Shown here piece by piece: positions 1 through 64,000 of a DNA stretch of 64,000 nucleotides (positions within the stretch are counted from its first letter, which is position 1; the number at the start of each line of letters is the position of its first letter). Source of the DNA: Candidatus Kaiserbacteria bacterium. Its GTDB lineage: Bacteria; Patescibacteriota; Minisyncoccia; Phycocordibacterales; UBA918. The notes beneath the pieces were generated by a model. That model did no database searches and was not told the origin of the DNA. It was given only the letters and a program-made list of their open reading frames with translations. The stretch covers positions 704,317 to 768,316 of the forward strand of contig CP064968.1 in assembly GCA_016699245.1 (NCBI GenBank), given 5' to 3'. Position numbers and translations under genes: made by a program.

Positions 1-53
1 ATCACTTAACGAACTACTAATTTCATTATATGTCACGAGTAAAAGGAGGAGTA

Positions 54-374
54 ATGGCGAACAAACGCCGTAAAAAAATCCTCGCACAAACAAAAGGATA
101 CATCTTTGGCCGCTCTACAAAAACAGCGCAAGCTATCGAAGCAATCCACCACGCACACCTTCACTCATTCGCACACCGCAAAGACAAGAAGAATGACTTC
201 CGTCGCATGTGGACGACACGCCTCAGTGCAGGTCTCCGAGCATCAGGACTTAAGTACAGCATCTTTATGAAGACCTTGAAGGATAAAAACATCCTTCTCA
301 ATCGCAAGATGCTTGCTCTCCTCGCCGATGAACGTCCAGAATCATTCGAACGATTTCTCGCAAAAGTAAAGTAG
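54..374 (+). CDS. rplT: 50S ribosomal protein L20
   Basis: ORF 30..374. Internal Met at 54 is preceded by GGAGGAG (45-51). Product MANKRRKKILAQTKGY...RKMLALLA matches the L20 family. Confidence 0.9.
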   Translation: MANKRRKKILAQTKGYIFGRSTKTAQAIEAIHHAHLHSFAHRKDKKNDFRRMWTTRLSAGLRASGLKYSIFMKTLKDKNILLNRKMLALLADERPESFERFLAKVK

Positions 375-406
375 TCAAAAGCGCCCGTCAGGGCGCTTTT
401 GACTAC
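371..406 (+). terminator. Intrinsic terminator after rplT (GC stem GCGCCC/GGGCGC plus T-run)
   Basis: gtagtcaaaagcgcccgtcagggcgcttttgactac, a 16-bp palindrome starting in the stop codon. Confidence 0.7.
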
Positions 407-582
407 TTGAGTAGTTTTGAGCGACCAAATCTTTCTTTAAAAAATTGATTTACTCTTGCTGTAAAAAATTATGATTCCTATAAAGAGTAAGCGACTATTA
501 TGAATTTTCATCTCAGTTTGCTATTTATAATAAAAATTGCTTTGCGCATCAAGTTTCGAATACACTTATTAGTTTGAGTACG

Positions 583-614
583 AAAAAAGTGGACACGAAA
601 TTGTCCACCTTTTT
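583..614 (-). terminator. Intrinsic terminator downstream of the 655..1311 gene
   Basis: aaaaaagtggacacgaaattgtccaccttttt hairpin with a flanking A/T run on both sides. Confidence 0.6.
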
Positions 615-654
615 AGAACTAATTACCACAAATTTTGAGAGTTAAATGTTCTAA

Positions 655-1311
655 CTATTCTTCTACGGGAGAAGGCAAAATTTCAGGCATTTTGGTAGTA
701 TTTTCTGGTATCTCAGTTAAATTTACTGGAAGATCTTTAGGTATTGCAGGGAGATTTTTTTGAATGGAAATGGTTTTAGCTAAAAAAGAATTCGTGCTCG
801 TTGATACCTCATCAAATGAAACAGCGGTGATTCTATCGCCCACTTGTATTTCATTAATAGCTATTTCCTTTTCAATATATGTCTTCGGTTGCTTTCCTTG
901 ATTACCATTGTTGACAAATTCCTTAATTTCTTTTTCGTATGTTACAGGTTCTTTGTTAGATATTAACAACAGTAATGTTTTAGCATCTGTACTTACGAGA
1001 ATACTTCTCTCAGTTGGATAGCCGGACTCAGGAGATAATTTTACATGTAATGTTGTATTTTCTACTGAAGTAACCTCACCAATAACAAAAAACTCTTTTT
1101 GATTTTGAAGTACTTCAATCACCTCTTCATGCTTCTCCTCTTCTGCAACTGCCGGAGGTGTACTTGAACTTATTGGAGCACTTATTGGAGTATTTTGATT
1201 TACTAATTCACTCGATTTTATTTTAGTAGTGTATACAAACAATAAAACTAAAATAATTAATGCACCAAGTGCAAGTACTCCTACAACTAGGGTAGTATTT
1301 TTAAATGACAT
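655..1311 (-). CDS. Hypothetical membrane-anchored protein (N-terminal TM helix, Ser/Pro/Glu-rich linker)
   Basis: 218-aa ORF 18 nt downstream of the 1330..1947 gene. Hydrophobic segment LVVGVLALGALIILVLLFVY. Confidence 0.55.
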   Translation of the reverse strand: MSFKNTTLVVGVLALGALIILVLLFVYTTKIKSSELVNQNTPISAPISSSTPPAVAEEEKHEEVIEVLQNQKEFFVIGEVTSVENTTLHVKLSPESGYPTERSILVSTDAKTLLLLISNKEPVTYEKEIKEFVNNGNQGKQPKTYIEKEIAINEIQVGDRITAVSFDEVSTSTNSFLAKTISIQKNLPAIPKDLPVNLTEIPENTTKMPEILPSPVEE

Positions 1312-1329
1312 AAAAATTACAACGACTAA

Positions 1330-1947
1330 CTATGCTTTTATGCAACTCATTACCCAATTATCCTCATTACTACCCGCAGTATAGGCCTGGTAGTACCCCG
1401 CTGGGCAACTAACATTAGGTGTATGACCATTGCAGGGGAAATTTGGATAAAGTGAACCATAAGTACTCCAAGCTCCACACTGTGTTCCAGGAAGAACAGC
1501 ACTAGTACTTACTGCATCATCAATCTGACTCACCCACTTCCCAGAACTTCGAATATACACGTCATTGGTGTAAATAGATGCTCTTGAGTTTTGCTTTTGG
1601 GCATTAGGATCCCATCCAGCACCATAGGTAGTAAGTGCCCAATCATCGGTCACTGAGTAATTTCGAACCGAACTAGTAATTGCACCGTACGTATTCAGTG
1701 CATTAACTATACTCGTAGAATTTGGGTCTATATAGTAACCTGAGTTATTATAATCGGAAAATGTTGTAGCCCCAATCGAACCTGCTTTCGACTGTGCAGT
1801 TGCACTCACATTAATTGGCGCGGCAACATTTGAAGTTGGCGGAGCACCTGTAGGAGCTGTCCACGCAAAGGTAACCTGCAATGCACCCATAGTAAAGGCA
1901 CCGAGTGCGATACCGAGGAAAACAAAAGAGAAGTTTTTGTATGACAT
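1330..1947 (-). CDS. Secreted/anchored Gly/Ser/Thr/Tyr-rich protein, paralog of 45332..46333
   Basis: 205-aa ORF with signal anchor FVFLGIALGAFTMGAL. Motif AWTAPTGAPPTSNVAAPINV...QSKAGSIGAT is shared with 45332..46333. Confidence 0.6.
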   Translation of the reverse strand: MSYKNFSFVFLGIALGAFTMGALQVTFAWTAPTGAPPTSNVAAPINVSATAQSKAGSIGATTFSDYNNSGYYIDPNSTSIVNALNTYGAITSSVRNYSVTDDWALTTYGAGWDPNAQKQNSRASIYTNDVYIRSSGKWVSQIDDAVSTSAVLPGTQCGAWSTYGSLYPNFPCNGHTPNVSCPAGYYQAYTAGSNEDNWVMSCIKA

Positions 1948-2137
1948 GAGAGTGATATATTATCTGTATAATTAAATTTATAAGTCTATGCTACCCTCCA
2001 CGGTGTAAGTAAGCAATGGGAATGGGTGGGATAAGTGGTTTGATTGAGACAAAATATTTGCGAGACGATGTGTAATTTGTACACACATTCAAAAACTTGC
2101 ACTCTGGTGCAGGTTTTTATCTTCATCTTTTATATAA

Positions 2138-2518
2138 TTATTGGGATTTCTTCAATGACTCTAGTTGGGCTTTTACTTCCTCTTCAGTGAGGACGGGGAC
2201 ACTCTCCTCTGGAGCAAGTGCTTCAAGTTGGGCTTTTACTTCCTCTTCAGTGAGCGCTGTTGGAATCTCATCTGGGGTAAGTGCTTCGAGTTGGGCTTTT
2301 ACTTCCTCTTCAGTGAGAAGATGACTATCTTTATTTGTATCGCTATCGCTTGGTTTTTCTACAGACACTTTTGGAATGACATAATTAAGTGTATAAAGGG
2401 AATAAGCTCCAAGAAGCGTAAGTACAGAGAGGAGTCCTACACACACATAGAGGAGCACTCGCATCATATTATTTTTTTGTATATCCATATGTGTATATAA
2501 TACTCCTTCTTCTAACAC
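2138..2518 (-). CDS. Small membrane-anchored protein with 3x 21-aa tandem repeat (LTEEEVKAQLEAL.P.E..)
   Basis: 126-aa ORF with N-terminal TM (LLYVCVGLLSVLTLLGAY). 63-nt DNA period at 2163/2226/2289. True start may be an internal Met. Confidence 0.5.
   Translation of the reverse strand: MLEEGVLYTHMDIQKNNMMRVLLYVCVGLLSVLTLLGAYSLYTLNYVIPKVSVEKPSDSDTNKDSHLLTEEEVKAQLEALTPDEIPTALTEEEVKAQLEALAPEESVPVLTEEEVKAQLESLKKSQ
2163..2351. repeat. Three tandem 63-nt in-frame coding repeats
   Basis: agttgggcttttacttcctcttcagtgag recurs at 2163, 2226 and 2289. Confidence 0.85.
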
Positions 2519-2594
2519 ACATAAGTTGCAGATGGGTACAACAATCCTAGATTACTATACCCAGATGATATCAAAGTACCTTTTCTGTTTATTC

Positions 2595-3953
2595 TTAAAA
2601 ATCTATTTCGATAGTCTCGTGCTCTGCCGGAGCAACCGCATTTACATCTAAATAGTCGCGGAGACGTTGCACCAAGAAAAGAGAGGCACGTTCTTCTCCC
2701 ATAGTTACAAAGACCTGCTTAACCTTTTCTCCTCCTTGTTCCACAAAATGAACGAGTTGGTCTCGGTCTGCATGTCCTGAATATCCACGAATGCGCGCAA
2801 TCTTAGCACGTACTTTAACGTCTGTATCGAGTATACGTACCTTTTTTGCGCCATCATTTAGTAATCGTCCAATACTACCCACCGCCTGATACCCCACAAG
2901 GAGTAATGTGGTCTTTGGGTCTTCGAGATAATTGCGCTCGTGCTCCTGTATACGTCCTCCATGACTCATTCCCGAACCTGCGATAATAATCTTCGCTCCA
3001 TGTTCCTGTCCAATCTTTGCAGAATCTTTCATTGAGTGCGTAAAGGAAAGTTTTGGAAAATTAAAGATATCGTCCCCTTCCCTAATCTGTGTCTGCACAT
3101 CTTCCTTGAGATAGCTGGTGTACCCACGGTAAATCTCGGTCACCGAGATAGCGAGTGGCGAATCCAGGAATACGGGGATTGGCTGAAGTCCCTCGTTTTC
3201 AAAGAGATTATTGATCTCAAAGAGCATTCCTTGGGTACGCTCGAGAGAAAAGGCGGGGATAATAAGCGTGCCCCCTTTATGAATCGTGTCCTCAATATAC
3301 ATACGGAGGAGGTCGGTACGTTCCTTCACCTCCTCATGTGAACGATCACCATAGACACTTTCCATAAGAAGGTAATCGTAGTCAGGAACAATTTCAGGTG
3401 GGTTTAAAAGTGGCTGTGGAATATTACCAATATCACCCGTGCAGAGGAATTTCTTTCCATTGCGTTCTAAAGTAATCATGGCAGAACCGAGAATATGTCC
3501 TGCGTCAGTAAAGGTAACACTCACCTCGTCCGGTATAGAAAATGTATCGTGGTACGTGTGGGTTTTCCAAAGTGAAAGTGCATGCTCAATATCCTGCCTT
3601 TCAAACACACGTGGAGTGCCAAATTTTTCTTCTTCAAAAAGCATCACTTTGTATGCATCCTGAAGCATTACCGCTGCTAAATCACGTGTGGGTGGTGTGG
3701 AATAAATAACACCACTGAAACCATCCTTAACAAGCTTCGGGATACGACCAATGTGGTCGGCATGTGCGTGAGTAACGAGGAGAACATTCACGGTATTGGG
3801 ATCATACGCAAAGGGGTCTGCATTTTTCGCAGAAGCAAATCTATCACCCTGCACCAATCCACAATCTACTAAAAAGCGGGCATTCCCTGTATCAAAAAGA
3901 AAATTTGCTCCCGTTACACTGCCTGTGCCCCCGTGAAAACTTAGTTTTGTCAT
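2595..3953 (-). CDS. MBL-fold beta-CASP family ribonuclease (RNase J/CPSF-like)
   Basis: 452 aa. HAHADH zinc motif, beta-CASP layout, C-terminal SGHADRDQL motif. Confidence 0.8.
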   Translation of the reverse strand: MTKLSFHGGTGSVTGANFLFDTGNARFLVDCGLVQGDRFASAKNADPFAYDPNTVNVLLVTHAHADHIGRIPKLVKDGFSGVIYSTPPTRDLAAVMLQDAYKVMLFEEEKFGTPRVFERQDIEHALSLWKTHTYHDTFSIPDEVSVTFTDAGHILGSAMITLERNGKKFLCTGDIGNIPQPLLNPPEIVPDYDYLLMESVYGDRSHEEVKERTDLLRMYIEDTIHKGGTLIIPAFSLERTQGMLFEINNLFENEGLQPIPVFLDSPLAISVTEIYRGYTSYLKEDVQTQIREGDDIFNFPKLSFTHSMKDSAKIGQEHGAKIIIAGSGMSHGGRIQEHERNYLEDPKTTLLLVGYQAVGSIGRLLNDGAKKVRILDTDVKVRAKIARIRGYSGHADRDQLVHFVEQGGEKVKQVFVTMGEERASLFLVQRLRDYLDVNAVAPAEHETIEIDF

Positions 3954-4378
3954 GTATCTAATTGTTTAATGTTCTTCACCATACCATACCCCACTGCCCC
4001 TCCGAGTAAATCCATACACATATCAAGTATCGTGTCTGGAATAATATTTGTTTCAAATTGATACATTCCAGTGCTGTATTCAAATAATTCCCAACATATA
4101 CCCATACCGAGCACGAGGAACATATAAAGCGAAAATGAACTTCTCTTTTCAATATACTGCAAACGAAAAAATGGTAAAATCGCAATACCAAACGCACACA
4201 CAAGTCCACCAAGAAAATGCATCGGTATATCAAGCCACAGATACTTCCAATACAAGAAAAACGAAGTTGCCAGAGTATGCGTGAGTGCAAGTGTCGTTGC
4301 TGCTAAAAAGAAAAGTGTGAGAAGTAATCCCATATGATATATCGTACCATACCTGGGATAGGTACTAAAAAAACGCAC
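3950..4378 (-). CDS. Hypothetical polytopic membrane protein
   Basis: ORF begins with GTG at 4378 inside a hairpin. A more likely start is ATG at 4333 (MGLLLTLFFLAATT...). Overlaps the upstream gene stop by 4 nt. Confidence 0.5.
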   Translation of the reverse strand: MRFFSTYPRYGTIYHMGLLLTLFFLAATTLALTHTLATSFFLYWKYLWLDIPMHFLGGLVCAFGIAILPFFRLQYIEKRSSFSLYMFLVLGMGICWELFEYSTGMYQFETNIIPDTILDMCMDLLGGAVGYGMVKNIKQLDT

Positions 4379-4388
4379 CTCAGTGCGT
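4364..4388 (-). terminator. Hairpin ACGCAC-CTCA-GTGCGT followed by T7 on the minus strand
   Basis: plus strand aaaaaaacgcacctcagtgcgt. The minus-strand reading gives stem-loop plus TTTTTTT, closing the 375-nt region downstream of ndk. Confidence 0.5.
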
Positions 4389-4753
4389 CTCTTTAGTGGA
4401 ACTACGGGGCATGTCCCTGAATTGACTTCAGGTGGGCACCCTTTCCAAGCACTTTTGAAATTTCGTCGCGTCGAAGTCTCATCTGTACTTGTGACTACAG
4501 GCAGCCCTTTCTATAGGCTTAAGCAGAAACATGCGTATCCGTAGCTCCACAAATAGTATAGCAGAAACCTCCACCCCTTCGGGGTGGAGGTTTCGTTCAA
4601 TATGTGTACAACTTTTTCATTTAGATTTTTCTCTGCGATACATCACTCAAATTCTATGGTTTCAAATGATTATCCTTAATCACCTCATAGCGTAGTCGCT
4701 TGGCAGGGAGCGGAGAGGTGATTAAGGGTAATCACGATCCGCTTTCTTCTATA

Positions 4754-5359
4754 CTATTCCTTCGTCCCGTCGAAGTTAACATCATACATAATACGTTCCT
4801 GTGCAGTCACATAATTCATGATTTCTTCCTCGGTAAACCAGACCTTAATCTCTCGCTCCGCCTCTTCTGGAGACTCAGAACAATGGATGAGATTTCGTAC
4901 TGCACGATTCTCAAATGATGAATGGGCATATGAATCTACCGTGTAGTCTCCACGAATAGTACCCACATCTGAAGTGGATGGCTCTGTGGTACCCACGAGC
5001 TTTGTGACTACGGCTACTGCTTGATTACCCTCGAGAATCATTCCCACTACGGGCGCTGCAGTCATGTAGGTGACAATGGTATCAATAATAGCGCGACCGT
5101 ATGTCATAGCATCTTTCTCTACCGGAAGTCCTTGTGCCTTCAAATCTTCGATAATGCGATTCCCTTTTTTCAAAAACCATGCCTCGTCTTTGTTGTAATG
5201 AATCATCAGTTTCTCGCTTTCTGGCACAAACATCTTCATTGCAATAAACTTGAGTCCCGTGCGCTCAAAACGGCCAATAACCTCACCAATAAGCGACCGT
5301 TGTACCGTATCGGGCTTCAAAATGACAAATGTCCGCTCTTGGTGTGGTTTTTTGTTCAT
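4754..5359 (-). CDS. ndk: Nucleoside diphosphate kinase (long form)
   Basis: ERTFVILKPDTVQRSLIGEVIGRFERTGLKFIAMK... NDK signature. 201 aa with insertions. Confidence 0.85.
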   Translation of the reverse strand: MNKKPHQERTFVILKPDTVQRSLIGEVIGRFERTGLKFIAMKMFVPESEKLMIHYNKDEAWFLKKGNRIIEDLKAQGLPVEKDAMTYGRAIIDTIVTYMTAAPVVGMILEGNQAVAVVTKLVGTTEPSTSDVGTIRGDYTVDSYAHSSFENRAVRNLIHCSESPEEAEREIKVWFTEEEIMNYVTAQERIMYDVNFDGTKE

Positions 5360-5486
5360 AAAATGCTAATTAGTTATTCAAAATATATGGTGAGTATACC
5401 GTACTATAGCCGTAATTCAAGGTTCGGAGAATATAAAACACCGGACTTTGGGCTCTGCCCAAAGTCCGGTGTTTTATATTCTTCTA

Positions 5487-6260
5487 CTACAACTTGGTCA
5501 CAATCTCAGGGCCATTTTCCGTGATTGCAACAGTGTGCTCAAAATGCGCACTTCGTGAACCATCTACCGTAAAGACACTGTATCCGTCACCTTCGTCATC
5601 AAAAATCACTTCTTTACTTCCGATATTTACAATAGGCTCAATTGCAAAGACATTACCGACTTTAATAAGTGGCCCCCTTCCAGCTTTTCCAAAATTAGGA
5701 ATCTGTGGGTCTTCGTGTACTGCATGTCCCACTCCGTGCCCGCACAAGGCTTCCACAATACTGAATCCGCGTGAGTGTACGAAGGTCTCAATCGCGTGAC
5801 TAATGTCACCAATATGATTCCCAGGCTTTGCTTGCTTGATACCGAGCATAAGCGCTTCCTGCGTTGTTGTGATGAGTTTCATAGACTCTGCATCCGTCTT
5901 CCCTACAGGAATAGTAATACCCGAATCCACTATCATTCCTTGGTACCCAATCGTCATATCGAGGTTGATAATATCTCCCTCTTCGAGAATCTCATCTGCA
6001 CGAGGTACACCATGTTGCACGGTATTATTGACCGAGGTACACAACGCTGCAGGGTATGGATCCATTGCAAAAGTGGGTTGGTAGCCGAGCAGTACCGGTT
6101 CAGCACCATAGTCCTCGGCAAGTTTTAGGGCGTAGTCATTGATATCTTCGGTTGAAATGCCAGGCTTCACGTATGTAGCCAATTCCTTGAGTATCTGAGC
6201 GAGCACTTTTCCTCCCGCGCGAAGTCGCTCAATCTCTTCAGGGGTTTTAATAAGTGCCAT
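5487..6260 (-). CDS. map: Methionine aminopeptidase type I
   Basis: 257 aa with a MetAP fold, adjacent to adk as in spc-operon tails. Confidence 0.9.
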   Translation of the reverse strand: MALIKTPEEIERLRAGGKVLAQILKELATYVKPGISTEDINDYALKLAEDYGAEPVLLGYQPTFAMDPYPAALCTSVNNTVQHGVPRADEILEEGDIINLDMTIGYQGMIVDSGITIPVGKTDAESMKLITTTQEALMLGIKQAKPGNHIGDISHAIETFVHSRGFSIVEALCGHGVGHAVHEDPQIPNFGKAGRGPLIKVGNVFAIEPIVNIGSKEVIFDDEGDGYSVFTVDGSRSAHFEHTVAITENGPEIVTKL

Positions 6261-6262
6261 AT

Positions 6263-6859
6263 CTATGCGAGTGAAAGCGCTTGTAATATTTGTGTATGGA
6301 CACCAAGAATTGTATCTGACCCATCGCAGTCGATGACCGAAGTATTTGACCGTGTACGGTAGTAGTCGAGCACGGGGAGTGTTTCTTCCCGATACCAGGT
6401 AAGACGCGCTTCTATGGAGGCACTCGTATCATCCTTCCGTGCACGCTTTATCATACGTTCACGCACCACCGCTTCTTCGGTTACTAAATCAATCACAATT
6501 ACGTGGTTGCGACGGTAAAAAGCGAGTGCACTTTCGAGTACTTCAGCTTCATGAATGGTACGTGGAAATCCATCAATGAGGAGATGAGCTTCGGGGTCGA
6601 GATGCTGATGAAAAGCATCACTCCAAAGCATTACCGAAAGAAACAGTGGCTGTAGCATCCCTGTATCAAGGGTTTCGTGCACCTTTTTTTCCGTAAACCC
6701 CTCCCCTTTCATCGCTAGTGCACGAAACCTACGCCCTGTTTGCACATCAATGACGCGACGTGTGGGATCATGCATCTTCAAAAACTTCGAAAGCATTTCA
6801 ATCTGGGTTCCTTTTCCGCTTCCCTGTGGTCCAACGAATATAATAGTATATGTTTGCAT
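6263..6859 (-). CDS. adk: Adenylate kinase (short, no zinc lid)
   Basis: IIFVGPQGSGKGTQ P-loop and an AK-family fold. Confidence 0.9.
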   Translation of the reverse strand: MQTYTIIFVGPQGSGKGTQIEMLSKFLKMHDPTRRVIDVQTGRRFRALAMKGEGFTEKKVHETLDTGMLQPLFLSVMLWSDAFHQHLDPEAHLLIDGFPRTIHEAEVLESALAFYRRNHVIVIDLVTEEAVVRERMIKRARKDDTSASIEARLTWYREETLPVLDYYRTRSNTSVIDCDGSDTILGVHTQILQALSLA

Positions 6860-6978
6860 TCAAAGTCCCAATTATTGGTATAACGCCCTGTACCTATAGA
6901 GTCTACCCAAGACTACGAAAAACACAACCCGTTATATGAGAATTCTGTAACCCATCAAAGTGTGGTATCGTACCAGAC

Positions 6979-7548
6979 ATGAAGAAACACATCATTACTC
7001 TCGGAGGACTTCCCGGTAGTGGAAAATCCACGGTAAAACGCCTTTTAGCTGAGAAACTTGGATATGCCACCTTTTCGACAGGAGATTTTGTTCGTGAAAT
7101 GGCGCATGAGCGCAATCTCACTCTTGAAGAATTTAATGAACTCGTGAAGCGCGACAAAACGCTCGATCTACTGATCGATGAGCGTTTAAAGCGTATTGAG
7201 GCAGAAGAAGATTTTTATGTCATCGACTCACATCTCGCGTTTCACTTTGTACCGAGTGCATTCTCCGTATTTCTTTCAATATCTCCCGAATTGTCAGCAC
7301 AGCGTATTTTTAATGACGCCTCCTCTCCACTTCGCATAAAAAGTGGTGACACTATGGCATCACATGCGGAAGCATACACGCGCACACAAATGCGTATTCA
7401 GAATCACATTGAGCGTTATGCGAAACACTATGGCATCAATCCGTACAACGAGTCGCAGTATTGTTTAATCATTGATACTGAGGCACGCACACCAGAGGTT
7501 GTCGCAGATATTGTGCACACTGAATATCAGTCATGGCTCACTGGATAA
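6979..7548 (+). CDS. Cytidylate kinase-like P-loop NMP kinase (paralog 1)
   Basis: ITLGGLPGSGKST P-loop, ...IDSHLAFHFVP...FLSISPELSAQRIF resembles the Cmk lid region. Confidence 0.65.
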   Translation: MKKHIITLGGLPGSGKSTVKRLLAEKLGYATFSTGDFVREMAHERNLTLEEFNELVKRDKTLDLLIDERLKRIEAEEDFYVIDSHLAFHFVPSAFSVFLSISPELSAQRIFNDASSPLRIKSGDTMASHAEAYTRTQMRIQNHIERYAKHYGINPYNESQYCLIIDTEARTPEVVADIVHTEYQSWLTG

Positions 7549-7665
7549 ATTCATGAAATGTGAGCTCTGCTCACCAACACGTGCACTGCACGTGTATTTC
7601 ACTGGATAAATCCGGTGAAATGTGAGTTTCACTCACTGACACGTGCACTGCACGTGTATTTCACT
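7549..7665. repeat. Two tandem copies of a ~55-nt structured element (outer stem GGTGAAAT/ATTTCAC plus two internal hairpins), separated by ATAAAT(CC) spacers
   Basis: Copy 1 7549-7603 and copy 2 7611-7665. Each has hairpins GTGAG..CTCAC and ACACGTGCA-C-TGCACGTGT. A third related copy lies at 21390..21442. Confidence 0.8.
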
Positions 7666-7711
7666 GGATAAATATTTTTGAAGTGCAAAACGTATAGTGT
7701 ACACTTGCTGT

Positions 7712-8338
7712 ATGGAACGTCAGCACATTATTACACTTACCGGAAAGCCTGGGAGTGGAAAATCATCAACGGCCGACCGTGTCGCAGAAATGCTTGGGTA
7801 TACACGGTATTCTTCTGGTGAGTATGTACGTGCTATTACGCAGAAACATAAAATAACCTTGAGTGACTTTAATACCCGTGCTGAATCACATCCTGAAATG
7901 GATCAACAAATTGATATTGCGCTACGTAAACTTCGCGATCAGAGTGATATCGTCATTGATGCACGTCTTGGTTTCTACTGGATTCCCGAATCCTTCAAAG
8001 TATTCCTTGACCTCAATAGCGATGTAGCAATTGCACGTATCTTCAAAGATGCCAATTTTAATACTGGCCGCAGTGGCGCTGGTGAAGGAGGTGACGTAAT
8101 GAACGATGTGGCTGACCAGGTAGAAAAACGTATGCGGAGTGAGCGCATTCGTTTCAAAAAACTCTATGGCGTTAATCCCTATAGTATCGAACATTTTGAT
8201 CTCGTGATTGACACCGCGCAACACAGCCCACAAACCGTAGCACTTACTATTTTCGATACCTATAAAAGATGGTTGAAATCCTCAAGTTGGAAACAAGTAA
8301 TCAGCAGAGTACCTCTAGGATTCTCGTTTAAACACTGA
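7712..8338 (+). CDS. Cytidylate kinase-like P-loop NMP kinase (paralog 2)
   Basis: ORF 7697 has a GTG start. ATG at 7712 gives MERQHIITLTGKPGSGKSS, parallel to the paralog 1 N-terminus. Confidence 0.65.
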   Translation: MERQHIITLTGKPGSGKSSTADRVAEMLGYTRYSSGEYVRAITQKHKITLSDFNTRAESHPEMDQQIDIALRKLRDQSDIVIDARLGFYWIPESFKVFLDLNSDVAIARIFKDANFNTGRSGAGEGGDVMNDVADQVEKRMRSERIRFKKLYGVNPYSIEHFDLVIDTAQHSPQTVALTIFDTYKRWLKSSSWKQVISRVPLGFSFKH

Positions 8339-8508
8339 TGCATAATCACAAAATCAAAAATTACTTCGATTATGCATAACAGTATATTGGTATAGACACG
8401 CTACTACAGGATAAAATCTCCAGTAACAATCTCAATATAGATAGAATCAATACTCTACCGTAGCACGCAAAAATAGGTACTCCCGTATACCATTTGCATT
8501 TTGGTATC

Positions 8509-8545
8509 AAAAAAATAGCGAGGCGACGCCTTGCTATTTTTTTAT
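8509..8545. terminator. Bidirectional intrinsic terminator
   Basis: aaaaaaatagcgaggcgacgccttgctattttttt. Confidence 0.6.
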
Positions 8546-8569
8546 GTATCTTCTGAGTAATAAGACTAA

Positions 8570-10010
8570 CTACGTCTCCTGCCCATACCCCTGCACTTCC
8601 ACCTTGACTGATTGATCAACAATCGGACAATCTATGGTGAATGTGGTGTTCACGCTGACGAAATATGATTGTGACCCAAGGCCTGTGGTTGACGGTACCC
8701 AGGGCATGCTATTTCTAGTGATGGCACAATTAATTTCCATGCCGGTACCCCATTCAACGAGTACGTCTTTCCCACTACTTGGCACCCTGCGTGGGTCTGC
8801 CTTGATGAAGGGTTCTGTATTCACATCAACTACTTTACTATCGAGGAGTCCTGGATACGGTGCGCAGGTGAGTGAGTACGTGGTGTCACTTGTGAGGGAT
8901 GAGGATAGTTCTGAGCCTGATGTCCCACCCCATGTATCTACACCACCAGTGACTTTTTGTTGGTGTACATCCACCTGTGGGTGTAATAGACCAATCGATA
9001 GTTGATTTTGTGTCGTATGCAATTGGAGAAGTGACCGTGAGGTTACCGGTTGGCTTTGGATGTACGGTGAAGCTTTTCTCCATGCAGTTGTTGGGTATTC
9101 CCGGAGGATCATCAGGTTCAACAATATCTCTGTTTGAATCGACACAATACTGAATATACAAGGTACCAGACCCACTCAGGTCTAGCGTAGCGATGTCTTG
9201 ACCAATTTCGTTTACGTCAAAACCTGCAGGGTGATCGGTATATGGAGTGATATCGATCCATGTACCAGTGACATTCCAGCGGTATGAGAAGTTGTTTTTA
9301 AAGGCATTGGGAGTAGGGATGACTCCTATATTTGTCATAGTCCCGTCTAAGACAACGATTTGTCCATCAAAGAATACGTTTCCTACTGAGGGGACGGTGG
9401 CGGTAAAGCCGATGGGTTTGAGGTCAGCATCATTTTGGATACAAGCGTAACCACTTCCTGTTACACCGTAAGGAGTACCATTTGTTGCTACTCCTGCAAA
9501 ACTTATCCACCCAACGACGGTAGACCCCCACGCATAGCCACTCCATGCACACCCTGTTGCAGTAACACCGTAATCAGGACCTGTGCCTGATAAACTAATC
9601 CACCCATCCCAACCTCCTGAATTAGCAGTTCCTCCCGCAAGCGCTTTAGCCCAACCTGTTACCACGCCAGTTGTACTATTAAAAAATGGTGCACAGGTAC
9701 CTGCACCTGAAGGACACCCCGACGTTTCATTGAAACTTATCCATCCTATATATTCACTCCATGCATATCCTGAAAGCGCACCATTGCTTGCAGCAGTAAC
9801 CCCATATGGTGACGTTCCGCATGATCCTGTATCAGTACAATTAAATGAAATCCATCCCATGGTTTCACTCCATGCATATCCTGAAAGATAATCAGATGCA
9901 CTTGATTCAGCATTCGGTACACGCATGCTGAATAAAGTTCCCACCACAATACCTATCAGCACGAGTGCATACGCGAGTAGATGCTTTGACTGTACTAAAT
10001 TGCTATTCAT
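8570..10010 (-). pseudogene. Large secreted surface protein with tandem GYAWSE.IGWISF repeats, split by a frameshift at a T5/A5 run (~8954-8958)
   Basis: ORFs 8886..10010 and 8570..9175 overlap in different frames. Joining them at ccaacaAAAAAgtcact gives a continuous, plausible ...GGCTPTK|VTGGVDTWGG... sequence. Signal peptide at the N-terminus. Confidence 0.55.
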
Positions 10011-10169
10011 GTAAATAATTGTTGTAGTTTTACTTAGTAATGTACATTAGTGTGTGAGCACGGGAACAAGTGGCAAAAATTAAAAGAGTTCTATAAAATA
10101 ATTATAGTAATGCCAATATATATATTGTACATCTTTGTTTGAATAGAAAACAAGAAAACGGTGGGTATA

Positions 10170-10200
10170 AAAAACCGCACGCCGTAGGCGTGCGGTTTTT
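10170..10200 (-). terminator. Intrinsic terminator after secY
   Basis: aaaaaccgcacgccgtaggcgtgcggttttt. Confidence 0.75.
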
Positions 10201-10216
10201 CTGTATTTGTTTGCTT

Positions 10217-11488
10217 CTAATACTGTCTCATCGAAACCTGTGAATCAATACGACGTACAAGGTCGATAACCACCGACACTGCAATAAGGAGTGCCGTACC
10301 ACCGATTGCGAGTGTTGTAACTCCCGTGAGAATCTGCATCGCCATAGGAAGTACGGCCACAAACCCAAGAAAGAGTGCTCCTGCAAGAGTGAGCCTCGTA
10401 ATCAATTTTCCGAGATATTCTGCGGTATGTACTCCGGGGCGAATACCCGGAATAAACGCACCATTGCGCTGCAAATTCTTTGACATCGCATCAGGGTCAA
10501 AGGTGACCGCAGTGTAGAAGAAGGTGAAGAGAATCACAAAGACAAAGTACACCACGGCGTAGAGTTCCTGATTGTTAAAGAATGCAGTCACTTTCTCAAG
10601 CAACAAAGCCACATGCGGGACATTGAATGATGAAAGAATATTCAAGACCATCTGGGGAAAGAGAATGATAGAGAGTGCAAAGATGATGGGAATCACCCCA
10701 GCCTGATTAAGGCGGAGTGGAAGATAACTGGTAGTACCCCCATAGGTCTTGCCGCCACGCACTTGCTTGGCATATGTAATCGGTACCTGCCTCTCGGCCT
10801 GCGTCATTACCACCACCCCATAGATAATACCGAGTGCAGCGATTACAAATCCAACAAAAAGCGGAATTTGTGATGCGTCAAAATTGTACATGAGTTGACC
10901 GATTGTCGCAGGAAGCGAAGCGACAATACCCGCAAAGATAATGATAGACACACCGTTCCCAATACCATACTCGGTCACCAATTCTCCAAGCCATAAAAGA
11001 AGCAAAGAACCAGCGACGACAATGAGAATGTTGATCATAAACTCAAACGTGGTAAGTCCTGAGATAACGCCCTGTGATTTCAAAAGCGAGAGGAATCCAA
11101 ACGCCTGTAAAATAGCAAGAGGGAGTGTGAGTTGGCGAGAATACTGTGTGAACTTTGCGCGACCGGTCTCCCCTTCCTCTGAATACATTGCTTTAAGAGA
11201 TGGTGACATCACGGTGAGGAGTTGCATGATAATGGATGCCGTAATAAACGGCCCGACACCAAGCATCACAATCGAGAGATTGGAAAGCCCCCCTCCTGAA
11301 AAGACATTCATGAGTCCAAGGAATTGGTTATTCTGGAAGAACTGTTGTAGGACTGTGGGGTCAACACCCGGAATTGGTACTGCAGTGAGAATGCGAAAGA
11401 CCACGAGTGCAAAGAGTACGAAGAGAACACGATCGCGAATCGCTTTTTCTCCGACAATGATTTTTAATTTTTGAAGAAAGATATCCAT
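10217..11488 (-). CDS. secY: Preprotein translocase subunit SecY
   Basis: 423-aa, 10-TM SecY family. Confidence 0.95.
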   Translation of the reverse strand: MDIFLQKLKIIVGEKAIRDRVLFVLFALVVFRILTAVPIPGVDPTVLQQFFQNNQFLGLMNVFSGGGLSNLSIVMLGVGPFITASIIMQLLTVMSPSLKAMYSEEGETGRAKFTQYSRQLTLPLAILQAFGFLSLLKSQGVISGLTTFEFMINILIVVAGSLLLLWLGELVTEYGIGNGVSIIIFAGIVASLPATIGQLMYNFDASQIPLFVGFVIAALGIIYGVVVMTQAERQVPITYAKQVRGGKTYGGTTSYLPLRLNQAGVIPIIFALSIILFPQMVLNILSSFNVPHVALLLEKVTAFFNNQELYAVVYFVFVILFTFFYTAVTFDPDAMSKNLQRNGAFIPGIRPGVHTAEYLGKLITRLTLAGALFLGFVAVLPMAMQILTGVTTLAIGGTALLIAVSVVIDLVRRIDSQVSMRQY

Positions 11489-11661
11489 CCTAGTGGTATG
11501 AAGCTAGTAAACAAGATTGGTCAATCAACTATAGAACATAGTGGTATTTTATCATAATCAGGTTATGCGTCATTTTTTCTTTGTTTGGAAGAAAAAATGA
11601 CGGGTCAGAAATATAATCAGTGCATTTCTTAATTTCTAGACCACTCCTGAGTGGTGCTGGA

Positions 11662-12111
11662 TTATAGTATCGATCCACCTACTGCTTCGATTTTAGTCTT
11701 TGCAGATGCTGAATATACACAGCCTGAAAGAGTAACTTTCTTGCTGATATCCCCATTTCCAAGGATCTTTACCTGAGGTGCCTTTCCGCGTCGAAGACTA
11801 ATGAGTCCCTTCGCAATAAGTGTCTGTGGTGATACGGTATCGCCAGCTTCGAATGCGGTGTTGAGTGCCGCGAGATTGATGACAACAGGAAGTACACGCT
11901 CATTGTTCACCGTGCGTGCTCGATTCTTACCGAACCCGCGCAGTTTTGGAAGTCGCTTTACGACATCGCGCATTTCTGGTCGTGGACGGCTACCTGCTCG
12001 GGCAGTCTGTCCCTTTCCTCCCTTTCCGGAAGTCTTTCCACGCTTACCACCGCGACCAATACGCTTTGCCGTTTTACGAACTGTCTTTGGTTGAAGTTGA
12101 TGTAGTTGCAT
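11662..12111 (-). CDS. rplO: 50S ribosomal protein L15
   Basis: Gly/Arg/Lys-rich N-terminus GRGGKRGKTSGKGGKGQ typical of L15. Confidence 0.9.
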   Translation of the reverse strand: MQLHQLQPKTVRKTAKRIGRGGKRGKTSGKGGKGQTARAGSRPRPEMRDVVKRLPKLRGFGKNRARTVNNERVLPVVINLAALNTAFEAGDTVSPQTLIAKGLISLRRGKAPQVKILGNGDISKKVTLSGCVYSASAKTKIEAVGGSIL

Positions 12112-12136
12112 GCTTAGTTTTTATTATTAGAGGTTG

Positions 12137-12811
12137 CTACGCTTTAAGTTTCTTAAGCGCTGCAATTGCTGAACGGGCATTATTAAGTTTGTTCTTGCTT
12201 CGTGAAAAGATTTTTGCGGTAACATCTTTTACGCCACCGAGTTCAAGGACCGTACGTACAGAACTTCCTGCAACGAGTCCCCTGCCTGGCGCAGGCATAA
12301 TCATAACCTCACTTGAAGACAACTTTGCCTGCACATCGTGAGGGATGTGCTGATACTTGTTGAGTGGAATTTCAATAATATTTTTACGAGCACTGCGGAC
12401 CGCCTTTTCAATAGCAAGTTGTGTGTCCCCTGCCTTGCCAATACCCACACCAACCTTTCCTTTCTTGTTTCCAATGACGATTGCCACCGAGAAACTGAAG
12501 CGACGACCTCCGGCCATCACACGAGTTACACGGCGAATACTGATGATTTTCTGGTCAAACTCAGAACGAACACGGTCGTCCCTACGTGTCGTGCGACGTG
12601 CGCGGCGTGGATTACGGCGATCATCTCCACCTCCTGATCCTCCTGTGCTTCCTGCACCACCACGACGTGCACCCCCTCCGCGCTGACCGCGATAAGATGA
12701 TGTAGCGCCAGCGGGTGCATCGGTGGTAGCGGGTGCACTTGGTGCATCTCCGGCTACCGGTGCTGGAACAACAGTTCCAGTTGTAGCTTCCTGCTGTGTA
12801 ACTTCATTCAT
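12137..12811 (-). CDS. rpsE: 30S ribosomal protein S5 with ~85-aa low-complexity (Ala/Gly/Arg-rich) N-terminal extension
   Basis: C-terminal 140 aa match S5 (VTRVMAGGRRFSF...GNKKGKVGVGIGKA). No L30 gene between S5 and L15. Confidence 0.9.
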   Translation of the reverse strand: MNEVTQQEATTGTVVPAPVAGDAPSAPATTDAPAGATSSYRGQRGGGARRGGAGSTGGSGGGDDRRNPRRARRTTRRDDRVRSEFDQKIISIRRVTRVMAGGRRFSFSVAIVIGNKKGKVGVGIGKAGDTQLAIEKAVRSARKNIIEIPLNKYQHIPHDVQAKLSSSEVMIMPAPGRGLVAGSSVRTVLELGGVKDVTAKIFSRSKNKLNNARSAIAALKKLKA

Positions 12812-12835
12812 GAATGTATATAATTAATTTTACAA

Positions 12836-13186
12836 TTAGAACTGTAGTCCTCCTTCGCGTGCTCCTTCTGCAAGTTCTACCACTGCGCCCTGATACTGGA
12901 ATCCACCGCGATCAAAGACTACGCGCTCTACTCCCTTCTTCTTTCCAGCCTCAGCCACGAGAGTACCGAGAGAGCGCGCGCGAAGAAGGGCTGTGGCCCC
13001 CGTAGCCTTTCGTGTATCAAGTCCGACAAGTGTTACTCCACTTTCATCATCGATGAGTTGTGCATAGATAAAACGATTACTGCGAAAGACGGCAAGACGT
13101 GGGCATGTTGCAGTACCGCTGACCTTTGCACGAATACGTGCATGTCGGCGAATGCGCTTTGCTACTTTTTGTGATGTGATACTCAT
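12836..13186 (-). CDS. rplR: 50S ribosomal protein L18
   Basis: L18 family and conserved order. Confidence 0.9.
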   Translation of the reverse strand: MSITSQKVAKRIRRHARIRAKVSGTATCPRLAVFRSNRFIYAQLIDDESGVTLVGLDTRKATGATALLRARSLGTLVAEAGKKKGVERVVFDRGGFQYQGAVVELAEGAREGGLQF

Positions 13187-13207
13187 AGTACGATTCTAAG
13201 CGTGCGA

Positions 13208-13744
13208 TTATGCAACACCCTTCTTACCCTGCTTTCTGATAATGAATTCACCTCGGTAACGAATACCCTTACCCTTGTATGGCTCTGGCTTCTTTACCTT
13301 ATGAATATCGGCAGCAAACTGTCCGACTACTTCTTTATCAATACCGGTAACAGTAATAACACCTTTCTCAGTAGTGATGTGGACTCCTTCTGGTGCAATG
13401 AGTTCTACGGGGTGTGAGAAACCGACATTCAACTTAATCTTGTTGCCTTGTGCTTCACCCTTGTAGCCCACTCCTTCAATTTCTAGAATCTTCGTGAAAC
13501 CTTCGGTAACGCCTTTAATCATGTTGTGAATGTGTGCTGCGTAGGTACCCCAAAGTGCCTGAGTCTTCTTGTTTTCTTTGGTTTTGGTTACCGTTGCAAC
13601 ACTTCCCTCTACGGTAACAGCAATATCACCCGCAACAATGCGTGAAAGTTCACCTTTCGGTCCTTTGACCTTAATCAAACCCTCAGCAACCGTAATTTCT
13701 ACGTTTGCGGGAATCTGAATTGGTTGTTTTCCTAATCTGCTCAT
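13208..13744 (-). CDS. rplF: 50S ribosomal protein L6
   Basis: L6 family and conserved order. Confidence 0.9.
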   Translation of the reverse strand: MSRLGKQPIQIPANVEITVAEGLIKVKGPKGELSRIVAGDIAVTVEGSVATVTKTKENKKTQALWGTYAAHIHNMIKGVTEGFTKILEIEGVGYKGEAQGNKIKLNVGFSHPVELIAPEGVHITTEKGVITVTGIDKEVVGQFAADIHKVKKPEPYKGKGIRYRGEFIIRKQGKKGVA

Positions 13745-13756
13745 AATGTGTGTAGA

Positions 13757-14152
13757 TTACCAAATGATGAATAGTTCCTCGCCACCTACATTCTTCTCCT
13801 TTGCTTCTTCACCGGTAAGAATGCCTGCGGGAGTTGAGAGAATACGCTTTCCCTTGCCAAACTTGACGGGGAAAATCTCTGCAACACCGAGATAAAGACG
13901 TCGACCTGGCTTTGAAACACGCTTTACGCCACGAATTTCGTGGGTACCCGCCTCGTCATACTTGAGGGTAATATCAAGCGTCTTCTTAACCTTTTTGCCA
14001 TATTTTTCTGCTTTTGTGATAAAACCCGATTCAACGAGTTTGTCCGCAATTGCATGCTTCAACTTTGAGTACGGAATACTAATGGATACTTTTCGAACCA
14101 TTCCAGCGTTCTTGAGCTGAATGATGAAATCTCCTACAGGGTCGTTTACCAT
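13757..14152 (-). CDS. rpsH: 30S ribosomal protein S8
   Basis: S8 family and conserved order. Confidence 0.9.
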   Translation of the reverse strand: MVNDPVGDFIIQLKNAGMVRKVSISIPYSKLKHAIADKLVESGFITKAEKYGKKVKKTLDITLKYDEAGTHEIRGVKRVSKPGRRLYLGVAEIFPVKFGKGKRILSTPAGILTGEEAKEKNVGGEELFIIW

Positions 14153-14331
14153 GATGATTTCTTAATACCTGGTATATGTCCTTCATGCGCAGCTTCGCGG
14201 AAACAGATTCGACACATATCGAAATCTCGCATGTACCCACGCTTTCGACCGCATTTGAAGCATCGGCGTACTACTTGGCTCTTGTACTTTGGCGTGCGGA
14301 GTGCACGCAATTTGACTGATTTTCTTGCCAT
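14146..14331 (-). CDS. rpsZ: 30S ribosomal protein S14 type Z (zinc ribbon CxxC...CxxC)
   Basis: Internal ATG at 14331 gives the 61-aa MARKSVKLRALRTPKYKSQVVRRCFKCGRKRGYMRDFDMCRICFRE.. product. The longer ORF N-terminus is non-homologous. Confidence 0.85.
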   Translation of the reverse strand: MARKSVKLRALRTPKYKSQVVRRCFKCGRKRGYMRDFDMCRICFREAAHEGHIPGIKKSSW

Positions 14332-14587
14332 TACGATTATGGGTTGGTTAATAACTTTTGGTAAACCAAAAGAAGCGTTATTTTGATTGGCGAAAAGTGG
14401 TCTCACCGAGAAGTGGTGACCGTTCTCTCCTTACGCAGTACTCAAAAAGACTCGCTTTCCGTTGCACTCAGTCGAGTGTACAATCGGCGCGTCTGTGTTT
14501 CCCTATGGGCTTAACACGAGAGTGTGCGAATATCGCTACGTGGGAGACTATACCAAAAATAGCCCTAGGAGTCAACATAAAATAAAA

Positions 14588-14625
14588 CTCCCTCCAGTAT
14601 GCAAAGCATACTGGAGGAGTTTTGA
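14588..14625 (-). terminator. Terminator/attenuator hairpin immediately after rplE
   Basis: ctccctccagtatgcaaagcatactggaggag with T-runs on both sides. About 250 nt of noncoding sequence then precede rpsZ. Confidence 0.55.
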
Positions 14626-14635
14626 TTTTGTGTGT

Positions 14636-15220
14636 CTATTTTCTGCGTTTTGAATCTTTCTTTACTTTCTTTTCTTCAGCAGTTCCCTTTGCTTTGAGGG
14701 GGAGTCCGATGTAGCGGAGGAGTGCCTCTGCTTCTTTCTTTGTCTTTGCAGTGGTAACGATAGTGATTGCAAATCCAAATACATCCTTGATTTCCTCGTC
14801 AGCAGTTTCTGGGAAAATGGTGTGTTCCTTGATGCCGATAGTGTAATTACCCATTTCATCAATTGCTCCCACCTTGAGTCCGCGGAAGTCGCGTGTCTGA
14901 GGAATAGAAAGGTGAATCAACTTATGGAGAAAATCATGCATACGCGGACCACGAAGTGTAGCCTGGTAGCCAATAATCTCACCCTCACGAAGCTTAAATG
15001 ATGCAATGGACTGTTTAGCAGGACGGGGCATTAATTTTTGCCCTGTGATACGTGCAAGACGATCCTGAATAAGTACCAATTTTTGTTTGTCTTGAATCTT
15101 TCCGGTACCGGTTGAAATCACCACCTTTGAAACACGTGGTGCTTGCATTACATTCGTATACCCACACTCCTCTTTGAGGGCTGCATAGGTTCCTTGTAAT
15201 GTTTCTTTCATTGTTTTCAT
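14636..15220 (-). CDS. rplE: 50S ribosomal protein L5
   Basis: L5 family. Confidence 0.9.
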   Translation of the reverse strand: MKTMKETLQGTYAALKEECGYTNVMQAPRVSKVVISTGTGKIQDKQKLVLIQDRLARITGQKLMPRPAKQSIASFKLREGEIIGYQATLRGPRMHDFLHKLIHLSIPQTRDFRGLKVGAIDEMGNYTIGIKEHTIFPETADEEIKDVFGFAITIVTTAKTKKEAEALLRYIGLPLKAKGTAEEKKVKKDSKRRK

Positions 15221-15248
15221 ACGACCAAATATTATTCGTTACCTCGTA

Positions 15249-15566
15249 CTAAATCTTTGTACCAGTCGGACGTGCGACACGTACTTTTTTTGCTGCATCA
15301 CCCTCGCCCTCGGTGATGTATCCAACGCGTACTGGCTTGCCTGTCTTGGCATCTTTAAATGCAACATTCGATACAGGAATCGGCATTGGTTTCTCAATGA
15401 TTTGTCCCAGTGTGCCGCGGCGCTTTGCCTTTTGGTGGCGTTTCGAGATATTTACTCCCTCTATAAGCACCTTCATTTGACGCGGAAAACTAATCATCAC
15501 TTTCCCTTCCTTTCCCTTATCCTTTCCTGCGGTTACCAAAACGGTATCTCCTTTTTTTATTTTCAT
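15249..15566 (-). CDS. rplX: 50S ribosomal protein L24
   Basis: KOW-type L24 (MKIKKGDTVLVTAGKDKGKEGKV). Confidence 0.9.
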   Translation of the reverse strand: MKIKKGDTVLVTAGKDKGKEGKVMISFPRQMKVLIEGVNISKRHQKAKRRGTLGQIIEKPMPIPVSNVAFKDAKTGKPVRVGYITEGEGDAAKKVRVARPTGTKI

Positions 15567-15587
15567 ATAGATAACATTAGATATCGT

Positions 15588-15959
15588 TTATACCACCTCA
15601 GGTGCGAGTGAGACAATCTTCTGGTAACCTGCTTCACCTAATTCGCGTGGAATAGGGCCAAACACACGGTTTGCCTTTGGTTCCTTCTTTTCCTTGTCGA
15701 CCAAGACAACTGCATTGTCGTCAAAACTGACATACGAACCATCTTTGCGCCTGAATGGCTTTACCTGGCGAACCACTACTCCGTACACAATATCCTTCTT
15801 CTTCACAGGCTTTCGTGGTTCTGCTGTTTGTACGGAAAGCACCACGAGTTCGCCGAGTTCTGCGGTGCGCTTCTTTGAGCCGCCGAGTACCTTAAATACA
15901 CGACCAATCTTTCCTCCTGAGTTGTCAGTAATTTTGACAATTGATTGTGGTTGAATCAT
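15588..15959 (-). CDS. rplN: 50S ribosomal protein L14
   Basis: MIQPQSIVKITDNSGGK... L14. Confidence 0.9.
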   Translation of the reverse strand: MIQPQSIVKITDNSGGKIGRVFKVLGGSKKRTAELGELVVLSVQTAEPRKPVKKKDIVYGVVVRQVKPFRRKDGSYVSFDDNAVVLVDKEKKEPKANRVFGPIPRELGEAGYQKIVSLAPEVV

Positions 15960-15978
15960 ACGTAAATATTTAGCGCGA

Positions 15979-16242
15979 TTAACCCTTTACGAGCTCAAAG
16001 TGCTTTCGCTTTGAGAGTGGACGTGTCTCGCGGATTTCGACTAAATCCCCTTCCTTTGCAGTATTACCCTTATCATCAACGAGGTACTTTTTGGTACGAC
16101 GCATGAACTTCTTGTATTTTGGGTGCATAACGTAACGCTCAACAGCGACCGTGATGGTGTCCGTCATTTTTATGGAAACCACAGTCCCACGGAGAACGCG
16201 TCCTCCGGCGAGTGTTGTTTCTGTTGTTGTTTCTGTTGCCAT
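15979..16242 (-). CDS. rpsQ: 30S ribosomal protein S17
   Basis: S17 family. Confidence 0.9.
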   Translation of the reverse strand: MATETTTETTLAGGRVLRGTVVSIKMTDTITVAVERYVMHPKYKKFMRRTKKYLVDDKGNTAKEGDLVEIRETRPLSKRKHFELVKG

Positions 16243-16261
16243 ATTATTTATAGAGGACTAG

Positions 16262-16453
16262 TTATGCTTTTGCCCGAGTGCGAAGTTCAGTGAGTGCTTG
16301 TGCAATTTCGTGTCGGATTGCCCGAATTGAACGAGTATTGCGCATGCCACTTCCAGTCACTCCAAATCGGAGTTTACGGAGTTCCTCTCGCTTTTCGTTG
16401 ATAAATTGTACAAGGTCTCCGTCAGTCTTCTTTTGTAATTCAGTCATAGTCAT
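16262..16453 (-). CDS. rpmC: 50S ribosomal protein L29
   Basis: Internal ATG at 16453 (MTMTELQKKTDGDLVQFINEKREELRKLRF...). The longer ORF overlaps rplP out of frame. Confidence 0.85.
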   Translation of the reverse strand: MTMTELQKKTDGDLVQFINEKREELRKLRFGVTGSGMRNTRSIRAIRHEIAQALTELRTRAKA

Positions 16454-16457
16454 ACGA

Positions 16458-16892
16458 TTACACAGTAGTTTCTTCACGGGTAACGACCTTTGCCTTGAGC
16501 GGAAGTTTTGCGGCTGCCTTTCTGAGTGCCTCACGCGCTACGACCTCGCTTACACCGTCAATCTCAAAGAGAATACGACCTGGGCGTACATCAAACATGT
16601 AATGATCCAAATCTCCCTTTCCCTTACCCATTGGTACTTCTGCTGCCTTTTTGGTAACTGGCTTGTCAGGGAAAATACGAATCCAAATCTTTCCCGTCTT
16701 TCCGAGTGTACGTGAAATCACGCGTCGCGCAGCTTCAATTTGGTTGCTCTTTACACGAGACTGTGTCTGAGCCTTGAGTCCGAATGCACCAAAGGCTACC
16801 GTGATACCACGTGTCTCTGGAGCGTTGAGGCGATCAGGATGCTTGCGCCCTGTCTGCCACTTTCGGTGTTTTACTTTTTTAGGAAATAACAT
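16458..16892 (-). CDS. rplP: 50S ribosomal protein L16
   Basis: L16 family. Confidence 0.9.
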   Translation of the reverse strand: MLFPKKVKHRKWQTGRKHPDRLNAPETRGITVAFGAFGLKAQTQSRVKSNQIEAARRVISRTLGKTGKIWIRIFPDKPVTKKAAEVPMGKGKGDLDHYMFDVRPGRILFEIDGVSEVVAREALRKAAAKLPLKAKVVTREETTV

Positions 16893-16903
16893 ACGCGAAT
16901 TGA

Positions 16904-17626
16904 TTATGCTTGATTACGTGTTCGACGCTCTCTCTGAGCAGTGCTTCTCTCGTCAGTATTTGCGGTTCGGTCTGCAAAAATATCTCCGCGGTAAATCCAT
17001 ACCTTTACACCGATAGCGCCGTATGGAAGGGTTGCGGTCTCGCGTGAAAAGTCGATGTCAGCGCGCAAGGTCTGGAGTGGAATACGGCCGCGCTTGATTT
17101 CTTCTTTACGTGCCATTTCAGCACCGCCAAGACGTCCTGAGGTGATAATACGCACACCTTTTACATCGCGGTTCGCCATCACCTTTTCTGCAGTCATCTT
17201 CATAACACGGCGGAATGGCATACGCTTTTCGAGACCTTCTACTACCATTTGACCCACGATTGACGCACTTGTCTCAGGAGAGCGAATTTCCTCGATATCA
17301 ATCTTTATGTCTGGTTTCTCAGTGAGTTTGAGTGTGCGGAGAAGCATGTCTACTTCTTTACGAAGTTTTGTTGCTCCTTCTCCACTACGGCCAATGATAA
17401 GGCCAGGGCGTGAAGTACTGATGATAACGCGAAAGACCTTTTCGTTGCGCTCAATCTCAACATTAGCGATGTGCATACCGCGCAACTTCTTTGCGAGATA
17501 CTTACGCACTGCACCGTCGGTACGAATGTACTCACGGTACTTCTTTGGATCAGCAGCAAACCATCGTGACTTCCAGTCACGGATGACTCCGAGGCGCTGT
17601 ACGTATGGGTGTGCGACGTGTGTCAT
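16904..17626 (-). CDS. rpsC: 30S ribosomal protein S3
   Basis: S3 family with KH domain. Confidence 0.9.
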   Translation of the reverse strand: MTHVAHPYVQRLGVIRDWKSRWFAADPKKYREYIRTDGAVRKYLAKKLRGMHIANVEIERNEKVFRVIISTSRPGLIIGRSGEGATKLRKEVDMLLRTLKLTEKPDIKIDIEEIRSPETSASIVGQMVVEGLEKRMPFRRVMKMTAEKVMANRDVKGVRIITSGRLGGAEMARKEEIKRGRIPLQTLRADIDFSRETATLPYGAIGVKVWIYRGDIFADRTANTDERSTAQRERRTRNQA

Positions 17627-17656
17627 GGTAGTGATTACAATTAAAATTAAGAACGA

Positions 17657-17980
17657 TTACTTGGTGCTCAGTTCAACCTTAATATGGCTGTTGCGCTTGT
17701 TGATGCGTGCGGCAGTACCACGAGCACGTGGCATAAAACGCTTCAACACCGTACCCTTATCAACCGCGATTGACTTCACAATCAAGCGTGATACATCCGC
17801 TCCTTGAGACTTTGCGTTTGCCTCAGCAGACTTGATGAGTTTGGTAAAAGGAAGTGCAGCACGCTTATTGACGAAGGTAAGCATATCGAGTGCCTTCTTG
17901 ACATCTTTGCCACGTACGAGGTCTGCAATGAGACGTACTTTACGTGGTGATTGACGATAGTTTTTGAGTATTGCTTTCAT
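17657..17980 (-). CDS. rplV: 50S ribosomal protein L22
   Basis: L22 family. Confidence 0.9.
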   Translation of the reverse strand: MKAILKNYRQSPRKVRLIADLVRGKDVKKALDMLTFVNKRAALPFTKLIKSAEANAKSQGADVSRLIVKSIAVDKGTVLKRFMPRARGTAARINKRNSHIKVELSTK

Positions 17981-17988
17981 ATGAGAGA

Positions 17989-18327
17989 CTATTTCTTAGC
18001 GGGGGCTACTTTTGCGGCCTTTGCTGCTGCTACCTCTGCGTCCTTTCGCTTCGTCTCGAGTTCCTTTTGCATCTTTCCTCCGTGACGGATGAATTTCTTT
18101 GTTGGTGAAAATTCGCCAAGACGATGCCCTACCATCTCTTCAACAATAAGTACCTCAACATGGGTCTTGCCGTTATGGACACCAAACGTGAATCCCAACA
18201 TTTCTGGAGTGATTACAGACGCACGGTCCCACACTTTAATAACACCAGTATCAACTGCCTTCTTACCCTGAACTTTCTTCAGGATTTTTTCATTTACATA
18301 TGGTCCTTTATATAGTGATCGTGACAT
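17989..18327 (-). CDS. rpsS: 30S ribosomal protein S19 with Lys/Ala-rich C-terminal tail
   Basis: MSRSLYKGPYV... S19. Tail KDAEVAAAKAAKVAPAKK. Confidence 0.9.
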   Translation of the reverse strand: MSRSLYKGPYVNEKILKKVQGKKAVDTGVIKVWDRASVITPEMLGFTFGVHNGKTHVEVLIVEEMVGHRLGEFSPTKKFIRHGGKMQKELETKRKDAEVAAAKAAKVAPAKK

Positions 18328-18635
18328 AACTCAAAAAGCGCGTGAACGCATAATAAGGTTGCTCTTACCAATAAAATGGCCTAATATAGCCACTTTGGTG
18401 AGAACCTCGTGTAACAACAGGTAACGGCCAGTGCTAAACGAAGTACCCACAAATGTGTATGTTGCATCACCCACCAGGGTGCATACACATGGGAGTTCTG
18501 AACGAGGGCTATAGTACGCGAAAGCCTGTTGAATGTCAAATGTATGTACGTATTATGAACGACATCGTAAGTCGCTCATAATCTCTCAAAACTAATGCGC
18601 TGTTTATAATAGTTGTTTAGTATAGATTTATGAAC

Positions 18636-18670
18636 ACAAAACCCCGCGCCGGAGGTGCGGGGTTTTGTTG
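18636..18670 (-). terminator. Intrinsic terminator immediately after rplB
   Basis: aaaaccccgcgccggaggtgcggggtttt. About 300 nt of noncoding sequence follow before rpsS. Confidence 0.65.
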
Positions 18671-18685
18671 ATTTCTCTGAAAATA

Positions 18686-19549
18686 TTACTTTCCAGAGTT
18701 TGCCATGAGTTTACCTGGCTTTCGGCGGGTAACAATGAAAGTGTTTGAGTACTTTCGTGGCTTGCGGGTCTTTTGGCCCTTGCCTGTTGGACGTCCTTGC
18801 TTGGTGCGGGCGTGCTTGTGTCCACGAGGAGCACGTCCTTCACCTCCTCCGTATGGATGGTCAACAGCGTTTCGAGCTGATCCACGAGTCTTTGGACGAA
18901 GTCCAAGTTTTCGTGCGCGACCAGCCTTTCCGAGAGTAATCAAACGATATTCTTCGTTCGATACCGCTCCGATAGTTGCCCATGCAGTAGAGATGATGCG
19001 TCGTACCTCCGATGAAGGAAGTTTGACGAGTGTGTAGCCTGCATCCTGTGCAACTACTTCTGCGTAGGTTCCTGCTCCACGCGCAATACGTGATCCTGCT
19101 CCTGGCTTCAACTCGACGTTAAAGACAAAGGTACCGACAGGAATGCTCCCGAGAGGAAGACGGTTACCCATCTTTGGCTTTGCGGTTTCAGAGACAACGA
19201 ATTCGTCGCCCTTCTTCCAGCCCTTTGGTGCGAGCACATAGCGTCGTTCTCCATCCTTGAAGAGTACGAGTGCGATAAATCCTGAACGGAATGGATCGTA
19301 CTCAATAGTCTCGACAATTGCAGGAATATCCTTCTTGTTGTAGACAAAGTCTACATCACGATAGGTGCGCTTGTTTCCCCCTCCACGATAGTGGTTGGTG
19401 GTGCGTCCACTACTGTTACGACCTCCTGTAGAGCGTGCGCCCATGGTGAGTCGCTTGAGTGGCTCGCTCTTTGAAGTGGTGAGTACGTCACCGTACGAAA
19501 CTACCGTCATTCCGCGGCGACCTGCCGATGTTGGTTTATATTTTTTCAT
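18686..19549 (-). CDS. rplB: 50S ribosomal protein L2
   Basis: L2 family. Confidence 0.95.
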   Translation of the reverse strand: MKKYKPTSAGRRGMTVVSYGDVLTTSKSEPLKRLTMGARSTGGRNSSGRTTNHYRGGGNKRTYRDVDFVYNKKDIPAIVETIEYDPFRSGFIALVLFKDGERRYVLAPKGWKKGDEFVVSETAKPKMGNRLPLGSIPVGTFVFNVELKPGAGSRIARGAGTYAEVVAQDAGYTLVKLPSSEVRRIISTAWATIGAVSNEEYRLITLGKAGRARKLGLRPKTRGSARNAVDHPYGGGEGRAPRGHKHARTKQGRPTGKGQKTRKPRKYSNTFIVTRRKPGKLMANSGK

Positions 19550-19558
19550 AGGTCAGCA

Positions 19559-19930
19559 TTAGACGAGCTCGATACGGTCACCTTTTTTGAGGTAGACGTA
19601 CGCTTTTTGTAATCCGTGTTGCATCATGTCTCGACCGCGTGCGCGCGACATGAAGTGGCGTGGCCTCTGATGCACAATGTTAATCCGAACAGGAGTGACA
19701 TTGTAGAGAGCCTTGATCGCATCACGTACTTCGAATTTATTGGCGCCGTTCTGGATTTCAAATGTATATACATTTGATTCTCCGAGAATCGCAGCCTTTT
19801 CGGTAATACGTGGCTTAATGATGACTGATGCGATATGACGCTGTACCACAGGTCCTGTAGACACCTTTGGTGTTACAGTCGTTTCTGGCTGTGTGGTTGC
19901 GTCTGCATCTTTCTTTCCAAACAATCCCAT
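19559..19930 (-). CDS. rplW: 50S ribosomal protein L23
   Basis: ATG at 19930 abuts the rplD stop (19932-19934). The longer ORF would overlap rplD by 56 nt. Confidence 0.85.
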   Translation of the reverse strand: MGLFGKKDADATTQPETTVTPKVSTGPVVQRHIASVIIKPRITEKAAILGESNVYTFEIQNGANKFEVRDAIKALYNVTPVRINIVHQRPRHFMSRARGRDMMQHGLQKAYVYLKKGDRIELV

Positions 19931-19931
19931 A

Positions 19932-20657
19932 TTACGAGTTTGTGGCTGTAGCCTTACGTGCCGTCTTGGTTGCAACGCGGGCTTCAAGAGCCTTAAGTGC
20001 TTCCTCAGGTTTTGCGACTACAACATACTTATAGGTGAGTAATTCTACTGGGTTGACGTCTTTGATGTTCATCACCTCGACGTTCCCGAAGTTACGGAAA
20101 CTGAGTTCAGCCTGCGTATCACGTGCGGTAAGTACCACAAGTGCTGCGTTCGCCTTCTTTGTTCCAATATCCTTCATGTGTGCAACAGTGCCAAGCGCCG
20201 TGAGGAACTTGCGTGCCTCTCCAGTCTTTGGCTCTGCAAAAGTAAGTGCATCAACGAAGACAAGTCCCCCTTGTGCATGCTTTTGTGAAAGTACGCAGGC
20301 GAGTGCCTTTGCGCGTGCATTCTTGTTGATTTTGCGTGTGAAGTCACGCTCGTTGCGTGGTCCGTGTGCTACACCTCCACCAGTCCAGATTGGAGAACGT
20401 GAAGATCCATGTCGTGCGCGGCCAGTACCCTTTTGCTTCCACGGCTTTCTACCTCCTCCACGCACTTCAGCGCGGTTTTTGGTATGCGCAGTATTTGAAC
20501 GGGCATTACCTTGCATCGAGACCACGACTTCGTGTACGAGGTCAGCATTCCATGCGACACCAAACACCTTTTCAGGGAGTGCAATATGTGAGACCTCTTT
20601 TCCTTCTTGCGAATATACATTCGCTTCTAGTTTTGTAGTACTCATATGCTTATACAC
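19932..20657 (-). CDS. rplD: 50S ribosomal protein L4 with C-terminal extension
   Basis: L4 family. Start possibly at the second Met (MSTTKLE). Confidence 0.9.
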   Translation of the reverse strand: MYKHMSTTKLEANVYSQEGKEVSHIALPEKVFGVAWNADLVHEVVVSMQGNARSNTAHTKNRAEVRGGGRKPWKQKGTGRARHGSSRSPIWTGGGVAHGPRNERDFTRKINKNARAKALACVLSQKHAQGGLVFVDALTFAEPKTGEARKFLTALGTVAHMKDIGTKKANAALVVLTARDTQAELSFRNFGNVEVMNIKDVNPVELLTYKYVVVAKPEEALKALEARVATKTARKATATNS

Positions 20658-21270
20658 TACGTACTTCTACTAACGTGCCTCGTCGACCTGGAATAGCACC
20701 CTTGATAAGGATGATATTCTCTTCCTTATTGACTGCCATAACTTTTAAATTCTTTACCGTAATACGGTCACTTCCCATACGGCCCGCCATACGAACGCCC
20801 TTGAAGACGCGCTGTGGACCTGTTGAACCGATTGAGCCCGGTGCACGAAGGATATCCTTCGTACCGTGACTTGCTGCTCCTCCACGGAAACCGTGGCGCT
20901 TTACCACTCCTTGGAACCCTTTTCCTTTTGAAATGGCTGACACGACAACAACATCACCTTCTTTGAAGATTGATGCATCAAGCATCGCATCCTTTGCAAA
21001 ACCTTCTACAGATTCTGCATAGCCGATACGTGGACGGAACTCCACCACGTGCTGGTATGCGCCACCCATATGCCCGGTTTGTGCTTTGTTGACGCGATGC
21101 GCCTTCTGAGCACCCGAAGCAATCTGTATGGCTTCATATCCATCCTTCTCCTTGCCTTTCACCTGAGTCACCTTTGCAGGTGTCACACGGAGAATGGTTA
21201 CCGGATGCGCGATTCCCTGTGCATCAAACACCTGGGTCATCTGCTCCTTGGTTCCCAAAATAAATTTCAT
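20650..21270 (-). CDS. rplC: 50S ribosomal protein L3
   Basis: L3 family. Confidence 0.95.
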   Translation of the reverse strand: MKFILGTKEQMTQVFDAQGIAHPVTILRVTPAKVTQVKGKEKDGYEAIQIASGAQKAHRVNKAQTGHMGGAYQHVVEFRPRIGYAESVEGFAKDAMLDASIFKEGDVVVVSAISKGKGFQGVVKRHGFRGGAASHGTKDILRAPGSIGSTGPQRVFKGVRMAGRMGSDRITVKNLKVMAVNKEENIILIKGAIPGRRGTLVEVRSV

Positions 21271-21389
21271 TTATTTTAAAAACTAACTGATAAATGCTTT
21301 TTGACCGAGGTAATTGAAAAACCGCGATTTCCTAGTCGCAAGCACAAGCTCGCAGACTAAAAAATCGCGGTTTTGCGCCCATTGGTCTC

Positions 21390-21442
21390 CCGGTGAAATA
21401 CGAGCTTTGCTCGTCACACGGCTTTGCCGTGTATTTCACTGG
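21390..21442. repeat. Third copy of the ~55-nt structured element (GGTGAAAT ... GTATTTCACTGG flanks, two internal hairpins)
   Basis: ccggtgaaatacgagctttgctcgtcacacggctttgccgtgtatttcactgg. The flanks are shared with 7611..7665. The internal stems differ in sequence but still pair. Confidence 0.75.
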
Positions 21443-21561
21443 GGTACGTAGGTCTTAAAAAGCTAGGAGGAGTATACAGGAATACTCGAAAGATGCAATG
21501 ATGCAGTCCCCCAAGTTCAATAATTAATTGCAACACCTGATTAGGACATCAGATGTCCTAA

Positions 21562-21903
21562 TTATCGGAAAAGAAGAATTTTAATATTTTCACTTACTTC
21601 CTCAATAACTTCCGTAGAAACTTTTTGTATGAAACGAACTTTTCGACTTTTCCAATCCAAATTGCGCATTTGGTCGGAAAGCACTACACCGTCAACTTTC
21701 TCTTCGCTGAGCGGAACTTCATACGAATACCCCTTTATGCGTGAAGTTATGGCACAAGCAACCATAAGATTTGTCCTTTCATTATATTTTATTGGAGAAA
21801 GAACGAGCACTGGTCTAAGATTCGCCTGTTCGTGTCCTCTCGTGGGACTCAAGTCAATCCACACAACATCACCTTTGTCGGGGACATATTTCTCTTTTAC
21901 CAT
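21562..21903 (-). CDS. mazF: Type II toxin MazF/PemK family endoribonuclease
   Basis: YVPDKGDVVWIDLSPTRGHEQANLRPVLVLSP...KGYSYEV...VVLSDQMRNLDW closely parallels E. coli MazF. Confidence 0.9.
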   Translation of the reverse strand: MVKEKYVPDKGDVVWIDLSPTRGHEQANLRPVLVLSPIKYNERTNLMVACAITSRIKGYSYEVPLSEEKVDGVVLSDQMRNLDWKSRKVRFIQKVSTEVIEEVSENIKILLFR

Positions 21904-22139
21904 ATTTCGTTACCCACTGGCTTACCCCAATCCACCTCTTCGTGAAGATTTTCTTTTGTTATACCTTTAAGCATATCGTCAAGAGTACGACGCTCCCTCT
22001 TCACAACTTCAATGGAAATCCCTGTTTTTGTTTCTGTTACCAAAACACGACTCCCTGCTTTTAAAGATTTGCTCATAGCAATACTCTTTGGCAGACGAAC
22101 TCCGAGACTATTCCCCCATTTTTGAATATTAGTTTCCAT
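21897..22139 (-). CDS. mazE: Type II antitoxin MazE (AbrB/SpoVT fold)
   Basis: ATG at 22139 gives METNIQKWGNSLGVRLP...ITKENLHEEVDWGKPVGNEIW, parallel to the E. coli MazE C-terminus. Overlaps mazF by 7 nt. Confidence 0.9.
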   Translation of the reverse strand: METNIQKWGNSLGVRLPKSIAMSKSLKAGSRVLVTETKTGISIEVVKRERRTLDDMLKGITKENLHEEVDWGKPVGNEIW

Positions 22140-22145
22140 ATGTTG

Positions 22146-22170
22146 AAAGTATATACTATGTATATACTTT
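22146..22170. promoter_or_regulatory. Perfect palindrome AAAGTATATAC-TAT-GTATATACTTT 7 nt upstream of the mazE start: putative MazE/MazF operator
   Basis: 11-bp arms seen directly. E. coli mazEF is autoregulated through a promoter palindrome. Confidence 0.5.
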
Positions 22171-22276
22171 TGCAATACTCGTTGTTCCCCAACGCCACGA
22201 GGCGCACTGCAACAAGATCGTGAAGGTGAATCTATTACGTACCCCAGACACGTGACTTTCTTTGCCTAACAAATAC

Positions 22277-22307
22277 AAAACCCCGCGGCCAAGGGCCGCG
22301 GGGTTTT
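22277..22307 (-). terminator. Intrinsic terminator after rpsJ
   Basis: aaaaccccgcggccaagggccgcggggtttt. Confidence 0.7.
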
Positions 22308-22336
22308 GTAACAAACTGGTGACAACAATAACACTC

Positions 22337-22702
22337 CTACATCATCTTCACATCAATGCTCACGCCTGATGGAAGAGAGAGGTTGGTGAGCGCTTCGATT
22401 ACCTTAGCGCCCGGATTCATAATATCGATGACACGCTTGTGCATTCGCATCTCAAACTGTTCTCGCGCATCCTTATGAACGAATGTCGAGCGGTTTACCG
22501 TATACTTCTTGATTTCAGTAGGCAATGGAATTGGACCGATTACCTTTGCGTCGAAACGCAATGCGGTGTCAATAATTTGCTTTACCGATGTATCGAGAAT
22601 CTTATGCTCGTACGCACGAACACGAATCCGTAGCTTTTGGATTTCTCCGCCAGCAGTTGCTTTTTTCACCTTTTTGGGTTCAGCAGTTGTTTTTGTTGTC
22701 AT
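22337..22702 (-). CDS. rpsJ: 30S ribosomal protein S10 with Lys-rich N-terminal extension
   Basis: ...QKLRIRVRAYEHKILDTSVKQIIDTA... S10. Confidence 0.9.
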   Translation of the reverse strand: MTTKTTAEPKKVKKATAGGEIQKLRIRVRAYEHKILDTSVKQIIDTALRFDAKVIGPIPLPTEIKKYTVNRSTFVHKDAREQFEMRMHKRVIDIMNPGAKVIEALTNLSLPSGVSIDVKMM

Positions 22703-22727
22703 GGTTCAGTTGTAATTAAGAGCGTTA

Positions 22728-23921
22728 TTACGCAACAATCTTCGTAACGATGCCGGCACCGACGGTGCGACCTCCTTCACGAATAGCAAAGTTCTGTTGT
22801 TCCTCAAGTGCTACTGGCGCTACAAGTTTTACCTTGAACTTCGCAGTATCTCCTGGCATAACCATCTCAACGCCTTCGGCAAGTGTTACCTCTCCGGTAA
22901 CGTCTGTAGTACGAACATAGAACTGTGGCTTGTAACCTGTGAAGAATGGTGTGTGACGACCTCCCTCATCCTTTGAAAGTACGAATACTTCTGCTTCAAA
23001 GTCTGTGTGTGGCGTTACTGAATTCTTCGCAGCAAGTACCTGTCCGCGGTGTACATCCTCCTTCTTCACACCACGGATAAGAATACCTGCGTTGTCTCCT
23101 GCCTGTGCTTGATCGAGTTGCTTGTTAAACATTTCAACTCCGGTAACGGTTGTCGCTGCAGTATCCTTGATACCGACAATCTGAACTTCCTCACCTACCT
23201 TTACCTTTCCTCGCTCTACACGACCGGTAACTACCGTACCACGTCCTTCAATAGAGAAGATGTCCTCAATAGGCATAAGGAATGGCTTGTCGAGATCACG
23301 AATAGGGAGTGGGAAGTATGAGTCCATTGCGTTCACAAGTTCGAGTACTTTTTCTCCCCAAGGTCCCTTTGGATCCTCAAGTGCCTTAAGTCCTGATCCC
23401 TTGATAACAGGAGCGTTTGCGCCGTCGTATCCGTTCTTTGTGAGAAGTTCACGAAGTTCTTCCTCAACGAGCATAATCATTTCCTCATCATCCACCATAT
23501 CGCACTTGTTCAAGAATACGATGATGTTTGGTACACCCACCTGCTTTGCAAGAAGAACGTGCTCACGTGTTTGTGGCATCGCTCCGTCTGTTGCAGCAAC
23601 CACGAGAACAGCACCGTCCATCTGTGCGGCACCGGTAATCATGTTCTTAATGTAGTCGGCGTGTCCTGGCGCATCGATGTGTGCGTAGTGACGACTTGGA
23701 GTTTGGTACTCTGAGTGAGAAAGAGAAATAGTAATTCCTCGAGCTTTTTCTTCAGGAGCCTTGTCGATATCATCGACACCCTTAACTGATGCACTGTATC
23801 CCTCACCTTTCAGGTTGAGTACAGTAAGAATCGCAGCGGTAAGCGTGGTCTTTCCATGGTCAACGTGACCAATAGTACCTACGTTTACGTGCGGCTTTGA
23901 ACGATCAAATTCTGCTGCCAT
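22728..23921 (-). CDS. tuf: Elongation factor Tu
   Basis: [22 protein letters not shown] motifs. 397 aa. Confidence 0.97.
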
Positions 23922-24325
23922 AGTATTAGTAACTAACTATTAGATAATAATTCCGCACGTGCGACTCCCTTCGTATAAAACGAATGAAGACTTGCAAGTA
24001 CTCAGAGGAAAGGGCGCGAGAACGCCACCTTACCTCTAGGTGCACACAAGTTGCATGTCAAAAAGAGCAAAAACTCCCTCAACCCATAACCCCAAAGGGT
24101 ATAGGCGCGGTGTCGCAATAGTACAAGAATGAATCTATTTTTGCAAGCGGAAGTCTGACCTCACCATGTTCGACACGTCAAGACTCTTTTGTTCGCGAGA
24201 AAGAGGAATAATAATCTCAACTGAACACTCCTGCGTAGTATATTGACATAGAATACCCTGCATTGTATCGTGTGCCCGTTCCCCAGATAGATAGGGGTGT
24301 TCTTTCAACAACGAGGAGAATTGAA

Positions 24326-24826
24326 ATGAAGAGCCTAAAGTCCACATGCCTTTCGGGTCCATTTTATGGTACCTACAATGGGAAATTGGATTATCCCCTA
24401 TCCGTAGAGGTAAATCTTTGTGATCCCAGTTCGACGGTTGCGTTCCTCAAGAAACGTATGCAGGATAGCCAATTTGTTCATCTCACCCTAAGGACACCGC
24501 AATACGAGTCGCGGCAAGACTTGTTTCTAAACGGTTATTTCCTTGCTGATTTGATATTGTTCGCAGAGGTTAACATGGCGCGAATTAGTGCACACTTTCT
24601 CCCGGCATTAGAAATCAAAGATTTGGGGTGGATAATTACGACGCAGGATAATGACAGTGGTACGTGTCCCGGACTGATTGATTTAGTCATCGGTCACAAA
24701 GAGATTATGGAAAAATACCTTCGTACAGGGAATGACTCACTCATTTCCCCCCGCGTCTTGGAGATTTACTCAGATGCAGCAGTTCGAAGATCTTTGAGGT
24801 CTAAATATTATGATGGGGAGGATTAG
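24326..24826 (+). CDS. Hypothetical protein
   Basis: ORF 24263..24826. Internal ATG at 24326 has a GGAG SD 8 nt upstream. Weak candidate promoter TTGACA-17-TATCGT at 24243-24271. Confidence 0.45.
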   Translation: MKSLKSTCLSGPFYGTYNGKLDYPLSVEVNLCDPSSTVAFLKKRMQDSQFVHLTLRTPQYESRQDLFLNGYFLADLILFAEVNMARISAHFLPALEIKDLGWIITTQDNDSGTCPGLIDLVIGHKEIMEKYLRTGNDSLISPRVLEIYSDAAVRRSLRSKYYDGED

Positions 24827-24908
24827 CCTTCGTGGCTCTATCCGGCAACAATGTTGCCGGATATTTTATATTGGTCTAAAACAGAAATCTATCTGCTATA
24901 CTGCGCGC

Positions 24909-25480
24909 ATGCAACAACTTCTAGAAATAGCCCGAAATGCGGCCCACGAGGCAAGTGAGGCAGTAATCGCCATGCGCGAGGGGGTCACTCATGAAATAAA
25001 AGGGGATGGCTCTCCCGTGACCGCGGCTGATACGCGCGCGCACGACATCATCATGGAACATCTTACTCCCACGGATATTATGATTCTTTCTGAGGAATCT
25101 AACGGTGTTCCTATGCCCTATCCTGAATATCTCTGGGTCATCGACCCTATCGATGGCACCAAGGATTATATGAAAGGAAGCACTGACTTCTGCGTTATGA
25201 TTGCGCTTCTTCAGAATGGCAAACCACTACTCGGCGTTGTGGATGCACCCGCACTCAATACTGTTTTCTCGGTGACTTTTATTTCACCCAAGGAGGGCTT
25301 GGTGAATGGGATGTCTGCGCACCTGAAATTATCTTTCGTGAAGCAGGAGGTGTCGTGAGCGACTGTCTTGGAAACGACATTGCATACGGTAATCCAGAAC
25401 ACCGAATTCCTCATGGCGTACTCTTTGCGCAAAAAAATTGTTATGACGAGGTGCTCAGTGCAGTGAAAATGACAGCATAG
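24909..25480 (+). pseudogene. Inositol monophosphatase/CysQ-family gene with ~75-codon internal deletion and frameshift
   Basis: N-terminal part (frame 1, to ~25268) matches SuhB through ...LWVIDPIDGT...VVDAPALNTVF. The C-terminal part ...DFYFTQGGLGEWDVCAPEIIFREAGGVVSD... is in another frame (to the TAG at 25478-25480). The middle of the fold is missing. Confidence 0.55.
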
Positions 25481-25572
25481 TATGCAACAAAAACATGCAT
25501 ACTCCTAAAAATATGCTATTGTACCTACAGAGAAAGCCCTAGATTCCTAGTGCTACGGACAAGGAGTTTGAC

Positions 25573-26043
25573 ATGAGTACACAACAAAACGTGCCCGCTC
25601 TCAATCGGTCACTATGGTCTCTGTGTGGATTATTGTTTTTTGGCAGTGTAACGTATCATCTGTTTTTGAAATACATTGGCCCAGGGCTGAATGAAATCAT
25701 AACCATCGACCCTAAAACAGTCACCCTATCCCACCTCGGATTGATATTTGCACCTATCATCGGATATCTTTTGATAACGGGGAATATCTGTTTAGCAATC
25801 AATGTCGTCAAGCCACTCAAGGTGTGGGACGACATGGGTCTCGTCTGGCACCTCACCATGGGCTTTGCAATGGGTCTCGGTGCATGCCTTATCTGTGGTC
25901 TTGTATTTGGCGTCCTTGGGGGTGCTGTCGAAGAACTTGTCTATGGTCTTGTTGGGGGTCTGCTCGGGAGTTCCCTTGCAGGCCTCGGTTTAGGTCTTGT
26001 TGGAAGTCTTTTCGGGGGTATCTTCAAGGAACTGACACCATAA
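25573..26043 (+). CDS. Hypothetical membrane protein with Gly-rich C-terminal TM segment
   Basis: 156 aa, several hydrophobic helices, GxxxG-rich tail. Confidence 0.5.
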   Translation: MSTQQNVPALNRSLWSLCGLLFFGSVTYHLFLKYIGPGLNEIITIDPKTVTLSHLGLIFAPIIGYLLITGNICLAINVVKPLKVWDDMGLVWHLTMGFAMGLGACLICGLVFGVLGGAVEELVYGLVGGLLGSSLAGLGLGLVGSLFGGIFKELTP

Positions 26044-26218
26044 TCGCCTCATAGATGCAAGGAAAATCTCCTTGCATACGTGAGGCGATTTTCTATTTAA
26101 AAATATCAAGTTGAAATGTTTAAAAATCTACCAGTTTAAATATTTACACATACCACTTCTTATAGTATTGTCTCACTGTTCCCGTTATTTGAAACGGGTG
26201 TTTTTTGAGGAGTAGACC

Positions 26219-26695
26219 ATGTCAGCAGACAAAGTTAAGGTTGTATCATCCCCTGTCATTCCTATCGGTGGGATGCGGGGGCGAGGGATTGTGGTTACCA
26301 TGACGAGATCTCGTTCAAATCGTTTTGCACTCATCAAAGAGGAGTTTGGAAACGGAGACCATATAGCACTAGCCACGGAAGGTGGCGTCAAATGGGCAGA
26401 CCACCCAGATGTGTGCGGGGTTGATCTTCTCCTTCAATTCATGAATATGAAGCGCGCGAATCCTGGATTCATGAATGGAGCATTCTGGAAAATCTTCCCT
26501 GAATATGACAACATCCCACTTTCAGAATTTGGCCTCCAACCCTGCTCGAACGATGCAATTTCTGGAACACGCGACGACATTCATGCCCACATTGTCTTAG
26601 CGCGCAAAGAGGTCTGGGATAGCGGAGCAATTCCTCGCTTCGTTGACCCGATTGACCCAGTACCTTTAGCAGAACGAAAACCGCGGGAAAAATAA
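26219..26695 (+). CDS. Hypothetical protein
   Basis: 158-aa ORF followed by a bidirectional terminator. Confidence 0.45.
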   Translation: MSADKVKVVSSPVIPIGGMRGRGIVVTMTRSRSNRFALIKEEFGNGDHIALATEGGVKWADHPDVCGVDLLLQFMNMKRANPGFMNGAFWKIFPEYDNIPLSEFGLQPCSNDAISGTRDDIHAHIVLARKEVWDSGAIPRFVDPIDPVPLAERKPREK

Positions 26696-26713
26696 TTATT
26701 TTCCGTAATACCC

Positions 26714-26742
26714 AAAAAGGTGCGCACCCGCGCACCTTTTTT
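26714..26742. terminator. Bidirectional intrinsic terminator
   Basis: aaaaaggtgcgcacccgcgcacctttttt. Confidence 0.7.
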
Positions 26743-26763
26743 ATATCTTTTCAAACACACACA

Positions 26764-27024
26764 TCACTGCACCAACGTGAATCGTGTATGCCTCTCTCCC
26801 GAGCCTACCGGCCACTCCATAGTATCGTTCCACTCACGCACCGGCCGAGTAAAAAGATCGGCATCAGGATTTTCATACAACGGCTTATAAACCACCATCC
26901 ACTCATCATCATTTGAGTGGAGAGCTCTCTCTACGACCTCGTATGAATCACCTTTGTAGTGTCGATATACCTCTCCGATTTTTGGTGCATTTTCGGGAAT
27001 ATTTCCTTTCATAGTGTCGTACAT
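26764..27024 (-). CDS. DUF1653-family small protein
   Basis: VYRHYKGDSYEVVERALHSNDDEWMVVYKPLY motif (G.VY.HYKG...Y.V). Confidence 0.7.
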   Translation of the reverse strand: MYDTMKGNIPENAPKIGEVYRHYKGDSYEVVERALHSNDDEWMVVYKPLYENPDADLFTRPVREWNDTMEWPVGSGERHTRFTLVQ

Positions 27025-27034
27025 AGTAGCATAT

Positions 27035-27066
27035 AAAACCGCGCGCCTTTTGGGCGCGCGGTTTTA
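27035..27066 (-). terminator. Intrinsic terminator after fusA
   Basis: aaaaccgcgcgccttttgggcgcgcggtttt. Confidence 0.7.
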
Positions 27067-27234
27067 TATTTCCTTTTATCTTACGCTTCCTCTACATCTT
27101 TGAGGGTCAAGTTGCTAAGTAAAATATTTATTTCATAAATATTTATACTAAGCACTTCCTCCCCAGCCTCGCGGTTTTGCCTCCTTTGTAGTCGGCAAAA
27201 CATCGCTACGGCTCGTAAAGGATTCCGAAGAGGC

Positions 27235-29412
27235 CTATGCCTCTTCGTCTATATCCTTTACGCCACGCATTTTCTTAATCTCCATGGCGACGTTTGGTGG
27301 GACTACGTCGTAGTGGTCAAATTCCATGGTCATAGATGCGCGGCCTTCGGTCATAGAACGAAGGGTCGTGGTGTATCCAAACATTTCGGAGAGCGGTACC
27401 TTTGCGTGTACCACCTTTGCCATACCACGGTCATCCATTCCTTCCACCAGTCCACGCTTTGAACTAATGTTTCCGTTCACATCTCCCATGAATTTTTCAG
27501 GAGTGGTTACCTCAACCTTCATGATAGGTTCGAGAAGTACGGCACCTGCGCTCTTTGCAGCCTCTTTGAAGGCGTGAATTGCAGCGAGTTTAAAGGCAAT
27601 TTCTGAAGAGTCCACTTCGTGGTAACTACCATCGTAGAGTTCGACAGAAATATCTTCCATCTTGTATCCTGCCACGAATCCACGACCCATAGCCTCCTTA
27701 CATCCCTTCATTACTGCAGGAATGTACTCTCCAGGAATCACACCTCCCTTAATGCTGTTTACAAATTCGAAGTGGTCTTCACGCGTAACATTCTTTGCGA
27801 GTGACTTTCCTTCAGCGAGTTGAAGTGGTTCCATTGGCTTAATGCGAATCTTCACATGGCCATATTGCCCCTTACCTCCTGACTGCTTAATGTATTTATA
27901 CTCTGCCTCAGCTGGTCGCTGAATGGTTTCGCGGTACGCCACCTGTGGCTTGCCTACGTTTGCCTCTACACCGAATTCACGCTTCATGCGGTCAACGATA
28001 ATTTCGAGATGGAGTTCTCCCATACCCGCAATAATAGTTTCGAAAGTTTCTTCATCAGTAGACACTTTGAAAGTTGGGTCTTCGTCTGAAAGCTTCTTCA
28101 TTGCCATACCCATCTTCTCTTGGTCGTTCTTGGTTTTTGGTTCGATACGCATTGCTACCACTGGCTCGGGGAACGTAATAGTTTCGAGAATGATAGGCTT
28201 ATCTTCTGCACAGAGTGTATGTGAAGTCTTCACATCCTTAATTCCCACACCAGCAGCAATTTCACCCGCAAACACTTCCTCAATTTCTGTTCGCTTGTCT
28301 GCCTGCAGGCGCACGATGCGTCCGAGTCGTTCCTTTTCACCTGTTGATGCGTTGTAAAGGTAACTTCCTGCCTTGATTGTACCTGAGTACACACGGAAGA
28401 AGGTAAGCTGTCCCACAAATGGGTCAGTTTGGAGTTTAAATGCAAGTGCGCAAAAAGGTTCTTCATCTGATGCACTACGAAACTCCTCGGCATCAGTATC
28501 TGGATTCGTCCCCTTTACTGGTGGCAGATCTACTGGTGACGGGAGGTAGTCCACTACAGCGTCGAGAACTCGTTGCACACCAATGTTCTTGAGTGCAGAA
28601 CCCGTCATCACAGGGAAGATTGCGTTTGCAATCACTGCCTTTCTCAGTGTCTTCTGGAGTTCCTCGTATGAAGGAATCATCCCTTCGAGGTATGCACTCA
28701 TTTGCTCATCATCGTGTTCGACGATGCGCTCAACAAGTTCTGCATGATATTTCTCTGCGGTCTCTTTGAGTTCCGCAGGTATCTCATGTTCAACCACCTT
28801 CATTCCCATCTCTCCTTCAAAGGTATACGCCTTCATCTTCAGAAGGTCGATAGTACCTGCGAGGTTTTCTTCTGAGCCCCAAGGGATTTGATAGCGAACT
28901 GCCTTTGGTGAAAGGCGGTTAAGAATAGATGCGTACGACCGCTCGAAATCTGCTCCTGTGCGATCCATCTTGTTGATGAAACAAATTCGGGGAACTCCGG
29001 CCTCATCGGCATACCGCCAGTTCGTCTCTGACTGTGGCTCTACTCCCGCAACACCATCAAACACCACAATCGCACCGTCGAGTACACGCATTGAGCGCTT
29101 TACCTCTGCGGTAAAGTCGATGTGTCCAGGAGTATCGATGATGTTAAAGGTGTACTTGAGTTCAGGATCGATACGGTCTGCGATAAGTGACGGTGTCCAG
29201 TTACAAGAAATCGCCGCTGCAGTAATGGTAATACCGCGTTCACGCTCTTGTTCCATCCAGTCGGTCACTGTTGCACCATCGTGCACCTCACCGATTTTGT
29301 GGCTCATACCAGTGTAGAAAAGCACACGCTCTGAAGTCGTGGTCTTTCCGGCATCAACGTGCGCAACAATACCGAAGTTACGAAGTTTATGTAATGGGAA
29401 TGCTCGTGCCAT
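27235..29412 (-). CDS. fusA: Elongation factor G
   Basis: 725 aa. AHVDAGKTT G-domain through the C-terminal domains. Confidence 0.95.
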   Translation of the reverse strand: MARAFPLHKLRNFGIVAHVDAGKTTTSERVLFYTGMSHKIGEVHDGATVTDWMEQERERGITITAAAISCNWTPSLIADRIDPELKYTFNIIDTPGHIDFTAEVKRSMRVLDGAIVVFDGVAGVEPQSETNWRYADEAGVPRICFINKMDRTGADFERSYASILNRLSPKAVRYQIPWGSEENLAGTIDLLKMKAYTFEGEMGMKVVEHEIPAELKETAEKYHAELVERIVEHDDEQMSAYLEGMIPSYEELQKTLRKAVIANAIFPVMTGSALKNIGVQRVLDAVVDYLPSPVDLPPVKGTNPDTDAEEFRSASDEEPFCALAFKLQTDPFVGQLTFFRVYSGTIKAGSYLYNASTGEKERLGRIVRLQADKRTEIEEVFAGEIAAGVGIKDVKTSHTLCAEDKPIILETITFPEPVVAMRIEPKTKNDQEKMGMAMKKLSDEDPTFKVSTDEETFETIIAGMGELHLEIIVDRMKREFGVEANVGKPQVAYRETIQRPAEAEYKYIKQSGGKGQYGHVKIRIKPMEPLQLAEGKSLAKNVTREDHFEFVNSIKGGVIPGEYIPAVMKGCKEAMGRGFVAGYKMEDISVELYDGSYHEVDSSEIAFKLAAIHAFKEAAKSAGAVLLEPIMKVEVTTPEKFMGDVNGNISSKRGLVEGMDDRGMAKVVHAKVPLSEMFGYTTTLRSMTEGRASMTMEFDHYDVVPPNVAMEIKKMRGVKDIDEEA

Positions 29413-29699
29413 ATAAATAATCTAAAATACTAAATAATAAAACCAAAATGAAAAATAAATTTTGATTGGTTTCCCCTTCCTGAGGGCGAATAAATCGCCT
29501 GAGAAAAGAAAAGCCCACGGGGGCCTATTGGCGCCTACTATACGATATATGACACACGAGAGCAATAGGATGATTTCAAAAAAATGATTTTATATTCAAA
29601 CACGTGAATATCAATTTCATCAGCATTTTGCTTTTCACTAAAAGTATGTCATAATAATGTTCGGTAGCACATCATCAACTTTTAATGAAGGAGATTGCC

Positions 29700-30101
29700 A
29701 TGAGGCGCTTTTTTGTTTTTCTCGCTCTCGTAATGAGCACAACATCTGCGTATGCACAAGACAACCCACACGATTCACCGTGGGAACAATATGGGCAAGA
29801 TGCTTGGGTGCTCAATATCGAGGGTATCGGAAGGAATGAAAGTATCGTTCTGATACGAAACCCACAAGGGACACACTTCACTGCGACTGCAGTATGTTCA
29901 GACGGTGTTTATTCCGAAGTATATTCCTGGAGCCAAGGGCACACCCATGCAAAAGGCGTAGACTGCACGGGGAAACGCGTAAGTCGTGCTGCGACGTACT
30001 GGGAAGGATGGATTCATCCACTTCCTCATCAAACTCCCAAAACCATACCAACTCCCACACCAAAACGTCGCGTGCTCGCCGCTGTTCCAAATACACACTG
30101 A
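29700..30101 (+). CDS. Small secreted protein (Sec signal peptide)
   Basis: ATG at 29700 with a GGAG SD. MRRFFVFLALVMSTTSAYAQD signal. Terminator follows. Confidence 0.55.
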   Translation: MRRFFVFLALVMSTTSAYAQDNPHDSPWEQYGQDAWVLNIEGIGRNESIVLIRNPQGTHFTATAVCSDGVYSEVYSWSQGHTHAKGVDCTGKRVSRAATYWEGWIHPLPHQTPKTIPTPTPKRRVLAAVPNTH

Positions 30102-30111
30102 ATGATGTGTG

Positions 30112-30150
30112 GTCCGTCGCAAGCACAGCTTGCGACGGTTTTATTTTTTT
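30112..30150 (+). terminator. Intrinsic terminator
   Basis: tccgtcgcaagcacagcttgcgacggttttattttttt. Confidence 0.7.
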
Positions 30151-30169
30151 CGTACGTTATACTGTATAC

Positions 30170-31198
30170 ATGAAGTATCGTTCACTCATTCTTGTATACC
30201 TACTCTTCCTCCCTTTCTTTTCACATGCGAATACTGAGAACGCGGGGTTCGTGCAAGGACTTTGGTATTCATCACAACCAGTTTTTGCTGAGGTCCCCAC
30301 ACGCATTTACATTGCACTACGCAACAATACGGGGCATGACCTCACGGGCACCGTGCGTTTTACCGACAACGAAAAGCGTATTGGTTCTTTTGAGGTGAGT
30401 GCGCTCGAGGGACGTCTTGTAGAGGCATGGGTAGACTGGATTCCGACAAAAGGAGAGCATGTCATCACCGCAACCGTAAGCGATGCAGTACTTCATGTAA
30501 TTGGGGGAAACACGGAGTCTGCTGATATTACCGGTATCACGGCAAGTGATACCCTCATCGTGGATTATGACACTGATCGTGATGGCATAGGTAACACCGA
30601 AGACACCGATGACGACAACGATTCTGTGTCTGATACTGAAGAAACCGAACGAGGGAGTAATCCGCTTGTCAGTAACCCAAAATCTGTTTCTGAAGAAACT
30701 GAAAGTTCTAAAGACTCTGAAAGTCCGAATACTGAAGTACTCACTGCAGATACTCGTACAGAGACAAAAAAATCTACTCCTTCGCGTGGAGGACTCGAAC
30801 AGTATATTGAAAACGAAAAAGTAGATACACTCTTTGGAAGTGTCACCGAAAAAATTGAAAATGCGAAAACAGCGCTCGATACATACCGTGAGAGACGGGA
30901 CACAACACTCGCGGAAAACACCTCACCAACTGAGTTAGAACATCCAACCGAAATGAAATTGGGAACACTCACTGAAAACGCCACCATTACACGCACACAG
31001 ATAGACACCGAAAAGGGTTTTCTTAAATCCTTTGTTGCCGGTGTTGCAGCACTTCTTTCAAGCCTTTGGACACTGGTACTTTTTTCAACTTCAAAAATTC
31101 TAAATTATCCCGCAATACTCGAGGTCCTCCTACTTCTGGGAATTCTTGTATTTTTCTATCGTGTTGCGCGGCGATTAGGTCGTCGTAATCGGTATTAG
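30170..31198 (+). CDS. Secreted, C-terminally membrane-anchored acidic protein with TSP3-like calcium-binding Asp motif
   Basis: ATG at 30170 (MKYRSLILVYLLFLPFFSHA signal). DTDRDGIGNTEDTDDDNDS motif. C-terminal TM plus RRLGRRNRY. Confidence 0.55.
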   Translation: MKYRSLILVYLLFLPFFSHANTENAGFVQGLWYSSQPVFAEVPTRIYIALRNNTGHDLTGTVRFTDNEKRIGSFEVSALEGRLVEAWVDWIPTKGEHVITATVSDAVLHVIGGNTESADITGITASDTLIVDYDTDRDGIGNTEDTDDDNDSVSDTEETERGSNPLVSNPKSVSEETESSKDSESPNTEVLTADTRTETKKSTPSRGGLEQYIENEKVDTLFGSVTEKIENAKTALDTYRERRDTTLAENTSPTELEHPTEMKLGTLTENATITRTQIDTEKGFLKSFVAGVAALLSSLWTLVLFSTSKILNYPAILEVLLLLGILVFFYRVARRLGRRNRY

Positions 31199-31204
31199 TG
31201 CATC

Positions 31205-31236
31205 AAAAAACCGCGGCACAGTGCGCCGCGGTAATT
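31205..31236. terminator. Bidirectional intrinsic terminator
   Basis: aaaaaaccgcggcacagtgcgccgcggt. Confidence 0.6.
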
Positions 31237-31238
31237 CT

Positions 31239-31859
31239 TCATTCCTGCTTCACCCATACACGTACTGACGGCTGTTTATCGGTACCCCGATAAATATACC
31301 CTTGTGATGGTGGTGTGATACCCCTTTCCTTAAAGGATATATACATAATTCTATCTCGAATTGTAGGTGATGCAGGATACTCCACTTTTGTGCAATCAGG
31401 TAAGACAATAAGGCTCGACCATCGTGAAAAAATAAGCCCTCGCCTGCTAAAGCCTGCCGACGCAAATATCGTTGACAGCATACCCGTACACTCAGTAAAA
31501 AGTACTGGCTTAAAGATATCTTCATCGAGTCGTGGGAACAGTCCAATAGGATGTGCTGCAAAAAACAATCCCTTCGGCTTCAATGTACGTATGAGTTCTG
31601 CTTCGATACCATGTGTACCGCCATCAAAGAGATTTAAGCCATTTAATGTCACCGCATCAAGACTCTGATCGGGAACATTGAATGCGCTGTACAGTGCAAA
31701 TATCTTACGAATTCCTGCATGTGTAGCGTCACCATTCCACAACCCCTTAAGCCGTCTATCCCCACACAAGTAGAGAAATCTCAGTTTTGGGTTATACGAC
31801 TTCAAGTTCTTCACGAATGATGTATTACCTGCGCCAATGTCCAAAAGTACTTTAGTCAT
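31239..31859 (-). CDS. Class I SAM-dependent methyltransferase
   Basis: VLLDIGAGNTSF motif I. 206 aa. Confidence 0.55.
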   Translation of the reverse strand: MTKVLLDIGAGNTSFVKNLKSYNPKLRFLYLCGDRRLKGLWNGDATHAGIRKIFALYSAFNVPDQSLDAVTLNGLNLFDGGTHGIEAELIRTLKPKGLFFAAHPIGLFPRLDEDIFKPVLFTECTGMLSTIFASAGFSRRGLIFSRWSSLIVLPDCTKVEYPASPTIRDRIMYISFKERGITPPSQGYIYRGTDKQPSVRVWVKQE

Positions 31860-31989
31860 GATGTCCTCCTCATAGGATTATCTACACGAGAATATACATT
31901 ACAAACTTGAAATAGCAAGAGTATACCTAACAGACACAGAAAACCCCGCGCAAAGTGCATGACTTTCTTAAACAGACAAACGCTTTATT

Positions 31990-32313
31990 TTACCCCACTA
32001 CTTTAAATCCAAGTTCTGCAACCGCCGCTGCTATTTCTCTTTTCACTAACTCAAGATTATCTGCATACACAATAATTTCCTGTTGCGATATGTTGTCACG
32101 CACGACAAGCATCAAACATGCACTCTCGAGAGAGATTTTTACCCGACGCAGTCCCTTTGTGGTAGGAAGTCCTGACTTGATATATCCGAGCACTATTTTT
32201 TTCACGAAAGGATTCCTTTCCGCAATATCCACAACCAGCCCCGCAGCAGGAACGACCGTCGTGTGTGAACCTGTTACCTTTCCTCCGGCGCGAGCGCCTT
32301 TTGGTTTTGCCAT
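31990..32313 (-). CDS. Hypothetical small protein
   Basis: 107-aa ORF 6 nt downstream of the GH15-like gene. Confidence 0.45.
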   Translation of the reverse strand: MAKPKGARAGGKVTGSHTTVVPAAGLVVDIAERNPFVKKIVLGYIKSGLPTTKGLRRVKISLESACLMLVVRDNISQQEIIVYADNLELVKREIAAAVAELGFKVVG

Positions 32314-32319
32314 ATAAAA

Positions 32320-33372
32320 CTACTGCATCTCCTCTACCTTCTTGAGTGCAATGACATACATACTTTCTGCCCAGCCGAGAGGAGTGTTCTCATTGGGGTT
32401 ATGTGTATGGGAGTAGTAGAGTTCGGGAATCTTGCCGTTTTCGGTTATCGTACTCTTTGCATGCATGAGATACCATTCCGCCTTTGCTTTGTCTCCACGC
32501 TCTGCATAAATAATCGCAAGCCATGAAAGTCCCATACACCATTCCGCCTCCTCACTATGTCCATCAACATTGGCGTTGTAGTAGCGGTCGTTTTTGTAGC
32601 GTATTACCCCCTTATCTTTGGTGAGGTGATATTCCACATTGCGTAAAATAGCCACAGTCTCGTCTTCAGTTGCCTCGCGGAATGGGTACACTATCGAAAG
32701 AAGCGCGAGATCAGCAAACTTTTCTGCTGATTCTCGTGGTAAGAGTGCACGAAGTGCTGTCTCTCCCTTTTGAATGACACCTTCGGGCACCGTGAGCCAT
32801 GGCACCTGTGCTGCTTTTTTAAGTGCTGCATTTACCGCTGCAATCGAAGACGCATGTATCTCCATACCCTCCTCCCAAATACCGTTATCCAAGTCGTGCC
32901 AATATTCTATGCGCACAAGGTAGTCCACAATCTTTTGCACGAGGGCTCGCTCTGCGTCAGTTGCTACAATACTTTCTCCGCGCATCTCGAGATGCATAAT
33001 TAAATCAAGGACTTCGCCCACTGCATCATTTTGGCGATTACCCCACTCCTCCCAATATTCTTCAAAAGACTCTGGATGAAAACGTGCATGAATGTATTGC
33101 CATGTCTCATATGGCTTGTGCTCAATAGCCCAGTCAATTTTTTCTGCGTGCTTCATAAAAAGCGCAAGGAGTGCACGCGCCGTATCTTTTACTGTTTCAA
33201 TATCACCCAATTCCAAAAAACAAAGTACCGTGAAGTAGTTGTCACGCAGCCACGCTTTATCATAGCCAGTGTGAACATTCGATGCAGACGCCGTATAGAC
33301 GCCTGTTGGTTTCCGGAGCGCACGTATCTCATTCACGTGCGCCTGAATCTCTGCTTCGAAATCAATAGTCAT
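32320..33372 (-). CDS. Glycoside hydrolase family 15-like (glucoamylase-type) protein
   Basis: GYDKAWLRDNYF (the W-x-R-D hallmark) and acidic EEAEW region. 350 aa. Confidence 0.5.
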   Translation of the reverse strand: MTIDFEAEIQAHVNEIRALRKPTGVYTASASNVHTGYDKAWLRDNYFTVLCFLELGDIETVKDTARALLALFMKHAEKIDWAIEHKPYETWQYIHARFHPESFEEYWEEWGNRQNDAVGEVLDLIMHLEMRGESIVATDAERALVQKIVDYLVRIEYWHDLDNGIWEEGMEIHASSIAAVNAALKKAAQVPWLTVPEGVIQKGETALRALLPRESAEKFADLALLSIVYPFREATEDETVAILRNVEYHLTKDKGVIRYKNDRYYNANVDGHSEEAEWCMGLSWLAIIYAERGDKAKAEWYLMHAKSTITENGKIPELYYSHTHNPNENTPLGWAESMYVIALKKVEEMQ

Positions 33373-33386
33373 ACGGAAAAGAAGAA

Positions 33387-33662
33387 CTATGCAGCAAGTG
33401 AACGCATGCGATTATCAAATTCATTTTGTCCGCGAATCATTAGTACATTCCGTGTGAGTTCTTTTGCGAGATACCGATTTTTGTTATCATCCACAAGTTT
33501 GTCTATATGTGCTTCTAGTACTGCACACTGCTCGTCGGCGTCCATGGTTTCAAAATCAGAAATACCCGCAATAATTTCCTTGGCTTTTTCAGGTGCCTGC
33601 TCCTTCAATTCTCGCCACATCTGAGTATTTTCTGCACTTTCAACACGTGATATTCCCTCCAT
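33387..33662 (-). CDS. Hypothetical small acidic protein
   Basis: 91-aa ORF, first gene of the accessory operon. Confidence 0.4.
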   Translation of the reverse strand: MEGISRVESAENTQMWRELKEQAPEKAKEIIAGISDFETMDADEQCAVLEAHIDKLVDDNKNRYLAKELTRNVLMIRGQNEFDNRMRSLAA

Positions 33663-33795
33663 AGAAACACATTATCCTAATATACCGATAATTGTATCAT
33701 GCCCGTGAATGAGTACACAAAATGCTTATAACCATCTAATGGTGATTCAAAAAGATTGAATCTGGTAGATGTTATTTTCTAGTGCAGTACAAGGC

Positions 33796-33968
33796 AAAAG
33801 CCCGAAATTTTTGTGAGCCGTACTCAACGTACGGTGAACAAAAATTTCGGGCTTTTAACGCAGTAAGGAAATGGAGTCGCTACAGAGTCTGGAGACGTCT
33901 GTTTTTTCTCCGGGGGGAGAAAAAACAGACGGACTCGAAAAATATACGGGCTCTGCCCGTTATTTTTC
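33796..33968. repeat. Three consecutive perfect hairpins (18-bp, 15-bp and 6-bp stems) downstream of rpsG
   Basis: aaagcccgaaatttttgt...acaaaaatttcgggcttt, gtctgttttttctcc-gggg-ggagaaaaaacagac, and acgggctctgcccgt plus T-run (rpsG terminator). Confidence 0.7.
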
Positions 33969-33970
33969 GG

Positions 33971-34444
33971 TCACCAAGCGAAGTGGGCGAAGGCTCGGTT
34001 AGCCTCTGCCATGCGGTGGGTATCGTCCTTCTTCTTTACGGCTGCTCCTTCTCCCTTTGCAGCGAGCATTATTTCTGATGAAAGTGACTTGAACATTGGC
34101 TTACCTTTCTGTCCGCGCGCGGCAGTAATAATCCAACGAAGTGCAAGTGCGAGACGTCGCTCGGGGCGAACCTCACGAGGTACCTGATAGTTTGCTCCAC
34201 CGACACGGCGTGAGCGCACCTCCATTTGTGGTCCTGCATTACGAATAGCAGTTTCAAATATTTCTACAGGGTCTCCGCCTCCTTCCTTTGCGTTCTTAAT
34301 TACTTCAAATGCTGCGTATACGATTTTGCGTGCAGTCTCCTTCTGTCCGTTCACCATGATGTAGTTCACGAGTCGTGAGACGTTTACTGAATCATATCGT
34401 TCGTCCTTGCCGAGCGGTGCTCGTCGTTTAATTGGTCGTCGCAT
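33971..34444 (-). CDS. rpsG: 30S ribosomal protein S7
   Basis: S7 family. Confidence 0.95.
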   Translation of the reverse strand: MRRPIKRRAPLGKDERYDSVNVSRLVNYIMVNGQKETARKIVYAAFEVIKNAKEGGGDPVEIFETAIRNAGPQMEVRSRRVGGANYQVPREVRPERRLALALRWIITAARGQKGKPMFKSLSSEIMLAAKGEGAAVKKKDDTHRMAEANRAFAHFAW

Positions 34445-34619
34445 ATTTTTTCCTATCTATTATCTATAGCGAGTATAGTCTATTAATTAATTTGTGCAGT
34501 TTTGTAAATTGTTAAAATTATTCTGGATGCGCGAAGCGACTAAGTTTTGGAGGAAGCGGTACAACAGTACCGTGACCGAGAAAACTGACGTCGCGACAAA
34601 GCAGACGGGATGATTTTAA

Positions 34620-35036
34620 CTATTTACCTGCTTTTGGGCGCTTTGCTCCGTACCGTGATCGCGACACTCGTCGCTTATCAACGCCGGTTGCATCATACTT
34701 TCCGCGTACAATGGTGTAGTTCACACCAATATCCTTTACGCGACCCCCACGTACGAGTACCACCGAGTGCTCCTGGAGTGTGTGTCCTTCACCAGGAATG
34801 TAGGCAGTAATTTCCTGGTGATTGGTAAGACGTACACGAGCAATTTTACGAATAGCCGAGTTTGGCTTTCGAGGAGTCTTGGTAGTAACACGAGTACAGA
34901 CACCACGCTTAAAGGGTGAACTATACTCATTTGGACGATTCATAATGGTATTAAAACCAGAACGAAGCGCTCCTTTCTTTGTTCGGGTTGGTTGGTCCTT
35001 TCGTCCCTTCTTTGTTAATTGATTGATTGTTGCCAT
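34620..35036 (-). CDS. rpsL: 30S ribosomal protein S12
   Basis: [14 protein letters not shown]... S12. Confidence 0.95.
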
Positions 35037-35117
35037 ATAAATGTGTCGCTACTCTACTATATTTACGGAAATGTGCAAGCATCGCTTAATAAACGGAGCA
35101 AGATATCTGCATTTTTT

Positions 35118-35153
35118 TACAAAAAAAGCCCCACGCATTGCTGCGGGGGGCAA
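35118..35153 (-). terminator. Terminator after the site-2 protease gene
   Basis: gccccacgcattgctgcggggggc followed by T7 on the minus strand. Confidence 0.55.
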
Positions 35154-35296
35154 AAGTACTGAAAATCACACGCATGTCGCCTGTGCCTACAAGCGAAGGG
35201 GACTCCCAGTACTGAGGGGAAACTTATTTTTAACACATTTTAGAAAAAAAGCAATATCTCATGCGATCCACCAAATTGCAGAGATGCTCAATTAAG

Positions 35297-35929
35297 TTAG
35301 GGGAAATTCAAAAAGAGATTATAAATAAAGAGTACTGCTGCTTGGAATGGCGTCCAGAGAATTTGCATAAATATGAAAACGCAGAGGAGTAGAGCCACAA
35401 AACCGAGTCTCTCAATGTACTGCGTCAAGGCACGGTACTTGAGCGAGAGTCGAAGAGGAAGAAATGGCACAATAATCTTTGACCCATCGAGTGGAGGAAA
35501 CGGGATTGCATTGAAGAGTGCGAGAAGAATATTGATGAATACAACGTACGTCGCCATATCGACAAAAGAAGAAGGGAGCCCCAGTGTATCCGCCATACGA
35601 ATTAAAATGGCGAAAATAAAGGCTAAAAATAAGTTTGCAAGGGGTCCTGCCGCCGCCACAAATGATTCACCCCATTTTTGATTCCTTAAATTATAGGGAT
35701 TGTACGGCACTGGCTTTGCGTATCCAAAAAGAAATGGTGCTCCCATGAAAAAAAGCACTCCCGGAATCAACACAGAGCCAATCGGGTCGATATGCACGAG
35801 AGGATTAGCGCTCAAGCGTCCTGCGAGGCGTGCAGTGGGGTCTCCGAGCCAGTTAGCTGCGTAGCCATGAGCAACCTCGTGAAAGACGATAGAAAGTATC
35901 AAAATGGCCAAAGTAATTATTTCGAGCAT
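35297..35929 (-). CDS. Site-2 protease family (M50) zinc metalloprotease
   Basis: HEVAHGY and NAIPFPPLDGS motifs, polytopic membrane protein. Confidence 0.8.
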   Translation of the reverse strand: MLEIITLAILILSIVFHEVAHGYAANWLGDPTARLAGRLSANPLVHIDPIGSVLIPGVLFFMGAPFLFGYAKPVPYNPYNLRNQKWGESFVAAAGPLANLFLAFIFAILIRMADTLGLPSSFVDMATYVVFINILLALFNAIPFPPLDGSKIIVPFLPLRLSLKYRALTQYIERLGFVALLLCVFIFMQILWTPFQAAVLFIYNLFLNFP

Positions 35930-36016
35930 AAAAGATGTACTGAAGGTGTGCTATGAGTATGTGACTATTGTACCGTATTCCGCTTTTCCTACCAAAGTGG
36001 GTGCGTGTATGTCTTC

Positions 36017-36044
36017 TTGCTATTTAAATGAACCATGGTAGTAT
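36017..36044 (+). promoter_or_regulatory. Candidate sigma70-type promoter for rpmB (TTGCTA-16-TAGTAT)
   Basis: Hexamers read directly from the sequence. 24 nt upstream of the rpmB ATG. Confidence 0.4.
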
Positions 36045-36067
36045 AGGCGACACTAAACAAACGATAT

Positions 36068-36310
36068 ATGGCAAGGCAATGTGAAATAACCGGAAAGACA
36101 TCACAAGTTGGTGGACGATACAGCAACCGCACTCGTGCGACGCAGTTTAATCCATGTGGAAAGGTTCGTCGCCAGGCAAACCTCCAGAAGAAGAGAATCT
36201 TCGTTCCGGAACTTGGCAAGACTATCGTTATGACCATCTCCACAAAGGCAATGCGCACCATCGCAAAAAATGGCGCATTCGAAACCCTAAAGAAAGCAAA
36301 GCTTATTTAA
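36068..36310 (+). CDS. rpmB: 50S ribosomal protein L28
   Basis: MARQCEITGKTSQVGGRYSNRTRATQ... L28. Confidence 0.85.
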   Translation: MARQCEITGKTSQVGGRYSNRTRATQFNPCGKVRRQANLQKKRIFVPELGKTIVMTISTKAMRTIAKNGAFETLKKAKLI

Positions 36311-37172
36311 ACCAAAAGGTTACTCCATCAGTCTCTGAATTAATACTGCCAAGATCGGCAGTATTTTTATAGGTGATGCCGTGCTGGATGAGAAGATCAG
36401 TCACTTCTTTGTGCGGATGTCCATACTTATTATCTTTTCCAGCAGAAATCAAAGCGTACGTGGGTGCGACCGTTGTAAGAAATATTTCTGATGTTGAGGT
36501 ACGAGAACCATGATGCCCCACTTTAAGAACGTCACTATGCAAAAGTGAGCCATCGCGCTCTACAAGATACTCCTCTATCTTTTGTGGGGAGTCCCCGGTA
36601 AAGAGGTACGAAGTTGCACCGTACTCAAGTCTTGAAATTATCGATGAATCGTTACTCTCCATATTCGTCGGATCGTGATCGGGGAAAAGAATAGTGAGCG
36701 TTGTACTTCCTGCCTTTCCGATTCCCAAGTCATACACTTGTCTATTTCGTACATAGATAACCCTCGCCCCTTCTTCCTCTACCATTTTTTGAAACGCATC
36801 AGAGACGGGTGTATCGTTCTCATTTTCAGTCATGAGTACCGTGTCCACATCATAGCGAATGAGTACGTCGACAAGACCGCCAATGTGATCTTGGTCGGGA
36901 TGTGTCGCAACAAGCATGTCGATACTGCGATCAAAAAATCCCAATTCACGCGAGAGCACACTCAAGACTCTACTGTCTGCACCCCCATCAATGAGCACCT
37001 GTGTCCCTGAAGGAGACTCAATAAGTGTTGCGTCCCCTTGCCCAACATCAAGAAAAGAAACCTTGAGTGTCTCATTTTCACTATTTCCAGATGGGCGTAT
37101 CCCTAAAGAAAAAAGTGACAATATAAAAATAGAGATGAGTGCACCAATAGTTGGGAGGCGAAGTTCTCGCAT
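36303..37172 (-). CDS. ComEC C-terminal-type MBL-fold nuclease domain protein, separately encoded with signal anchor
   Basis: FLDVGQGDATLIE...GHHGSRTSTS...YGHP, the MBL domain typical of ComEC/Rec2. Confidence 0.65.
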   Translation of the reverse strand: MRELRLPTIGALISIFILSLFSLGIRPSGNSENETLKVSFLDVGQGDATLIESPSGTQVLIDGGADSRVLSVLSRELGFFDRSIDMLVATHPDQDHIGGLVDVLIRYDVDTVLMTENENDTPVSDAFQKMVEEEGARVIYVRNRQVYDLGIGKAGSTTLTILFPDHDPTNMESNDSSIISRLEYGATSYLFTGDSPQKIEEYLVERDGSLLHSDVLKVGHHGSRTSTSEIFLTTVAPTYALISAGKDNKYGHPHKEVTDLLIQHGITYKNTADLGSINSETDGVTFWFK

Positions 37173-37253
37173 ATCGTTATTGTATCGTATGAGTCAAAGA
37201 AAAAAGCCGGTGTGTGCATGTGCACAGTGCCGGCTCTGAAGTGACCTCTGAGG

Positions 37254-38159
37254 TCAAAAATTGTTCTGAAAGGTGCTGAGCGAATCACCAGTAATCCGCT
37301 CAAAGAAGGTGAGGCTCGCTGTGACGCCTGCACGTACAACCTCGTCAGAAAAGGTGAGCGGCGGACCACTCTTGTTTCCTCCCCACTGGCGAACAGCATC
37401 CTTTCTGAAGATTTCCCTGTCTGCCCAGGGGGGATCTTCTCCGACAATGATTTTGCTTCTTTCGACAAAACGACAGCAACTACTCGTAAGCCATTCTCCA
37501 CCAAGAGAAATCTCATTGTGAGAGCAGACTCCCACTAACGCCCTGAAGTTAACAATTTCAACTCCCTTTTTCAGAGTGAAGTTATTTCCTCTTTCATAAA
37601 CTTTATACGCAAGATCAAGAACATGTCGGGAAAGCATAGTTCGAACATTATCTCCGTTTGCCGGATTATGAGTTCCCCAATTTTCCCTCGGAGCAAATAC
37701 AACAAGTGGCAAAGAAGACATCAATGTGAGTCCTCTGGAAAAGTTGATTCCATAGGGATTTTGCAACCTTTTTTTGTAGTAATCATGCCACAGACTCCCG
37801 ACCATTCGTCGTACATAGATGAGCCTGTACGGTGCCATGAGCAATTTCTTCACGACGAGTGCACAAAGATGGAGGTCGCTCGGATATTCTCCCGGAGGAA
37901 GGTAATTATAAATTTCATTCCCAAACCTGAAAATATGCGTTGGTATACCCTGAAGAGGACCGTGTGCCCAAAACACCAACAGTGCTGTGAGCATCTGCCC
38001 CACCAGTGGAACGGGGGTTGTGTGCACAATATTATGCGTGCTGATAGCATCGGTTGCGACCATGAGAAGAAGGTTTGGATGATCCGGAATTGCGTATAAT
38101 TCCTTCATCTCCCCTTGATGGACAAGAGAAAGATTGTTGAGGTATGGTGTGCGCTTCAT
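37254..38159 (-). CDS. Divergent SAICAR synthetase (PurC) family protein
   Basis: KELYAIPDHPNLLLMVATDAISTHNIV and ...GGEWLTSSCCRFVE resemble the PurC N- and C-terminal motifs. Weak. Confidence 0.4.
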   Translation of the reverse strand: MKRTPYLNNLSLVHQGEMKELYAIPDHPNLLLMVATDAISTHNIVHTTPVPLVGQMLTALLVFWAHGPLQGIPTHIFRFGNEIYNYLPPGEYPSDLHLCALVVKKLLMAPYRLIYVRRMVGSLWHDYYKKRLQNPYGINFSRGLTLMSSLPLVVFAPRENWGTHNPANGDNVRTMLSRHVLDLAYKVYERGNNFTLKKGVEIVNFRALVGVCSHNEISLGGEWLTSSCCRFVERSKIIVGEDPPWADREIFRKDAVRQWGGNKSGPPLTFSDEVVRAGVTASLTFFERITGDSLSTFQNNF

Positions 38160-38372
38160 TGATGCTCTCCTGTTTTCAAGGTCCTATAACATAAAGGTTC
38201 TGCATATGCAGAACCACCACGTTCTAAGATACTGAATCACCAGGTGACTGTCAACAATACAGTCAAATCCTATACGCATTCTCTAATATCTCTCTCCCTT
38301 CCCTAAAAATGATATACTAGAAAAAGTACGCTTCGTCATTTATTTACTTATTTATTATCTACTACTTACTTT

Positions 38373-38975
38373 ATGCACACATACACCCCACACACATTCA
38401 CGCTTCCAGAATTACCAGGAATCTCTGAGAAACAAATCAAAGCACATCTCGGACTCTACGAGGGATATGTAAAACATGTAAACGTTCTTCGTGAACAAAT
38501 TGCAGAACTAACCCTGCTCGACAAGGAAAAGTATGCATACGCGATTATGGAGACACGTCGTCGCTTCGGCTTTGAATTTAATGGTATGCGTATGCATGAA
38601 TACTATTTCTTGCAATTTGAGGGAGGTGCTCTGCCACTCAATACCGAATCCCCGCTTGCACAGGCAGTCACGGAAAAGTATGGTTCGGTAGATGCATTTA
38701 TCACCCATTTCACACAGGTGGGTATGATGCGCGGTATTGGATGGTCAGTACTCTATGCAGACCCACTCCACAATACACTCCACACCGCATGGGTCGCCGA
38801 CCACGAACTCGGACAACTTGGTGGGCTCCCTATCATTCTCGCGATGGACATGTGGGAACACGCATTCATGGTGGACTATCTCCCCGCAGAGAAAAAGCAA
38901 TATATCGAAGCATTCCTCAAGAATGTACACTGGGCACTCCCTGAACGCCGCTTTGCCGCAACACTCGCACAATAA
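38373..38975 (+). CDS. Fe/Mn superoxide dismutase family protein (divergent)
   Basis: LPELPGISEKQIKAHLGLYEGYV, MHEYYF, DMWEHAF(M)VDY place the candidate His/His/Asp/His ligands in SOD-like positions. Confidence 0.55.
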   Translation: MHTYTPHTFTLPELPGISEKQIKAHLGLYEGYVKHVNVLREQIAELTLLDKEKYAYAIMETRRRFGFEFNGMRMHEYYFLQFEGGALPLNTESPLAQAVTEKYGSVDAFITHFTQVGMMRGIGWSVLYADPLHNTLHTAWVADHELGQLGGLPIILAMDMWEHAFMVDYLPAEKKQYIEAFLKNVHWALPERRFAATLAQ

Positions 38976-39050
38976 TTGCTCAGTGTTATTGATTGGCTCC
39001 GGTGTCTATGCTACTTTATGGACTGTTTGTAACTACGAAAGGAAAGTACA

Positions 39051-39323
39051 GTGAAGCTCATCAATAGTATATCTTCCGCGATTCTTTACTATCTTGGAAA
39101 GGAACTTGGAAAACAATCCAAAAATCGACCAGATATTACTCATCGATTTATCATCGGAATCCGAGATGGGATGGATGAGGAAAGCGTTGCTCATACATAC
39201 GGGTTTGGGGATTTATTGTGGGTATTCTGGAGGCGTTGGCATCATGAAATTGCAGACACGAATACTCATCCACCAATTCCATTCACTTCCCTTTCCGGCA
39301 CCTCAGGAAAAGGAAAGCTTTAA
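39051..39323 (+). CDS. Hypothetical small protein
   Basis: GTG start with a GGAAAG SD. A plus-strand hairpin plus T-run at 39397-39435 overlaps the comEC 3' end. Confidence 0.3.
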   Translation: MKLINSISSAILYYLGKELGKQSKNRPDITHRFIIGIRDGMDEESVAHTYGFGDLLWVFWRRWHHEIADTNTHPPIPFTSLSGTSGKGKL

Positions 39324-39371
39324 CGAGATGCAAACACAATAGAAGATGCGATTTCTTTTTATGCATGTCTA

Positions 39372-40985
39372 TCACCGAAACGGAAAAGAAGACTTGGAAT
39401 CCCCTGAAGCGCTTTGCGCTTCTCGGGATTTTTCTTTTTTAGTTTTTAATTTCTCTTTTCCTTCAACCTCTTCTTCAATTATCCATCCTGCGTAGGGGTT
39501 CTCTTCTTCGTTCTGTTTCTCACGAGTGAAATACACATACCCCACTCCCACGAGCACGTATGAAACGAGTACAATCCAAAATGGAAACGCATTCACTGAG
39601 AATGAGGCAAACGGGAGATTTCCGAAAAATTCTGCAATGCGCACAATGTACATAAGCGAAAGGTATGCAAAGAAGCCAAAAAGGGTACCGAGTGGAACAG
39701 AGACAAGCCCGAGGACACCCGTGAGAAATGTGAGTCCCATGGCGGGAGGCACCATGGGGAGCACAAGCACATTTACGACGAGTGCCACTACGGAAAAAAG
39801 TCCCATGTGGTACAAAATGAGTGGGAGAACAGCAATTTGTGTCGCGATGGTCGCGGTCACAAACATGCGGATGCCATACTTTTCTGGTACATACGTGAGT
39901 CGTTTTTCTATGTGTGGCGAAAAAAGGATAAGCCCCAACGTTGCGAGAAACGAGAGTTGGAACCCAGGATCGTGCACGAGGAGGTACGGATTCCACACAA
40001 GCATACCGACAAGTGCGAGCATGAGTGCGCGAATGACTGCATACAGTCGCCCAGTCCCCCGTGCCACAATGAGAAGAATCGCCATAAAAGATGCGCGCAG
40101 AACAGTGGATGAAAATCCGACAAGGAGTGCGAAAGTAATGACAAGCCCTATACCAAGAAACATGCGCGTTCGTGGAAAGAAAAGAAATGCGAGGACGTAC
40201 GTGATAATCTCGACCACAATCATGATGTTGTACCCCGAGAGTACAACAATATGAATGATGCCGGTCTCACGAAACGTTCGCTCAAGATCTTCTCCGAGCG
40301 CACGCTTCACGCCGAGAAGCACTCCCTCTCCCAATCCAGCAGCTGGCTCGGGCACCGCACGCTCGAGAGCATCCATGAATGCACTCTTTCCATGGTAGAG
40401 ACCCCTGAGAAATGAGTTTGTTTCACTTTTCTCAATATGTACCTTCGCATAGGGGAGTGTGTAGAAGACATTTTTTGCACGAAGGTACCCAGGGTAGTCA
40501 AAAGTACGCCCACCATCTGCCTCAAATGCTTCTGGTTTTTTAAGAACACCCTCAGCGTGTACGACATCTCCATACGAAACTCCCTCTTTTGCAAACAGAA
40601 ATCTGTCTGCAGTTACCAAGACGAGTTCATTACTTTCTTCAGTATCTGGCTTTACGTAGAGATGAATAGTCTTCGCCCGATACTCTGGTTCACGTGCGAT
40701 AACTCCATGAATTACCACATTCGTTTCCTCCTGTGCACGAAGGGGAGATTCGTACGTTTCTGCATATCCTAGACGAAACAGACCAAGCGAAGTAGAAATA
40801 AATATGAGCGCACAGAAAAAAAGTGGCGCATCAAATTGAGAAGTCTTAATACGCCACGCAACCAAGCACGCGACCCCGATAAGAAGAACGAGTGCAGCGC
40901 CCTCATAGCCAATATCAAAAAACGAGCGGATAAAAATTCCGCTCGTGAATGCTATACCAATTGTATAAAAAATTGTATTTTGCAT
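39372..40985 (-). CDS. comEC: ComEC/Rec2 DNA-uptake channel (N-terminal DUF4131 plus competence membrane domain, no MBL domain)
   Basis: 537 aa, polytopic. ...IIHIVVLSGYNIMIV...VLRASFMAILLIVA... competence-domain pattern. Confidence 0.75.
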   Translation of the reverse strand: MQNTIFYTIGIAFTSGIFIRSFFDIGYEGAALVLLIGVACLVAWRIKTSQFDAPLFFCALIFISTSLGLFRLGYAETYESPLRAQEETNVVIHGVIAREPEYRAKTIHLYVKPDTEESNELVLVTADRFLFAKEGVSYGDVVHAEGVLKKPEAFEADGGRTFDYPGYLRAKNVFYTLPYAKVHIEKSETNSFLRGLYHGKSAFMDALERAVPEPAAGLGEGVLLGVKRALGEDLERTFRETGIIHIVVLSGYNIMIVVEIITYVLAFLFFPRTRMFLGIGLVITFALLVGFSSTVLRASFMAILLIVARGTGRLYAVIRALMLALVGMLVWNPYLLVHDPGFQLSFLATLGLILFSPHIEKRLTYVPEKYGIRMFVTATIATQIAVLPLILYHMGLFSVVALVVNVLVLPMVPPAMGLTFLTGVLGLVSVPLGTLFGFFAYLSLMYIVRIAEFFGNLPFASFSVNAFPFWIVLVSYVLVGVGYVYFTREKQNEEENPYAGWIIEEEVEGKEKLKTKKEKSREAQSASGDSKSSFPFR

Positions 40986-41006
40986 ATCGCACTTTCTCCC
41001 TCTGCA

Positions 41007-41717
41007 CTACCCTGCCCACTCTGCCTTCAAAGTCATCTCCTCTTCTTTTGAAAAAACTTTTTTGAATTTTGCCTTTTTACCTTTCACACGCGCTTCACAC
41101 TCTGCCCATGTTTTCTGTGAGAGCACTTTTCCTTCGACGAGTGAAACGTATGCATACGCGGGACCAGTCTTTTTTGTTTTTGAGGATGACTTTGAAACCA
41201 CGCGCGCCTTTGGCATTGTACTGAGGAATGCATCATATGCATGTTTGGTACCCTTGAATAATTGCACCACCTCCTTGCGTGCATACCCATTTGCAATCAT
41301 GTCGACACGCTCATTGAGTGCGACCCCTTCATGTCCCCGCACATGTTCCCACGTCACCGTATGCTTCTTCACCTCTGTGAAGAGTTCTTGCCAAATATCT
41401 TTATTGAGTACATCTTTTTTTTCTTTTGTTTGCCATCCATTTTTTTCCCACCCAAAAACCCACTTGGTGATGCCGTTAATTACGTACTGCGAGTCGGTTT
41501 TGAGGGTGAGTGTTGTCTCTGGCTTGCAACTTCTGAGTGCCATGAGTGACGCAGTAAGTTCCATGCGATTATTAGTGGTGTGCGGAGCATCCCCACCCCC
41601 TTCATACGCATGGTCTCCATGAAGTACCGTGAAGCCCCACCCCCCAGGGCCTGGATTCCCAATAGCACTCCCGTCACAATAGATTGTCGTCTGTGTATCT
41701 TTATCAGAAAGTTTCAT
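41007..41717 (-). CDS. rnhA: Ribonuclease HI with ~90-aa Lys-rich C-terminal extension
   Basis: IYCDGSAIGNPGPGGWG...TNNRMEL...TDSQYV...HEGVALNERVD. Confidence 0.85.
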   Translation of the reverse strand: MKLSDKDTQTTIYCDGSAIGNPGPGGWGFTVLHGDHAYEGGGDAPHTTNNRMELTASLMALRSCKPETTLTLKTDSQYVINGITKWVFGWEKNGWQTKEKKDVLNKDIWQELFTEVKKHTVTWEHVRGHEGVALNERVDMIANGYARKEVVQLFKGTKHAYDAFLSTMPKARVVSKSSSKTKKTGPAYAYVSLVEGKVLSQKTWAECEARVKGKKAKFKKVFSKEEEMTLKAEWAG

Positions 41718-41852
41718 GGTCTATATATATGTCCACAATTATCGTTATGCTCTATCAATTCACCTTCTACCGAATATGTGTACCACAGTATAACATTGAC
41801 GCATAAAAATATTTCTGTATGATTCCTTTTGGAACATCAACGAGGAGTAAAA

Positions 41853-42035
41853 ATGAGTACAAACGAGAATGAAAGTATATTTGATCGCTTTTCTCTTGGT
41901 GAGGGTAAAGCGAGCGAAGTGATCAATCCTTCTTCTAGGCCAAATGCTGTCCCTATTGGAAGGGCCATTCACATTCCCGCATCAAAAGACTATCCTACTG
42001 GAGTACATCTGCAGTACATCAAGGTTCAAAAGTAA
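41853..42035 (+). CDS. Hypothetical small protein
   Basis: 60-aa ORF with GGAG 6 nt upstream, followed by terminator 42045-42073. Confidence 0.3.
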   Translation: MSTNENESIFDRFSLGEGKASEVINPSSRPNAVPIGRAIHIPASKDYPTGVHLQYIKVQK

Positions 42036-42044
42036 GAATCTTGC

Positions 42045-42073
42045 AAAAGGCCCGCAAATCACCGCGGGCCTTT
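42045..42073. terminator. Bidirectional intrinsic terminator (also ends recJ)
   Basis: aaaaggcccgcaaatcaccgcgggccttt. Confidence 0.65.
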
Positions 42074-42125
42074 ATCATGCCATCATGAATCCTTCTGTAT
42101 TGCGTAAGATACCTGCTCCATATCC

Positions 42126-43844
42126 TCACTTCACAATATCAATAATACGAATACGTATCTCCTGCCTGCCCATAAAATACGATTTCTCAATATGTCCAAT
42201 GAGAGTATAGATATTCCCCTTTTCTGGCACCACTGAAAAACTGGATGGGAGACGAAAAAAAGCAATGGCATCCTGAAATCCATTTTCTGTTTTGAAACGA
42301 AGTTTTGTGTGATTTTGTGCTTTTCCAAAAATCGAAACACTCTCGGGCACTGCTTCCACAATTTCAAAAATTGGTTTTGGATTCCCCACACCAAAGGGGG
42401 CAAAGGTGTCGAGTGTGCGCATGAGTGTGTCGGTAATATCACTAAGTGTAATACGAGCATCCACTTGAAGTATGTCTGATTCGTGCGGGGTGCTGCTTTG
42501 TTCATCGTGCGCACGGACGAGTGCTTCAGGAAGGGTATGAATTGCATCATGACTGACCGAAAATCCACCCGACGCATGGTGCCCCCCGAAGGTAAGGAAT
42601 GAATCCTTCGCCTGCTCCATAATATGCACAATGCTCGATGTCCCCTCACTCCGGCATGAGCCTTTAATGATTCCCTTTCCATCACGTCCCCAAAGGAATG
42701 TGGGTTTCCCATACTCTTCTGCAAGTGCATTCGCTACCAGCCCCACGAGTGACGGACGCCATTCAGGATTTCCCATCACAATCACCGAAGGAATCAGAGA
42801 AAGTTGACCCATGCGCTTTTTAGCTTCTTTGGTCATACTCGCTACTACTCCCTTACGCTCGTTATTGAGTTTTTCAAGATGTGCGACATACATCCCCGCC
42901 TCCCCTTCATCTTTTGTTCGAAGCATATGAAAAGCATCCTCAGGGTCGTCCATGCGCGATGCGGCATTGATGCGCGGTGCAATAGTAAATCCAATATCAT
43001 CTTCGGTCAGATGTGCTTGGCTTCCTCCTGCTTTGTAGAGCAACTGCTGTATGCCAGGGCGTTTTGATTTACGCAATACCGAAAGTCCATAGCGTGCGAG
43101 TACACGGCTTTCATCCATAAGTGGCATCATATCTGCCACAGTCGCAATACCCACAAGGTCGAGCCACCATTTTTCCCATCCATCTTTTAGCGTAATGCTA
43201 CCATTTTCTTTACCGCGAATAAGAATTGCTTGCACGAGTTTAAAAGCCACCGTCGTCCCGCAAATCCCCTGAAAAGGGTACGCGTTGTTGCGCTTTGGAT
43301 TAATCACTGCATAGGCATTCGGAAGTGTGGCACTCGGCTCATGGTGGTCGGTCACAATTACATCGATACCTGCAACATTTGCTGCGTCCACCGCCTTATG
43401 GTCGGTGATACCACAATCCACGGTAATGATAAGTTCGGCCTTTCGTTCTACAAACTTCGCCACAGAGTCCACATTGAAACCATATCCCTCCTCGTGCCGG
43501 TGGGGAATATAATTTTCAAAATTGGTATACAGAATCGCGGTGAAAAAGTCATGGAGTAACACACCCCCTGGAATTCCATCACAATCATAGTCGGTATAAA
43601 TAACAATATGCTCATTGTTTTTAATAGCACGAAGTACTCGTTCCACTGCCTTTTCCATGTCAGTGAGAAGAAAGGGGCTATGCAGATGAGTCTCATAATC
43701 GGGATTAAGAAATTTTTCTGCACTCTCTGCATCGATAATGCCTCGATGAAATAAAAGTTGCTGTACAAACGTGTCATATATTCGAAGTGTATCGCTCACC
43801 TCTGGGGGAATAGGGCGCGGTGCACGAATTTTAGGATTCGTCAT
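42126..43844 (-). CDS. recJ: Single-stranded-DNA-specific exonuclease RecJ
   Basis: DHH family: YTDYDCDGIPGG, VTDHHEP, GGHHASGG. Confidence 0.85.
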   Translation of the reverse strand: MTNPKIRAPRPIPPEVSDTLRIYDTFVQQLLFHRGIIDAESAEKFLNPDYETHLHSPFLLTDMEKAVERVLRAIKNNEHIVIYTDYDCDGIPGGVLLHDFFTAILYTNFENYIPHRHEEGYGFNVDSVAKFVERKAELIITVDCGITDHKAVDAANVAGIDVIVTDHHEPSATLPNAYAVINPKRNNAYPFQGICGTTVAFKLVQAILIRGKENGSITLKDGWEKWWLDLVGIATVADMMPLMDESRVLARYGLSVLRKSKRPGIQQLLYKAGGSQAHLTEDDIGFTIAPRINAASRMDDPEDAFHMLRTKDEGEAGMYVAHLEKLNNERKGVVASMTKEAKKRMGQLSLIPSVIVMGNPEWRPSLVGLVANALAEEYGKPTFLWGRDGKGIIKGSCRSEGTSSIVHIMEQAKDSFLTFGGHHASGGFSVSHDAIHTLPEALVRAHDEQSSTPHESDILQVDARITLSDITDTLMRTLDTFAPFGVGNPKPIFEIVEAVPESVSIFGKAQNHTKLRFKTENGFQDAIAFFRLPSSFSVVPEKGNIYTLIGHIEKSYFMGRQEIRIRIIDIVK

Positions 43845-43927
43845 AGTGAAGTGATTTTAGCACGCAAACCACATGTGTCCTAAAAGAGTATTTTGCGGAG
43901 TGAATGCTTTTTGATACCATTACGTGC

Positions 43928-44338
43928 ATGAGTACTATTTTCACTAAAATCATCAGCAAAGAAATTCCTGCAGACATTATATATGAGGACGAACACGTGC
44001 TTGCGTTTCTCGACATTAACCCCATCAAGAAAGGTCACGCGCTTGTGGTGCCAAAAGTAGCTTATGAAAATATTTTTGATTGCGACACAATGACACTTAG
44101 CCACATGGTCGAAGTTGCACAAAAAATTGCGCGGGCACAAGTAGCAACCCTCGGTGCAAAAGGAGTAAACCTCCAGATGAATAATGGTCATGAGGCAGAC
44201 CAAGATATTCCCCATGCGCACATACATGTAATTCCCCGATTTGCCCGTTTTGAAGCTTTCGTGAGGGCCTCCCATGAAGCATATACTGATGGCGAAGGCG
44301 CTCACTTGGCAGAGATACTTAAAAAAGCGATTGCATAG
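43928..44338 (+). CDS. HIT family protein (histidine triad nucleotide hydrolase)
   Basis: HAHIHVIPR triad. Start taken at MSTIFTKIISKEIPA (the ORF opens at 43904). Confidence 0.8.
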   Translation: MSTIFTKIISKEIPADIIYEDEHVLAFLDINPIKKGHALVVPKVAYENIFDCDTMTLSHMVEVAQKIARAQVATLGAKGVNLQMNNGHEADQDIPHAHIHVIPRFARFEAFVRASHEAYTDGEGAHLAEILKKAIA

Positions 44339-44364
44339 CAATCGCTTTTTTAAGTATTGGAAAA

Positions 44365-44865
44365 TCAGAATTCTGATTTCAATTCCAACTCCTTCTCATC
44401 AAAATCCATTACTTCCTTCCACTCCATTTTTTCAATACTTTTTCCGTCCTCTTGAAACCATACCTTTCCACGAAGCTTCTCACCTTTGAGAGCTCGTGGA
44501 AGCCAGTACTCATCATCGGCCCACATCTTTTCAAACGGGATTTCAGTGTGCGTGAACCACTGCGGTCGCATCTCTTCGGTTTCAACTGGTTCTCCTTCCC
44601 ACCTATCGACAAAGAACGTATACACCTCAAGATGTTTCCCGTCTGCAAAAAGAAATTCAGTGATTGCGACTTTTTCAAGATCACTCTCTTTAACTACCAC
44701 CCCTGATTCTTCCTGTATTTCTCGCACCGTTGCAGTTTCGATTGACTCCTCATCTTCGACCTTGCCACCGTACCCATTCCAATTCCCCTCTCCGAACCCC
44801 CGTTTTTTCATTGCAAGACAAATCTCTCCATTCCTTTGCAAAAACGCGAGTGTGTATTTTTTCAT
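44365..44865 (-). CDS. Nudix hydrolase (MutT-like)
   Basis: Nudix box GGKVEDEESIETATVREIQEESG. Confidence 0.8.
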   Translation of the reverse strand: MKKYTLAFLQRNGEICLAMKKRGFGEGNWNGYGGKVEDEESIETATVREIQEESGVVVKESDLEKVAITEFLFADGKHLEVYTFFVDRWEGEPVETEEMRPQWFTHTEIPFEKMWADDEYWLPRALKGEKLRGKVWFQEDGKSIEKMEWKEVMDFDEKELELKSEF

Positions 44866-44870
44866 ACTTT

Positions 44871-44935
44871 CTTTTATTGTTTCAATGCCTCTATCCCCGG
44901 AAGAGTTTTATGTTCCAAAAAGTCGAGCGATCATT
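44871..44935. repeat. Remnant copy of the pgk 3' end (encodes LDFLEHKTLPGIEALKQ-stop). Direct repeat of 46511..46574.
   Basis: About 54 nt align with the pgk terminal codons, with 6-7 synonymous differences. Preceded by an in-frame stop, so non-coding. Confidence 0.8.
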
Positions 44936-44962
44936 TAGGTTATACTAAATTAGTGAATAGTG

Positions 44963-45316
44963 TTATTTCGGTAACAGATCAATTATAATTTCTGTTTTTT
45001 GCGTTTTTGGTGTCAAATCATCGTTATATAAACTTGTCGTTGCTGCATTATTTTCGAGAGACGGTACTATCATAGGCATTCCTGATGTTGCTTGTACCTG
45101 CTCATCAGTTGTTGAGCCCAAAATTTCAAAATTTTGATAGTCTCCATCTATTTGCTCTTCTGTTTCATTTTGTGGTATGTCTGAAATTTGAATATCTTTG
45201 TTATTATACATGCCACGGTAATATGTATTAACAAAAAAGAGAATAGCATACAAAATAACGACAAGGACGATAATCCCTATCGATACTTTACACATAGTAC
45301 GCGTTGATTGGTTCAC
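44963..45316 (-). CDS. Hypothetical small membrane-anchored protein
   Basis: 117 aa, N-terminal TM IGIIVLVVILYAILFFV, 15 nt downstream of 45332..46333. Confidence 0.5.
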   Translation of the reverse strand: MNQSTRTMCKVSIGIIVLVVILYAILFFVNTYYRGMYNNKDIQISDIPQNETEEQIDGDYQNFEILGSTTDEQVQATSGMPMIVPSLENNAATTSLYNDDLTPKTQKTEIIIDLLPK

Positions 45317-45331
45317 AAAATAAAATTTAGG

Positions 45332-46333
45332 TTACTCTATGACATCTAATATAACAACACCGTCACGTCCTACGTCTGAATTTGTACATGTACCCACATA
45401 GCTAGCGGTTGTATGACATCCGCTACGGAACACACTACCTCCAGAACCATATCCGAATGGGGTTGTGCCGCCTGGATAAATGCCTGAGGATACAGCCCAC
45501 TGAATTGGACCTCTATTTCCAATTCCATACAAACTTGGACCACAAGCACCAGGACCATTTCCTGCCACAAATGAACCTGTAGCAACCCTGTTTGGTGATG
45601 AATATGCTGGCGTACCACCTCCTACTATTGCGCCGTCCACATGACCAGCAACAGTATAAATACCGCCCAGGTACGTATCCACGCCCCCGACGTATGCACC
45701 ACTCCCCCCTGAACACTCAAGTAATGTACCGCTCACACTTGAGGTAATCTTCGATGAAGATCCGGGATAACCACCAAGACCATCATCATCGCTTGGGTAT
45801 GTGTATATATAATAAGGTGCTCCACGGTCTGCGAGGACTCCAGTATTAACCACCGCACTACCCCTACCACCTCTTCCGACCTGAATATGAATTGTCTCTC
45901 CTGGTGTGAGCGAAATTGGATGTGAAAATACATACCCCCCTGAATGACCGGCAAAAACCGCGTTCACTACTCTCCACCCAACACCACTCCCTCCTCCACC
46001 TGCCATTGTCACCTCTGCACTAGTCACATTTGAAGGCACTACCCAATCTTGAGTAGACGTAAAGACGATTCGTCTTTTATTGATTGCTCTATTATCAACA
46101 TAATCCTTCGTCACCAGTGTCGTGCCTACATCTAAAGCAACTGTTGATGCGGTATTTATTTTACCTACTTTTGTTTGACTATCTGGCCCCACATTAATAG
46201 GCGCAGAAACATTTTGTGATGTTGGGTCTGGTGGTGGTGGCGTCCAAGGACCAGTCCATGCTGATACGACAGTAACGACAAGTGCTAAGGAGACAACGGT
46301 GGTTAGTGTATAGCGAAGGAGTGCTTTATTCAT
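45332..46333 (-). CDS. Secreted Gly-rich protein, paralog of 1330..1947
   Basis: ATG at 46333 (MNKALLRYTLTTVVSLALVVTVVSAWTGPWTPPPPDPTSQNVSAPINV...). The ORF extends to 46450. Confidence 0.6.
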   Translation of the reverse strand: MNKALLRYTLTTVVSLALVVTVVSAWTGPWTPPPPDPTSQNVSAPINVGPDSQTKVGKINTASTVALDVGTTLVTKDYVDNRAINKRRIVFTSTQDWVVPSNVTSAEVTMAGGGGSGVGWRVVNAVFAGHSGGYVFSHPISLTPGETIHIQVGRGGRGSAVVNTGVLADRGAPYYIYTYPSDDDGLGGYPGSSSKITSSVSGTLLECSGGSGAYVGGVDTYLGGIYTVAGHVDGAIVGGGTPAYSSPNRVATGSFVAGNGPGACGPSLYGIGNRGPIQWAVSSGIYPGGTTPFGYGSGGSVFRSGCHTTASYVGTCTNSDVGRDGVVILDVIE

Positions 46334-46511
46334 ATATGGTGGAGTGTGTCTAATGTTAATTAACCCAATATTACTGATAAGTGTAACCCCCCCCCCGCAC
46401 ATGGAGGCAATATGAAGAAGTGGGATAGCGCGTGTAACGGTACTAACCATTCTCTATATTACGCAGTTAATAATTGCTACACCCTCATTTTAATTTTCTT
46501 TTTTCTATTTT

Positions 46512-47639
46512 CTATTGTTTCAATGCTTCAATTCCTGGAAGAGTCTTGTGTTCCAAAAAGTCGAGCATCGCACCACCTGCGGTTGAAACAAATCCAAATG
46601 ATTCCGTTATACCGAGTGACTCAATAGCAGTCACGGTGTCACCTCCACCCACCACCGAGTATGCGTCGCTTGTAGCAATCATTTCGGCACAACGCTTCGT
46701 GGCATCGTCAAATCCTCCTTCGTAGTTACCAAGAGGCCCATTCCACACAATCGTTTCTGCTTCTCTGATAAAAGGTGCGAGTGCATCCACCGAGCGGGGA
46801 CCGACGTCGAGAATTTTCTCGTCAGATTGAACGTGCTCGACAAGCACCTCACGCTTACCATGCTCTCCACCAACCACGACATCGACGGGCAAAATAATAC
46901 TTTCTCGTTCGAGAAGCAAATTCCCCTTCATATCAACAGAAGAAAGAAGTGACTCCCCCACAGGGAAACCTTTCCCTTTCAAAAAATCATTCGCGAGAGC
47001 ACCCCCAATGAATGTGTGTGTGTAGTCTCTAGAATATTCCTCAACAAGTGGTTCCTTTGTCTCAAATTTAGCACCCCCAAGAATAAAAAGTGACGGACTG
47101 TGGGGCTTGAGCACTTTCGAAAGTTCGGTGTATTCATCTAAAAATGAGACGCCTGCAAAACTTGGAATGTATTTTGGGATACCAACGATTGATGCGTGTG
47201 GTCGATGAGACACCGCAAACGCATCGTTCACATAATACTCACCGTATGAAGCAAGCATTGCTCCAAAAGCGGCATCATTTTTTTCTTCTCCTTCGTGTGA
47301 ACGTAAATTCTCGAGAAGTACCACTTCCCCTTCCTCCATTTTTGCTAGTGCATCTGTGACCACCGACCCCAACAACGCAGGTACATACGTAATAGGGACA
47401 TATTCCTGAAGCGCTTGTGCGAGCACCTCAAGTGTCGTTTTAGGATTTCTGCCAAGATGGGTGAGAAGTACCACTTTCGCCCCTCCGAGCATAAGATGTG
47501 TGATAGTAGGCAATGCACGAACAATTCTAAAGTCACTTTGTATCACTCCATCAATCATAGGAACATCGAAAGGAACCCTCACCAATACATGTTTCCCGCG
47601 AACGTCAGATATCTCCATGACCGAATGTATTTTTTTCAT
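46512..47639 (-). CDS. pgk: Phosphoglycerate kinase
   Basis: PGK N- and C-domain motifs. C-terminus ...MLDFLEHKTLPGIEALKQ. Confidence 0.9.
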   Translation of the reverse strand: MKKIHSVMEISDVRGKHVLVRVPFDVPMIDGVIQSDFRIVRALPTITHLMLGGAKVVLLTHLGRNPKTTLEVLAQALQEYVPITYVPALLGSVVTDALAKMEEGEVVLLENLRSHEGEEKNDAAFGAMLASYGEYYVNDAFAVSHRPHASIVGIPKYIPSFAGVSFLDEYTELSKVLKPHSPSLFILGGAKFETKEPLVEEYSRDYTHTFIGGALANDFLKGKGFPVGESLLSSVDMKGNLLLERESIILPVDVVVGGEHGKREVLVEHVQSDEKILDVGPRSVDALAPFIREAETIVWNGPLGNYEGGFDDATKRCAEMIATSDAYSVVGGGDTVTAIESLGITESFGFVSTAGGAMLDFLEHKTLPGIEALKQ

Positions 47640-47645
47640 AGATAT

Positions 47646-48416
47646 TTACATAGTACGCACCGCCTTAGCAATGTGCGTAAACTCATCAGGATGCAAACTT
47701 GCCCCCCCTACCAAGAAGCCGTCCATCATACCGTCTGCATGAAGTGCTTGTGCATTCTGTGCAGTGACCGAGCCACCGTAAATAATACGCACTTTTTGCG
47801 CTATATTACGCCCATAAAGGTCAGAAAGTATTTTTTCAATAAAAAGTTTCATTTCGTGAATATCTTCTGCAGTAGCATTTTTTCCACTCCCAATAGCCCA
47901 GAGAGGTTCGTATGCAATGACGACCTGCCCTAATTTTGCTTTCGAAAGAAGAGCAAGACCTTTCCTGACTTGTGTCTCAATAGTGTTGAGATAATGGCCA
48001 CTGTGGTCTCGATGACCTTCGCCAACACACAAAATGCCCGTAAGGCCAGCCTTTATCACCGCCACGAGTTTTTCATTGATGAGCGGATCTTTTTCTCCGA
48101 GTGCTCGCCTTTCTGAATGCCCGAGAATCACATGCGATACTCCTAAGTCCTGAAGTAAGGGTAATGAAATTTCGCCCGTATGGGGGCCTAGTTTTGCTGG
48201 GTGCACATTCTGCGCACCGAGAGCAAAAATATCACTTCCACTTCGCACCTTTTGTACGCCAGAAAGATGTACGTAAGATGGTGCGATAACTATCTCCACA
48301 TCTTTTACAGATTGTAACTTTTTCTTGAGTTCGGTTGCTAGTTTCGCCCCAAGCGAAATAGACTGCGGATTCATCTTCCAGTTCCCAACGACGAGCGGGA
48401 GAATGCCTTTTTTCAT
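47646..48416 (-). CDS. tpiA: Triosephosphate isomerase
   Basis: VVGNWKMN, TIM barrel motifs. Confidence 0.9.
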   Translation of the reverse strand: MKKGILPLVVGNWKMNPQSISLGAKLATELKKKLQSVKDVEIVIAPSYVHLSGVQKVRSGSDIFALGAQNVHPAKLGPHTGEISLPLLQDLGVSHVILGHSERRALGEKDPLINEKLVAVIKAGLTGILCVGEGHRDHSGHYLNTIETQVRKGLALLSKAKLGQVVIAYEPLWAIGSGKNATAEDIHEMKLFIEKILSDLYGRNIAQKVRIIYGGSVTAQNAQALHADGMMDGFLVGGASLHPDEFTHIAKAVRTM

Positions 48417-48447
48417 ACTTTTATTCTACCATGCAGGGGGGATTAGA

Positions 48448-48486
48448 GGGAAAGCGCTCTCTGCCTATAGGCAGAGAGCGCTTTCC
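48448..48486. repeat. Perfect 17-bp hairpin (loop TATA) between the pilus genes and tpiA
   Basis: ggaaagcgctctctgcctataggcagagagcgctttcc. No adjacent T-run. Confidence 0.6.
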
Positions 48487-48498
48487 TCAAAATGTATG

Positions 48499-49914
48499 CT
48501 ATATCTCTTCCCAGAATACCGTCACATATTGATCTCCGGTAAGAGGAAAACCCGGTGGTGGTGAATACAGCAAGTTCCCATCATAATTGATATTACGCGT
48601 TGCGTAGCCTGTATTATCGGTATATGCAAATCCGTAGCGCAAATTAGTGGCAATCATCCCCCAAAGTGTTAGGGTCGAACGATCGTCATAGGGGGAACAG
48701 TCTGACTCATAATAAAGTCTTCCTACCAAGCCATTCTGCGCTATGAGCGCAGCATCAATTCGCAAATCATTTTCACTCACCATCCCCGCAAGTACGTTTC
48801 CTTGTGCAATAAGACCAATGGTGTCTGTACCATCATATTTCGTATACAGTACATCATTATTAATGATGATGTTTTTTCGTGTTGCTGCATTGTCTGGCAA
48901 GACCGCAGATACTATATTGAGACGAGCACTATTAATTTGTCCATTCACAAATACATGATCCTCAAAAAAGAGAATGCCATTACTCGGAAAGGCGTAATTA
49001 CCAAGCAATACTTGGTTTTGAACACTCCATGTTCCCCATCCTGATTGTCCGGCACTGTTATTACATCCCCCTGGTGCATTCGTCATACTGGTCACGCGAT
49101 ACAAATCGAATGTATCATTTGTTTTCAACACAACATGATATCCGAGCGAGCCCGAGCCCGGTCTATAAAACCCACTTGCCTGCGCATTTGATTTTAATTG
49201 TGACAAATTTGAGGTAATCCCCCCAAAATCAATTGAGGGTACGGGGAATGTACGTCCAATTTCAAATACATCAGCTCTTGAGGGGACGGCGGTCGGTGGT
49301 AGTGGGTCAGTGGGAAAATCGTGAGTATGAACTCCATACTCATTTACTCCGGAGTGATCGGGGTCATCATAGGTAGCTACCCCACTCGTAACCAAGTTAT
49401 GTGCAACACCATCAAATCGCAATCCTTGATTTGAATGAATAGGCCCAAACACTTCCGTTCCCGCTCCAAATCGCATCATGCTATTTGCAACAACCGCATA
49501 TTTTGCAATTGATGGTTTTGCAAACTGGACTCTGAGTGAACGTTGCACTCCCTCCAAGGTCCTCCCTGTTGAAGTAACAATCACCACTGTTGATCCAAGT
49601 GGTGGTGGTACGATTTGGAGTGAGAAATCTCCAATAATGTTGCCGTCTTTATCACGAAACGAATGAACATACGGGCCCGAAGTTGCAGTCCCATCCATAA
49701 AATCAAGAGGTGCGTGTGCAAGGTGCCAACGATAATAATCAATACCCGCCTCTGCTATTTGAATTGCTTGCTCGCGATCGGACATTCGTTGTGTTGCAAT
49801 AACATCGGTAATGCCCCATCGTACCAAACCACCTAAAAGTACCACACCGATTGAAGCACACACGAGTACCAGTATGAGAACATATCCCTTTGTTTTGTAG
49901 GTATGCATGCTCAT
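48499..49914 (-). CDS. Pilus-associated protein with pilin-like hydrophobic N-terminus (PilX-like minor pilin candidate)
   Basis: 471 aa. N-terminus KGYVLILVLVCASIGVVLLGGLV. Overlaps the next pilin gene by 4 nt (ATGA). Confidence 0.45.
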   Translation of the reverse strand: MSMHTYKTKGYVLILVLVCASIGVVLLGGLVRWGITDVIATQRMSDREQAIQIAEAGIDYYRWHLAHAPLDFMDGTATSGPYVHSFRDKDGNIIGDFSLQIVPPPLGSTVVIVTSTGRTLEGVQRSLRVQFAKPSIAKYAVVANSMMRFGAGTEVFGPIHSNQGLRFDGVAHNLVTSGVATYDDPDHSGVNEYGVHTHDFPTDPLPPTAVPSRADVFEIGRTFPVPSIDFGGITSNLSQLKSNAQASGFYRPGSGSLGYHVVLKTNDTFDLYRVTSMTNAPGGCNNSAGQSGWGTWSVQNQVLLGNYAFPSNGILFFEDHVFVNGQINSARLNIVSAVLPDNAATRKNIIINNDVLYTKYDGTDTIGLIAQGNVLAGMVSENDLRIDAALIAQNGLVGRLYYESDCSPYDDRSTLTLWGMIATNLRYGFAYTDNTGYATRNINYDGNLLYSPPPGFPLTGDQYVTVFWEEI

Positions 49915-50534
49915 AGATTGTCTTTTAGATTACGAAGATTAACCTGTGTTGTATAGATGTCTGGTGTCGAAGAGGCTGAAGAACTCGTATCGGCCACTAT
50001 ATAGATTTTGACAAGTCGTACTACCGAGATGTTAAAGGGTTCAACGAGTGGTGTACTCGTACCCGCATATGTCTCATTGTAGTATGAGAAAAGTGGAGTG
50101 GTAGTACTATTTTTGACTGCGTGCACGAGCTCCGTACGCATTTCGTTGGCGACGTTATATACCAAAGGGCTTCCTGTTGCATTGATCACCCCACGCATGA
50201 GCACACCGCTCTGGAGAAAATATCGTATACGCTCCTTTTCACTATCACTGTCTATGTCGCTATAGAATATGAGTGACGATGTCCCTGTCTGCTCGAGTGC
50301 ATACGCACCGACACTCGATGGGGATGCTGTACGTAGTTCAGCAGTCATCGTCTTTATCGCGCGACGCCCTTCTCCTGTCTGTGAAAGCGATGCAGATACG
50401 CTTCGATTCACACTAAACATGTCTATGAGAAGCTTTGTGGCTATAAGACCAATGAGTACCGCGATACCAAGTACCACAAGTATTTCAACAAGGGAAAAGC
50501 CTAGATTTTTGCGAGATGATTGTATAGTGCTCAT
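49911..50534 (-). CDS. Type IV pilin / pseudopilin (prepilin-type N-terminal cleavage motif G|FSLVE)
   Basis: MSTIQSSRKNLGFSLVEILVVLGIAVLIGLIA. Confidence 0.75.
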   Translation of the reverse strand: MSTIQSSRKNLGFSLVEILVVLGIAVLIGLIATKLLIDMFSVNRSVSASLSQTGEGRRAIKTMTAELRTASPSSVGAYALEQTGTSSLIFYSDIDSDSEKERIRYFLQSGVLMRGVINATGSPLVYNVANEMRTELVHAVKNSTTTPLFSYYNETYAGTSTPLVEPFNISVVRLVKIYIVADTSSSASSTPDIYTTQVNLRNLKDNL

Positions 50535-52327
50535 GGTAAAAGAAGTACTTCCTCGTGTGTCCAGTTATTACTCACCGTAATCGACTTGGTATACACCTGG
50601 TACCCTGATGAAGTAACCGTCAATGTATACGTGCCGGCACCAATCCCCGTAAACAACACCTGTCCTGGTGGAGTACAATTTGATGTAAACGTAAATGCCA
50701 CATCAGATACCGTTGGTGTCCAGGTACTACTTGCAGTAGCAAGGAATAGTTTATATCGGATATAGCGGTCTCCTGTATGTACTGCATGAATATCCGTGTT
50801 CGTGACATCATAATATGTTCCCAGAGTCCCATCGGGTCCTTTAAAATCCCATGTGGTCATATCATTGTTGGTAGCAACTTGTATGCGGACGCTATCTGCT
50901 CCCGTCTCTGGTGGCTGTGATTGTGGTTGCAAGAGAATCTGCTTAAATGCGCTACTCGTTCCAGTATCAAATGTAGATGATGTTAGTGTACCATTCCCTG
51001 CAAAGGCACCGAAGGTCTCTTTTAATTGTACTTGCCCTACGGGATTTATATTTTCAATATCGGTGTCATCTTCAAAATATTCGGTTGCATTGGTATACAT
51101 ACTCTGCCCATCTCCCCCCGACCAGTCAGTTTGTGACATATACCCTCGTCCTGTTATATTGGTAACATCATACCCGCTCTTTTGAAGACGTACGGTCGCA
51201 CCCGAAATAGGGAGGCCTGTACCCACATCCTTTACGGTTACTAAGAGTGTGCGTGGATTTTTGGGGACGACGATAAGCGATATGTTTTGGTGTGTATCGG
51301 GATTAAGTGTAAATGGCAATGATGGAATGGTTCCTCCTAAGTCATAGGTTACGTCAGCCACATCAAGATGATACGTGTCCCATTCAAGATCTGGAACTGT
51401 TTCTAATCCTCCACCATTCGTTGAATACGCTTGTGAAAATTTTATAACATCCGGTGGTGTTGTGCCGATAATTTTTTCTCCGGTAAGACTAAAATCTATA
51501 TTGCCGACAGGCGTACAGGTATCGGTCATACTCGTCACCTCAAATTCACTCACCGTATCAATAGAAAAACTCACCTGCGACAGTTGCTGGGACACTACCG
51601 TTGCGTGAGGTTTTGAGGGATTTGGATTTGCAACGTCACCAATCATGTACGTGCGCTCGCTCGAATACCCTGGCTTCGATACGGAAATCTCGTATGCATT
51701 GATGCCTGGTGGTGCATCAATAATTTGCACATACCCATCATTATTTGTGGTATCGTCAATAACAATAGAGGTCGTGGCGACATTGTTTTCGATATGCACA
51801 TCAGCCCCCTGAATCGCCTGCCCCGCTGCATCAAACACGTGTATAAAGAGAGCACCGTTTGTTGAAGATGTTTCGAGACCGCGTGGGCCAATATGCGATG
51901 TAAAGGACATTGGCGCAAAGTCCTTACAAAACGCACAATCGATAGTAAGTTCAGCAAGTCGATAGTCAGATGGTGAAAGATCATTTTTCGTACTACTTCC
52001 AATCTGTCCATCAAAAGGATCGTCAATATTACGTATTACTGTGGTAACCGTAAATTCAACACCATCACGTGTAAGTGTCTGGATGTGTGGAATACTACCA
52101 TTCGGAAGACCTCCTTGAATACCAACATCCTCATAGGAAAGGTTTCGTATGATTTCCATTTGTTCATTTGCGAGAGCAGTTGCAGTAACTTTATTTTGTG
52201 ACACGAGGGCTACTCGAACAACAGTCGAAAAAGTTTCGTACAAAGCGAGGGCAATCATGAGAAAAATCGTTGTCGCAACAATCACTTCAATGAGTGTAAT
52301 TCCTGCACATGTGCGTTTATTGTTCAT
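50531..52327 (-). CDS. Large pilin-like protein (prepilin-type N-terminus G|ITLIEV), 598 aa
   Basis: ATG at 52327 gives the leader MNNKRTCAG|ITLIEVIVATTIFLMIALALY. The longer ORF to 52366 overlaps pilC. Confidence 0.65.
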   Translation of the reverse strand: MNNKRTCAGITLIEVIVATTIFLMIALALYETFSTVVRVALVSQNKVTATALANEQMEIIRNLSYEDVGIQGGLPNGSIPHIQTLTRDGVEFTVTTVIRNIDDPFDGQIGSSTKNDLSPSDYRLAELTIDCAFCKDFAPMSFTSHIGPRGLETSSTNGALFIHVFDAAGQAIQGADVHIENNVATTSIVIDDTTNNDGYVQIIDAPPGINAYEISVSKPGYSSERTYMIGDVANPNPSKPHATVVSQQLSQVSFSIDTVSEFEVTSMTDTCTPVGNIDFSLTGEKIIGTTPPDVIKFSQAYSTNGGGLETVPDLEWDTYHLDVADVTYDLGGTIPSLPFTLNPDTHQNISLIVVPKNPRTLLVTVKDVGTGLPISGATVRLQKSGYDVTNITGRGYMSQTDWSGGDGQSMYTNATEYFEDDTDIENINPVGQVQLKETFGAFAGNGTLTSSTFDTGTSSAFKQILLQPQSQPPETGADSVRIQVATNNDMTTWDFKGPDGTLGTYYDVTNTDIHAVHTGDRYIRYKLFLATASSTWTPTVSDVAFTFTSNCTPPGQVLFTGIGAGTYTLTVTSSGYQVYTKSITVSNNWTHEEVLLLP

Positions 52328-52328
52328 A

Positions 52329-53558
52329 CTAACCAATACTATCTGAGAGCGAGTAGATAGGTGCAATCATCGCAAGGGCGAAGAATCCAACACCAGCACC
52401 AATGACCACCATGAGTATTGGTTCGATGATGGTTGAGAGGTCTTTGGTCTTTTGTTCAACTTCAGTTTCATAGAAAACAGCAATTTCTGTAAGCATTTGT
52501 GAGATTTGACCCGTTTCCTCTCCAACAGAGATCATCTCACCTACCAGAATAGGATAAATCTCCTCGTGGGCAATAAATGTCTCAGAAAGTGGACTCCCTT
52601 TCTCTACATGGAGCGCTGCCTCTTTCAAAACACGCTTGTAGTACACATTTTGGAGTACATCTTCGGTTATATTAATGGCGCTAATTACATCAACACCCGA
52701 TGAAAGAAGGGATGAGAGTGTGCGTGCGGTATAGGCGGAATTGGTTTGCTTCACTATGTTTCCAATTACCGGTAAGTGGATAAAAATAAAATGGAGACCT
52801 TTCCTTCCAAAAGTAGTCTTACTGATACCAATGATACTCCCCACAAAAGTAACAAAGCCGAGGATTGCCATTGCGCTGTGATTCGTGACAAAATCACTCA
52901 CGCTGATAACAAATTGTGTGCTACTCGGGAGTTCAGTGCCAGACTTTGTGAAGGTCTCCGTAAGGGTGGGCACTACAAAAATCATCATGAGAACACCAAT
53001 AATACACATGACCGAAAGAACAATGGTGGGATACATCATTGCTCCTTTGATTTTTTTCTTGAGATTTGATGACCGTTCGAGTTGCATCGCGATAGTTTGC
53101 AGTGCCGGCACCATTCCTCCACTCTCCTCACCAGCACGCACCATCGCTACATACAAACGTGAAAAGGTTCCGGGAAATGCTTTGAGCGCTTCATGAAACG
53201 GGTCACCTTTGTTGATACTTTCGCGAACATGTACCATTACCCCTTTCAAGCGAGGATTTTTCGATTGACGTTCAATCACTGAAAGAGCGCGTGAAAGCGG
53301 GAGTCCGGCTTTAAGCATCGAGGATAGGTTGCGTGTTGTCATCACCAGCTCGTCTGCTTTGACGCGACTGAGGTAATAGTTGATACGCTCTATGTTAAGG
53401 AAGCGCGCGAGCGAAAATTTCCCCTGTTCCTGTATATTCGTGACCACATGACCACTCGTACGCGCGATTTCATACACCGCATATTTATCAACCGCCTCAA
53501 CAGTCTCGGTTATTTTTTCTCCGTCTTTTGTGGTGCCTGTATACGTGAATTTTTCCAT
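52329..53558 (-). CDS. pilC: Type IV pilus assembly / T2SS platform protein PilC/GspF family
   Basis: 409 aa, GspF-domain pattern, three TM segments. Confidence 0.8.
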   Translation of the reverse strand: MEKFTYTGTTKDGEKITETVEAVDKYAVYEIARTSGHVVTNIQEQGKFSLARFLNIERINYYLSRVKADELVMTTRNLSSMLKAGLPLSRALSVIERQSKNPRLKGVMVHVRESINKGDPFHEALKAFPGTFSRLYVAMVRAGEESGGMVPALQTIAMQLERSSNLKKKIKGAMMYPTIVLSVMCIIGVLMMIFVVPTLTETFTKSGTELPSSTQFVISVSDFVTNHSAMAILGFVTFVGSIIGISKTTFGRKGLHFIFIHLPVIGNIVKQTNSAYTARTLSSLLSSGVDVISAINITEDVLQNVYYKRVLKEAALHVEKGSPLSETFIAHEEIYPILVGEMISVGEETGQISQMLTEIAVFYETEVEQKTKDLSTIIEPILMVVIGAGVGFFALAMIAPIYSLSDSIG

Positions 53559-53567
53559 AGGAACACA

Positions 53568-55325
53568 TTACTCAGAAATAACACGAAGTACTTCTTCAAT
53601 ACTTGTTTGTCCCAGTGCCGCTTTGTAGATACCGTCCTCGAGCATGGTGAGCATGTCCTCTTTACGCGCCTGTGCTTCAATAGCGTCTGCGGTACCTGAG
53701 GCAAGGACGATCTCTTTGATGCTCGGTGACACGTGGAGCACTTCATGAATGCCAATACGCCCCTTGTAGCCATCATCCTCTGGACCTTCCTTTGCCCGAT
53801 AAAATGGAATACTGTTCCATGTTGCGTTACTTTTCACTACTCCTTCTTTCTTGAGTGCATCAAGAATTCGGTCCATGTCGACGTGTTTTTCAATCTGTGC
53901 ACGCTCAGTGGCGCTCAGTGTGTAGGATTCTTTAGAGTCGGTAAGACGGCGTACGAGGCGTTGCCCCACCACCACATGCAGTGTGGATACGAGAAGGAAT
54001 GTCTCTACCCCCATATCGACAAGACGCGCTACTGTCGCTGAAGCGGAATTGGTGTGCACCGTGGCAAGTACGGAGTGTCCTGTGAGGGCCGCATTAATGG
54101 CGAGTGATGCCGTTTCTTGGTCACGAATTTCTCCCACCATAATGACGTCGGGATCTTGGCGCATAAGTGAGCGCAGTCCATTTGCAAATGAGAATCCAAT
54201 TTCAGGCTTTACTTGCGTCTGATTCACTCGTGCCATCTGGTATTCGACAGGATCTTCGATGGTACAAATGTTTACCTCGGGTGTGTTTAAAATATCGAGC
54301 ACAGTATAGAGCGTCGTGGTCTTACCAGAACCTGTAGGGCCCGTAACCAAAATGATTCCCGTTGTTTGCTTTGTGGCAGCGTAAATACGCTCAAGCGCCT
54401 GACCGTGAAATCCGAGTCCTTCAAGGGTATAGCCTGAACGCCCTTCGCGGAGAAGGCGCATAACGAGCTTTTCTCCAAAGAAAATAGGGAGGATAGAAAC
54501 ACGAAACGACACTTTTTGTCCATCCATCTCCATTTTAAAGCGTCCGTCTTGCGGTAAACGCTTTTCGTCGAGTTTCAAATTTGAAAGGACCTTAATACGC
54601 GCAGAAATGGTAGGTGCCGCATGCTTGGGGAGAGACATTGCATCATGGAGGATACCGTCAATACGATAGCGAACGAGGAGTTCATTCTCCATTGGTTCAA
54701 TATGGATATCAGATGCTGATTGAATAATAGCGTGATGAAGGAGTGTATCCACGATACGCACAACGGGCAAATCTTCTGCCATCTTTTTCAAGTCTTCTTC
54801 CGATGCTTCTTCCCCGCCATCTTCAGCAAGAATACGAAGCGCGGAGGACTCCTTTGCAATCAAGTCACCAAATTCATCCTTGAGGGTTTTTTGATATTGC
54901 TGAAGTGCATACTTCATTGATTCGGTGTCGGTGAGACGTGGAAGAATTTTGAGTCCCACCTTTTTCTTTACAAAGTCGATTGCCGGAAGGTCGGCAGTAT
55001 CGAGCATAGCAACCTCAAGAACATCATCAGCCTTGCGATAGGCAATAATATTATGATTTCGGGCCACAGGTTCAGGGATGAGCGAAAGGACTTCAAAAGG
55101 GATTTTTATGCCGTTGAGTGCCAAAAAGGGTACGCCGAGTACATATGATTCCACGCGTCGCAAATCATCCTCGGACATTGTTCCACTTGAAATGAGTGCC
55201 TCAGCAAGAGTACGCTTTTCTTCTATTGCTACTTTTTCGGCAGCATCAATATCCTTTCGGGTTACCAAACCCGAATCCATCACAAAACGCTTGAGTTGTG
55301 TATCTTGTATACGCATTGCCTCCAA
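53568..55325 (-). CDS. pilB: Type IV pilus assembly ATPase PilB/GspE family
   Basis: Walker A LVTGPTGSGKTTTL, GspE N-domain, tetracysteine-like region. Confidence 0.85.
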   Translation of the reverse strand: MEAMRIQDTQLKRFVMDSGLVTRKDIDAAEKVAIEEKRTLAEALISSGTMSEDDLRRVESYVLGVPFLALNGIKIPFEVLSLIPEPVARNHNIIAYRKADDVLEVAMLDTADLPAIDFVKKKVGLKILPRLTDTESMKYALQQYQKTLKDEFGDLIAKESSALRILAEDGGEEASEEDLKKMAEDLPVVRIVDTLLHHAIIQSASDIHIEPMENELLVRYRIDGILHDAMSLPKHAAPTISARIKVLSNLKLDEKRLPQDGRFKMEMDGQKVSFRVSILPIFFGEKLVMRLLREGRSGYTLEGLGFHGQALERIYAATKQTTGIILVTGPTGSGKTTTLYTVLDILNTPEVNICTIEDPVEYQMARVNQTQVKPEIGFSFANGLRSLMRQDPDVIMVGEIRDQETASLAINAALTGHSVLATVHTNSASATVARLVDMGVETFLLVSTLHVVVGQRLVRRLTDSKESYTLSATERAQIEKHVDMDRILDALKKEGVVKSNATWNSIPFYRAKEGPEDDGYKGRIGIHEVLHVSPSIKEIVLASGTADAIEAQARKEDMLTMLEDGIYKAALGQTSIEEVLRVISE

Positions 55326-55417
55326 TGCTCACAAAGAGCAGTTACAAACGTAGTATACCATCACCCCTCCCCCGTATCGTGTTTTTTATTTACGTCATGT
55401 GTGCATAGCATCCATGA

Positions 55418-55445
55418 TTGACATATGGAGTGTTTTCGCTATACT
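55418..55445 (+). promoter_or_regulatory. Strong sigma70-type promoter TTGACA-16-TATACT upstream of nusA
   Basis: Hexamers read directly. Followed about 17 nt later by the GC hairpin cggcc-atgc-ggccg plus TTTTT (55463-55485), then a ~250-nt leader. Confidence 0.55.
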
Positions 55446-55736
55446 CGATATGCGATAGGAGTCGGCCATGCGGCCGGCATTTTTGTTGCAAAATTATAAA
55501 ATAAGGGGTGAGAAAGTGCTGGGCACTTTCACCACAAGAGTACTTCAATTTTCATGGTCGTTACACTCCCTGAAAATTTGGTCGCGCAAGAGGTTGTCGA
55601 TAATTTCGACCGAAAGGGAGAAAGTATCATACAACCTGAACAGCTTCTGTTAGGCGTTCTGTCGAACGATAAGAAGGACCCCTATTCAATAATATTTAGG
55701 TAGCCATTAAAAGAGAATACTCTTATCATAATACTT

Positions 55737-56933
55737 ATGTTTGACTTAAAGGTAATTAACTCAGTCTTAGACCAAATGGAGGACGAACGCGGTATTGCGC
55801 GTGAGAAGATGATTGACGCGATTGAACAATCGCTTGCAACTGCATACAAAAAAGAGTTTGGGAAGCGTGGCCAGATTATCCGCGCTCATTTTGATATAGC
55901 GTCAGGAGCCACCGTATTCAATCAGATTAAAATTGTTGCCGACGACACGACAGTTCGTATTGATGAACAAGTTGACCATGAAGCAGAGGGAGACGAACGA
56001 CGAGCCGTTGAAGAAGAGCCTGTTGTCGATGGTGACCTTCGTGTACGTTTTGATCCTGAAAAGCACATTCTTATTGAGAATGCGCGTATGATTAAGAAAG
56101 ACGTCACCGTAGGTGATGAACTCATTTTCCCGCTCGAGCCTAAGGATGATTTTGGCCGTATCGCTGCACAGACTGCAAAGCAGGTTATTATTCAAAAAAT
56201 TCGTGAAGCGGAGAAAGAATCCGCACTCAAAGAGTTTGGTCAGAAGGAGGGGGATATTATCATCGGCCATATGCAGCGTTTCGAACGTGGCAATCTCTAT
56301 ATCGACCTCGGACGTGTAACGGGCGTTATGCCATACGACGAGCAAATCCCTGGGGAACGTTTCCGTCCGGGAGAGCGCATTCGTGCACTTCTTGTTGCGG
56401 TCGATGAGACTCCACGCGGTATTTTCCTCAAACTCTCTCGTTCACATCCTGATTTTCTTGCGAAACTTTTTGAGATTGAAGCACCTGAACTTCAAAGTGG
56501 TTCAGTGGAAATAAAGGCAATCGCACGTGAAGCGGGTTCACGCTCAAAGGTGGCAGTCTGTGCACATGATGATCACATAGACCCTGTGGGTTCTATGGTA
56601 GGTCAGCGTGGTGTACGTGTATCTACAGTCATGAGTGAACTCGGTGGAGAAAAAATCGACATCATTGAATGGTCAGAAAAAGCTTCTGAATTTATTGAAG
56701 ATTCGCTCTCTCCTGCACAGGTACTCAGTGTCGAAATCAAAAGTGAAGCAGGTACGAGTAACGAAGACAATCGCGGACATGCAATCGTCACCGTAGCTCC
56801 CGACCAACAATCGCTCGCGATTGGTCGTGGAGGACAAAACGTACGCCTCGCCGCAAAACTCACTGGATGGAAGATTGATATTGTTTCGAGCCAACCTACA
56901 GCAGAAGCAGTGGTCGCAACCGAAGAAGTGTAG
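55737..56933 (+). CDS. nusA: Transcription termination/antitermination factor NusA
   Basis: N-terminal domain, S1 and KH regions. Acidic insertion. Confidence 0.85.
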   Translation: MFDLKVINSVLDQMEDERGIAREKMIDAIEQSLATAYKKEFGKRGQIIRAHFDIASGATVFNQIKIVADDTTVRIDEQVDHEAEGDERRAVEEEPVVDGDLRVRFDPEKHILIENARMIKKDVTVGDELIFPLEPKDDFGRIAAQTAKQVIIQKIREAEKESALKEFGQKEGDIIIGHMQRFERGNLYIDLGRVTGVMPYDEQIPGERFRPGERIRALLVAVDETPRGIFLKLSRSHPDFLAKLFEIEAPELQSGSVEIKAIAREAGSRSKVAVCAHDDHIDPVGSMVGQRGVRVSTVMSELGGEKIDIIEWSEKASEFIEDSLSPAQVLSVEIKSEAGTSNEDNRGHAIVTVAPDQQSLAIGRGGQNVRLAAKLTGWKIDIVSSQPTAEAVVATEEV

Positions 56934-56975
56934 TTACTGTTACTAAAAGTCTAATCATAATAAAGAATAAATACT

Positions 56976-57500
56976 ATGAATCTACTTCATGATATTGCCC
57001 CAGGAACCGCGGATGTAATGAACGTCATTATCGAAATCCCAAAGTTCTCAAAGAATAAATACGAAATTGATAAGGAAACGGGCATTATCGCGCTCGATCG
57101 TGTCATGCACACCGCACAGGATTATCCGTTCGATTATGGTTTCGTACCACAAACTCTCTTTGATGATGGTGACGCACTCGATGTAGTGCTCCTTACCACC
57201 CACCCACTTATGCCTGGTATTCTCGTAAAGGCACGTCCCGTCGCAATTATGGAAATGATTGATGGTGGCGATCGCGACGACAAAATTGTCGCAGTACCCG
57301 TTGATGATCCACGTTTTGCTGAGGTACAAGACATAACTGACCTCAACAAACACTTCATCAAAGAAATGACTCATTTCTTTGAAACATACAAAAAAATTCA
57401 AAACAAAGAAGTATCGGTAGGAGAATGGCATGGAAAGGACGTTGCCCGTGAAGCATTTACCAAAAGTGTAGAAATGTACAAGGCAGATAAAACAGCGTAA
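56976..57500 (+). CDS. ppa: Inorganic pyrophosphatase
   Basis: Family I PPase motifs (DYPFDYGFV, DGDALDVVLL). Confidence 0.9.
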   Translation: MNLLHDIAPGTADVMNVIIEIPKFSKNKYEIDKETGIIALDRVMHTAQDYPFDYGFVPQTLFDDGDALDVVLLTTHPLMPGILVKARPVAIMEMIDGGDRDDKIVAVPVDDPRFAEVQDITDLNKHFIKEMTHFFETYKKIQNKEVSVGEWHGKDVAREAFTKSVEMYKADKTA

Positions 57501-57516
57501 TACCCACTCTCTGTAT

Positions 57517-57550
57517 AAAAAAACCGCGACCTTTGTTCGCGGTTGTTTTA
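57517..57550 (+). terminator. Intrinsic terminator after ppa
   Basis: aaaaaaaccgcgacctttgttcgcggttgtttta. Confidence 0.7.
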
Positions 57551-57618
57551 TACTATGTACATCAACGTGAACAGACTCACATTGTTTGTTACCATCATAA
57601 TCCTGTTAGAATAGTGCT

Positions 57619-58233
57619 ATGAAAAAAATTAATGCACTCGATCTCACCCTTCTCGCTGTACTCGGTTTTGGTTGTGTGACCTGTGTGGGCATTACACACG
57701 CGATAGCAGATGAAGAAGTCCCAGAAGCGATGCCTGCAGTCGAACGTGTAAGCGACCGAGCAGAAGAACGCGCAGAGATACGTGAAGAGCGTCATGGAGT
57801 GCTTGAGAGTCGTGCACAAGACCGCATCATTAACCTTGCGAGCAATGTCACGACACGACTTACCGCAGCACTCGACAGAATGAGTAATATCGCAACTCGC
57901 CTTGAGACTCGTATTAATAAATTAACAACTCTTGGTGTCGACACAGGAACAGCGCAATCCCGACTTCAAGAGGCGCGACGTGCTATCGAAGCCGGTAATA
58001 CAAAACTAAAAAATACCCCCTCAGTAAGTAGTGCAATTCGGGGTGATTCTCCGCGAGAATCTTTTAGAGCTATTCGCGTTGAGCTTGTTGCGGTGCGAGA
58101 CTTGGTGCGTGAGAGCCATATACTTCTTATTGATACAGTGACAATACTTAAAGAGGCAATACGCACTCATGAGTCAGGAAATGAAGTGCGTGATGCAGTA
58201 ACCGCAAGCACTTCTCAAGAAACCGCGGAATAG
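57619..58233 (+). CDS. Secreted coiled-coil protein
   Basis: Signal peptide MKKINALDLTLLAVLGFGCVTCVG, Glu/Arg-rich helices. Confidence 0.5.
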   Translation: MKKINALDLTLLAVLGFGCVTCVGITHAIADEEVPEAMPAVERVSDRAEERAEIREERHGVLESRAQDRIINLASNVTTRLTAALDRMSNIATRLETRINKLTTLGVDTGTAQSRLQEARRAIEAGNTKLKNTPSVSSAIRGDSPRESFRAIRVELVAVRDLVRESHILLIDTVTILKEAIRTHESGNEVRDAVTASTSQETAE

Positions 58234-58254
58234 TTATAGACTAATTTTTATTTT

Positions 58255-58620
58255 ATGACCGATACAAACGAAATGCGAGCGACTGAAAATATTAATGTAT
58301 CTCACCACAAACATCTTGGCCCCATACTTGGAGCACTTATTCTTACTCTTATTCTTATTTTAGGAGGATTATCTCTCTGGGGAAGCAAACTCAATCAAGA
58401 GGCCGTAATCGAGATCGATATCCCTGTTAATAATGAACCTGAAACCCCGCGTGCTGCCGCCGACCAAGCAATTTTGGAGACCGTAAGTACTTCAGATGAA
58501 CTCAGTGCTATTGAGGCAGATTTAGGAAGTAGCAATCTCGAAGCACTCGATACCGACCTTACCACTATCGATGCAGAACTAAATGCGTCGTTAGAAATAC
58601 CTGTAGTTGAGCGGTTTTAA
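58255..58620 (+). CDS. Hypothetical membrane-anchored protein
   Basis: TM LGPILGALILTLILILGGLSLW. 121 aa. Confidence 0.45.
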   Translation: MTDTNEMRATENINVSHHKHLGPILGALILTLILILGGLSLWGSKLNQEAVIEIDIPVNNEPETPRAAADQAILETVSTSDELSAIEADLGSSNLEALDTDLTTIDAELNASLEIPVVERF

Positions 58621-58718
58621 AAGGAACAAAAAAATCCCTAGGTGTGCTTCGCACATCTGGGGATTTTTTCTGTTCGTTGGGGTGGTATTCTCACTATTTT
58701 CGTGTACACTATTCCGTT

Positions 58719-59801
58719 ATGAAAGATGCAATACATGTAGACGTCACTATCGAAAAGAAGCCTGGGTCGCTCGTCGTACTAACCGGCGAAATCCCCTTTG
58801 AGGCACTCGAGAAACACAGAAAAAATTCTGTGGAAGCAGTGGGGAAAGAGATTTCTCTTGATGGTTTTAGAAAAGGGCATGTGCCTGAGCAGGTACTTTT
58901 ACGCCATGTGGGTGAGATGGCAATCCTCACTGAAATGGCAGAACGCGCACTCCGCGAACAGTACCCGCTCATGGTTGTTGAACACACACTAGATGTCATT
59001 GGTTACCCACAAATCGGTATTACCAAACTCGCAAAAGATAATCCGCTCGGATTCTCTATCACTGTCGCCGTCGTACCTCAGATTACGCTTCCTGACTACT
59101 TTGGTATTGCGCGTGAATTGAATGCAAAAAAAGAGTCAAAAGAAGTAACTGAGGAAGAAGTAACTAAGCAAATCAGCGATATTCTTCGTCAAAAAATTGC
59201 ATACGAAAAACTTCAGGCCAAGGCGCAACCGCAGGAAGATGGGGCTCTGGTAACTGAGGAAAAAGAGATTACTATTCCCGAGCTCACCGATGAGTATGTG
59301 AAGACCCTTGGAAAAGAAGGGCAATTTACCTCAGTTGAGGACTTCCGTACAAAGATTAAGGAACATCTCACGGTACAGAAAGCGCAGGATGTCGATTCTC
59401 GCCATCGCGCACAGATTACCGACAGTATCATCGAAAAAACTATTCTTGATTTACCGCAAGTAATGGTAGATGCGGAGATTGGCCAAATGTTTGCACAGAT
59501 GGAAGACGACCTCACGCGCGCACAACTCAAAATGGATGATTACCTTGCACATGTGAAAAAAACCAAGGAAGATATGGTAAAAGAATGGACCCCGAATGCA
59601 GAAAAGCGTGCCAAACTCCAACTTGTTCTCAATGAAATTGCAAAGAAAGAAGATATTTCTCCCGATGCTGGCACACTCGATCACGAGGTATCGCATCTCA
59701 TGGAGCGATACAAAGACGCAGACGAGAAGCGCGTACGTGTATACATAGCATCGGTACTTACCAATGAAGCAGTTATGAAGAAACTCGAAGAAATGGCGTA
59801 A
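58719..59801 (+). CDS. tig: Trigger factor (short form lacking a recognisable PPIase domain)
   Basis: ATG at 58719 (MKDAIHVDVTIEKK...). LDGFRKGHVPEQ ribosome-binding signature. tig-clpP linkage. Confidence 0.75.
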   Translation: MKDAIHVDVTIEKKPGSLVVLTGEIPFEALEKHRKNSVEAVGKEISLDGFRKGHVPEQVLLRHVGEMAILTEMAERALREQYPLMVVEHTLDVIGYPQIGITKLAKDNPLGFSITVAVVPQITLPDYFGIARELNAKKESKEVTEEEVTKQISDILRQKIAYEKLQAKAQPQEDGALVTEEKEITIPELTDEYVKTLGKEGQFTSVEDFRTKIKEHLTVQKAQDVDSRHRAQITDSIIEKTILDLPQVMVDAEIGQMFAQMEDDLTRAQLKMDDYLAHVKKTKEDMVKEWTPNAEKRAKLQLVLNEIAKKEDISPDAGTLDHEVSHLMERYKDADEKRVRVYIASVLTNEAVMKKLEEMA

Positions 59802-59822
59802 CAGATCATCTCACAAAGTATC

Positions 59823-59865
59823 GTGAAACGGCCCTGAAGCACGTAGCGTTTCAGGGCCGTTTCAC
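59823..59865 (+). terminator. Intrinsic terminator after tig (16-bp perfect stem)
   Basis: gtgaaacggccctgaagcacgtagcgtttcagggccgtttcac. Confidence 0.7.
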
Positions 59866-59886
59866 TTTCCGATTCGTCACACTTCA

Positions 59887-59914
59887 TTGACTTTCTACAA
59901 AAGTAATGTACTAT
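59887..59914 (+). promoter_or_regulatory. Candidate promoter TTGACT-16-TACTAT
   Basis: Read directly. 54 nt upstream of the ATG at 59968, which has an AAGGAGG SD. Confidence 0.4.
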
Positions 59915-59967
59915 TCTTTGTAGCAATTTTCTGTACGTCAACGCAGTACATTCCGAAGGAGGAAGCC

Positions 59968-60324
59968 ATGAGTCTGATAGAAACCATTAACGCAAGTTCA
60001 ATGGAACTCGAAGAAATTGAACAGCAAATGCGAGGTCTCGCTGAGAAAAAAGCGAACATACTTCACATGCTTCGAAGTGCCTCGACATACATTGGGGAAA
60101 TCTTGGAATCGGGGAAAGTGAAGCCTGCCGCAATTCCAATTTCAAGTGTTGCCGGTCTTGATGATCTTTCACGCAAACATCTCAAGGATGCAGGTATCGA
60201 ATTCCTCGAAGACATGGGAAAAATGACTGAACTGGAAGTCCAAAAAATCCCCGGGCTCGGAGCCCCCGCATTTGAGATCATTCGTTCAGTAATGCCCACT
60301 CACAACCTCAATTTTGCAACCTAG
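59968..60324 (+). CDS. Small protein with RpoA alpha-CTD-like helix-hairpin-helix domain
   Basis: LDDLSRKHLKDAGIEFLEDMGKMTELEVQKIPGLGAPAFEII parallels the alphaCTD pattern L.LS.R..N.LK.AGI....L...TE.ELL...N.G.KS..EI. Confidence 0.5.
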   Translation: MSLIETINASSMELEEIEQQMRGLAEKKANILHMLRSASTYIGEILESGKVKPAAIPISSVAGLDDLSRKHLKDAGIEFLEDMGKMTELEVQKIPGLGAPAFEIIRSVMPTHNLNFAT

Positions 60325-60334
60325 ATTGCTCTAG

Positions 60335-60383
60335 TCCCCGCAGTTCCTTAAGACTATGTCTTAAGGAAATGCGGGGCATTTTT
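60335..60383 (+). terminator. Intrinsic terminator (long hairpin)
   Basis: tccccgcagttccttaagactatgtcttaaggaaatgcggggcattttt. Confidence 0.65.
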
Positions 60384-60431
60384 AATACACCCCTAGAAAC
60401 TACTCACACAATTTGCTAGTATCAAACGTAT

Positions 60432-61031
60432 ATGGAAAAAGAATCAACAATCAATAGTTACCTCGTTCCCATGGTTATCGAGAAAACACAAGGCGGTGAG
60501 CGCGCTTTCGACATATTTTCTCGACTCCTCAAAGAACGCATCATTTTTATCACTGGTCCTATCGAAGACCACATGGCAAATCTTGTCGTTGCTCAACTCC
60601 TCTTTCTTGAGGCAGAAGACCCAAAGAAAGACATATTTATGTATGTTAATAGTCCTGGCGGTTCGGTGAGTGCTGGCCTTGGTATTGTGGACACCATGAA
60701 TCATATTAAGCCCGATGTCGCGACTGTCTGCGTTGGACTCGCCGCTTCAATGGGTTCTATTATTCTTTCACAGGGCGCTAAGGGAAAGCGAAGTATTCTT
60801 CCAAATGCCGAGGTGATGATTCACCAACCATGGGGCGGTACACAGGGGCAGGCAACCGACATCGAAATCACCGCACGTCACATCCTCCGCACCCGCGAGC
60901 AACTCAACAAAATGCTTGCAAAAGCATCCGGCAAGACACTCGCACAAGTAGAAAAAGACACCGACCGCGACTTCTTCATGACCGCCGACGAAGCGAAACG
61001 TTACGGCCTTGTAGATACAGTGCTTAAGTAA
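60432..61031 (+). CDS. clpP: ATP-dependent Clp protease proteolytic subunit
   Basis: ClpP family with Ser-His-Asp context ([13 protein letters not shown]). Confidence 0.9.
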
Positions 61032-61039
61032 CTTAAATC

Positions 61040-61076
61040 AAAAATCCCTCGGCGCCAATGGCGTCGAGGGATTTTT
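61040..61076 (+). terminator. Intrinsic terminator after clpP
   Basis: aaaaatccctcggcgccaatggcgtcgagggattttt. Confidence 0.7.
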
Positions 61077-61196
61077 ATTATAATTCGACACCCACCAATT
61101 CTTCTGGTACTGTGATGAAGTCGATTTATTGAAAGGAGTAATCCGCGATCGATAGCGTTCCCATATATTCAGTTTCGCAATCGACCGCACAAACGT

Positions 61197-62720
61197 ATGC
61201 CAGAATCATTTGTATTCGCGCTTGGCGCAGGAGTACTCGGCATCGCTATTGGATATTATCTCAGATACGTACATGCTCTCACACAGAAGGAATCTATTGA
61301 AATTTCCCTTAAAGGACGTGTTGTAGACGCAGAAGAAAAAGCAATAAAGATAATTGAAAAAGCTGAAGCGAAAGCCGAGACTTTAGAGAAGGAGAAAAAA
61401 CAAGAGTTCAAAGAACAAGAAGAAAAACTGAACAAGACCGAAGAGCGCCTTATTCGTAAAGAAGAGTTGCTCGACAAAAGACAAATTGATGCAGACTCGC
61501 AAATTGAGGATGTACGTCAAAAAATTGAACAAATCAAAGACATCAAGACCCGTCTTGATGAACGCGAAAAAACAATCAGTACCAAACTCGAAGAAGTTGC
61601 AGGTCTTACCAAGGCTGCTGCCTACGAGCAACTTACCGGTACCTTAGAAAAAGAATACGAGGACGATTTGGTCTCTCGTATTAATAAACTCCACATGCGT
61701 GGAGAAGAGCAGTTTGATGAGCAGGCACGAAATATTATCACCTCAGCGATTCACCGTATTGGTAATTCGCTCCGTGTTGATATTATGAGTTCCACGATTG
61801 AACTGCCAAACGATGACATCAAGGGAAAGATTATAGGAAAGGAAGGTCGTAATGTACGTGCATTCGAACGAGCGACGGGAGTGGATGTACTCATCGATGA
61901 AACCCCTGGTCACATCACCCTTTCCTCATTTGACCCTGTACGTCGTGAGATTGCGCGCGTTGCTCTCGAAACTCTCCTCACGGATGGCCGTATCCAGCCT
62001 GCAAAAATTGAAGAAGTAGTGGAAAAAGCACGGAGCGAGGTAGGTACCATCGTTCGCAAAATGGGAGAAAAAGCTGCGTATGAAGCAGGAGTCACCAATC
62101 TCCATCCTGATCTCGTCAAGATTTTGGGACGTCTCCACTTCCGCACGAGTTATGGCCAGAACGTCCTTTGGCACTCAGTAGAAATGGCGCACATCGCTGC
62201 CATTATCGCAGAGGAAGTAGGTGCTGATGTGTACGTCGCACGTGCCGGTGCACTGCTTCACGATATCGGAAAAACGGTAAGCCAAGAAGTACAGGGTACC
62301 CACGTCGAAATTGGTATTCGTATTCTGCAGAAATACGGTGTTGATGAAAAAGTTATCATCGCTATGCGCGCACACCATGAGGAGTATCCATACGACACAC
62401 CTGAATCAATCATTGTCCAAGTGGCTGATGCAATCTCAGGTGGCAGGCCAGGCGCTCGCCGCGACTCTATAGAGAATTACATCAAGCGGCTTGCGGAACT
62501 TGAAGAAATTGCAATGAAAATGCCTGGTGTTGAAAAAGCATTTGCAATTCAGGCAGGTCGTGAAGTGCGTGTTATTGTGAATCCAGAAAAAATTACGGAC
62601 ATTGAAGCACACAATCTCGCTCGCAGTATCGCAACCGACATTGAAGAAAAGTTGCGCTACCCTGGAGAGATTAAAGTGCACGTCATACGTGAATCTCGCT
62701 CTGTCGAGTACGCAAGGTAG
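61197..62720 (+). CDS. rny: Ribonuclease Y
   Basis: N-terminal TM, coiled coil, KH domain, HD domain (LHDIGK). Confidence 0.9.
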   Translation: MPESFVFALGAGVLGIAIGYYLRYVHALTQKESIEISLKGRVVDAEEKAIKIIEKAEAKAETLEKEKKQEFKEQEEKLNKTEERLIRKEELLDKRQIDADSQIEDVRQKIEQIKDIKTRLDEREKTISTKLEEVAGLTKAAAYEQLTGTLEKEYEDDLVSRINKLHMRGEEQFDEQARNIITSAIHRIGNSLRVDIMSSTIELPNDDIKGKIIGKEGRNVRAFERATGVDVLIDETPGHITLSSFDPVRREIARVALETLLTDGRIQPAKIEEVVEKARSEVGTIVRKMGEKAAYEAGVTNLHPDLVKILGRLHFRTSYGQNVLWHSVEMAHIAAIIAEEVGADVYVARAGALLHDIGKTVSQEVQGTHVEIGIRILQKYGVDEKVIIAMRAHHEEYPYDTPESIIVQVADAISGGRPGARRDSIENYIKRLAELEEIAMKMPGVEKAFAIQAGREVRVIVNPEKITDIEAHNLARSIATDIEEKLRYPGEIKVHVIRESRSVEYAR

Positions 62721-62729
62721 TACGCTTAT

Positions 62730-62770
62730 AAAAGTCCCCGCACTGACAAAAGTCATTGCGGGGACTTTTA
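62730..62770 (+). terminator. Intrinsic terminator after rny
   Basis: aaagtccccgcactgacaaaagtcattgcggggactttta. Confidence 0.7.
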
Positions 62771-62807
62771 ATTAACCACAACACACAAAATTGTCACACG
62801 GAAGTGA

Positions 62808-62835
62808 TTGCACATATAACACGGTGCTATATAAT
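62808..62835 (+). promoter_or_regulatory. Candidate promoter TTGCAC-16-TATAAT for hup
   Basis: Consensus -10 read directly. Confidence 0.5.
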
Positions 62836-62911
62836 TGTTTGTAGCCATATTTTGGCATCACGTCCAATGCACATTATTATTCACGCCTATTAGTACACTA
62901 TTTCATACACT

Positions 62912-63184
62912 ATGAATAAGGCAGATATCATTGACAAGGTACACGAGGTCGTTGGTGGCACTCGTGCAGACGCAGAGCGAGCAGTGGAGACACTCATCGA
63001 CTCTGTTTCAGAATCCTTGAAGAAGGGTAAGGAAGTATCAATCGCAGGTCTCGGAATCTTCGCAACGAAGACTCGAAACGCTCGCACAGGACGTAACCCA
63101 CGCACCGGCGAAAGTATTGATATTCCTGCAATGCGCGTACCAAAGTTCCGCGCTGCAAAGGCACTTAAGGATGCAGTTAAGTAG
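62912..63184 (+). CDS. hup: DNA-binding protein HU
   Basis: MNKADIIDKV...GLGIF...RNPRTGE... HU/IHF fold. Confidence 0.9.
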   Translation: MNKADIIDKVHEVVGGTRADAERAVETLIDSVSESLKKGKEVSIAGLGIFATKTRNARTGRNPRTGESIDIPAMRVPKFRAAKALKDAVK

Positions 63185-63196
63185 TCTAACTCCTTT

Positions 63197-63232
63197 TAAA
63201 ATCCCTGAGACGCTTCGCGTCTCAGGGATTTT
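63197..63232 (+). terminator. Intrinsic terminator after hup
   Basis: aaaatccctgagacgcttcgcgtctcagggatttt. Confidence 0.7.
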
Positions 63233-63423
63233 AATTACCTCTCCCCTACTCACCCCTTATGCACACTAGGCAACATGCATAGAGGTGATATACTATATAT
63301 GTAGCGGAGGTATTAACTTGGTTTCATGTACACCAAGCAACGCTATACAAAGAGAAATAGAATGTTTAGTTCTATGTCTCACCACAACAAAAGCCCCACG
63401 CGAGGGGCTTTTGTGTTTCTGGC

Positions 63424-63735
63424 CTACACCATTTCTTTTTTGGCAACGGTAGATATTTTTTCAATAAGACGACTTATATCTACTCCTGTCTTCGTGAGAA
63501 AGTAATAATGCTGGCGCGAGTCCAAAGTACACTGTCTACGCGATATAAAATGCGCCCCTTCCAATTCGCGGAGACGCATCGAGAGTGATGCAGTATTAAT
63601 ACGGAGCAATTCTTGAAGTTCCACAAAACGCTTCTCACCTCCTGTAAGCGTATAGAGGATAAGGAGCATATGACGCTTACTGAGAAGTTCAAACAACTGT
63701 GTTGCAGGACAAACATTTACGTTTTCTTCTTTCAT
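63424..63735 (-). CDS. HxlR-family winged-helix transcriptional regulator
   Basis: ATG at 63735 (MKEENVNVCPATQLFELLSKRHMLLILYTL.GGEKRFVEL...). The longer ORF N-terminus is unnatural. Confidence 0.7.
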   Translation of the reverse strand: MKEENVNVCPATQLFELLSKRHMLLILYTLTGGEKRFVELQELLRINTASLSMRLRELEGAHFISRRQCTLDSRQHYYFLTKTGVDISRLIEKISTVAKKEMV

Positions 63736-63827
63736 GAGCGTATAGTAGCACAGACATATCACTTTACAAATTAAAGTGATTTGGTACACTATTAATACGT
63801 GTTTAGTACACACTCATAATAATTTAT

Positions 63828-64000
63828 ATGAAACATATTTATATTTCTGAAGATGCAGCGAAACTCATTCTCCGACTCTCTCTTGGTATCCTCATACTCT
63901 TTCATGGTATCGCTAAGTTGCAAAACCCTGAATCAATTGATTTTATCCAAGGACTACTTGCAGCAAAACACCTTCCTGGGTTTATTGCATATGGTATTTA
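63828..64000 (+). CDS. DoxX-family membrane protein (5' partial, runs off the window)
   Basis: MKHIYISEDAAKLILRLSLGILILFHGIAKL... A divergent HxlR-DoxX arrangement is common. Confidence 0.5.
   Translation, partial: MKHIYISEDAAKLILRLSLGILILFHGIAKLQNPESIDFIQGLLAAKHLPGFIAYGI

Follow-up and report, generated by a model that had tools for sequence, protein, structure and literature searches.

A compact form of a probably old and vertically inherited interruption of the str operon in a Kaiserbacteria-like clade, with a GH15 glycosidase between rpsG and fusA

The canonical str operon, as known from E. coli and B. subtilis, has the order rpsL-rpsG-fusA-tuf. In E. coli, an S7-dependent translational operator lies in the rpsL-rpsG intercistronic region, and S7 controls the expression of rpsG and fusA. 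Bacterial genomics also knows, as a general concept, flexible regions or hot spots of integration that are flanked by conserved core genes. We examined the str locus of a Candidatus Kaiserbacteria bacterium with a small genome, within a window of 64,000 nucleotides (the whole stretch of DNA that was analysed), and genes were called from an ORF listing together with Pfam and NCBIfam profile searches. The order and orientation of rpsL, rpsG, fusA and tuf were kept. The first gene of the unit, rpsL (ribosomal protein S12; 34620-35036, minus strand, taken from the ORF listing), is followed by rpsG (ribosomal protein S7; 33971-34444, minus strand; PF00177 188 bits, TIGR01029 184 bits) and by fusA (EF-G; 27235-29412, minus strand; TIGR00484 1031 bits). 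However, compared with the bacterial ancestor, an insertion has separated rpsG from fusA, which are canonically adjacent; an insertion between them had been claimed in a reading made from the DNA letters without database searches (the sequence-only reading). The two genes lie 4,558 bp apart, and the interval 29413-33970 corresponds exactly to this gap. The fusA-tuf junction was also broken, with 3.3 kb between fusA and tuf (22728-23921), a break that the sequence-only reading does not mention, and rpsJ comes after tuf.

The gap contains six genes, two of them antisense to the str genes. An operon of four (A, B, C and D, minus strand) converges with E and F on the plus strand, so the earlier inventory, an operon of four genes and a convergently oriented pair of secreted proteins, was essentially right. 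Gene A (33387-33662) encodes a 91-aa acidic cytoplasmic protein (pI 4.8) of a family that we call c3. No family was found for A in Pfam or NCBIfam. The family of A was present directly upstream of the GH15 gene in 33 loci, always in that place, and in 32 further loci this position was taken by an unrelated 147-aa protein. Gene C (31990-32313) encodes a 107-aa basic DUF2103-like protein (PF09876, 28.2 bits, with the cutoff at 22.4), and was found again in the gap of the related loci L001, L002, L081, L085, L089 and L165. Gene D (31239-31859) encodes a 206-aa protein of a rare family, with a divergent class-I methyltransferase-like fold. Only 14 homologues were found among 5.8 billion proteins, LDIGAG being invariant in the family, and D was present in only 5 loci. 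An AF2 model of D (pLDDT 88) gave Foldseek top matches that were all SAM methyltransferases, with a TM of only 0.35-0.48. The earlier assignment of D as a SAM methyltransferase is plausible at the level of the modelled fold only; no family scored above its cutoff (Pfam Methyltransf_11 reached 14 bits, below cutoff).

The hydrolase recognised earlier as GH15-like is encoded by gene B (32320-33372, minus strand), a single-domain GH15 glycoside hydrolase of 350 aa (PF00723, 71.5 bits). Its predicted structure (AF2; pLDDT 80, pTM 0.86) matched the GHL domain of phosphorylase kinase (PhK) alpha and isomaltose glucohydrolase 5z3a in Foldseek with a TM of 0.75-0.79. The WLRD, WEE, PELY and PLGW motifs were invariant. 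Like B, the isomaltose glucohydrolase of Kribbella flavida (GH15; PDB 5z3a/5z3c/5z3e) is single-domain and lacks the N-terminal beta-sandwich, and the two match over the whole protein (Foldseek TM 0.75-0.77). WLRD, WEE, PE and PLxW align between them, and the catalytic glutamates E167/E317 of B align with E178/E335. However, identity is only about 20% and B is shorter (350 vs about 385 aa), and the substrate specificity is not transferable. By sequence, B is closer to PhK alpha/beta (E=4e-12) than to isomaltose glucohydrolase (1.5e-3). The GHL domain of eukaryotic PhK alpha/beta (PDB 8jfk; TM 0.79), a non-catalytic context, is its best solved-structure match in both sequence and fold, and many B homologues are named 'phosphorylase kinase alpha/beta subunit' by JGI. 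PhK subunits, however, exceed 1000 aa, carry further domains and have a regulatory role, whereas B is the GH15 domain alone. B keeps WEE where PhK alpha has WER, and no kinase partner lies near it. No hydrophobic segment was found in B; judged from its sequence, it is a cytoplasmic enzyme with both catalytic glutamates intact. Being cytoplasmic and single-domain with intact glutamates, it points to sugar catabolism rather than to surface glycans. B would be a catalytically competent enzyme of the exo-alpha-glucosidase type, most likely freeing glucose from alpha-glucans or oligosaccharides and so feeding fermentative metabolism.

Gene E (30170-31198, plus strand) encodes a 342-aa acidic surface protein (pI 4.7). 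It combines a signal-peptide-like N-terminal segment with an Ig-like region, a pair of TSP3-type Ca-binding motifs and an acidic linker, and has two membrane segments at its C-terminus. IPH92_03695, from a Ca. Kaiserbacteria MAG, is the same protein at 100% identity. The TSP3-like Ca-binding motif reported earlier was confirmed: two DxDxDGxxDxxD-type motifs were present (aa 134-145 and 147-158), and many of the 311 homologues of E carry PF18884 (TSP3_bac). E was found antisense in the rpsG-fusA gap of L001, L002, L081, L083, L165 and L166. Gene F (29685-30101, plus strand; the start is likely the ATG at 29700) encodes a small secreted protein with the predicted signal peptide MRRFFVFLALVMSTTSAYA and 2 Cys; of the loci fetched, L001 alone showed a homologue (30% identity). 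E and F would be envelope proteins unrelated to the GH15 enzyme. Of the six genes, only D and, within the fetched loci, F have a narrow distribution, and both may be recent additions. The earlier reading had also given the secreted proteins terminators of their own, and terminator-like sites were indeed observed. A terminator-like hairpin lies between F and E (30114-30138, plus strand; an 11-bp stem with 8 GC pairs, then TTTTATTTTT). A predicted bidirectional terminator (31210-31232; a 10-bp and an 8-bp GC-rich stem, with a T-run on the minus-strand side) is common to the convergent D and E.

We further evaluated the locus in relatives, collected around fusA and GH15, in a sample of 85 loci that carry GH15, drawn from independent genomes and metagenomes. 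The rpsL-rpsG pair lay on the same strand 0.5-4.4 kb upstream of GH15 in 29 of the 31 loci whose upstream flank spans 5 kb or more, and fusA was found 4.4-9.7 kb downstream in 14 of 19 loci with 10 kb downstream. S12 in related loci was 78-99% identical to that of our locus. The total rpsG-fusA gaps of relatives with GH15 spanned 6.0-13.9 kb, against 4.56 kb here. Pairwise distances of GH15 followed those of S7 (Spearman 0.85) and of S12+S7+M50 (Mantel r=0.73, 0/999 permutations). The median identity of relatives to this locus was 68% for GH15, 75% for S7, 81% for S12, 58% for M50 and 49% for MBL; the constraint on GH15 is intermediate between that on S7 and that on the flanking non-ribosomal genes (M50 peptidase and MBL-fold protein). 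The composition of the interval was native, with a tetranucleotide distance at the 11th percentile of same-size windows and a GC of 0.443 vs 0.449. The conserved synteny, the co-divergence and the native composition together point to a flexible region that is old and was passed on vertically, and of which this locus holds the most compact version. Of 64 Paceibacteria loci in which rpsG was found, taken as outgroups, 35 had a gap below 200 nt and 20 had one of 500 nt or more, which suggests that the adjacency of rpsG and fusA is ancestral and that the junction is prone to breaking. We therefore consider, with a probability of roughly 75%, that the str operon was split long ago in, and the split then inherited vertically by, a Kaiserbacteria-like clade of Paceibacteria (Patescibacteria/CPR), and that the interval is its most compact local form.

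In this clade, the rpsG-fusA junction would have turned into a flexible chromosomal region of 5-14 kb. Its recurrent backbone would be a small ORF with the single-domain GH15 glycosidase and an antisense TSP3-repeat membrane protein, joined in most relatives by an ABC-F ATPase and a glutamate dehydrogenase (GDH), with quick turnover of the genes around it. Among 17 complete gaps, GH15 was present in all 17, ABC-F in 14 and GDH in 9, and 65 of the 100 gene clusters were singletons; GIY-YIG, Fic, MazG and helicase-S24 genes were found in some relatives. This highly variable content outside GH15 indicates that gene gain happened in the region, possibly by transfer. The backbone is not invariant, since L002 (EF-G 89% identical) has a gap without GH15. 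L001, a 95%-identical relative, has the same six genes. Like other flexible regions, this one has fixed flanks (rpsG and fusA), a variable length (2.2-13.9 kb) and a fast turnover of content. It differs from them in lying within a ribosomal operon, in its long-lived backbone and native composition, and in having no integrase, tRNA or att-like repeats.

The sequence-only reading had taken the interval for an acquired accessory island, and had named a gene order conserved across the lineage, with no hallmarks of acquisition, as what would refute this. Such order is largely what we observed in the relatives. That the six genes came together by recent horizontal transfer is highly improbable and already largely refuted by synteny. 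The interrupted near-universal adjacency, the insertion's own terminators, the gap content differing among relatives, the few homologues of D (14) and the sighting of F in L001 alone among the fetched loci would fit such a transfer. However, the composition is native, no tRNA, integrase, transposase or significant flanking repeat was found in or around the interval, and the version here is reduced, not expanded. GH15 and E occupy the gap across a clade in which EF-G identity is down to about 75%, and GH15 co-diverges with S7 and S12. The accessory character survives in the fast turnover of the other gap genes; an acquired module is not supported. A chimeric join that placed unrelated genes between rpsG and fusA might be suspected, the source being a metagenome-assembled genome, but the chance of this is negligible: it is refuted by the recurrence of the arrangement in dozens of independent assemblies (NCBI, JGI, ENA and Logan), L001 included.

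The earlier reading of the genes as a cell-surface or glycan-related module was not supported. We regard a single functional module, in which the GH15 enzyme would build or remodel an envelope glycan jointly with the methyltransferase-like D and the secreted E and F, as very unlikely. The six genes are physically clustered, E adjoins GH15 in L081, L083, L085, L086 and L092, and a glycosidase, a methyltransferase-like fold and surface proteins do occur in one set. However, A, B, C and D showed neither signal peptides nor membrane segments in a sequence-based check, and the two gene sets are convergent with a bidirectional terminator between them. They also occur independently: most GH15 loci lack E, the gap of L002, L165 and L166 carries an antisense homologue of E (46-56% identity) and no GH15, and D is present in only 5 loci. 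The Pfam search gave no glycosyltransferase, flippase or sugar-nucleotide gene. It is very unlikely that the GH15-like protein, with the ABC-F ATPase of relatives, is kept in the str locus through co-regulation with, or action on, the translation apparatus. Its stable place between rpsG and fusA, its high conservation (a median of 68%, with S7 at 75%), its best PDB sequence matches (PhK alpha and beta) and the presence in most complete gaps of the ABC-F ATPase, whose family includes ribosome-binding factors, speak for this. Yet, as expected of an enzyme, every GH15 signature motif is intact and invariant, as is the catalytic dyad, and structured RNA elements or terminators after rpsG part GH15 from rpsL and rpsG. 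All of the neighbourhood (ComEC, SodA, MBL, L28, M50, S12 and S7) is equally syntenic, so general conservation of synteny is enough to account for the linkage.

The three strong hairpins reported earlier after rpsG were all recovered, and the 236-nt stretch there folded at -98.9 kcal/mol, against -46.6 +/- 4.5 in shuffles (z = -11.7). Hairpin 1 (33975-33932, minus strand) begins at the stop codon of rpsG; its inner stem is followed by a short T-run, and its L001 and L166 counterparts show compensatory changes. Hairpin 2 (33931-33896, minus strand) has a 16-bp perfect stem and a 4-nt loop; an equivalent hairpin of different sequence was present at its position in the same two loci. The third, P2 (33856-33796, arms of 28 nt), is a long terminator-like hairpin that forms, with junction sequences, the core (33785-33868, minus strand; cmsearch 47.4 bits, E=1e-8) of an element that we call R1. 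R1 is a structured RNA of about 125 nt with strong covariation. Its outer helix starts at a stop codon, that of rpsG or rpsL and in some relatives also that of fusA, tuf or rpsJ. Here the core lies about 100 nt away from the stop codon, displaced by hairpins 1 and 2. A degenerate copy (34501-34625, minus strand; cmsearch 30 bits, E=1.5e-4, filters off; outer helix TAAATAGTTAAAATCA / TAATTTTAACAATTTA) starts at the rpsL stop codon and fills the unusually long rpsL-rpsG spacer, and a copy was found directly 3' of rpsL in 18 related loci. No Rfam family matched R1, which is apparently a conserved and so far undescribed RNA structure folding over the rpsL and rpsG stop codons. Structured RNA is thus present here in the rpsL-rpsG spacer and after rpsG, the positions at which S7 acts on the expression of rpsG and fusA in E. 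coli. R1 differs, however, in having no sequence or Rfam similarity to the S7 operator, in having its start at the stop codon of the gene upstream, in its terminator-like hairpin and in its occurrence after fusA, tuf and rpsJ in some relatives.

The promoter, terminators and transcription units were deduced from sequence and conservation. fusA has a predicted promoter of its own, with a leader hairpin and U-tract (29565-29501, minus strand). It consists of a -35 TTGCTC (29565-29560), a 17-nt spacer and a -10 TATAGT (29542-29537), and the hairpin and U-tract (29526-29501) gave a terminator-like hit. An alignment of 19 fusA upstream regions showed that TTGC-N17-TATAGT and the leader hairpin are kept across the clade. 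With the inserted genes, this promoter and the RNA elements, the str unit here is probably no longer one operon, and the genes of the region seem to be transcribed as independent units. One would be rpsL-rpsG, with a structured RNA or terminator element anchored at the stop codon of each gene; another, A-GH15-DUF2103-D, would run from its own start region to the bidirectional terminator. The convergent F and E genes would form a third, and fusA, with its clade-conserved promoter and leader, a fourth. Across the region, 22 terminator-like sites were counted, against 8.1 expected.

We observed that the interval between rpsG and fusA (29413-33970, 4.56 kb in the window) contained each gene, hairpin and terminator that a sequence-only reading had assigned to it. 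The ribosomal protein genes rpsL (34620-35036, S12) and rpsG (33971-34444, S7) lie on the minus strand, and so does fusA (27235-29412, EF-G). Four genes of the interval share this strand: A (33387-33662; 91 aa, acidic and without a family), B (32320-33372; 350 aa, GH15), C (31990-32313; 107 aa, DUF2103-like) and D (31239-31859; 206 aa, no family above cutoff). Two plus-strand genes converge on them, namely F (29685-30101; small, with a signal peptide) and E (30170-31198; acidic, with a signal peptide, two DxDxDGxxDxxD motifs and two C-terminal hydrophobic segments). A terminator-like site is found 3' of F (30114-30138) and a bidirectional one between D and E (31210-31232). The gene content itself is unremarkable, and GH15, a known family, has been reported from Patescibacteria before. 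The novelty lies in how the genes are arranged: the str operon is split stably and across the clade by resident genes, and fusA is apparently autonomous; our literature search found no description of such a split operon.

We examined the junction in relatives using 80 loci centred on fusA from species-representative genomes, in which rpsL, rpsG, tuf, rpsJ and the six interval genes were placed by tblastn. The loci nearest to that of the window came from Kaiserbacteria/Paceibacteria MAGs. The closest (L001, EF-G 95% identical) carried all six interval genes in a gap of 6.0 kb, the next (L002, 89%) carried C and E alone in a gap of 2.2 kb, and in the following two (L003 and L004, 82% and 75%) the 2.8 and 5.4 kb, respectively, upstream of fusA contained no rpsG. 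Of the 64 loci where rpsG was found, 35 had a gap below 200 nt, 9 one of 200-500 nt, 15 one of 0.5-2 kb and 5 one of at least 2 kb. These counts indicate that adjacency is ancestral and that the class has often broken this junction. Some loci gave long EF-G matches, and inteins in fusA were considered; this was dismissed since fusA was of normal length by tblastn placement, and the long matches are probably merged alignments of EF-G and the EF-Tu G domain.

The GH15 gene was then used as the anchor. All three GH15 contexts that were looked up had the order rpsL-rpsG, small ORF-GH15, fusA, and a scan of metagenome contigs added 80 loci (85 GH15 loci in total). GH15 lay between rpsG and fusA in 29 of the 31 loci with at least 5 kb of upstream flank, with rpsL-rpsG in the same orientation and 0.5-4.4 kb upstream of it; fusA was found 4.4-9.7 kb downstream in 14 of the 19 loci with 10 kb on that side. 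The complete gaps of these loci measured 6.0-13.9 kb, that of the window (4.56 kb) being the shortest. All ORFs of 17 complete gaps were clustered, which gave 100 gene clusters, 65 of them singletons. GH15 occurred in all 17 gaps, an ABC-F-type double-ATPase in 14, and glutamate dehydrogenase, a Cys-rich 190-aa protein and the small-ORF family of A in 9 each; these form the recurrent backbone. Further repeated residents were NrtR-like Nudix regulators, GIY-YIG proteins, GST and DUF2103. The ABC-F, glutamate dehydrogenase, Cys-rich 190-aa, GIY-YIG and other backbone genes were absent from the 64-kb window (E < 1e-4). With the shortest gap and these genes missing, the window contains a pared-down version of a flexible region long resident in the str operon. 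Of its genes there, C, D, E and F are those of a narrower sub-lineage (L001 and L081).

Two further observations concern the relatives. An ABC-F-type ATPase with an ABC_tran_Xtn linker, and glutamate dehydrogenase, were seen in L083 (12887-14371), L156 (6467-7945) and 41 related loci. Genes of defence or mobile type (Fic, a helicase with an S24 peptidase domain, MazG-like and GIY-YIG) were seen in L165 (12912-16402) and in the gaps of L128 and L158-L163, which suggests that the rpsG-fusA junction takes accessory cargo in other lineages too.

The interval had been proposed to be an acquired accessory island, and some uneven presence would fit this: GH15 is absent from L002, and C, D and F occur in few of the fetched loci. 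This is only a partial exception, and the remaining evidence points the other way. Atypical composition was looked for in GC content, tetranucleotides and GC3, and was not found. The GC content is native (0.443 vs 0.449), the tetranucleotide L1 distance of the interval (0.139, against 0.161 +/- 0.019 window-wide) falls at the 11th percentile of such distances, and GC3 is inside the range of the adjoining genes. No Pfam or NCBIfam match to an integrase, transposase or recombinase was obtained in the interval, the tRNA scan found no tRNA in the whole 64 kb, and the repeat search at the interval borders returned only short, chance-level direct or inverted repeats. GH15 has also diverged together with its neighbours. 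Its pairwise distances follow those of S7 (Spearman 0.85) and those of S12, S7 and the M50 peptidase combined (Mantel r = 0.73, 0 of 999 permutations), and at 68% its median identity to relatives is below that of S7 (75%) and above that of the M50 peptidase (58%). A gene order conserved in the lineage and free of acquisition hallmarks had itself been named as the observation that would count against an island, and this is essentially what we found. Clade synteny, co-divergence, native composition and the lack of mobility hallmarks together indicate that the split between rpsG and fusA is old and vertically inherited, and not a recent import. A CPR lineage has thus stably broken one of the most conserved adjacencies of bacteria and made of it a long-lived flexible region, so that an 'island inside a ribosomal operon' is not automatically foreign DNA. 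The lesson that such an island may be ancient is, along with the RNA element described below, the main interest of this locus.

B matched PF00723 with 71.5 bits (cutoff 22) over residues 19-189, and its C-terminal half matched the NCBIfam GH15 models TIGR01577 and NF041084 weakly. Judged from this profile match, B is a complete single-domain GH15 enzyme. It has more than 3,400 homologues, the best 120 of which are all of about 350 aa and 69-93% identical. The AF2 model (pLDDT 80, pTM 0.86) is all-helical and has the predicted fold of an (alpha/alpha)6 barrel, with Foldseek TM scores of 0.75-0.79 to 5z3a (a Kribbella isomaltose glucohydrolase), 7c25 and the glucoamylase-like (GHL) domain of 8jfk (phosphorylase kinase alpha, PhK alpha). 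The motifs WLRD, WEE, PELY and PLGW are invariant among the GH15 homologues, and E167 (of WEE) and E317 (of PELY) are invariant in 32 of them. In the alignment these two residues fall on E198 and E355 of the 5z3 chains; under an assumed N-terminal tag offset of 20 residues, those would be E178 and E335, the positions mutated in 5z3c (E178A) and 5z3e (E335A). The GH15-like hydrolase of the sequence-only reading was thus borne out by profile, fold and both glutamates. No signal peptide or membrane segment was found in B, and we infer a putative cytoplasmic exo-alpha-glucosidase that would feed glycolysis. Surveys of Patescibacteria that link GH15 generically to 'amylose' (PMC9868632, PMC5581439) are consistent with this; generic mentions of 'amylose degradation' were all that our literature search returned on GH15 in Patescibacteria. 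This strongly conserved single-domain enzyme thus belongs to the core genes of these bacteria with minimal genomes, and is a target for tests of their sugar use.

The other minus-strand proteins were less easily assigned. A matched nothing in NCBIfam or relaxed Pfam. Immediately 5' of GH15 there is a member of either of two small-protein families, of about 108 aa (c3, which includes A) or about 147 aa (c4), so that position is kept without sequence homology (examples are L081-L084, L092, L097 and L121). We evaluated c3 and c4 as distant homologues, but the hhalign probability was 5.6% and they were treated as unrelated. It is speculation that A is a partner of GH15. C matched PF09876 (DUF2103) with 28.2 bits (cutoff 22.4), although the 'metal-binding' label of this family is doubtful for C, since C has a single Cys. 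D had been read as a SAM methyltransferase. Its structural neighbours agree with this, as the best 50 Foldseek matches of the model were all class I SAM methyltransferases (best E = 1.6e-5), and LDIGAG, a candidate glycine-rich motif I, is invariant in its family (14 homologues in 5.8 billion proteins, 3 of the 14 with a precomputed PF08241 match). However, the TM scores were only 0.33-0.48, the match to Methyltransf_11 (14 bits, E = 0.079) was below the cutoff of 21.2, and the predicted model, itself confident (pLDDT 88), has fewer helices than the canonical class I fold. As far as this evidence goes, D may be called 'methyltransferase-like' and no more.

E is an envelope protein, with a signal peptide, an Ig-like region, TSP3-type acidic loops, an acidic linker and a C-terminal anchor. 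The TSP3-like motif suggested for it was indeed present twice, as the DxDxDGxxDxxD loops DTDRDGIGNTED (aa 134-145) and DDDNDSVSDTEE (aa 147-158); the match to PF02412 (TSP_3) itself was below cutoff (12.3 bits, E = 0.14, cutoff 25). E is 100% identical to IPH92_03695 and has 311 homologues in total; PF18884 (TSP3_bac) was found in about one-third of the homologues listed, and weakly in those of L165 and L166. In these two loci the E homologue (55% and 46% identity, respectively) lies antisense in an rpsG-fusA gap without GH15. F is a small secreted protein with nothing significant in NCBIfam or relaxed Pfam, and among the fetched loci its only homologue was in L001. The genes had been taken together as one cell-surface or glycan module. 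Relatives can have either of GH15 and E without the other, and the cytoplasmic and envelope genes converge across a bidirectional terminator; on these grounds we found no support for a single module.

We also evaluated the hairpins that follow rpsG. The 236 nt 3' of rpsG form three strong hairpins (z = -11.7 vs shuffles), and an inverted-repeat search in relatives located a long hairpin at a constant distance downstream of rpsG, conserved in sequence and with internal mismatches. Twenty aligned examples were folded as an alignment, giving a structure of about 125 nt from which a covariance model (R1) was built. The stop codon marks the start of the outer helix, the second helical segment has a conserved pyrimidine mismatch, and the junction strands are conserved (5' CUUCGUUG; 3' CGCCUCG ... 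CAU). The long terminator-like hairpin (P2) consists of an A-tract, a GC stem, an internal loop, an apical G(U/G)AC stem and a U-tract. Covariation was very strong: in the 20 sequences, compensatory changes were seen in 23 of 32 pairs, and 95.8% of cells were paired, as compared to 73% in shuffles and 39-53% with the partners slid. In 76 distinct matches all 32 pairs covaried and 93.4% of cells were paired, in an alignment that was fitted to the model and is biased towards it.

R1 had 78 non-overlapping matches over all loci. They started at the stop codon of rpsG in 33 cases and of rpsL in 18, and were found after fusA (4), tuf (2) and rpsJ (1); the remainder were tandem extra copies or displaced ones, the latter as in the window. 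The two minus-strand copies of the window lie at 33785-33868 (47 bits; the third hairpin after rpsG) and at 34501-34625 (30 bits; directly after rpsL). Some loci have two to three tandem copies, and the copies of L020 (9107-9234, 12150-12272, 17339-17465 and 18375-18500) and L121 (6014-6139, 6781-6904 and 6912-7036) are examples of multiple occurrence. About 30 distinct copies have the stop codon as the first triplet of their outer helix, with covariation from TAA/TTA to TAG/CTA. Rfam 15 gave no match at gathering score in the whole window, and a permissive scan of 33600-34700 returned only chance-level miRNA-hairpin matches at E up to 10; R1 is new in so far as Rfam lacks it. The window's first two hairpins after rpsG (1 and 2) are additional, lineage-specific ones, which L001 and L166 share.

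A P2-type hairpin as a dispersed repeat was searched for in the window and rejected, as only generic terminator-like partial matches (58629-58669 and 5422-5489) were obtained. These two hairpins share the P2 design of A-tract, GC stem, small internal loop, apical stem and U-tract, and the design looks like the general intrinsic-terminator style of this genome. A role of the hairpins after rpsG beyond termination, the third as the core of a cis-acting RNA of about 125 nt that sequesters the stop codon of the preceding translation gene and serves as an operator or as a processing or stabilising module, and possibly as a recombination substrate, is a tentative proposal to which we give the lesser odds. 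E. coli has an S7 operator, to which R1 is analogous in placement, and R1 might be an operator responsive to a ribosomal protein such as S7. Alternatively, it might serve in termination, processing or stabilisation and so divide the old str operon into cistrons under separate control. As a repeat at these junctions, it could further act as a recombination substrate and make rpsG/fusA and fusA/tuf hot spots of insertion.

Alignment of 19 fusA upstream regions of the clade indicated a conserved promoter, TTGC-N17-(CG)TATAGT, downstream of which lie a small GC hairpin and a U-rich tract. On the minus strand of the window these correspond to 29565-29560 (-35), 29542-29537 (-10) and 29526-29501 (hairpin and U-tract). 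Since fusA has its own conserved promoter, it would no longer depend on transcription from rpsL, and an autonomous fusA is the expression architecture predicted from this alignment. The leader hairpin and U-tract could be an attenuator. The motif was present in L001-L004. We considered it as a Paceibacteria-wide feature and rejected this, because among the other Paceibacteria fusA loci checked only L022 and L050 had it. The promoter and leader, along with the stop-codon-anchored RNA, offer handles on translation-factor expression in as-yet-uncultured organisms. We also noticed that the fusA genes of relatives have a TACATATATAAGTA motif between the SD-like GGAGG and the start codon.

fusA is also separated from tuf (22728-23921), by 3.3 kb (23922-27234). 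This second gap contains a DUF1653 gene on the minus strand (26764-27024) and four plus-strand ORFs (24263-26695), two of which have homologues at the same site in L001. In 54 Paceibacteria loci, the distance between fusA and tuf was below 200 nt in 5 and at least 2 kb in 22.

Follow-up and report, generated by a model that had tools for sequence, protein, structure and literature searches.

Canonical ComEC/Rec2 proteins, as known from Bacillus subtilis and Neomoorella carbonis (30bt) and described by the model TIGR00361, unite three modules in one polypeptide. Cryo-EM of the N. carbonis protein (ComECNc) revealed 11 TM helices, with a cytoplasmic helix between TM10 and TM11; one protomer lacked TM11, and a flexible linker holds the nuclease domain, which a loop of the OB domain contacts and positions (PMC13539106). 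ComEC proteins lacking the MBL domain (the "DC" profile; Pimentel & Zhang 2018) have also been described, among them SEML1_0777 of Southlakia epibionticum; in these, another enzyme may degrade the strand. This combination of DUF4131 and Competence domains has been reported as the norm in CPR (PMC6744442). In published surveys, CPR genomes had a single Competence-domain protein each, and a fused ComEC was hardly ever seen (PMC6299819; PMC6744442). S. pneumoniae has a separate nuclease, EndA, but its ComEC keeps a probably inactive domain.

The window analysed here (64,000 nt) contains two ORFs on the minus strand, 39372..40985 and 36303..37172, in which we see an ancestral three-domain ComEC divided into two halves. 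All three canonical modules are present, in the same order and with the same predicted topology, and the HxDxDH metal site, the aromatic residues of the OB domain at the mouth of the channel and the conserved channel histidine are shared as well. Unlike in canonical ComEC, the modules are distributed over two polypeptides, whose genes, separated by 2.2 kb, cannot be co-transcribed, and the channel half bears an extra conserved acidic C-terminal tail. The channel protein has the same DUF4131 and Competence profile as the MBL-lacking proteins, but here the domain that those proteins lack has been retained, encoded by a gene of its own and equipped with a TM11-like anchor. In contrast to the EndA case, the putative nuclease acting in trans would be the ComEC domain itself and not an unrelated enzyme.

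Domain Content and Break Point of the Two ComEC Halves

The channel gene (39372..40985; coordinates within both comEC genes refer to the minus strand) encodes 537 aa, which according to Pfam, TIGR00361 and AF2 comprise TM1-3, an OB fold, a competence/channel domain up to TM10 and a cytoplasmic tail. Pfam assigned DUF4131 to aa 31-177 (E 6.5e-16) and Competence (PF03772) to aa 223-487 (E 5.9e-50), and found no MBL domain in this ORF. In the AF2 model (pLDDT 85) TM1-TM3 (aa 4-76; 40758..40976) appear as helices 4-22, 27-47 and 53-76, in agreement with the three TM helices ahead of the OB fold in N. carbonis ComEC (PMC13539106). The OB fold (aa 89-186; 40428..40721) is indicated by DUF4131 and by beta strands in the model, while Foldseek returned weak SSB/OB matches only (best E 0.0076; target-normalised TM up to 0.66). 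Its most conserved stretch, invariant in alignment A4 of 62 split channel proteins, is a loop/helix with the residues P151..F154..G159..F162-D-Y164-P-G-Y167-L; Y164 and Y167 align with Y169 and Y172 of ComECNc. In the Competence domain (39525..40319) H245 aligns with the channel-constriction residue H254 of ComECNc. The AF2 channel model ends after the last TM helix (aa 469-493), and the acidic, predicted cytoplasmic tail (39375..39506) is disordered, with pLDDT below 50 at aa 504-531. The tail carries the clade-conserved motif NPYxxWxIEEE...FPFR; in A4, W501 is invariant, I503 nearly so, and FPFR is the consensus terminus.

The second gene (36303..37172) encodes 289 aa with a TM11-like anchor, a linker and a ComEC-type beta-lactamase-like nuclease domain, as assigned from TIGR00361 and AF2. 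Lactamase_B was matched at aa 42-245 (E 8e-14). The AF2 model (pLDDT 91.7) shows a helix at aa 2-24, a low-confidence or disordered linker at aa 25-32 and the MBL domain, and among PDB structures the ComEC beta-lactamase-like domain 9ic4 matches this fold best (E 6.7e-25, TM 0.77/0.83). The N-terminal membrane helix (37101..37169) has R3 and R5 before its hydrophobic part (19-residue Kyte-Doolittle maximum of 2.08 at aa 7-25) and is the counterpart of ComEC TM11, with aa 12-32 aligning with ComECNc 513-535; it may be cleaved as a signal peptide. The metal-binding motif H91-P-D93-Q-D95-H96 (36885..36902) is of the ComEC type HxDxDH and is found in the Moorella domain as H598-x-D600-x-D602-H603 (PMC12455585). 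Together with D194, H220/H221, H252/H254 and the loop N248-x-Y250-G-H-P, the counterpart of pin loop 2 (R688/F689/F691), it is invariant in 64 homologues (alignments A1 and A3).

The two proteins are complementary, since the channel protein matches TIGR00361 at positions 60-405 (75 bits) and the MBL protein at positions 438-662 of 663 (133.5 bits, E 6.9e-39); alone, each stays below the cut-off of 190 bits. The E-values of these family and domain matches lie well outside what chance would give. On ComECNc the channel protein covers residues 141-475 (E 1.7e-24) and the MBL protein residues 513-789 (E 3e-29). As the MBL protein thus carries TM11, the break falls within the loop that joins TM10 to TM11 on the cytoplasmic side. 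In ComECNc the helix between these two, the absence of TM11 from one protomer and the flexible linker (PMC13539106) imply that this is a naturally separable joint. An earlier note had described a ComEC split into a channel gene without MBL domain and a gene for a signal-anchored ComEC-type MBL protein, with unrelated genes in between. Pfam annotation agrees with its view of the first ORF, the TIGR00361 match, the ComECNc alignment, the fold match and the N-terminal helix with that of the second, and domain, sequence, structural and comparative evidence with the split as such.

The Split across Patescibacteria

A separate MBL gene for about 285-300 aa was present in all 53 Patescibacteria loci examined. 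The architecture in relatives, which the earlier note had suggested to check, therefore demonstrates that the split is not peculiar to the window locus, and points to a clade-wide gene fission. The MBL and channel genes adjoin or overlap in 12 loci (intergenic distance −26 to +135 nt, including overlaps of −4 and −8), while several others have 2-8 kb between the halves. In 41 of 45 split pairs the MBL protein has a TM segment at its N terminus with K/R ahead of it; the remaining four look like mis-called starts or a broken assembly. Among the 150 best 50%-identity cluster representatives, 142 have at most 340 aa, and only two (812 and 818 aa), matched at their C termini, are of ComEC length.

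In Chloroflexota, the nearest outgroup, ComEC is fused and 800-930 aa long. An NJ tree unites the MBLs of Patescibacteria in one clade (bootstrap 58), which lies beside the fused Chloroflexota ComEC domains. The stand-alone ComEC-like MBLs of Firmicutes are similar in size (about 290-370 aa), belong to the same MBL subfamily and share about 36-41% identity, but they fall into a clade of their own (bootstrap 99), and no channel gene lies within 10 kb of their genes, whereas the MBL genes of Patescibacteria are linked to the channel gene. The fission of ComEC looks old and common to the sampled Patescibacteria. It resembles, as an analogy only, the gene fission in naturally split polytopic membrane proteins such as Split-Doa10, where the break lies in a loop between TM helices, both fragments keep membrane segments and the fragments can reassociate (PMC3464245).

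Gene Neighbourhood

Between the comEC halves lies an Fe/Mn SOD gene (38373..38975, plus strand; Sod_Fe_C in Pfam). Its product matches the Aquifex FeSOD 1coj over the full length, with the four metal ligands aligned. An opposite-strand SOD gene separates the halves in about 20 of the first 80 genome loci, and is found in the same position and on the same strand in the close relatives L081-L083 and in loci L086 and L091. Because of its orientation the comEC genes cannot be co-transcribed in the window and these relatives. A terminator-like hairpin with a U-run (37196..37234, minus strand) is located between the stop codon of a purC-like gene and the start codon of the nuclease gene; it has −22.3 kcal/mol (z = −4.4), and none of 200 shuffled sequences was as stable. 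With the intervening SOD gene and this hairpin, stoichiometric co-expression of the halves is not enforced.

The purC-like gene (37254..38159, minus strand, 301 aa) is directly upstream of the nuclease gene. It matches SAICAR_synt (E 7e-19), reaches 99 bits versus the NCBIfam purC cut-off of 251, and its catalytic motifs are replaced; judged from its sequence, the product looks catalytically dead. The gene is absent from loci L001-L083 and is a recent lineage-specific insertion. Its purE partner and catalytic residues are lost, yet it is still under purifying selection (dN/dS 0.106 versus L093). Of the two genes that the earlier note had considered odd, only this one is a recent insertion, while the SOD is a normal enzyme in a recurrent position.

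An RNase H gene (41007..41717, minus strand; Pfam RNase_H) ends 21 nt upstream of the channel start codon, and many Patescibacteria loci have it at this place, immediately before the channel gene. Beyond it lies recJ (42126..43844, minus strand; DHH, DHHA1 and RecJ_OB in Pfam), also a conserved neighbour; the order RecJ-RNaseH-ComEC occurs in at least 25 loci. On the other side, an L28 gene (36068..36310, plus strand), whose 3′ end overlaps the nuclease gene by 8 nt, and an M50 site-2 protease gene (35297..35929, minus strand), both from the ORF list and Pfam, served as downstream synteny anchor (35297..36310); the order MBL-L28-M50 is the same in L081-L083, L086 and L091. PilB, PilC and two pilin-like genes (49911..55325) follow 6-11 kb beyond RecJ, behind HIT, NUDIX, PGK and TIM within a ribosomal and housekeeping region. 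A "modular DNA-uptake system" over-reads this neighbourhood: the RecJ-RNaseH-ComEC synteny is conserved, but the pil genes are distant.

Possible Reassembly of the Two Halves and Alternative Explanations

Common ancestry of the two halves is well supported, and we infer that they reassemble into one machine. To the whole reading, fission in the TM10-TM11 loop of a three-domain ComEC with the nuclease subunit docking on the channel, we assign a probability of roughly 0.6. The fission would have generated a channel subunit (TM1-3, OB fold, TM4-10, cytoplasmic tail) and a nuclease subunit (TM11, flexible linker, extracytoplasmic beta-lactamase-like nuclease domain). Two abutting or overlapping genes may represent the primitive state; in part of the Paceibacteria an opposite-strand SOD gene would later have separated the halves, and a purE-purC module may have been added in the immediate lineage of the window, of which only the degenerate purC-like gene is left. 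The nuclease subunit would be inserted with the N terminus inside and the MBL domain outside, dock via TM11 and the conserved OB-loop/MBL interface, and, at the channel mouth, degrade the strand that is not translocated as its partner passes into the cell. The imported strand could be converted to nucleotides by cytoplasmic RecJ, encoded next door, or be recombined.

The halves may instead share ComEC ancestry but no longer form one machine. The MBL protein would then be an independent anchored or secreted surface nuclease or phosphodiesterase, scavenging nucleotides from environmental or host DNA, and the channel-only ComEC would import alone or with another nuclease. This is a serious but rather unlikely alternative. 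It is in line with the transcriptional uncoupling in SOD-interrupted lineages including the window, with the 2-8 kb distances in several genomes and with the Firmicutes MBLs that have no channel gene nearby, although these form a separate clade, and overlapping or abutting pairs persist in many Patescibacteria lineages. The cultured Patescibacterium S. epibionticum requires a 482-aa DUF4131 and Competence ComEC for transformation (PMC10633639), and its gene tables, examined by annotation name, list no ComEC-type MBL (PMC10633639 supplements), so that a channel-only ComEC can suffice. Scavenging would also suit CPR, for which de novo nucleotide synthesis is generally believed to be missing (PMC6744442), and in the relative L089 a purE-purC pair adjoins a secreted-type SNase gene. 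The MBL protein has, however, kept a TM11-like anchor and linker as well as the pin loop, and the channel protein the nuclease-docking OB loop; DNA binding alone could explain the conservation of nuclease domain and OB loop.

That the MBL ORF encodes an unrelated hydrolase (a Pce-like phosphorylcholine esterase or a beta-lactamase), with a full ComEC elsewhere or no nuclease domain at all, is very improbable. Pce is the second-best structural match, but the genuine ComEC domain, too, is reported to have Pce as its closest neighbour in structure (PMC12455585). Weak NCBIfam matches to B3 beta-lactamase and Avs1a models and the NCBI name, only "MBL fold metallo-hydrolase", stand against best family, sequence and fold matches that are all ComEC (TIGR00361, 30bt, 9ic4), the ComEC-type HxDxDH motif, the conserved linkage to the channel gene and the CPR surveys cited above. 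An artefact, be it a frameshift from sequencing or assembly or a pseudogene in decay, for which nothing specific speaks apart from a fragmented MBL gene in the related metagenome contig L087, is refuted by the comparative data, with hundreds of independent homologues of each half of the same lengths, two intact genes in the 2.2 kb between the halves, all catalytic residues of the MBL protein intact and a dN/dS of 0.046 for its gene versus L093.

The reading of the MBL protein as in-trans nuclease subunit is of modest novelty, as both proteins were already annotated and the lack of a ComEC-MBL fusion in CPR has been published. Both halves are 100% identical to NCBI proteins of a 1,054,716-bp Candidatus Kaiserbacteria contig.

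The Window Encodes ComEC in Two Separate Pieces

In natural transformation DNA is imported across the inner membrane by ComEC, which is universal in this role, and the nuclease domain is missing in roughly half of the known ComECs. How the non-transforming strand is removed without this domain has been called an open question (PMC8579336). It is well established that some ComECs have no MBL domain (PMC6299819), and the CPR (Patescibacteria) have been reported simply as being without the ComEC-MBL fusion (PMC6744442). According to the earlier note, 39372..40985 (minus strand) carries the DUF4131 and competence domains and ends before any MBL domain, 36303..37172 (minus strand) is a signal-anchored ComEC-type MBL protein, and the two represent a ComEC split into two genes. 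Both turned out to be exact ORFs (537 and 289 aa), and the domain annotation of both, as well as the architecture in relatives, agrees with this description.

In the channel ORF Pfam detected DUF4131 (PF13567) at aa 31-177 (E 6.5e-16, 58.9 bits) and Competence (PF03772) at aa 223-487 (E 5.9e-50, 170.6 bits versus a cut-off of 23), and no MBL domain; the ORF ends past TM10 and a tail. The MBL protein has Lactamase_B at aa 42-245 (Pfam) behind an N-terminal hydrophobic helix. Its best NCBIfam match is TIGR00361, the model for full-length ComEC/Rec2, at positions 438-662 of 663 (133.5 bits, E 6.9e-39), while the channel subunit matches positions 60-405 of this model with 75.0 bits; both scores are below the equivalog cut-off of 190.05 bits. 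Since positions 60-405 fall to one ORF and 438-662 to the other, the two are complementary pieces of one family model. The three-domain form of TIGR00361, with a C-terminal MBL domain on one polypeptide, is not what is encoded here, as the MBL ORF is separate and 2.2 kb off. Proteins of Candidatus Kaiserbacteria that are 100% identical to both halves are present at NCBI under the names 'ComEC/Rec2 family competence protein' (channel) and 'MBL fold metallo-hydrolase' (MBL protein), and JGI labels many stand-alone MBLs 'competence protein ComEC'.

The Break Lies between the Last Two Transmembrane Helices

The structure solved by cryo-EM for ComECNc, the full-length ComEC of Neomoorella carbonis (PDB 30bt), has eleven TM helices, three of them preceding the OB fold; TM10 and TM11, the last TM helix, have a short helix on the cytoplasmic side between them, and the density of one protomer was without TM11 (PMC13539106). 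The nuclease domain follows on a flexible linker, and its position is set by a conserved contact of small size that it makes with the OB beta-IV/beta-V loop (PMC13539106). Sequence comparison with solved structures aligned aa 134-464 of the channel subunit with ComECNc residues 141-475 (E 1.7e-24), and aa 12-284 of the MBL protein with residues 513-789 of the 801-aa ComECNc (E 3e-29), including the N-terminal helix (aa 12-32 on 513-535). The proteins of the window reproduce the ComECNc plan, cut between TM10 and TM11.

The AF2 model of the channel subunit (pLDDT 85) has helices at aa 4-22, 27-47 and 53-76, a beta domain at 89-186, further helices up to 469-493 and a disordered tail, so that Pfam and the model together place an extracytoplasmic OB fold after three N-terminal TM helices. 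Y164/Y167 align with the channel-mouth tyrosines Y169/Y172 of ComECNc, and H245 with its constriction residue H254. In an alignment of 62 split channel proteins no stretch of the OB domain is as well conserved as its loop P151..F154..G159..F162-D-Y164. The full-length cryo-EM entries 30bt and 9vc6 were found by sequence; a Foldseek comparison of the channel model with a PDB set that ends in April 2026 and is without these two gave only weak OB-fold matches (SSB, tRNA synthetases) and is uninformative on the membrane domain.

For the MBL protein the AF2 model (pLDDT 91.7) has a helix at aa 2-24, then a linker of low confidence (25-32) and the MBL domain. In the PDB, Foldseek matched this model best to 9ic4, the nuclease domain of ComEC (E 6.7e-25, TM 0.77/0.83), with Pce next, and a genuine ComEC nuclease domain has that same pair of structural neighbours (PMC12455585); phmmer aligned the MBL protein with 9ic4 at E 3.7e-28. 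The catalytic motifs are intact: 64 homologues show no variation at H91-P-D93-Q-D95-H96, which is the ComEC-type HxDxDH as described for the Moorella domain (PMC12455585), nor at D194, H220/H221 and H252/H254. The same is true for the loop N248-x-Y250-G-H252-P (N248-K-Y250-G-H252-P in the MBL protein), which aligns with Moorella NNFGHP and, by position, is a putative counterpart of R688/F689/F691 of L. pneumophila; transformation in Legionella requires the aromatic residues of this 'loop 2' pin. Compared with the closest DNA relative, the MBL gene has a dN/dS of 0.046.

Alignment, hydrophobic helix and AF2 model agree that the MBL protein starts with the last TM helix of ComEC, which would hold the nuclease domain outside the membrane. 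Two Arg precede this helix, and by the positive-inside rule the MBL domain is predicted to face outward. A cytoplasmic break with the nuclease domain outside would fit this Arg pair and the charged channel tail. In the Kaiserbacteria-like clade this tail (aa 494-537, 39375-39506, minus strand) is about 45 aa long, acidic, presumably cytoplasmic and predicted to be disordered, with a conserved NPYxxWxIEEE motif, a terminal FPFR and a W501 that is invariant in 62 sequences; it could be a docking peptide. The channel C-termini of other Patescibacteria have a short K/R tail soon after TM10.

Both Halves Are Separate Genes throughout the Sampled Patescibacteria

The best 120 database homologues of each half are short and have the same domain content as the halves in the window (MBL half, about 255-313 aa, MBL only; channel half, about 463-577 aa, DUF4131 and Competence only). 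An exhaustive search with the MBL protein gave 5,465 matches at E <= 1e-30 among 50%-identity cluster representatives. Among the best 150 of these, 142 have a length of 340 aa or less, and only two (812 and 818 aa) are of ComEC length with a C-terminal match.

For gene arrangement, one genome per species was scanned, resulting in 80 loci with 10-kb flanks and a best match of 60% identity. ORF analysis revealed a separate MBL ORF of 285-300 aa in every Patescibacteria locus (n = 53, including loci added later), while the Chloroflexota loci mostly have fused ComECs of 800-930 aa. The channel gene is located immediately upstream of the MBL gene in 12 loci, labelled Moranbacteria, Magasanikiibacteriota, Giovannonibacteria, Parcubacteria group, 'Patescibacteria group' and others, with intergenic distances of -26, -4, +115, +1, +36, -26, +3, -8, +36, +135, +5 and -4 nt; these pairs are operon-like. 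An SOD gene on the opposite strand separates the halves in about 20 of the 80 loci, and in six loci they lie 1.8-8 kb apart. An N-terminal TM segment preceded by K/R is present in 41 of 45 split MBL ORFs, and the other four look like mis-called starts or broken assembly.

In a neighbor-joining (NJ) tree of the MBL domains the Patescibacteria form one clade (bootstrap 58) beside the fused Chloroflexota domains, and a clade of stand-alone Firmicutes MBLs is set apart from it (separation 99); in the loci scanned no channel gene was found within 10 kb of the Firmicutes MBLs. All this is explained most simply by a single fission of a fused ancestor and a later loosening of the linkage. Our data indicate that the MBL domain was not lost but detached together with TM11, and that it was kept as a separate, highly conserved gene in the sampled Patescibacteria lineages. 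An Anaerolineales locus (L052, Chloroflexota) encodes a 754-aa ComEC (1451-3715) and, 6 kb away, a separate 288-aa TM-anchored ComEC-type MBL (9962-10828). Because this locus has both, stand-alone copies also arise outside the Patescibacteria.

Genes between the Halves

The two genes between the halves had been described as odd, which applies to only one of them. The SOD gene (38373..38975, plus strand) encodes an ordinary Fe/Mn SOD (Sod_Fe_C, 73.6 bits, Pfam); its score is below the NCBIfam equivalog cut-offs. It aligns over its full length with the Aquifex FeSOD 1coj, and the four residues that ligate the metal (His, His, Asp, His) are conserved within KAH, MHEYY and DMWEH. A functional tie of the SOD to ComEC is unsupported, considering the opposite strand, its ordinary character and its absence from lineages with adjacent halves. 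In two loci (L012 and L015) the channel and MBL genes overlap and there is no SOD, yet they nest among SOD-interrupted loci (e.g., L011) in the NJ tree; either the SOD was inserted at this site more than once, or the weakly supported tree misplaces them.

The purC-like gene (37254..38159, minus strand, SAICAR_synt-like) is indeed unusual. The family is rare, with 15 database matches, and the protein falls outside the PurC models TIGR00081 (99.1 bits versus a cut-off of 251) and PRK13961 (51.5 versus 189.9). In the window and in the closest DNA relative (L093, 717-1622, 93% identity) GKVR(D/E) is replaced by GEMKE, FTPTEKS by FAPRENW, DxKxE by NxRxL and L(A/G)DE by LGGE. All 13 other members in the family alignment kept these motifs, which we take to be the ATP/Mg/CAIR-binding motifs of PurC. 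Since dN/dS against this relative is 0.106 despite the lost motifs, the gene is probably not decaying, and its product is probably a pseudo-enzyme or a protein of changed function.

Three loci (L081-L083) with 66-74% MBL identity have the gene order of the window (RecJ, small ORF, RNase H, channel, SOD on the opposite strand, MBL, L28 on the opposite strand, M50, ..., S12, S7), but no purC. A purE(AIRC)-purC pair is located between the SOD and MBL genes in L086 (6422-7909) and L091 (1035-2550), and elsewhere, beside an SNase (staphylococcal nuclease) gene, in L089 (5846-7909). This two-gene module, a lone PurE-PurC step pair, occurs in a few Paceibacteria, a group otherwise thought to be without purine synthesis. 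In the window and in L093, purC stands without purE, 213-215 nt from the SOD gene. As tblastn of the whole 64-kb window gave no match to purE/AIRC, DsrE, an 89-aa ORF, SET or other neighbours from relatives, the window truly lacks the purE partner.

A stable hairpin with a U-run was folded between the purC-like and the nuclease gene (37196-37234, minus strand; -22.3 kcal/mol, z -4.4). A scan for sigma-70 promoters and terminators performed at or below shuffle expectation, and its sites were therefore not used as evidence, apart from this separately folded hairpin. Upstream of the purC-like gene, at 38196-38254 (minus strand), lie the joint-best promoter-like site of the region (TTGACA-17-TATCTT) and, after it, a second hairpin.

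A Proposed Two-Subunit ComEC and Its Alternatives

The data show that both halves are homologous to ComEC, where the break is located, that the motifs are intact and that the two genes are linked. Beyond this we infer the topology and that the two proteins assemble into an active two-subunit ComEC, the best-supported reading, to which we assign a probability of about 0.62. The TM11-anchored nuclease would dock on the channel subunit via TM11 and the OB-loop contact and would clear the non-translocated strand at the channel mouth, while the other strand would be imported and either used in recombination or degraded by RecJ to nucleotides.

The main alternative, that the nuclease is now an independent surface enzyme for nucleotide scavenging, is possible, even if we consider it unlikely. 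It would account for the transcriptional uncoupling of the two genes in the window and for the drifting apart of the halves in some genomes; the operon-like pairs stand on the other side. It also agrees with Southlakia epibionticum, in which only a 482-aa channel-type ComEC was needed for transformation, the only experimental evidence on ComEC in transformation from the Patescibacteria (PMC10633639). A search by annotation name in the gene tables of this organism did not find a ComEC-type MBL (PMC10633639, supplement). At SEML1_0132-0134 an 'MBL fold metallo-hydrolase' gene adjoins L28 and a site-2 protease, corresponding to the position of the nuclease gene in the window (PMC10633639). The product has 211 aa and matches PF13483, not PF00753 (PMC10633639), and may either descend, in degenerate form, from the nuclease subunit or sit there by coincidence.

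A more elaborate version of the two-subunit machine, which we regard as doubtful, has switchable modes: for transformation one strand would be degraded and one imported, for feeding the free surface nuclease would turn DNA into nucleotides, and a catalytically dead, selectively maintained PurC-like protein would have been recruited beside the Kaiserbacteria nuclease gene. If true, this would be a natural answer, in a very large clade, to the disposal of the non-transforming strand by ComECs 'without a nuclease domain'. An unrelated MBL protein with a full ComEC encoded elsewhere is very improbable next to the match of both halves to one model and one structure, and with separate MBL ORFs in all 53 Patescibacteria loci an artefactual split is hardly credible; both explanations are poorly supported.

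The finding is an architectural variant of a well-known protein, of which both genes were already annotated in public databases; it is informative for workers on competence and on CPR, and is not a new kind of system. Within our incomplete coverage of the literature we found no description of a CPR MBL domain persisting as a separate, TM11-anchored gene beside comEC. The scoring of competence gene content in Patescibacteria genomes should change, because counting only proteins with the Competence domain misses the nuclease. The TM10-TM11 loop is a natural split site of use to structural and biochemical studies of ComEC, which is difficult to express, and with the split, nature itself provides a test of the need for a tether between nuclease and channel. 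Since these organisms are believed to rely on the import of nucleic acids, the arrangement may also bear on feeding.

Genomic Neighbourhood

The modular DNA-uptake system proposed in the earlier note, with recJ and pil genes nearby, reads too much into the neighbourhood. The synteny RecJ-RNaseH-ComEC is kept in at least 25 loci, but the pilus genes are set apart, and the window is a housekeeping region. On one side it has the S10/spc ribosomal operon, SecY, Adk, Map, NDK, EF-Tu, EF-G, S7, S12, M50 and L28; the ComEC region is followed by RNase H, RecJ, HIT, NUDIX, PGK and TIM, with two pilin-like genes, PilC, PilB and NusA on the far side, so that glycolytic and nucleotide-hydrolase genes separate the pilus genes from RecJ-RNaseH-ComEC. 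A functional link of DNA import with cytoplasmic exonucleolysis is possible. The 64-kb window has no second Competence-domain ORF, and Rfam and tRNA scans of it found nothing.

The order RecJ, (small ORF), RNase H, channel (41007-43844 in the window, minus strand) is common to many Patescibacteria. Past its Pfam domain (aa 8-143), the 236-aa RNase H protein is extended at the C-terminus by a Lys-rich stretch of about 90 aa. A second MBL-superfamily gene at 2595-3953 (minus strand) encodes a beta-CASP/RMMBL RNase J-like protein of 452 aa, which is unrelated to the ComEC-type MBL. Two adjacent cytidylate-kinase-like/AAA_17 genes are located at 6979-8338 (plus strand) beside those for adenylate kinase and NDK, and together these make up a small nucleotide-salvage kinase cluster.

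Follow-up and report, generated by a model that had tools for sequence, protein, structure and literature searches.

Islands and prophages that target tRNA or tmRNA genes carry a 3′ end of their own, which restores the target gene, and the native end then forms the distal repeat. At accessory-gene hot spots, by comparison, cargo is exchanged between core genes by double homologous crossover, a process in which no gene end becomes duplicated. Homology-facilitated illegitimate recombination (HFIR) and 3′-end displacement are reportedly the subject of primary papers by de Vries & Wackernagel 2002, Prudhomme et al. 2002 and Jackson et al. 2009. Little is known of mobile elements and of mechanisms of gene transfer in the Patescibacteria (CPR).

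Precedents are on record for both HFIR and displaced 3′ ends (PMC3240628; PMC5361080). In the 3′-end or C-terminal displacement arrays of Rhs, CDI and T6SS effector loci, the upstream gene sequence is common and a new 3′ end is brought in together with downstream genes (PMC5361080; PMC3240628). The streptococcal integrative elements and CIMEs sit in the 3′ ends of fda, rpsI and rpmG (PMC7563491). CIMEs are ICE/IME derivatives and are recognised by att sites held in common with integrase-bearing relatives, usually in tandem (PMC7563491). Among the Patescibacteria, the Saccharibacteria have been shown to undergo natural transformation with homologous recombination, and outside that group natural transformation is unproven (PMC10633639).

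Here we describe a locus in an uncultured Kaiserbacteria genome of ~1.05 Mb, analysed within a stretch of 64 kb (hereafter the window), where the 3′ end of the phosphoglycerate kinase gene pgk is duplicated on either side of two genes. Judged from the sequence, a ~1.6-kb two-gene cassette has almost certainly been inserted in the 3′ end of pgk, carrying its own pgk tail and displacing the native one. The whole account, in which this structure and history are joined to a homology-anchored mechanism of host recombination, is one that we hold with about even confidence. As a mark of horizontal gene transfer the scar is clean but fairly ordinary, one instance of a footprint type already known and not a new principle.

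The duplicated pgk end and the ancestral junction

The 3′ end of pgk occurs as a direct repeat of 55 nt, both copies lying on the minus strand with a start-to-start spacing of 1638 nt. Copy B (46512–46566) is contiguous with the body of pgk, an intact ORF of 375 aa (46512–47639, minus strand; Pfam PGK, E=1e-104), and provides the last 18 codons and the TAG that now complete it. Copy A (44874–44928), the putative displaced native end, lies 8 nt upstream of the ATG of a nudix hydrolase gene (44365–44865, minus strand; Pfam NUDIX). The duplication described in the earlier note is therefore present, although the limits given there (44871–44935 and 46511–46565) were slightly off. This is the sole such repeat pair within the window. 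An extension to 72 nt at 82% identity was rejected, the additional 17 nt being A-rich and no better than shuffles. Both repeat boundaries are sharp in a shuffle test of the flanks, with similarity beyond them at chance level (the score of the upstream flanks was equalled by 224/2000 shuffles and that of the downstream flanks by 965/2000).

Over the 55 nt the copies are 87% identical, the longest stretch without a mismatch being 18 nt, and they differ at repeat positions 19, 22, 31, 34, 37, 40 and 55. As had been noticed earlier in outline, these differences are silent: all seven fall in third codon positions, six being synonymous and one a stop change (TAA versus TAG), and both copies translate as LDFLEHKTLPGIEALKQ*. 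In simulation, the chance of seven out of seven random substitutions being silent was P ~1e-5. The pS between the copies is 0.56, compared with 0.61–0.68 between this genome and the closest known species. Since copy A has neither a non-silent change nor an indel, and given this pS, it follows that the tails evolved apart in two lineages, as coding sequence in each, and were joined recently, which agrees with the earlier proposal that both copies were once under coding selection. Copy A itself is now non-coding, again as proposed, with an in-frame TGA ahead of it (44933–44931) and a reading frame that differs from that of the neighbouring membrane-protein gene.

The same substitutions bear on a duplication made in situ, whether through a long target-site duplication or slippage, after which copy A would be frozen while copy B gained synonymous changes or was overwritten by allelic recombination. 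Synonymous differences would also be expected if selection acted only on the functional copy, but a neutral copy A of 55 nt should outpace the ~11 synonymous sites of copy B, and six silent changes in B against no non-silent change in A are untenable, so that the substitution pattern effectively refutes this reading and we regard it as highly improbable. Transposons are also not known to make target duplications of 55 bp, and no transposase was found in the window in ORFs of at least 180 aa. Moreover, an insertion so old should be common to close relatives, yet it is missing from two of them (L086 and L003). A transposon or IS was likewise rejected as the source of the cassette, there being no transposase and no terminal inverted repeats, and the repeat being 55 nt long and diverged where a short identical duplication would be expected.

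The nudix gene is the ancestral downstream neighbour of pgk. Empty sites in which pgk abuts nudix, which the earlier note had suggested looking for, are present in seven relatives (L002, L003, L006, L007, L009, L010 and L087). In L003 the intact pgk stop is followed by 9 nt and then the nudix ATG; the junction of copy A with nudix is orthologous to this arrangement, and deletion of 1638 nt in silico makes the locus colinear with L003 again. Insertion into the pgk 3′ end by DNA that carried its own tail, as the earlier note had read the locus, is thus backed by both the empty sites and the restored colinearity. As the spacing between copy A and nudix matches that of the intact pgk–nudix junctions of relatives, copy A is most simply the displaced native tail and copy B the imported one. 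At six informative sites, copy A agrees with the sister species L001 at 4/6 and copy B at 2/6, a weak lean towards A.

The pgk gene is 89% identical to that of L001, the closest species representative, and nudix shares 86% identity with the immediate downstream neighbour of pgk in L003. Wider searches came no closer, the best nudix homolog among 5.8 billion proteins being 86% identical and the best pgk relatives 89% (genomes) and 82% (metagenomes); exact look-ups of both genes gave no match. Along tpi–pgk, neither sliding identity nor dS by thirds showed a shift against L001. The nearest relatives are ~80% identical in DNA and near saturation at synonymous sites, and for this reason no breakpoint is detectable inside pgk.

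We also considered a chimeric join of two related populations, given that the source is a metagenome-assembled genome and that the assembly of L001 has a 100-N gap exactly at its pgk end, which suggests a region that is hard to assemble. However, a chimera formed at a homologous position would give an allele switch and not a duplication, the junction between cassette and copy A offers no overlap for an assembler to mis-join, and none of the four ORFs around the junctions is broken. Such an artefact has very little probability.

The cassette and its genes

The repeats bracket a gene for a glycine-rich protein and a gene for a small membrane protein, an arrangement that the earlier note had described correctly. 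Cargo gene 1 (45332–46333, minus strand) encodes a 333-aa secreted or anchored protein with a glycine-rich domain, apparently adhesin- or fibre-tip-like, for which Pfam Gly_rich_2 scored 23.8 bits, just below the cut-off. Its product matches NCBI IPH92_03785 of Ca. Kaiserbacteria at 100% identity. The AF2 model has a pLDDT >90 over residues 80–333, with Foldseek matches to the cyanophage Pam3 fibre, the Bxb1 tail tip and the ALK glycine-rich domain. The predicted fold is thus like that of phage fibre tips and of the glycine-rich domain of ALK. Cargo gene 2 (44963–45316, minus strand) begins with GTG (alternative ATG at 45295) and encodes a 117-aa single-pass membrane protein, the likely partner of the first, that gave no match in Pfam and NCBIfam searches. 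The cargo is atypical in composition, with a GC3 of 0.30 for gene 1 and 0.27 for gene 2 against a window mean of 0.41 ± 0.06.

Between the pgk stop and the start of cargo gene 1 lies a leader of 178 nt (46334–46511, minus strand) containing a G10 tract (46387–46396) and one promoter-like match; no terminator-like site was found on its minus strand and no Rfam family there. At the other end, a 34-nt spacer (44929–44962, minus strand), which includes the TGA ahead of copy A, runs from the last stop codon of the cassette to the displaced tail. The novel right-hand junction is at 44928/44929, and the spacer bears no resemblance to what lies upstream of copy B. A similarity of 15 nt that follows each of the two cassette genes was dismissed as being at chance level.

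Apart from its own record, the glycine-rich protein has a nearest homolog that is only 59% identical. This homolog belongs to a module in another Patescibacterium (L081), situated between groEL and nrdR and without flanking repeats. Beside it is a 105-aa protein that is 28% identical to the product of cargo gene 2, has the same architecture and shares the C-terminal motif EIxxDLLP. Homologs of the glycine-rich protein or its membrane partner were found near pgk in 0/165 related loci.

Read in this way, the scar is an unusually legible one, recording the arrival, from another lineage, of a surface module of host-attachment type in a reduced genome of epibiont type. The essential glycolytic gene pgk was left undamaged by an insertion inside it, and the silent-site signature of the donor in the pgk tail is a tag usable for tracing that donor.

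Routes by which the cassette may have entered

The sequence and its comparison with relatives show the following history. In the ancestor, pgk was directly followed by nudix. Recombination within the final 55 nt of pgk then brought in a ~1.6-kb segment from a donor that was probably another Kaiserbacteria-like lineage, made up of the donor pgk tail (18 codons), the 178-nt leader, the adhesin-like glycine-rich gene and its membrane partner. The donor tail now completes pgk with the protein sequence unchanged, and the native tail was shifted 1638 nt downstream, where it remains undecayed and non-coding just before nudix. This event is recent relative to the divergence of donor and recipient. As to mechanism, we infer uptake of DNA followed by the action of the host's own recombination machinery, with a homology anchor in the conserved 3′ region of pgk on the left side and an illegitimate join on the right. 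This would amount to HFIR, for which a dedicated integrase is unnecessary.

The two junctions are consistent with such a route. On the homologous side pgk reads in frame into copy B with silent differences only, whereas on the other side the join is non-homologous, the upstream flanks being no more alike than expected (224/2000 shuffles as high). Moreover, the displaced 3′ fragment, copy A, is kept beside its original neighbour, and the window contains genes for uptake and recombination (comEC, pilB, pilC, pilin-like genes and recJ). A donor in which pgk leads directly into the inserted DNA was not found in the 165 loci, nor was the arrangement of pgk with the cassette found in genomes, metagenomes or among protein homologs, which is possibly a limit of sampling. 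As in the displacement arrays of Rhs, CDI and T6SS loci, the old 3′ end now lies further downstream, where it persists as an orphan fragment beginning within conserved sequence. As in HFIR displacement, a dedicated recombinase is not needed, the insert is only ~1.6 kb and the host has competence genes. In contrast to those arrays, both pgk ends encode an identical housekeeping peptide and not alternative toxin domains, the target gene is not diversified, and the event is single, with no array. The case also differs from described HFIR in being read from sequence, with neither donor nor breakpoint found.

Besides the missing donor and breakpoint, and the restriction of demonstrated natural transformation to the Saccharibacteria, three further points count against this route. 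A donor as diverged as a pS of 0.56 suggests would make RecA-dependent anchoring inefficient. HFIR usually deletes recipient DNA instead of leaving a neat duplicate. Lastly, a perfect block of 18 nt followed by diverged sequence has the look of a site-specific core. This block, GCTCGACTTTTTGGAACA, comprises the first 18 nt of the repeat at its gene-proximal edge (46549–46566 in copy B and 44911–44928 in copy A, minus strand) and is the candidate crossover or anchor region. It has exactly two matches in the window against 0.08 expected; the chance of the first 5/18 third positions being unchanged is ~0.05 as computed from the mismatch positions, a weak departure from expectation. The block is identical or near-identical in pgk of three relatives (L001, L003 and L004).

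The block is central to the reading of the cassette as a site-specific element, decayed or non-autonomous, that resembles a CIME. Here an integrase encoded elsewhere would have recombined a pgk-mimicking attP with an attB in pgk, with crossover in the 18-nt core, leaving the repeats as attL and attR. The layout is classical for such elements, with direct repeats of a gene 3′ end flanking the insert, a proximal copy that completes pgk and an identical gene-proximal block. Recombination at a short core tolerates low similarity between donor and recipient and so fits a pS of 0.56. Integrase-less CIMEs in the 3′ ends of fda, rpsI and rpmG are well documented, and the pgk cassette resembles them in occupying the 3′ end of a glycolytic housekeeping gene, in having direct repeats of which the proximal one rebuilds the gene, in its size (within the classical 1.2–13 kb) and in lacking an integrase or transfer genes (PMC7563491). 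However, unlike CIMEs, it has no integrase-bearing relative, and no integrase or conjugation gene was found here or at pgk in the 165 related loci. In addition, by inspection, the 18-nt block has no dyad symmetry of core type, and in the wider clade it varies at synonymous sites, unlike what a maintained attB might show.

Searches for the machinery of a mobile element gave the same picture. The earlier note had advised looking for recombinases nearby, and no recombinase or transposase was matched by Pfam in ORFs of at least 180 aa, either in the insert or across the 64 kb, out of the ~1.05-Mb genome, that the search covered. A tblastn search for XerD and gamma-delta resolvase, made with approximate query sequences and without a positive control, was empty. 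A second pgk tail was absent from all 165 related loci in a peptide-level search, and these contained no integrase next to pgk and no repeat-bounded insertion there. In relatives, the 59 non-syntenic ORFs that follow pgk gave 32 Pfam families, and no integrase family was among the 25 of these that were listed. The two cassette ends have no arm-type repeats or motifs in common and no notable inverted repeats, and neither a degenerate pgk-tail pattern nor the cargo protein matched viral contigs in IMG/VR. An integron gene cassette was rejected, with no integrase in the window and no notable inverted repeat at the cassette end.

The absence of a recombinase from the 64 kb, the lack of recurrence in 165 loci, the non-homologous right junction without arm-type repeats and the L081 module without repeats argue for host recombination over a dedicated element. 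We therefore tentatively favour homology-anchored capture, a "3′-end displacement" of HFIR type, over a decayed integrase-dependent islet, which is a possible but doubtful origin. The earlier interpretation of the repeats as attL and attR of an integrase-mobilised element is accordingly not upheld, a recombinase-independent route giving the same footprint. The cassette does resemble islands in tRNA and tmRNA genes in that the imported end completes pgk and the displaced native end is the distal direct repeat. It differs from them in its protein-coding target, its very small insert and the lack of an integrase and of any tRNA within the window.

Another route without a recombinase would be loop-out and loop-in, whereby a donor cassette already flanked by repeats was excised as a circle and then entered by a single Campbell-type crossover within the 55-nt pgk homology. 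Such a crossover, with a homology of exactly 55 nt, would give both the duplication and its sharp limits, and the hybrid copies would be expected to differ at every donor-recipient difference, as they do. Against this, RecA would work very poorly on a match of 55 nt that is 87% identical and never identical for more than 18 nt in a row, DNA taken up by natural transformation arrives as linear single strands and not as circles, and the 165 related loci hold no further instance. It would also merely move the origin of the repeat back to another genome. We consider this route improbable.

A broader proposal is that the pgk tail serves as the attachment or homology handle of an undescribed patescibacterial system moving small integrase-less adhesin cassettes, either through an integrase encoded elsewhere or through competence and a portable housekeeping-gene handle. 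This islet would then be its first member, an idea that we think rather unlikely. Should homology-anchored capture prove to be independent of a recombinase, the locus would represent natural one-sided homologous capture in a phylum where transformation was only recently shown experimentally. If an integrase were involved, it would point to an unrecognised family of elements targeting pgk.

The pgk–recJ interval

According to Pfam matches in the window, the locus is flanked by pilB, pilC and pilin genes on one side and by recJ and comEC on the other. An Rfam scan gave sub-threshold matches only, on the HIT/nudix terminator hairpin. Across many Paceibacteria, the pgk–recJ interval is a variable hot spot containing differing accessory genes, mostly of the envelope. 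In this the locus is like other accessory-gene hot spots, with cargo that varies between flanking core genes that may act as homology arms. Unlike in ordinary hot-spot exchange, however, the scar in pgk has been retained and reveals what was probably a one-sided event.

The displaced pgk tail and its original neighbour

A repeat search and pairwise alignment confirmed the claim of the earlier note that the 3′ end of pgk is duplicated around a two-gene cassette, with the boundaries moved by a few bases. Every gene of the region lies on the minus strand. Read in that direction, the order is pgk (46512-47639; Pfam PGK, E=1e-104), a leader of 178 nt, a gene for a 333-aa glycine-rich-domain protein (45332-46333), a gene for a 117-aa single-pass membrane protein (44963-45316), a 34-nt spacer, a second instance of the final 55 nt of pgk (copy A, 44874-44928), another 8 nt of spacer, and the gene for a nudix hydrolase (44365-44865). 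The tail that now completes pgk (copy B, 46512-46566) starts 1638 nt from copy A. This is the sole dispersed repeat of its kind in the 64-kb window, and its edges are sharp on both sides, flank similarity scores being no higher than for shuffled sequence. Both copies translate as LDFLEHKTLPGIEALKQ*. The opening 18 nt, GCTCGACTTTTTGGAACA, are identical in the two and are found exactly twice in the window (0.08 expected). Copy A is non-coding and is preceded by an in-frame TGA, as had been noted before. No tRNA and no Rfam family was found in the region.

The host genome is a Kaiserbacteria/Paceibacteria (Patescibacteria) MAG, which was compared with 80 species-representative genomes and 80 metagenome contigs. 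Across this set the gene order pilins-tpi-pgk-[nudix]-HIT(reverse)-recJ-rnhA is conserved, and empty sites, in which nudix directly follows pgk, are present at seven related loci (L002, L003, L006, L007, L009, L010 and L087). At L003 the pgk stop is followed by 9 nt and the ATG of a nudix gene 86% identical to that of the host, and the sequence around this junction differs little from that of copy A and nudix in the window. With the 1638 nt removed in silico, the locus aligns colinearly with L003 at 80% identity, the spacer containing a single 1-nt indel. Since copy A adjoins nudix just as the tail does at L003, it is the original pgk tail, still joined to its original neighbour, and copy B came with the insert. 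Weak support comes from the informative silent sites, of which copy A has 4/6 and copy B 2/6 in common with the closest species representative (L001). The part of the earlier interpretation that stands is thus an insertion bringing its own pgk tail into a site that is empty in relatives. The assembly of L001 (CAZMYZ010000002) itself breaks at the same pgk end, with a 100-N scaffold gap (7124-7223) running from two codons before the pgk stop into HIT.

Divergence of the two tails

Copies A and B differ at 7/55 positions, every one a third codon position, comprising six synonymous changes and one stop change (TAA to TAG). In simulation, the probability that seven random substitutions are all silent was ~1e-5, which upholds the proposal that both copies were once coding. 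The pS between them is 0.56 (6/10.7 synonymous sites), approaching the near-saturated 0.61-0.68 measured for pgk, tpi and recJ between the host and its closest known relatives. A neutral, non-coding copy of that age would be riddled with non-silent changes or indels, and copy A has none of either; so the tails evolved apart in different lineages, each as a functional pgk end, and were joined recently. In-situ duplication followed by drift was rejected on the same grounds, the absence of any such change in copy A despite the high pS between the copies making a local origin of the repeat very improbable. We give equally little credence to an assembly artefact. The GC3 of the cargo is low, at 0.30 for the glycine-rich gene and 0.27 for the membrane-protein gene, the mean over the window being 0.41 (sd 0.06).

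Host recombination or a mobile element

Two families of mechanism yield this exact footprint: host recombination, and a site-specific integrase acting in trans. In the former, imported DNA would have been anchored at one end by pgk homology and joined illegitimately at the other by host recombination (homology-facilitated illegitimate recombination, HFIR). PMC3240628 describes HFIR in naturally transformable bacteria, and displaced 3′ ends at T6SS effector and Rhs loci have been proposed to arise by it (PMC5361080). Saccharibacteria have been shown to take up DNA by natural transformation and to recombine it homologously (PMC10633639). The locus is flanked by type IV pilus genes and recJ/comEC. 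The pgk-recJ interval is a hot spot for accessory genes, which vary even between close relatives, with an unrelated 110-aa ORF at L086.

In the latter, the insert would be an islet resembling a cis-mobilizable element (CIME), comparable to the streptococcal integrative elements of fda, rpsI or rpmG (PMC7563491) in its insertion into the 3′ end of a protein-coding gene. In favour of a site-specific core is the run of 18 identical nt that the repeats, although diverged elsewhere, have at their gene-proximal edge; the chance of the first five of 18 third positions all being unchanged is ~0.05. However, the 18-mer is identical or near-identical in pgk of L001, L003 and L004 and may therefore simply be a slowly evolving stretch. 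Comparative tests for an element family were all negative. Domains of integrases, resolvases or transposases were absent from every ORF of at least 180 aa in the whole window, a second pgk tail was seen at none of the 165 related loci, and both the pgk-tail pattern and the cargo are absent from IMG/VR. In relatives, 59 non-syntenic ORFs located downstream of pgk, at most 3.5 kb away, had matches to 32 Pfam families; the 25 listed include no recombinase and have cell-envelope or housekeeping roles (PG_binding_1, PKD, DD-carboxypeptidase, YkuD, DUF2238 and others). A rough tblastn for XerD and gamma-delta resolvase, with approximate probe sequences and no positive control, returned nothing, and no arm-type motifs are common to both cassette ends. 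The earlier reading of the repeats as attL/attR of a mobile element was therefore not borne out. Because these comparisons were negative and a related module in a groEL-nrdR interval is not att-bounded, we favour an HFIR-type event, a reading to which we give about an even chance, whilst the trans-acting integrase seems a somewhat unlikely source and a Campbell-type loop-in variant an improbable one. The footprint is of a known kind; what is new is an example from an under-studied phylum.

The wider neighbourhood (39372-55325), syntenic in relatives, combines DNA uptake and processing genes with the enclosed glycolytic tpi-pgk pair (pilB, pilC, three pilin-like genes, tpi-pgk, nudix, HIT, recJ, rnhA, comEC). 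Across the Paceibacteria loci L001-L165 the pgk-recJ interval is hypervariable, with nudix present or absent, two divergent HIT types, and inserts encoding PG-binding, PKD, DD-carboxypeptidase, L,D-transpeptidase and DUF2238 proteins. Likely terminators are a perfect hairpin with a 20-nt stem, lying where HIT and nudix converge (44315-44357; Rfam matches all sub-threshold) and a perfect 19-nt palindrome between a pilin-like gene and tpi (48449-48486).

Cargo proteins and other repeats

The glycine-rich protein matches NCBI IPH92_03785, encoded on a 1.05-Mb contig, at 100% identity. It has an uncleaved-anchor-like or signal-like N-terminus and a domain at residues 80-333 predicted at pLDDT >90 (Pfam Gly_rich_2). 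Its best Foldseek matches are phage fibre/tail-tip proteins (cyanophage Pam3, mycobacteriophage Bxb1) and the ALK/LTK glycine-rich domain (probability ~1, TM-score 0.3-0.4). Over this domain, homologs with 45-63% identity come mainly from Bdellovibrio, Pseudomonas and Trinickia, and many bear the N-terminal methylation motif of type IV pilins or Shufflon_N. Taken together, these matches point to a likely adhesin or receptor-binding role. The nearest homolog (59%, L081) lies in the groEL-nrdR interval of another Patescibacterium beside two small single-pass membrane proteins, one of which resembles the 117-aa partner (28% identity, same architecture, C-terminal EIxxDLLP in both). The two cargo genes thus form a module, and at groEL-nrdR it has no flanking repeats.

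In Bdellovibrio and Pseudomonas the domain is fused to type IV pilin or PilV-shufflon N-termini; the host protein lacks a pilin motif, yet its gene lies just downstream of the type IV pilus operon. A homopolymer at 46387-46396 (C10 on the plus strand, G10 on the coding strand) precedes the glycine-rich ATG by 54-63 nt and shares its frame with an ATG further upstream (46450), from which the ORF reads as a 372-aa variant. The tract may act as a phase-variable switch of a surface protein, or it may reflect a homopolymer error of long-read sequencing. An analogous two-gene module at 655-1947 (minus strand) encodes a 205-aa secreted protein, then a 218-aa single-pass membrane protein (GC3 0.33 and 0.21, both low; no Pfam match). 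The 205-aa protein and the glycine-rich protein have in common an N-terminal leader, AWTxP..PP..NV.APINV..Q.K.G (BLASTP E=3e-6), which suggests that such surface modules form a family in the host genome.

Elsewhere in the window, a tandem 58-nt pair with internal palindromes (7554-7611 and 7616-7673, 90% identical) separates two paralogous cytidylate-kinase-like genes (6979-7548 and 7697-8338), and three tandem 63-nt (21-codon) repeats of decreasing identity lie at 2160-2348, inside an ORF at 2138-2518.
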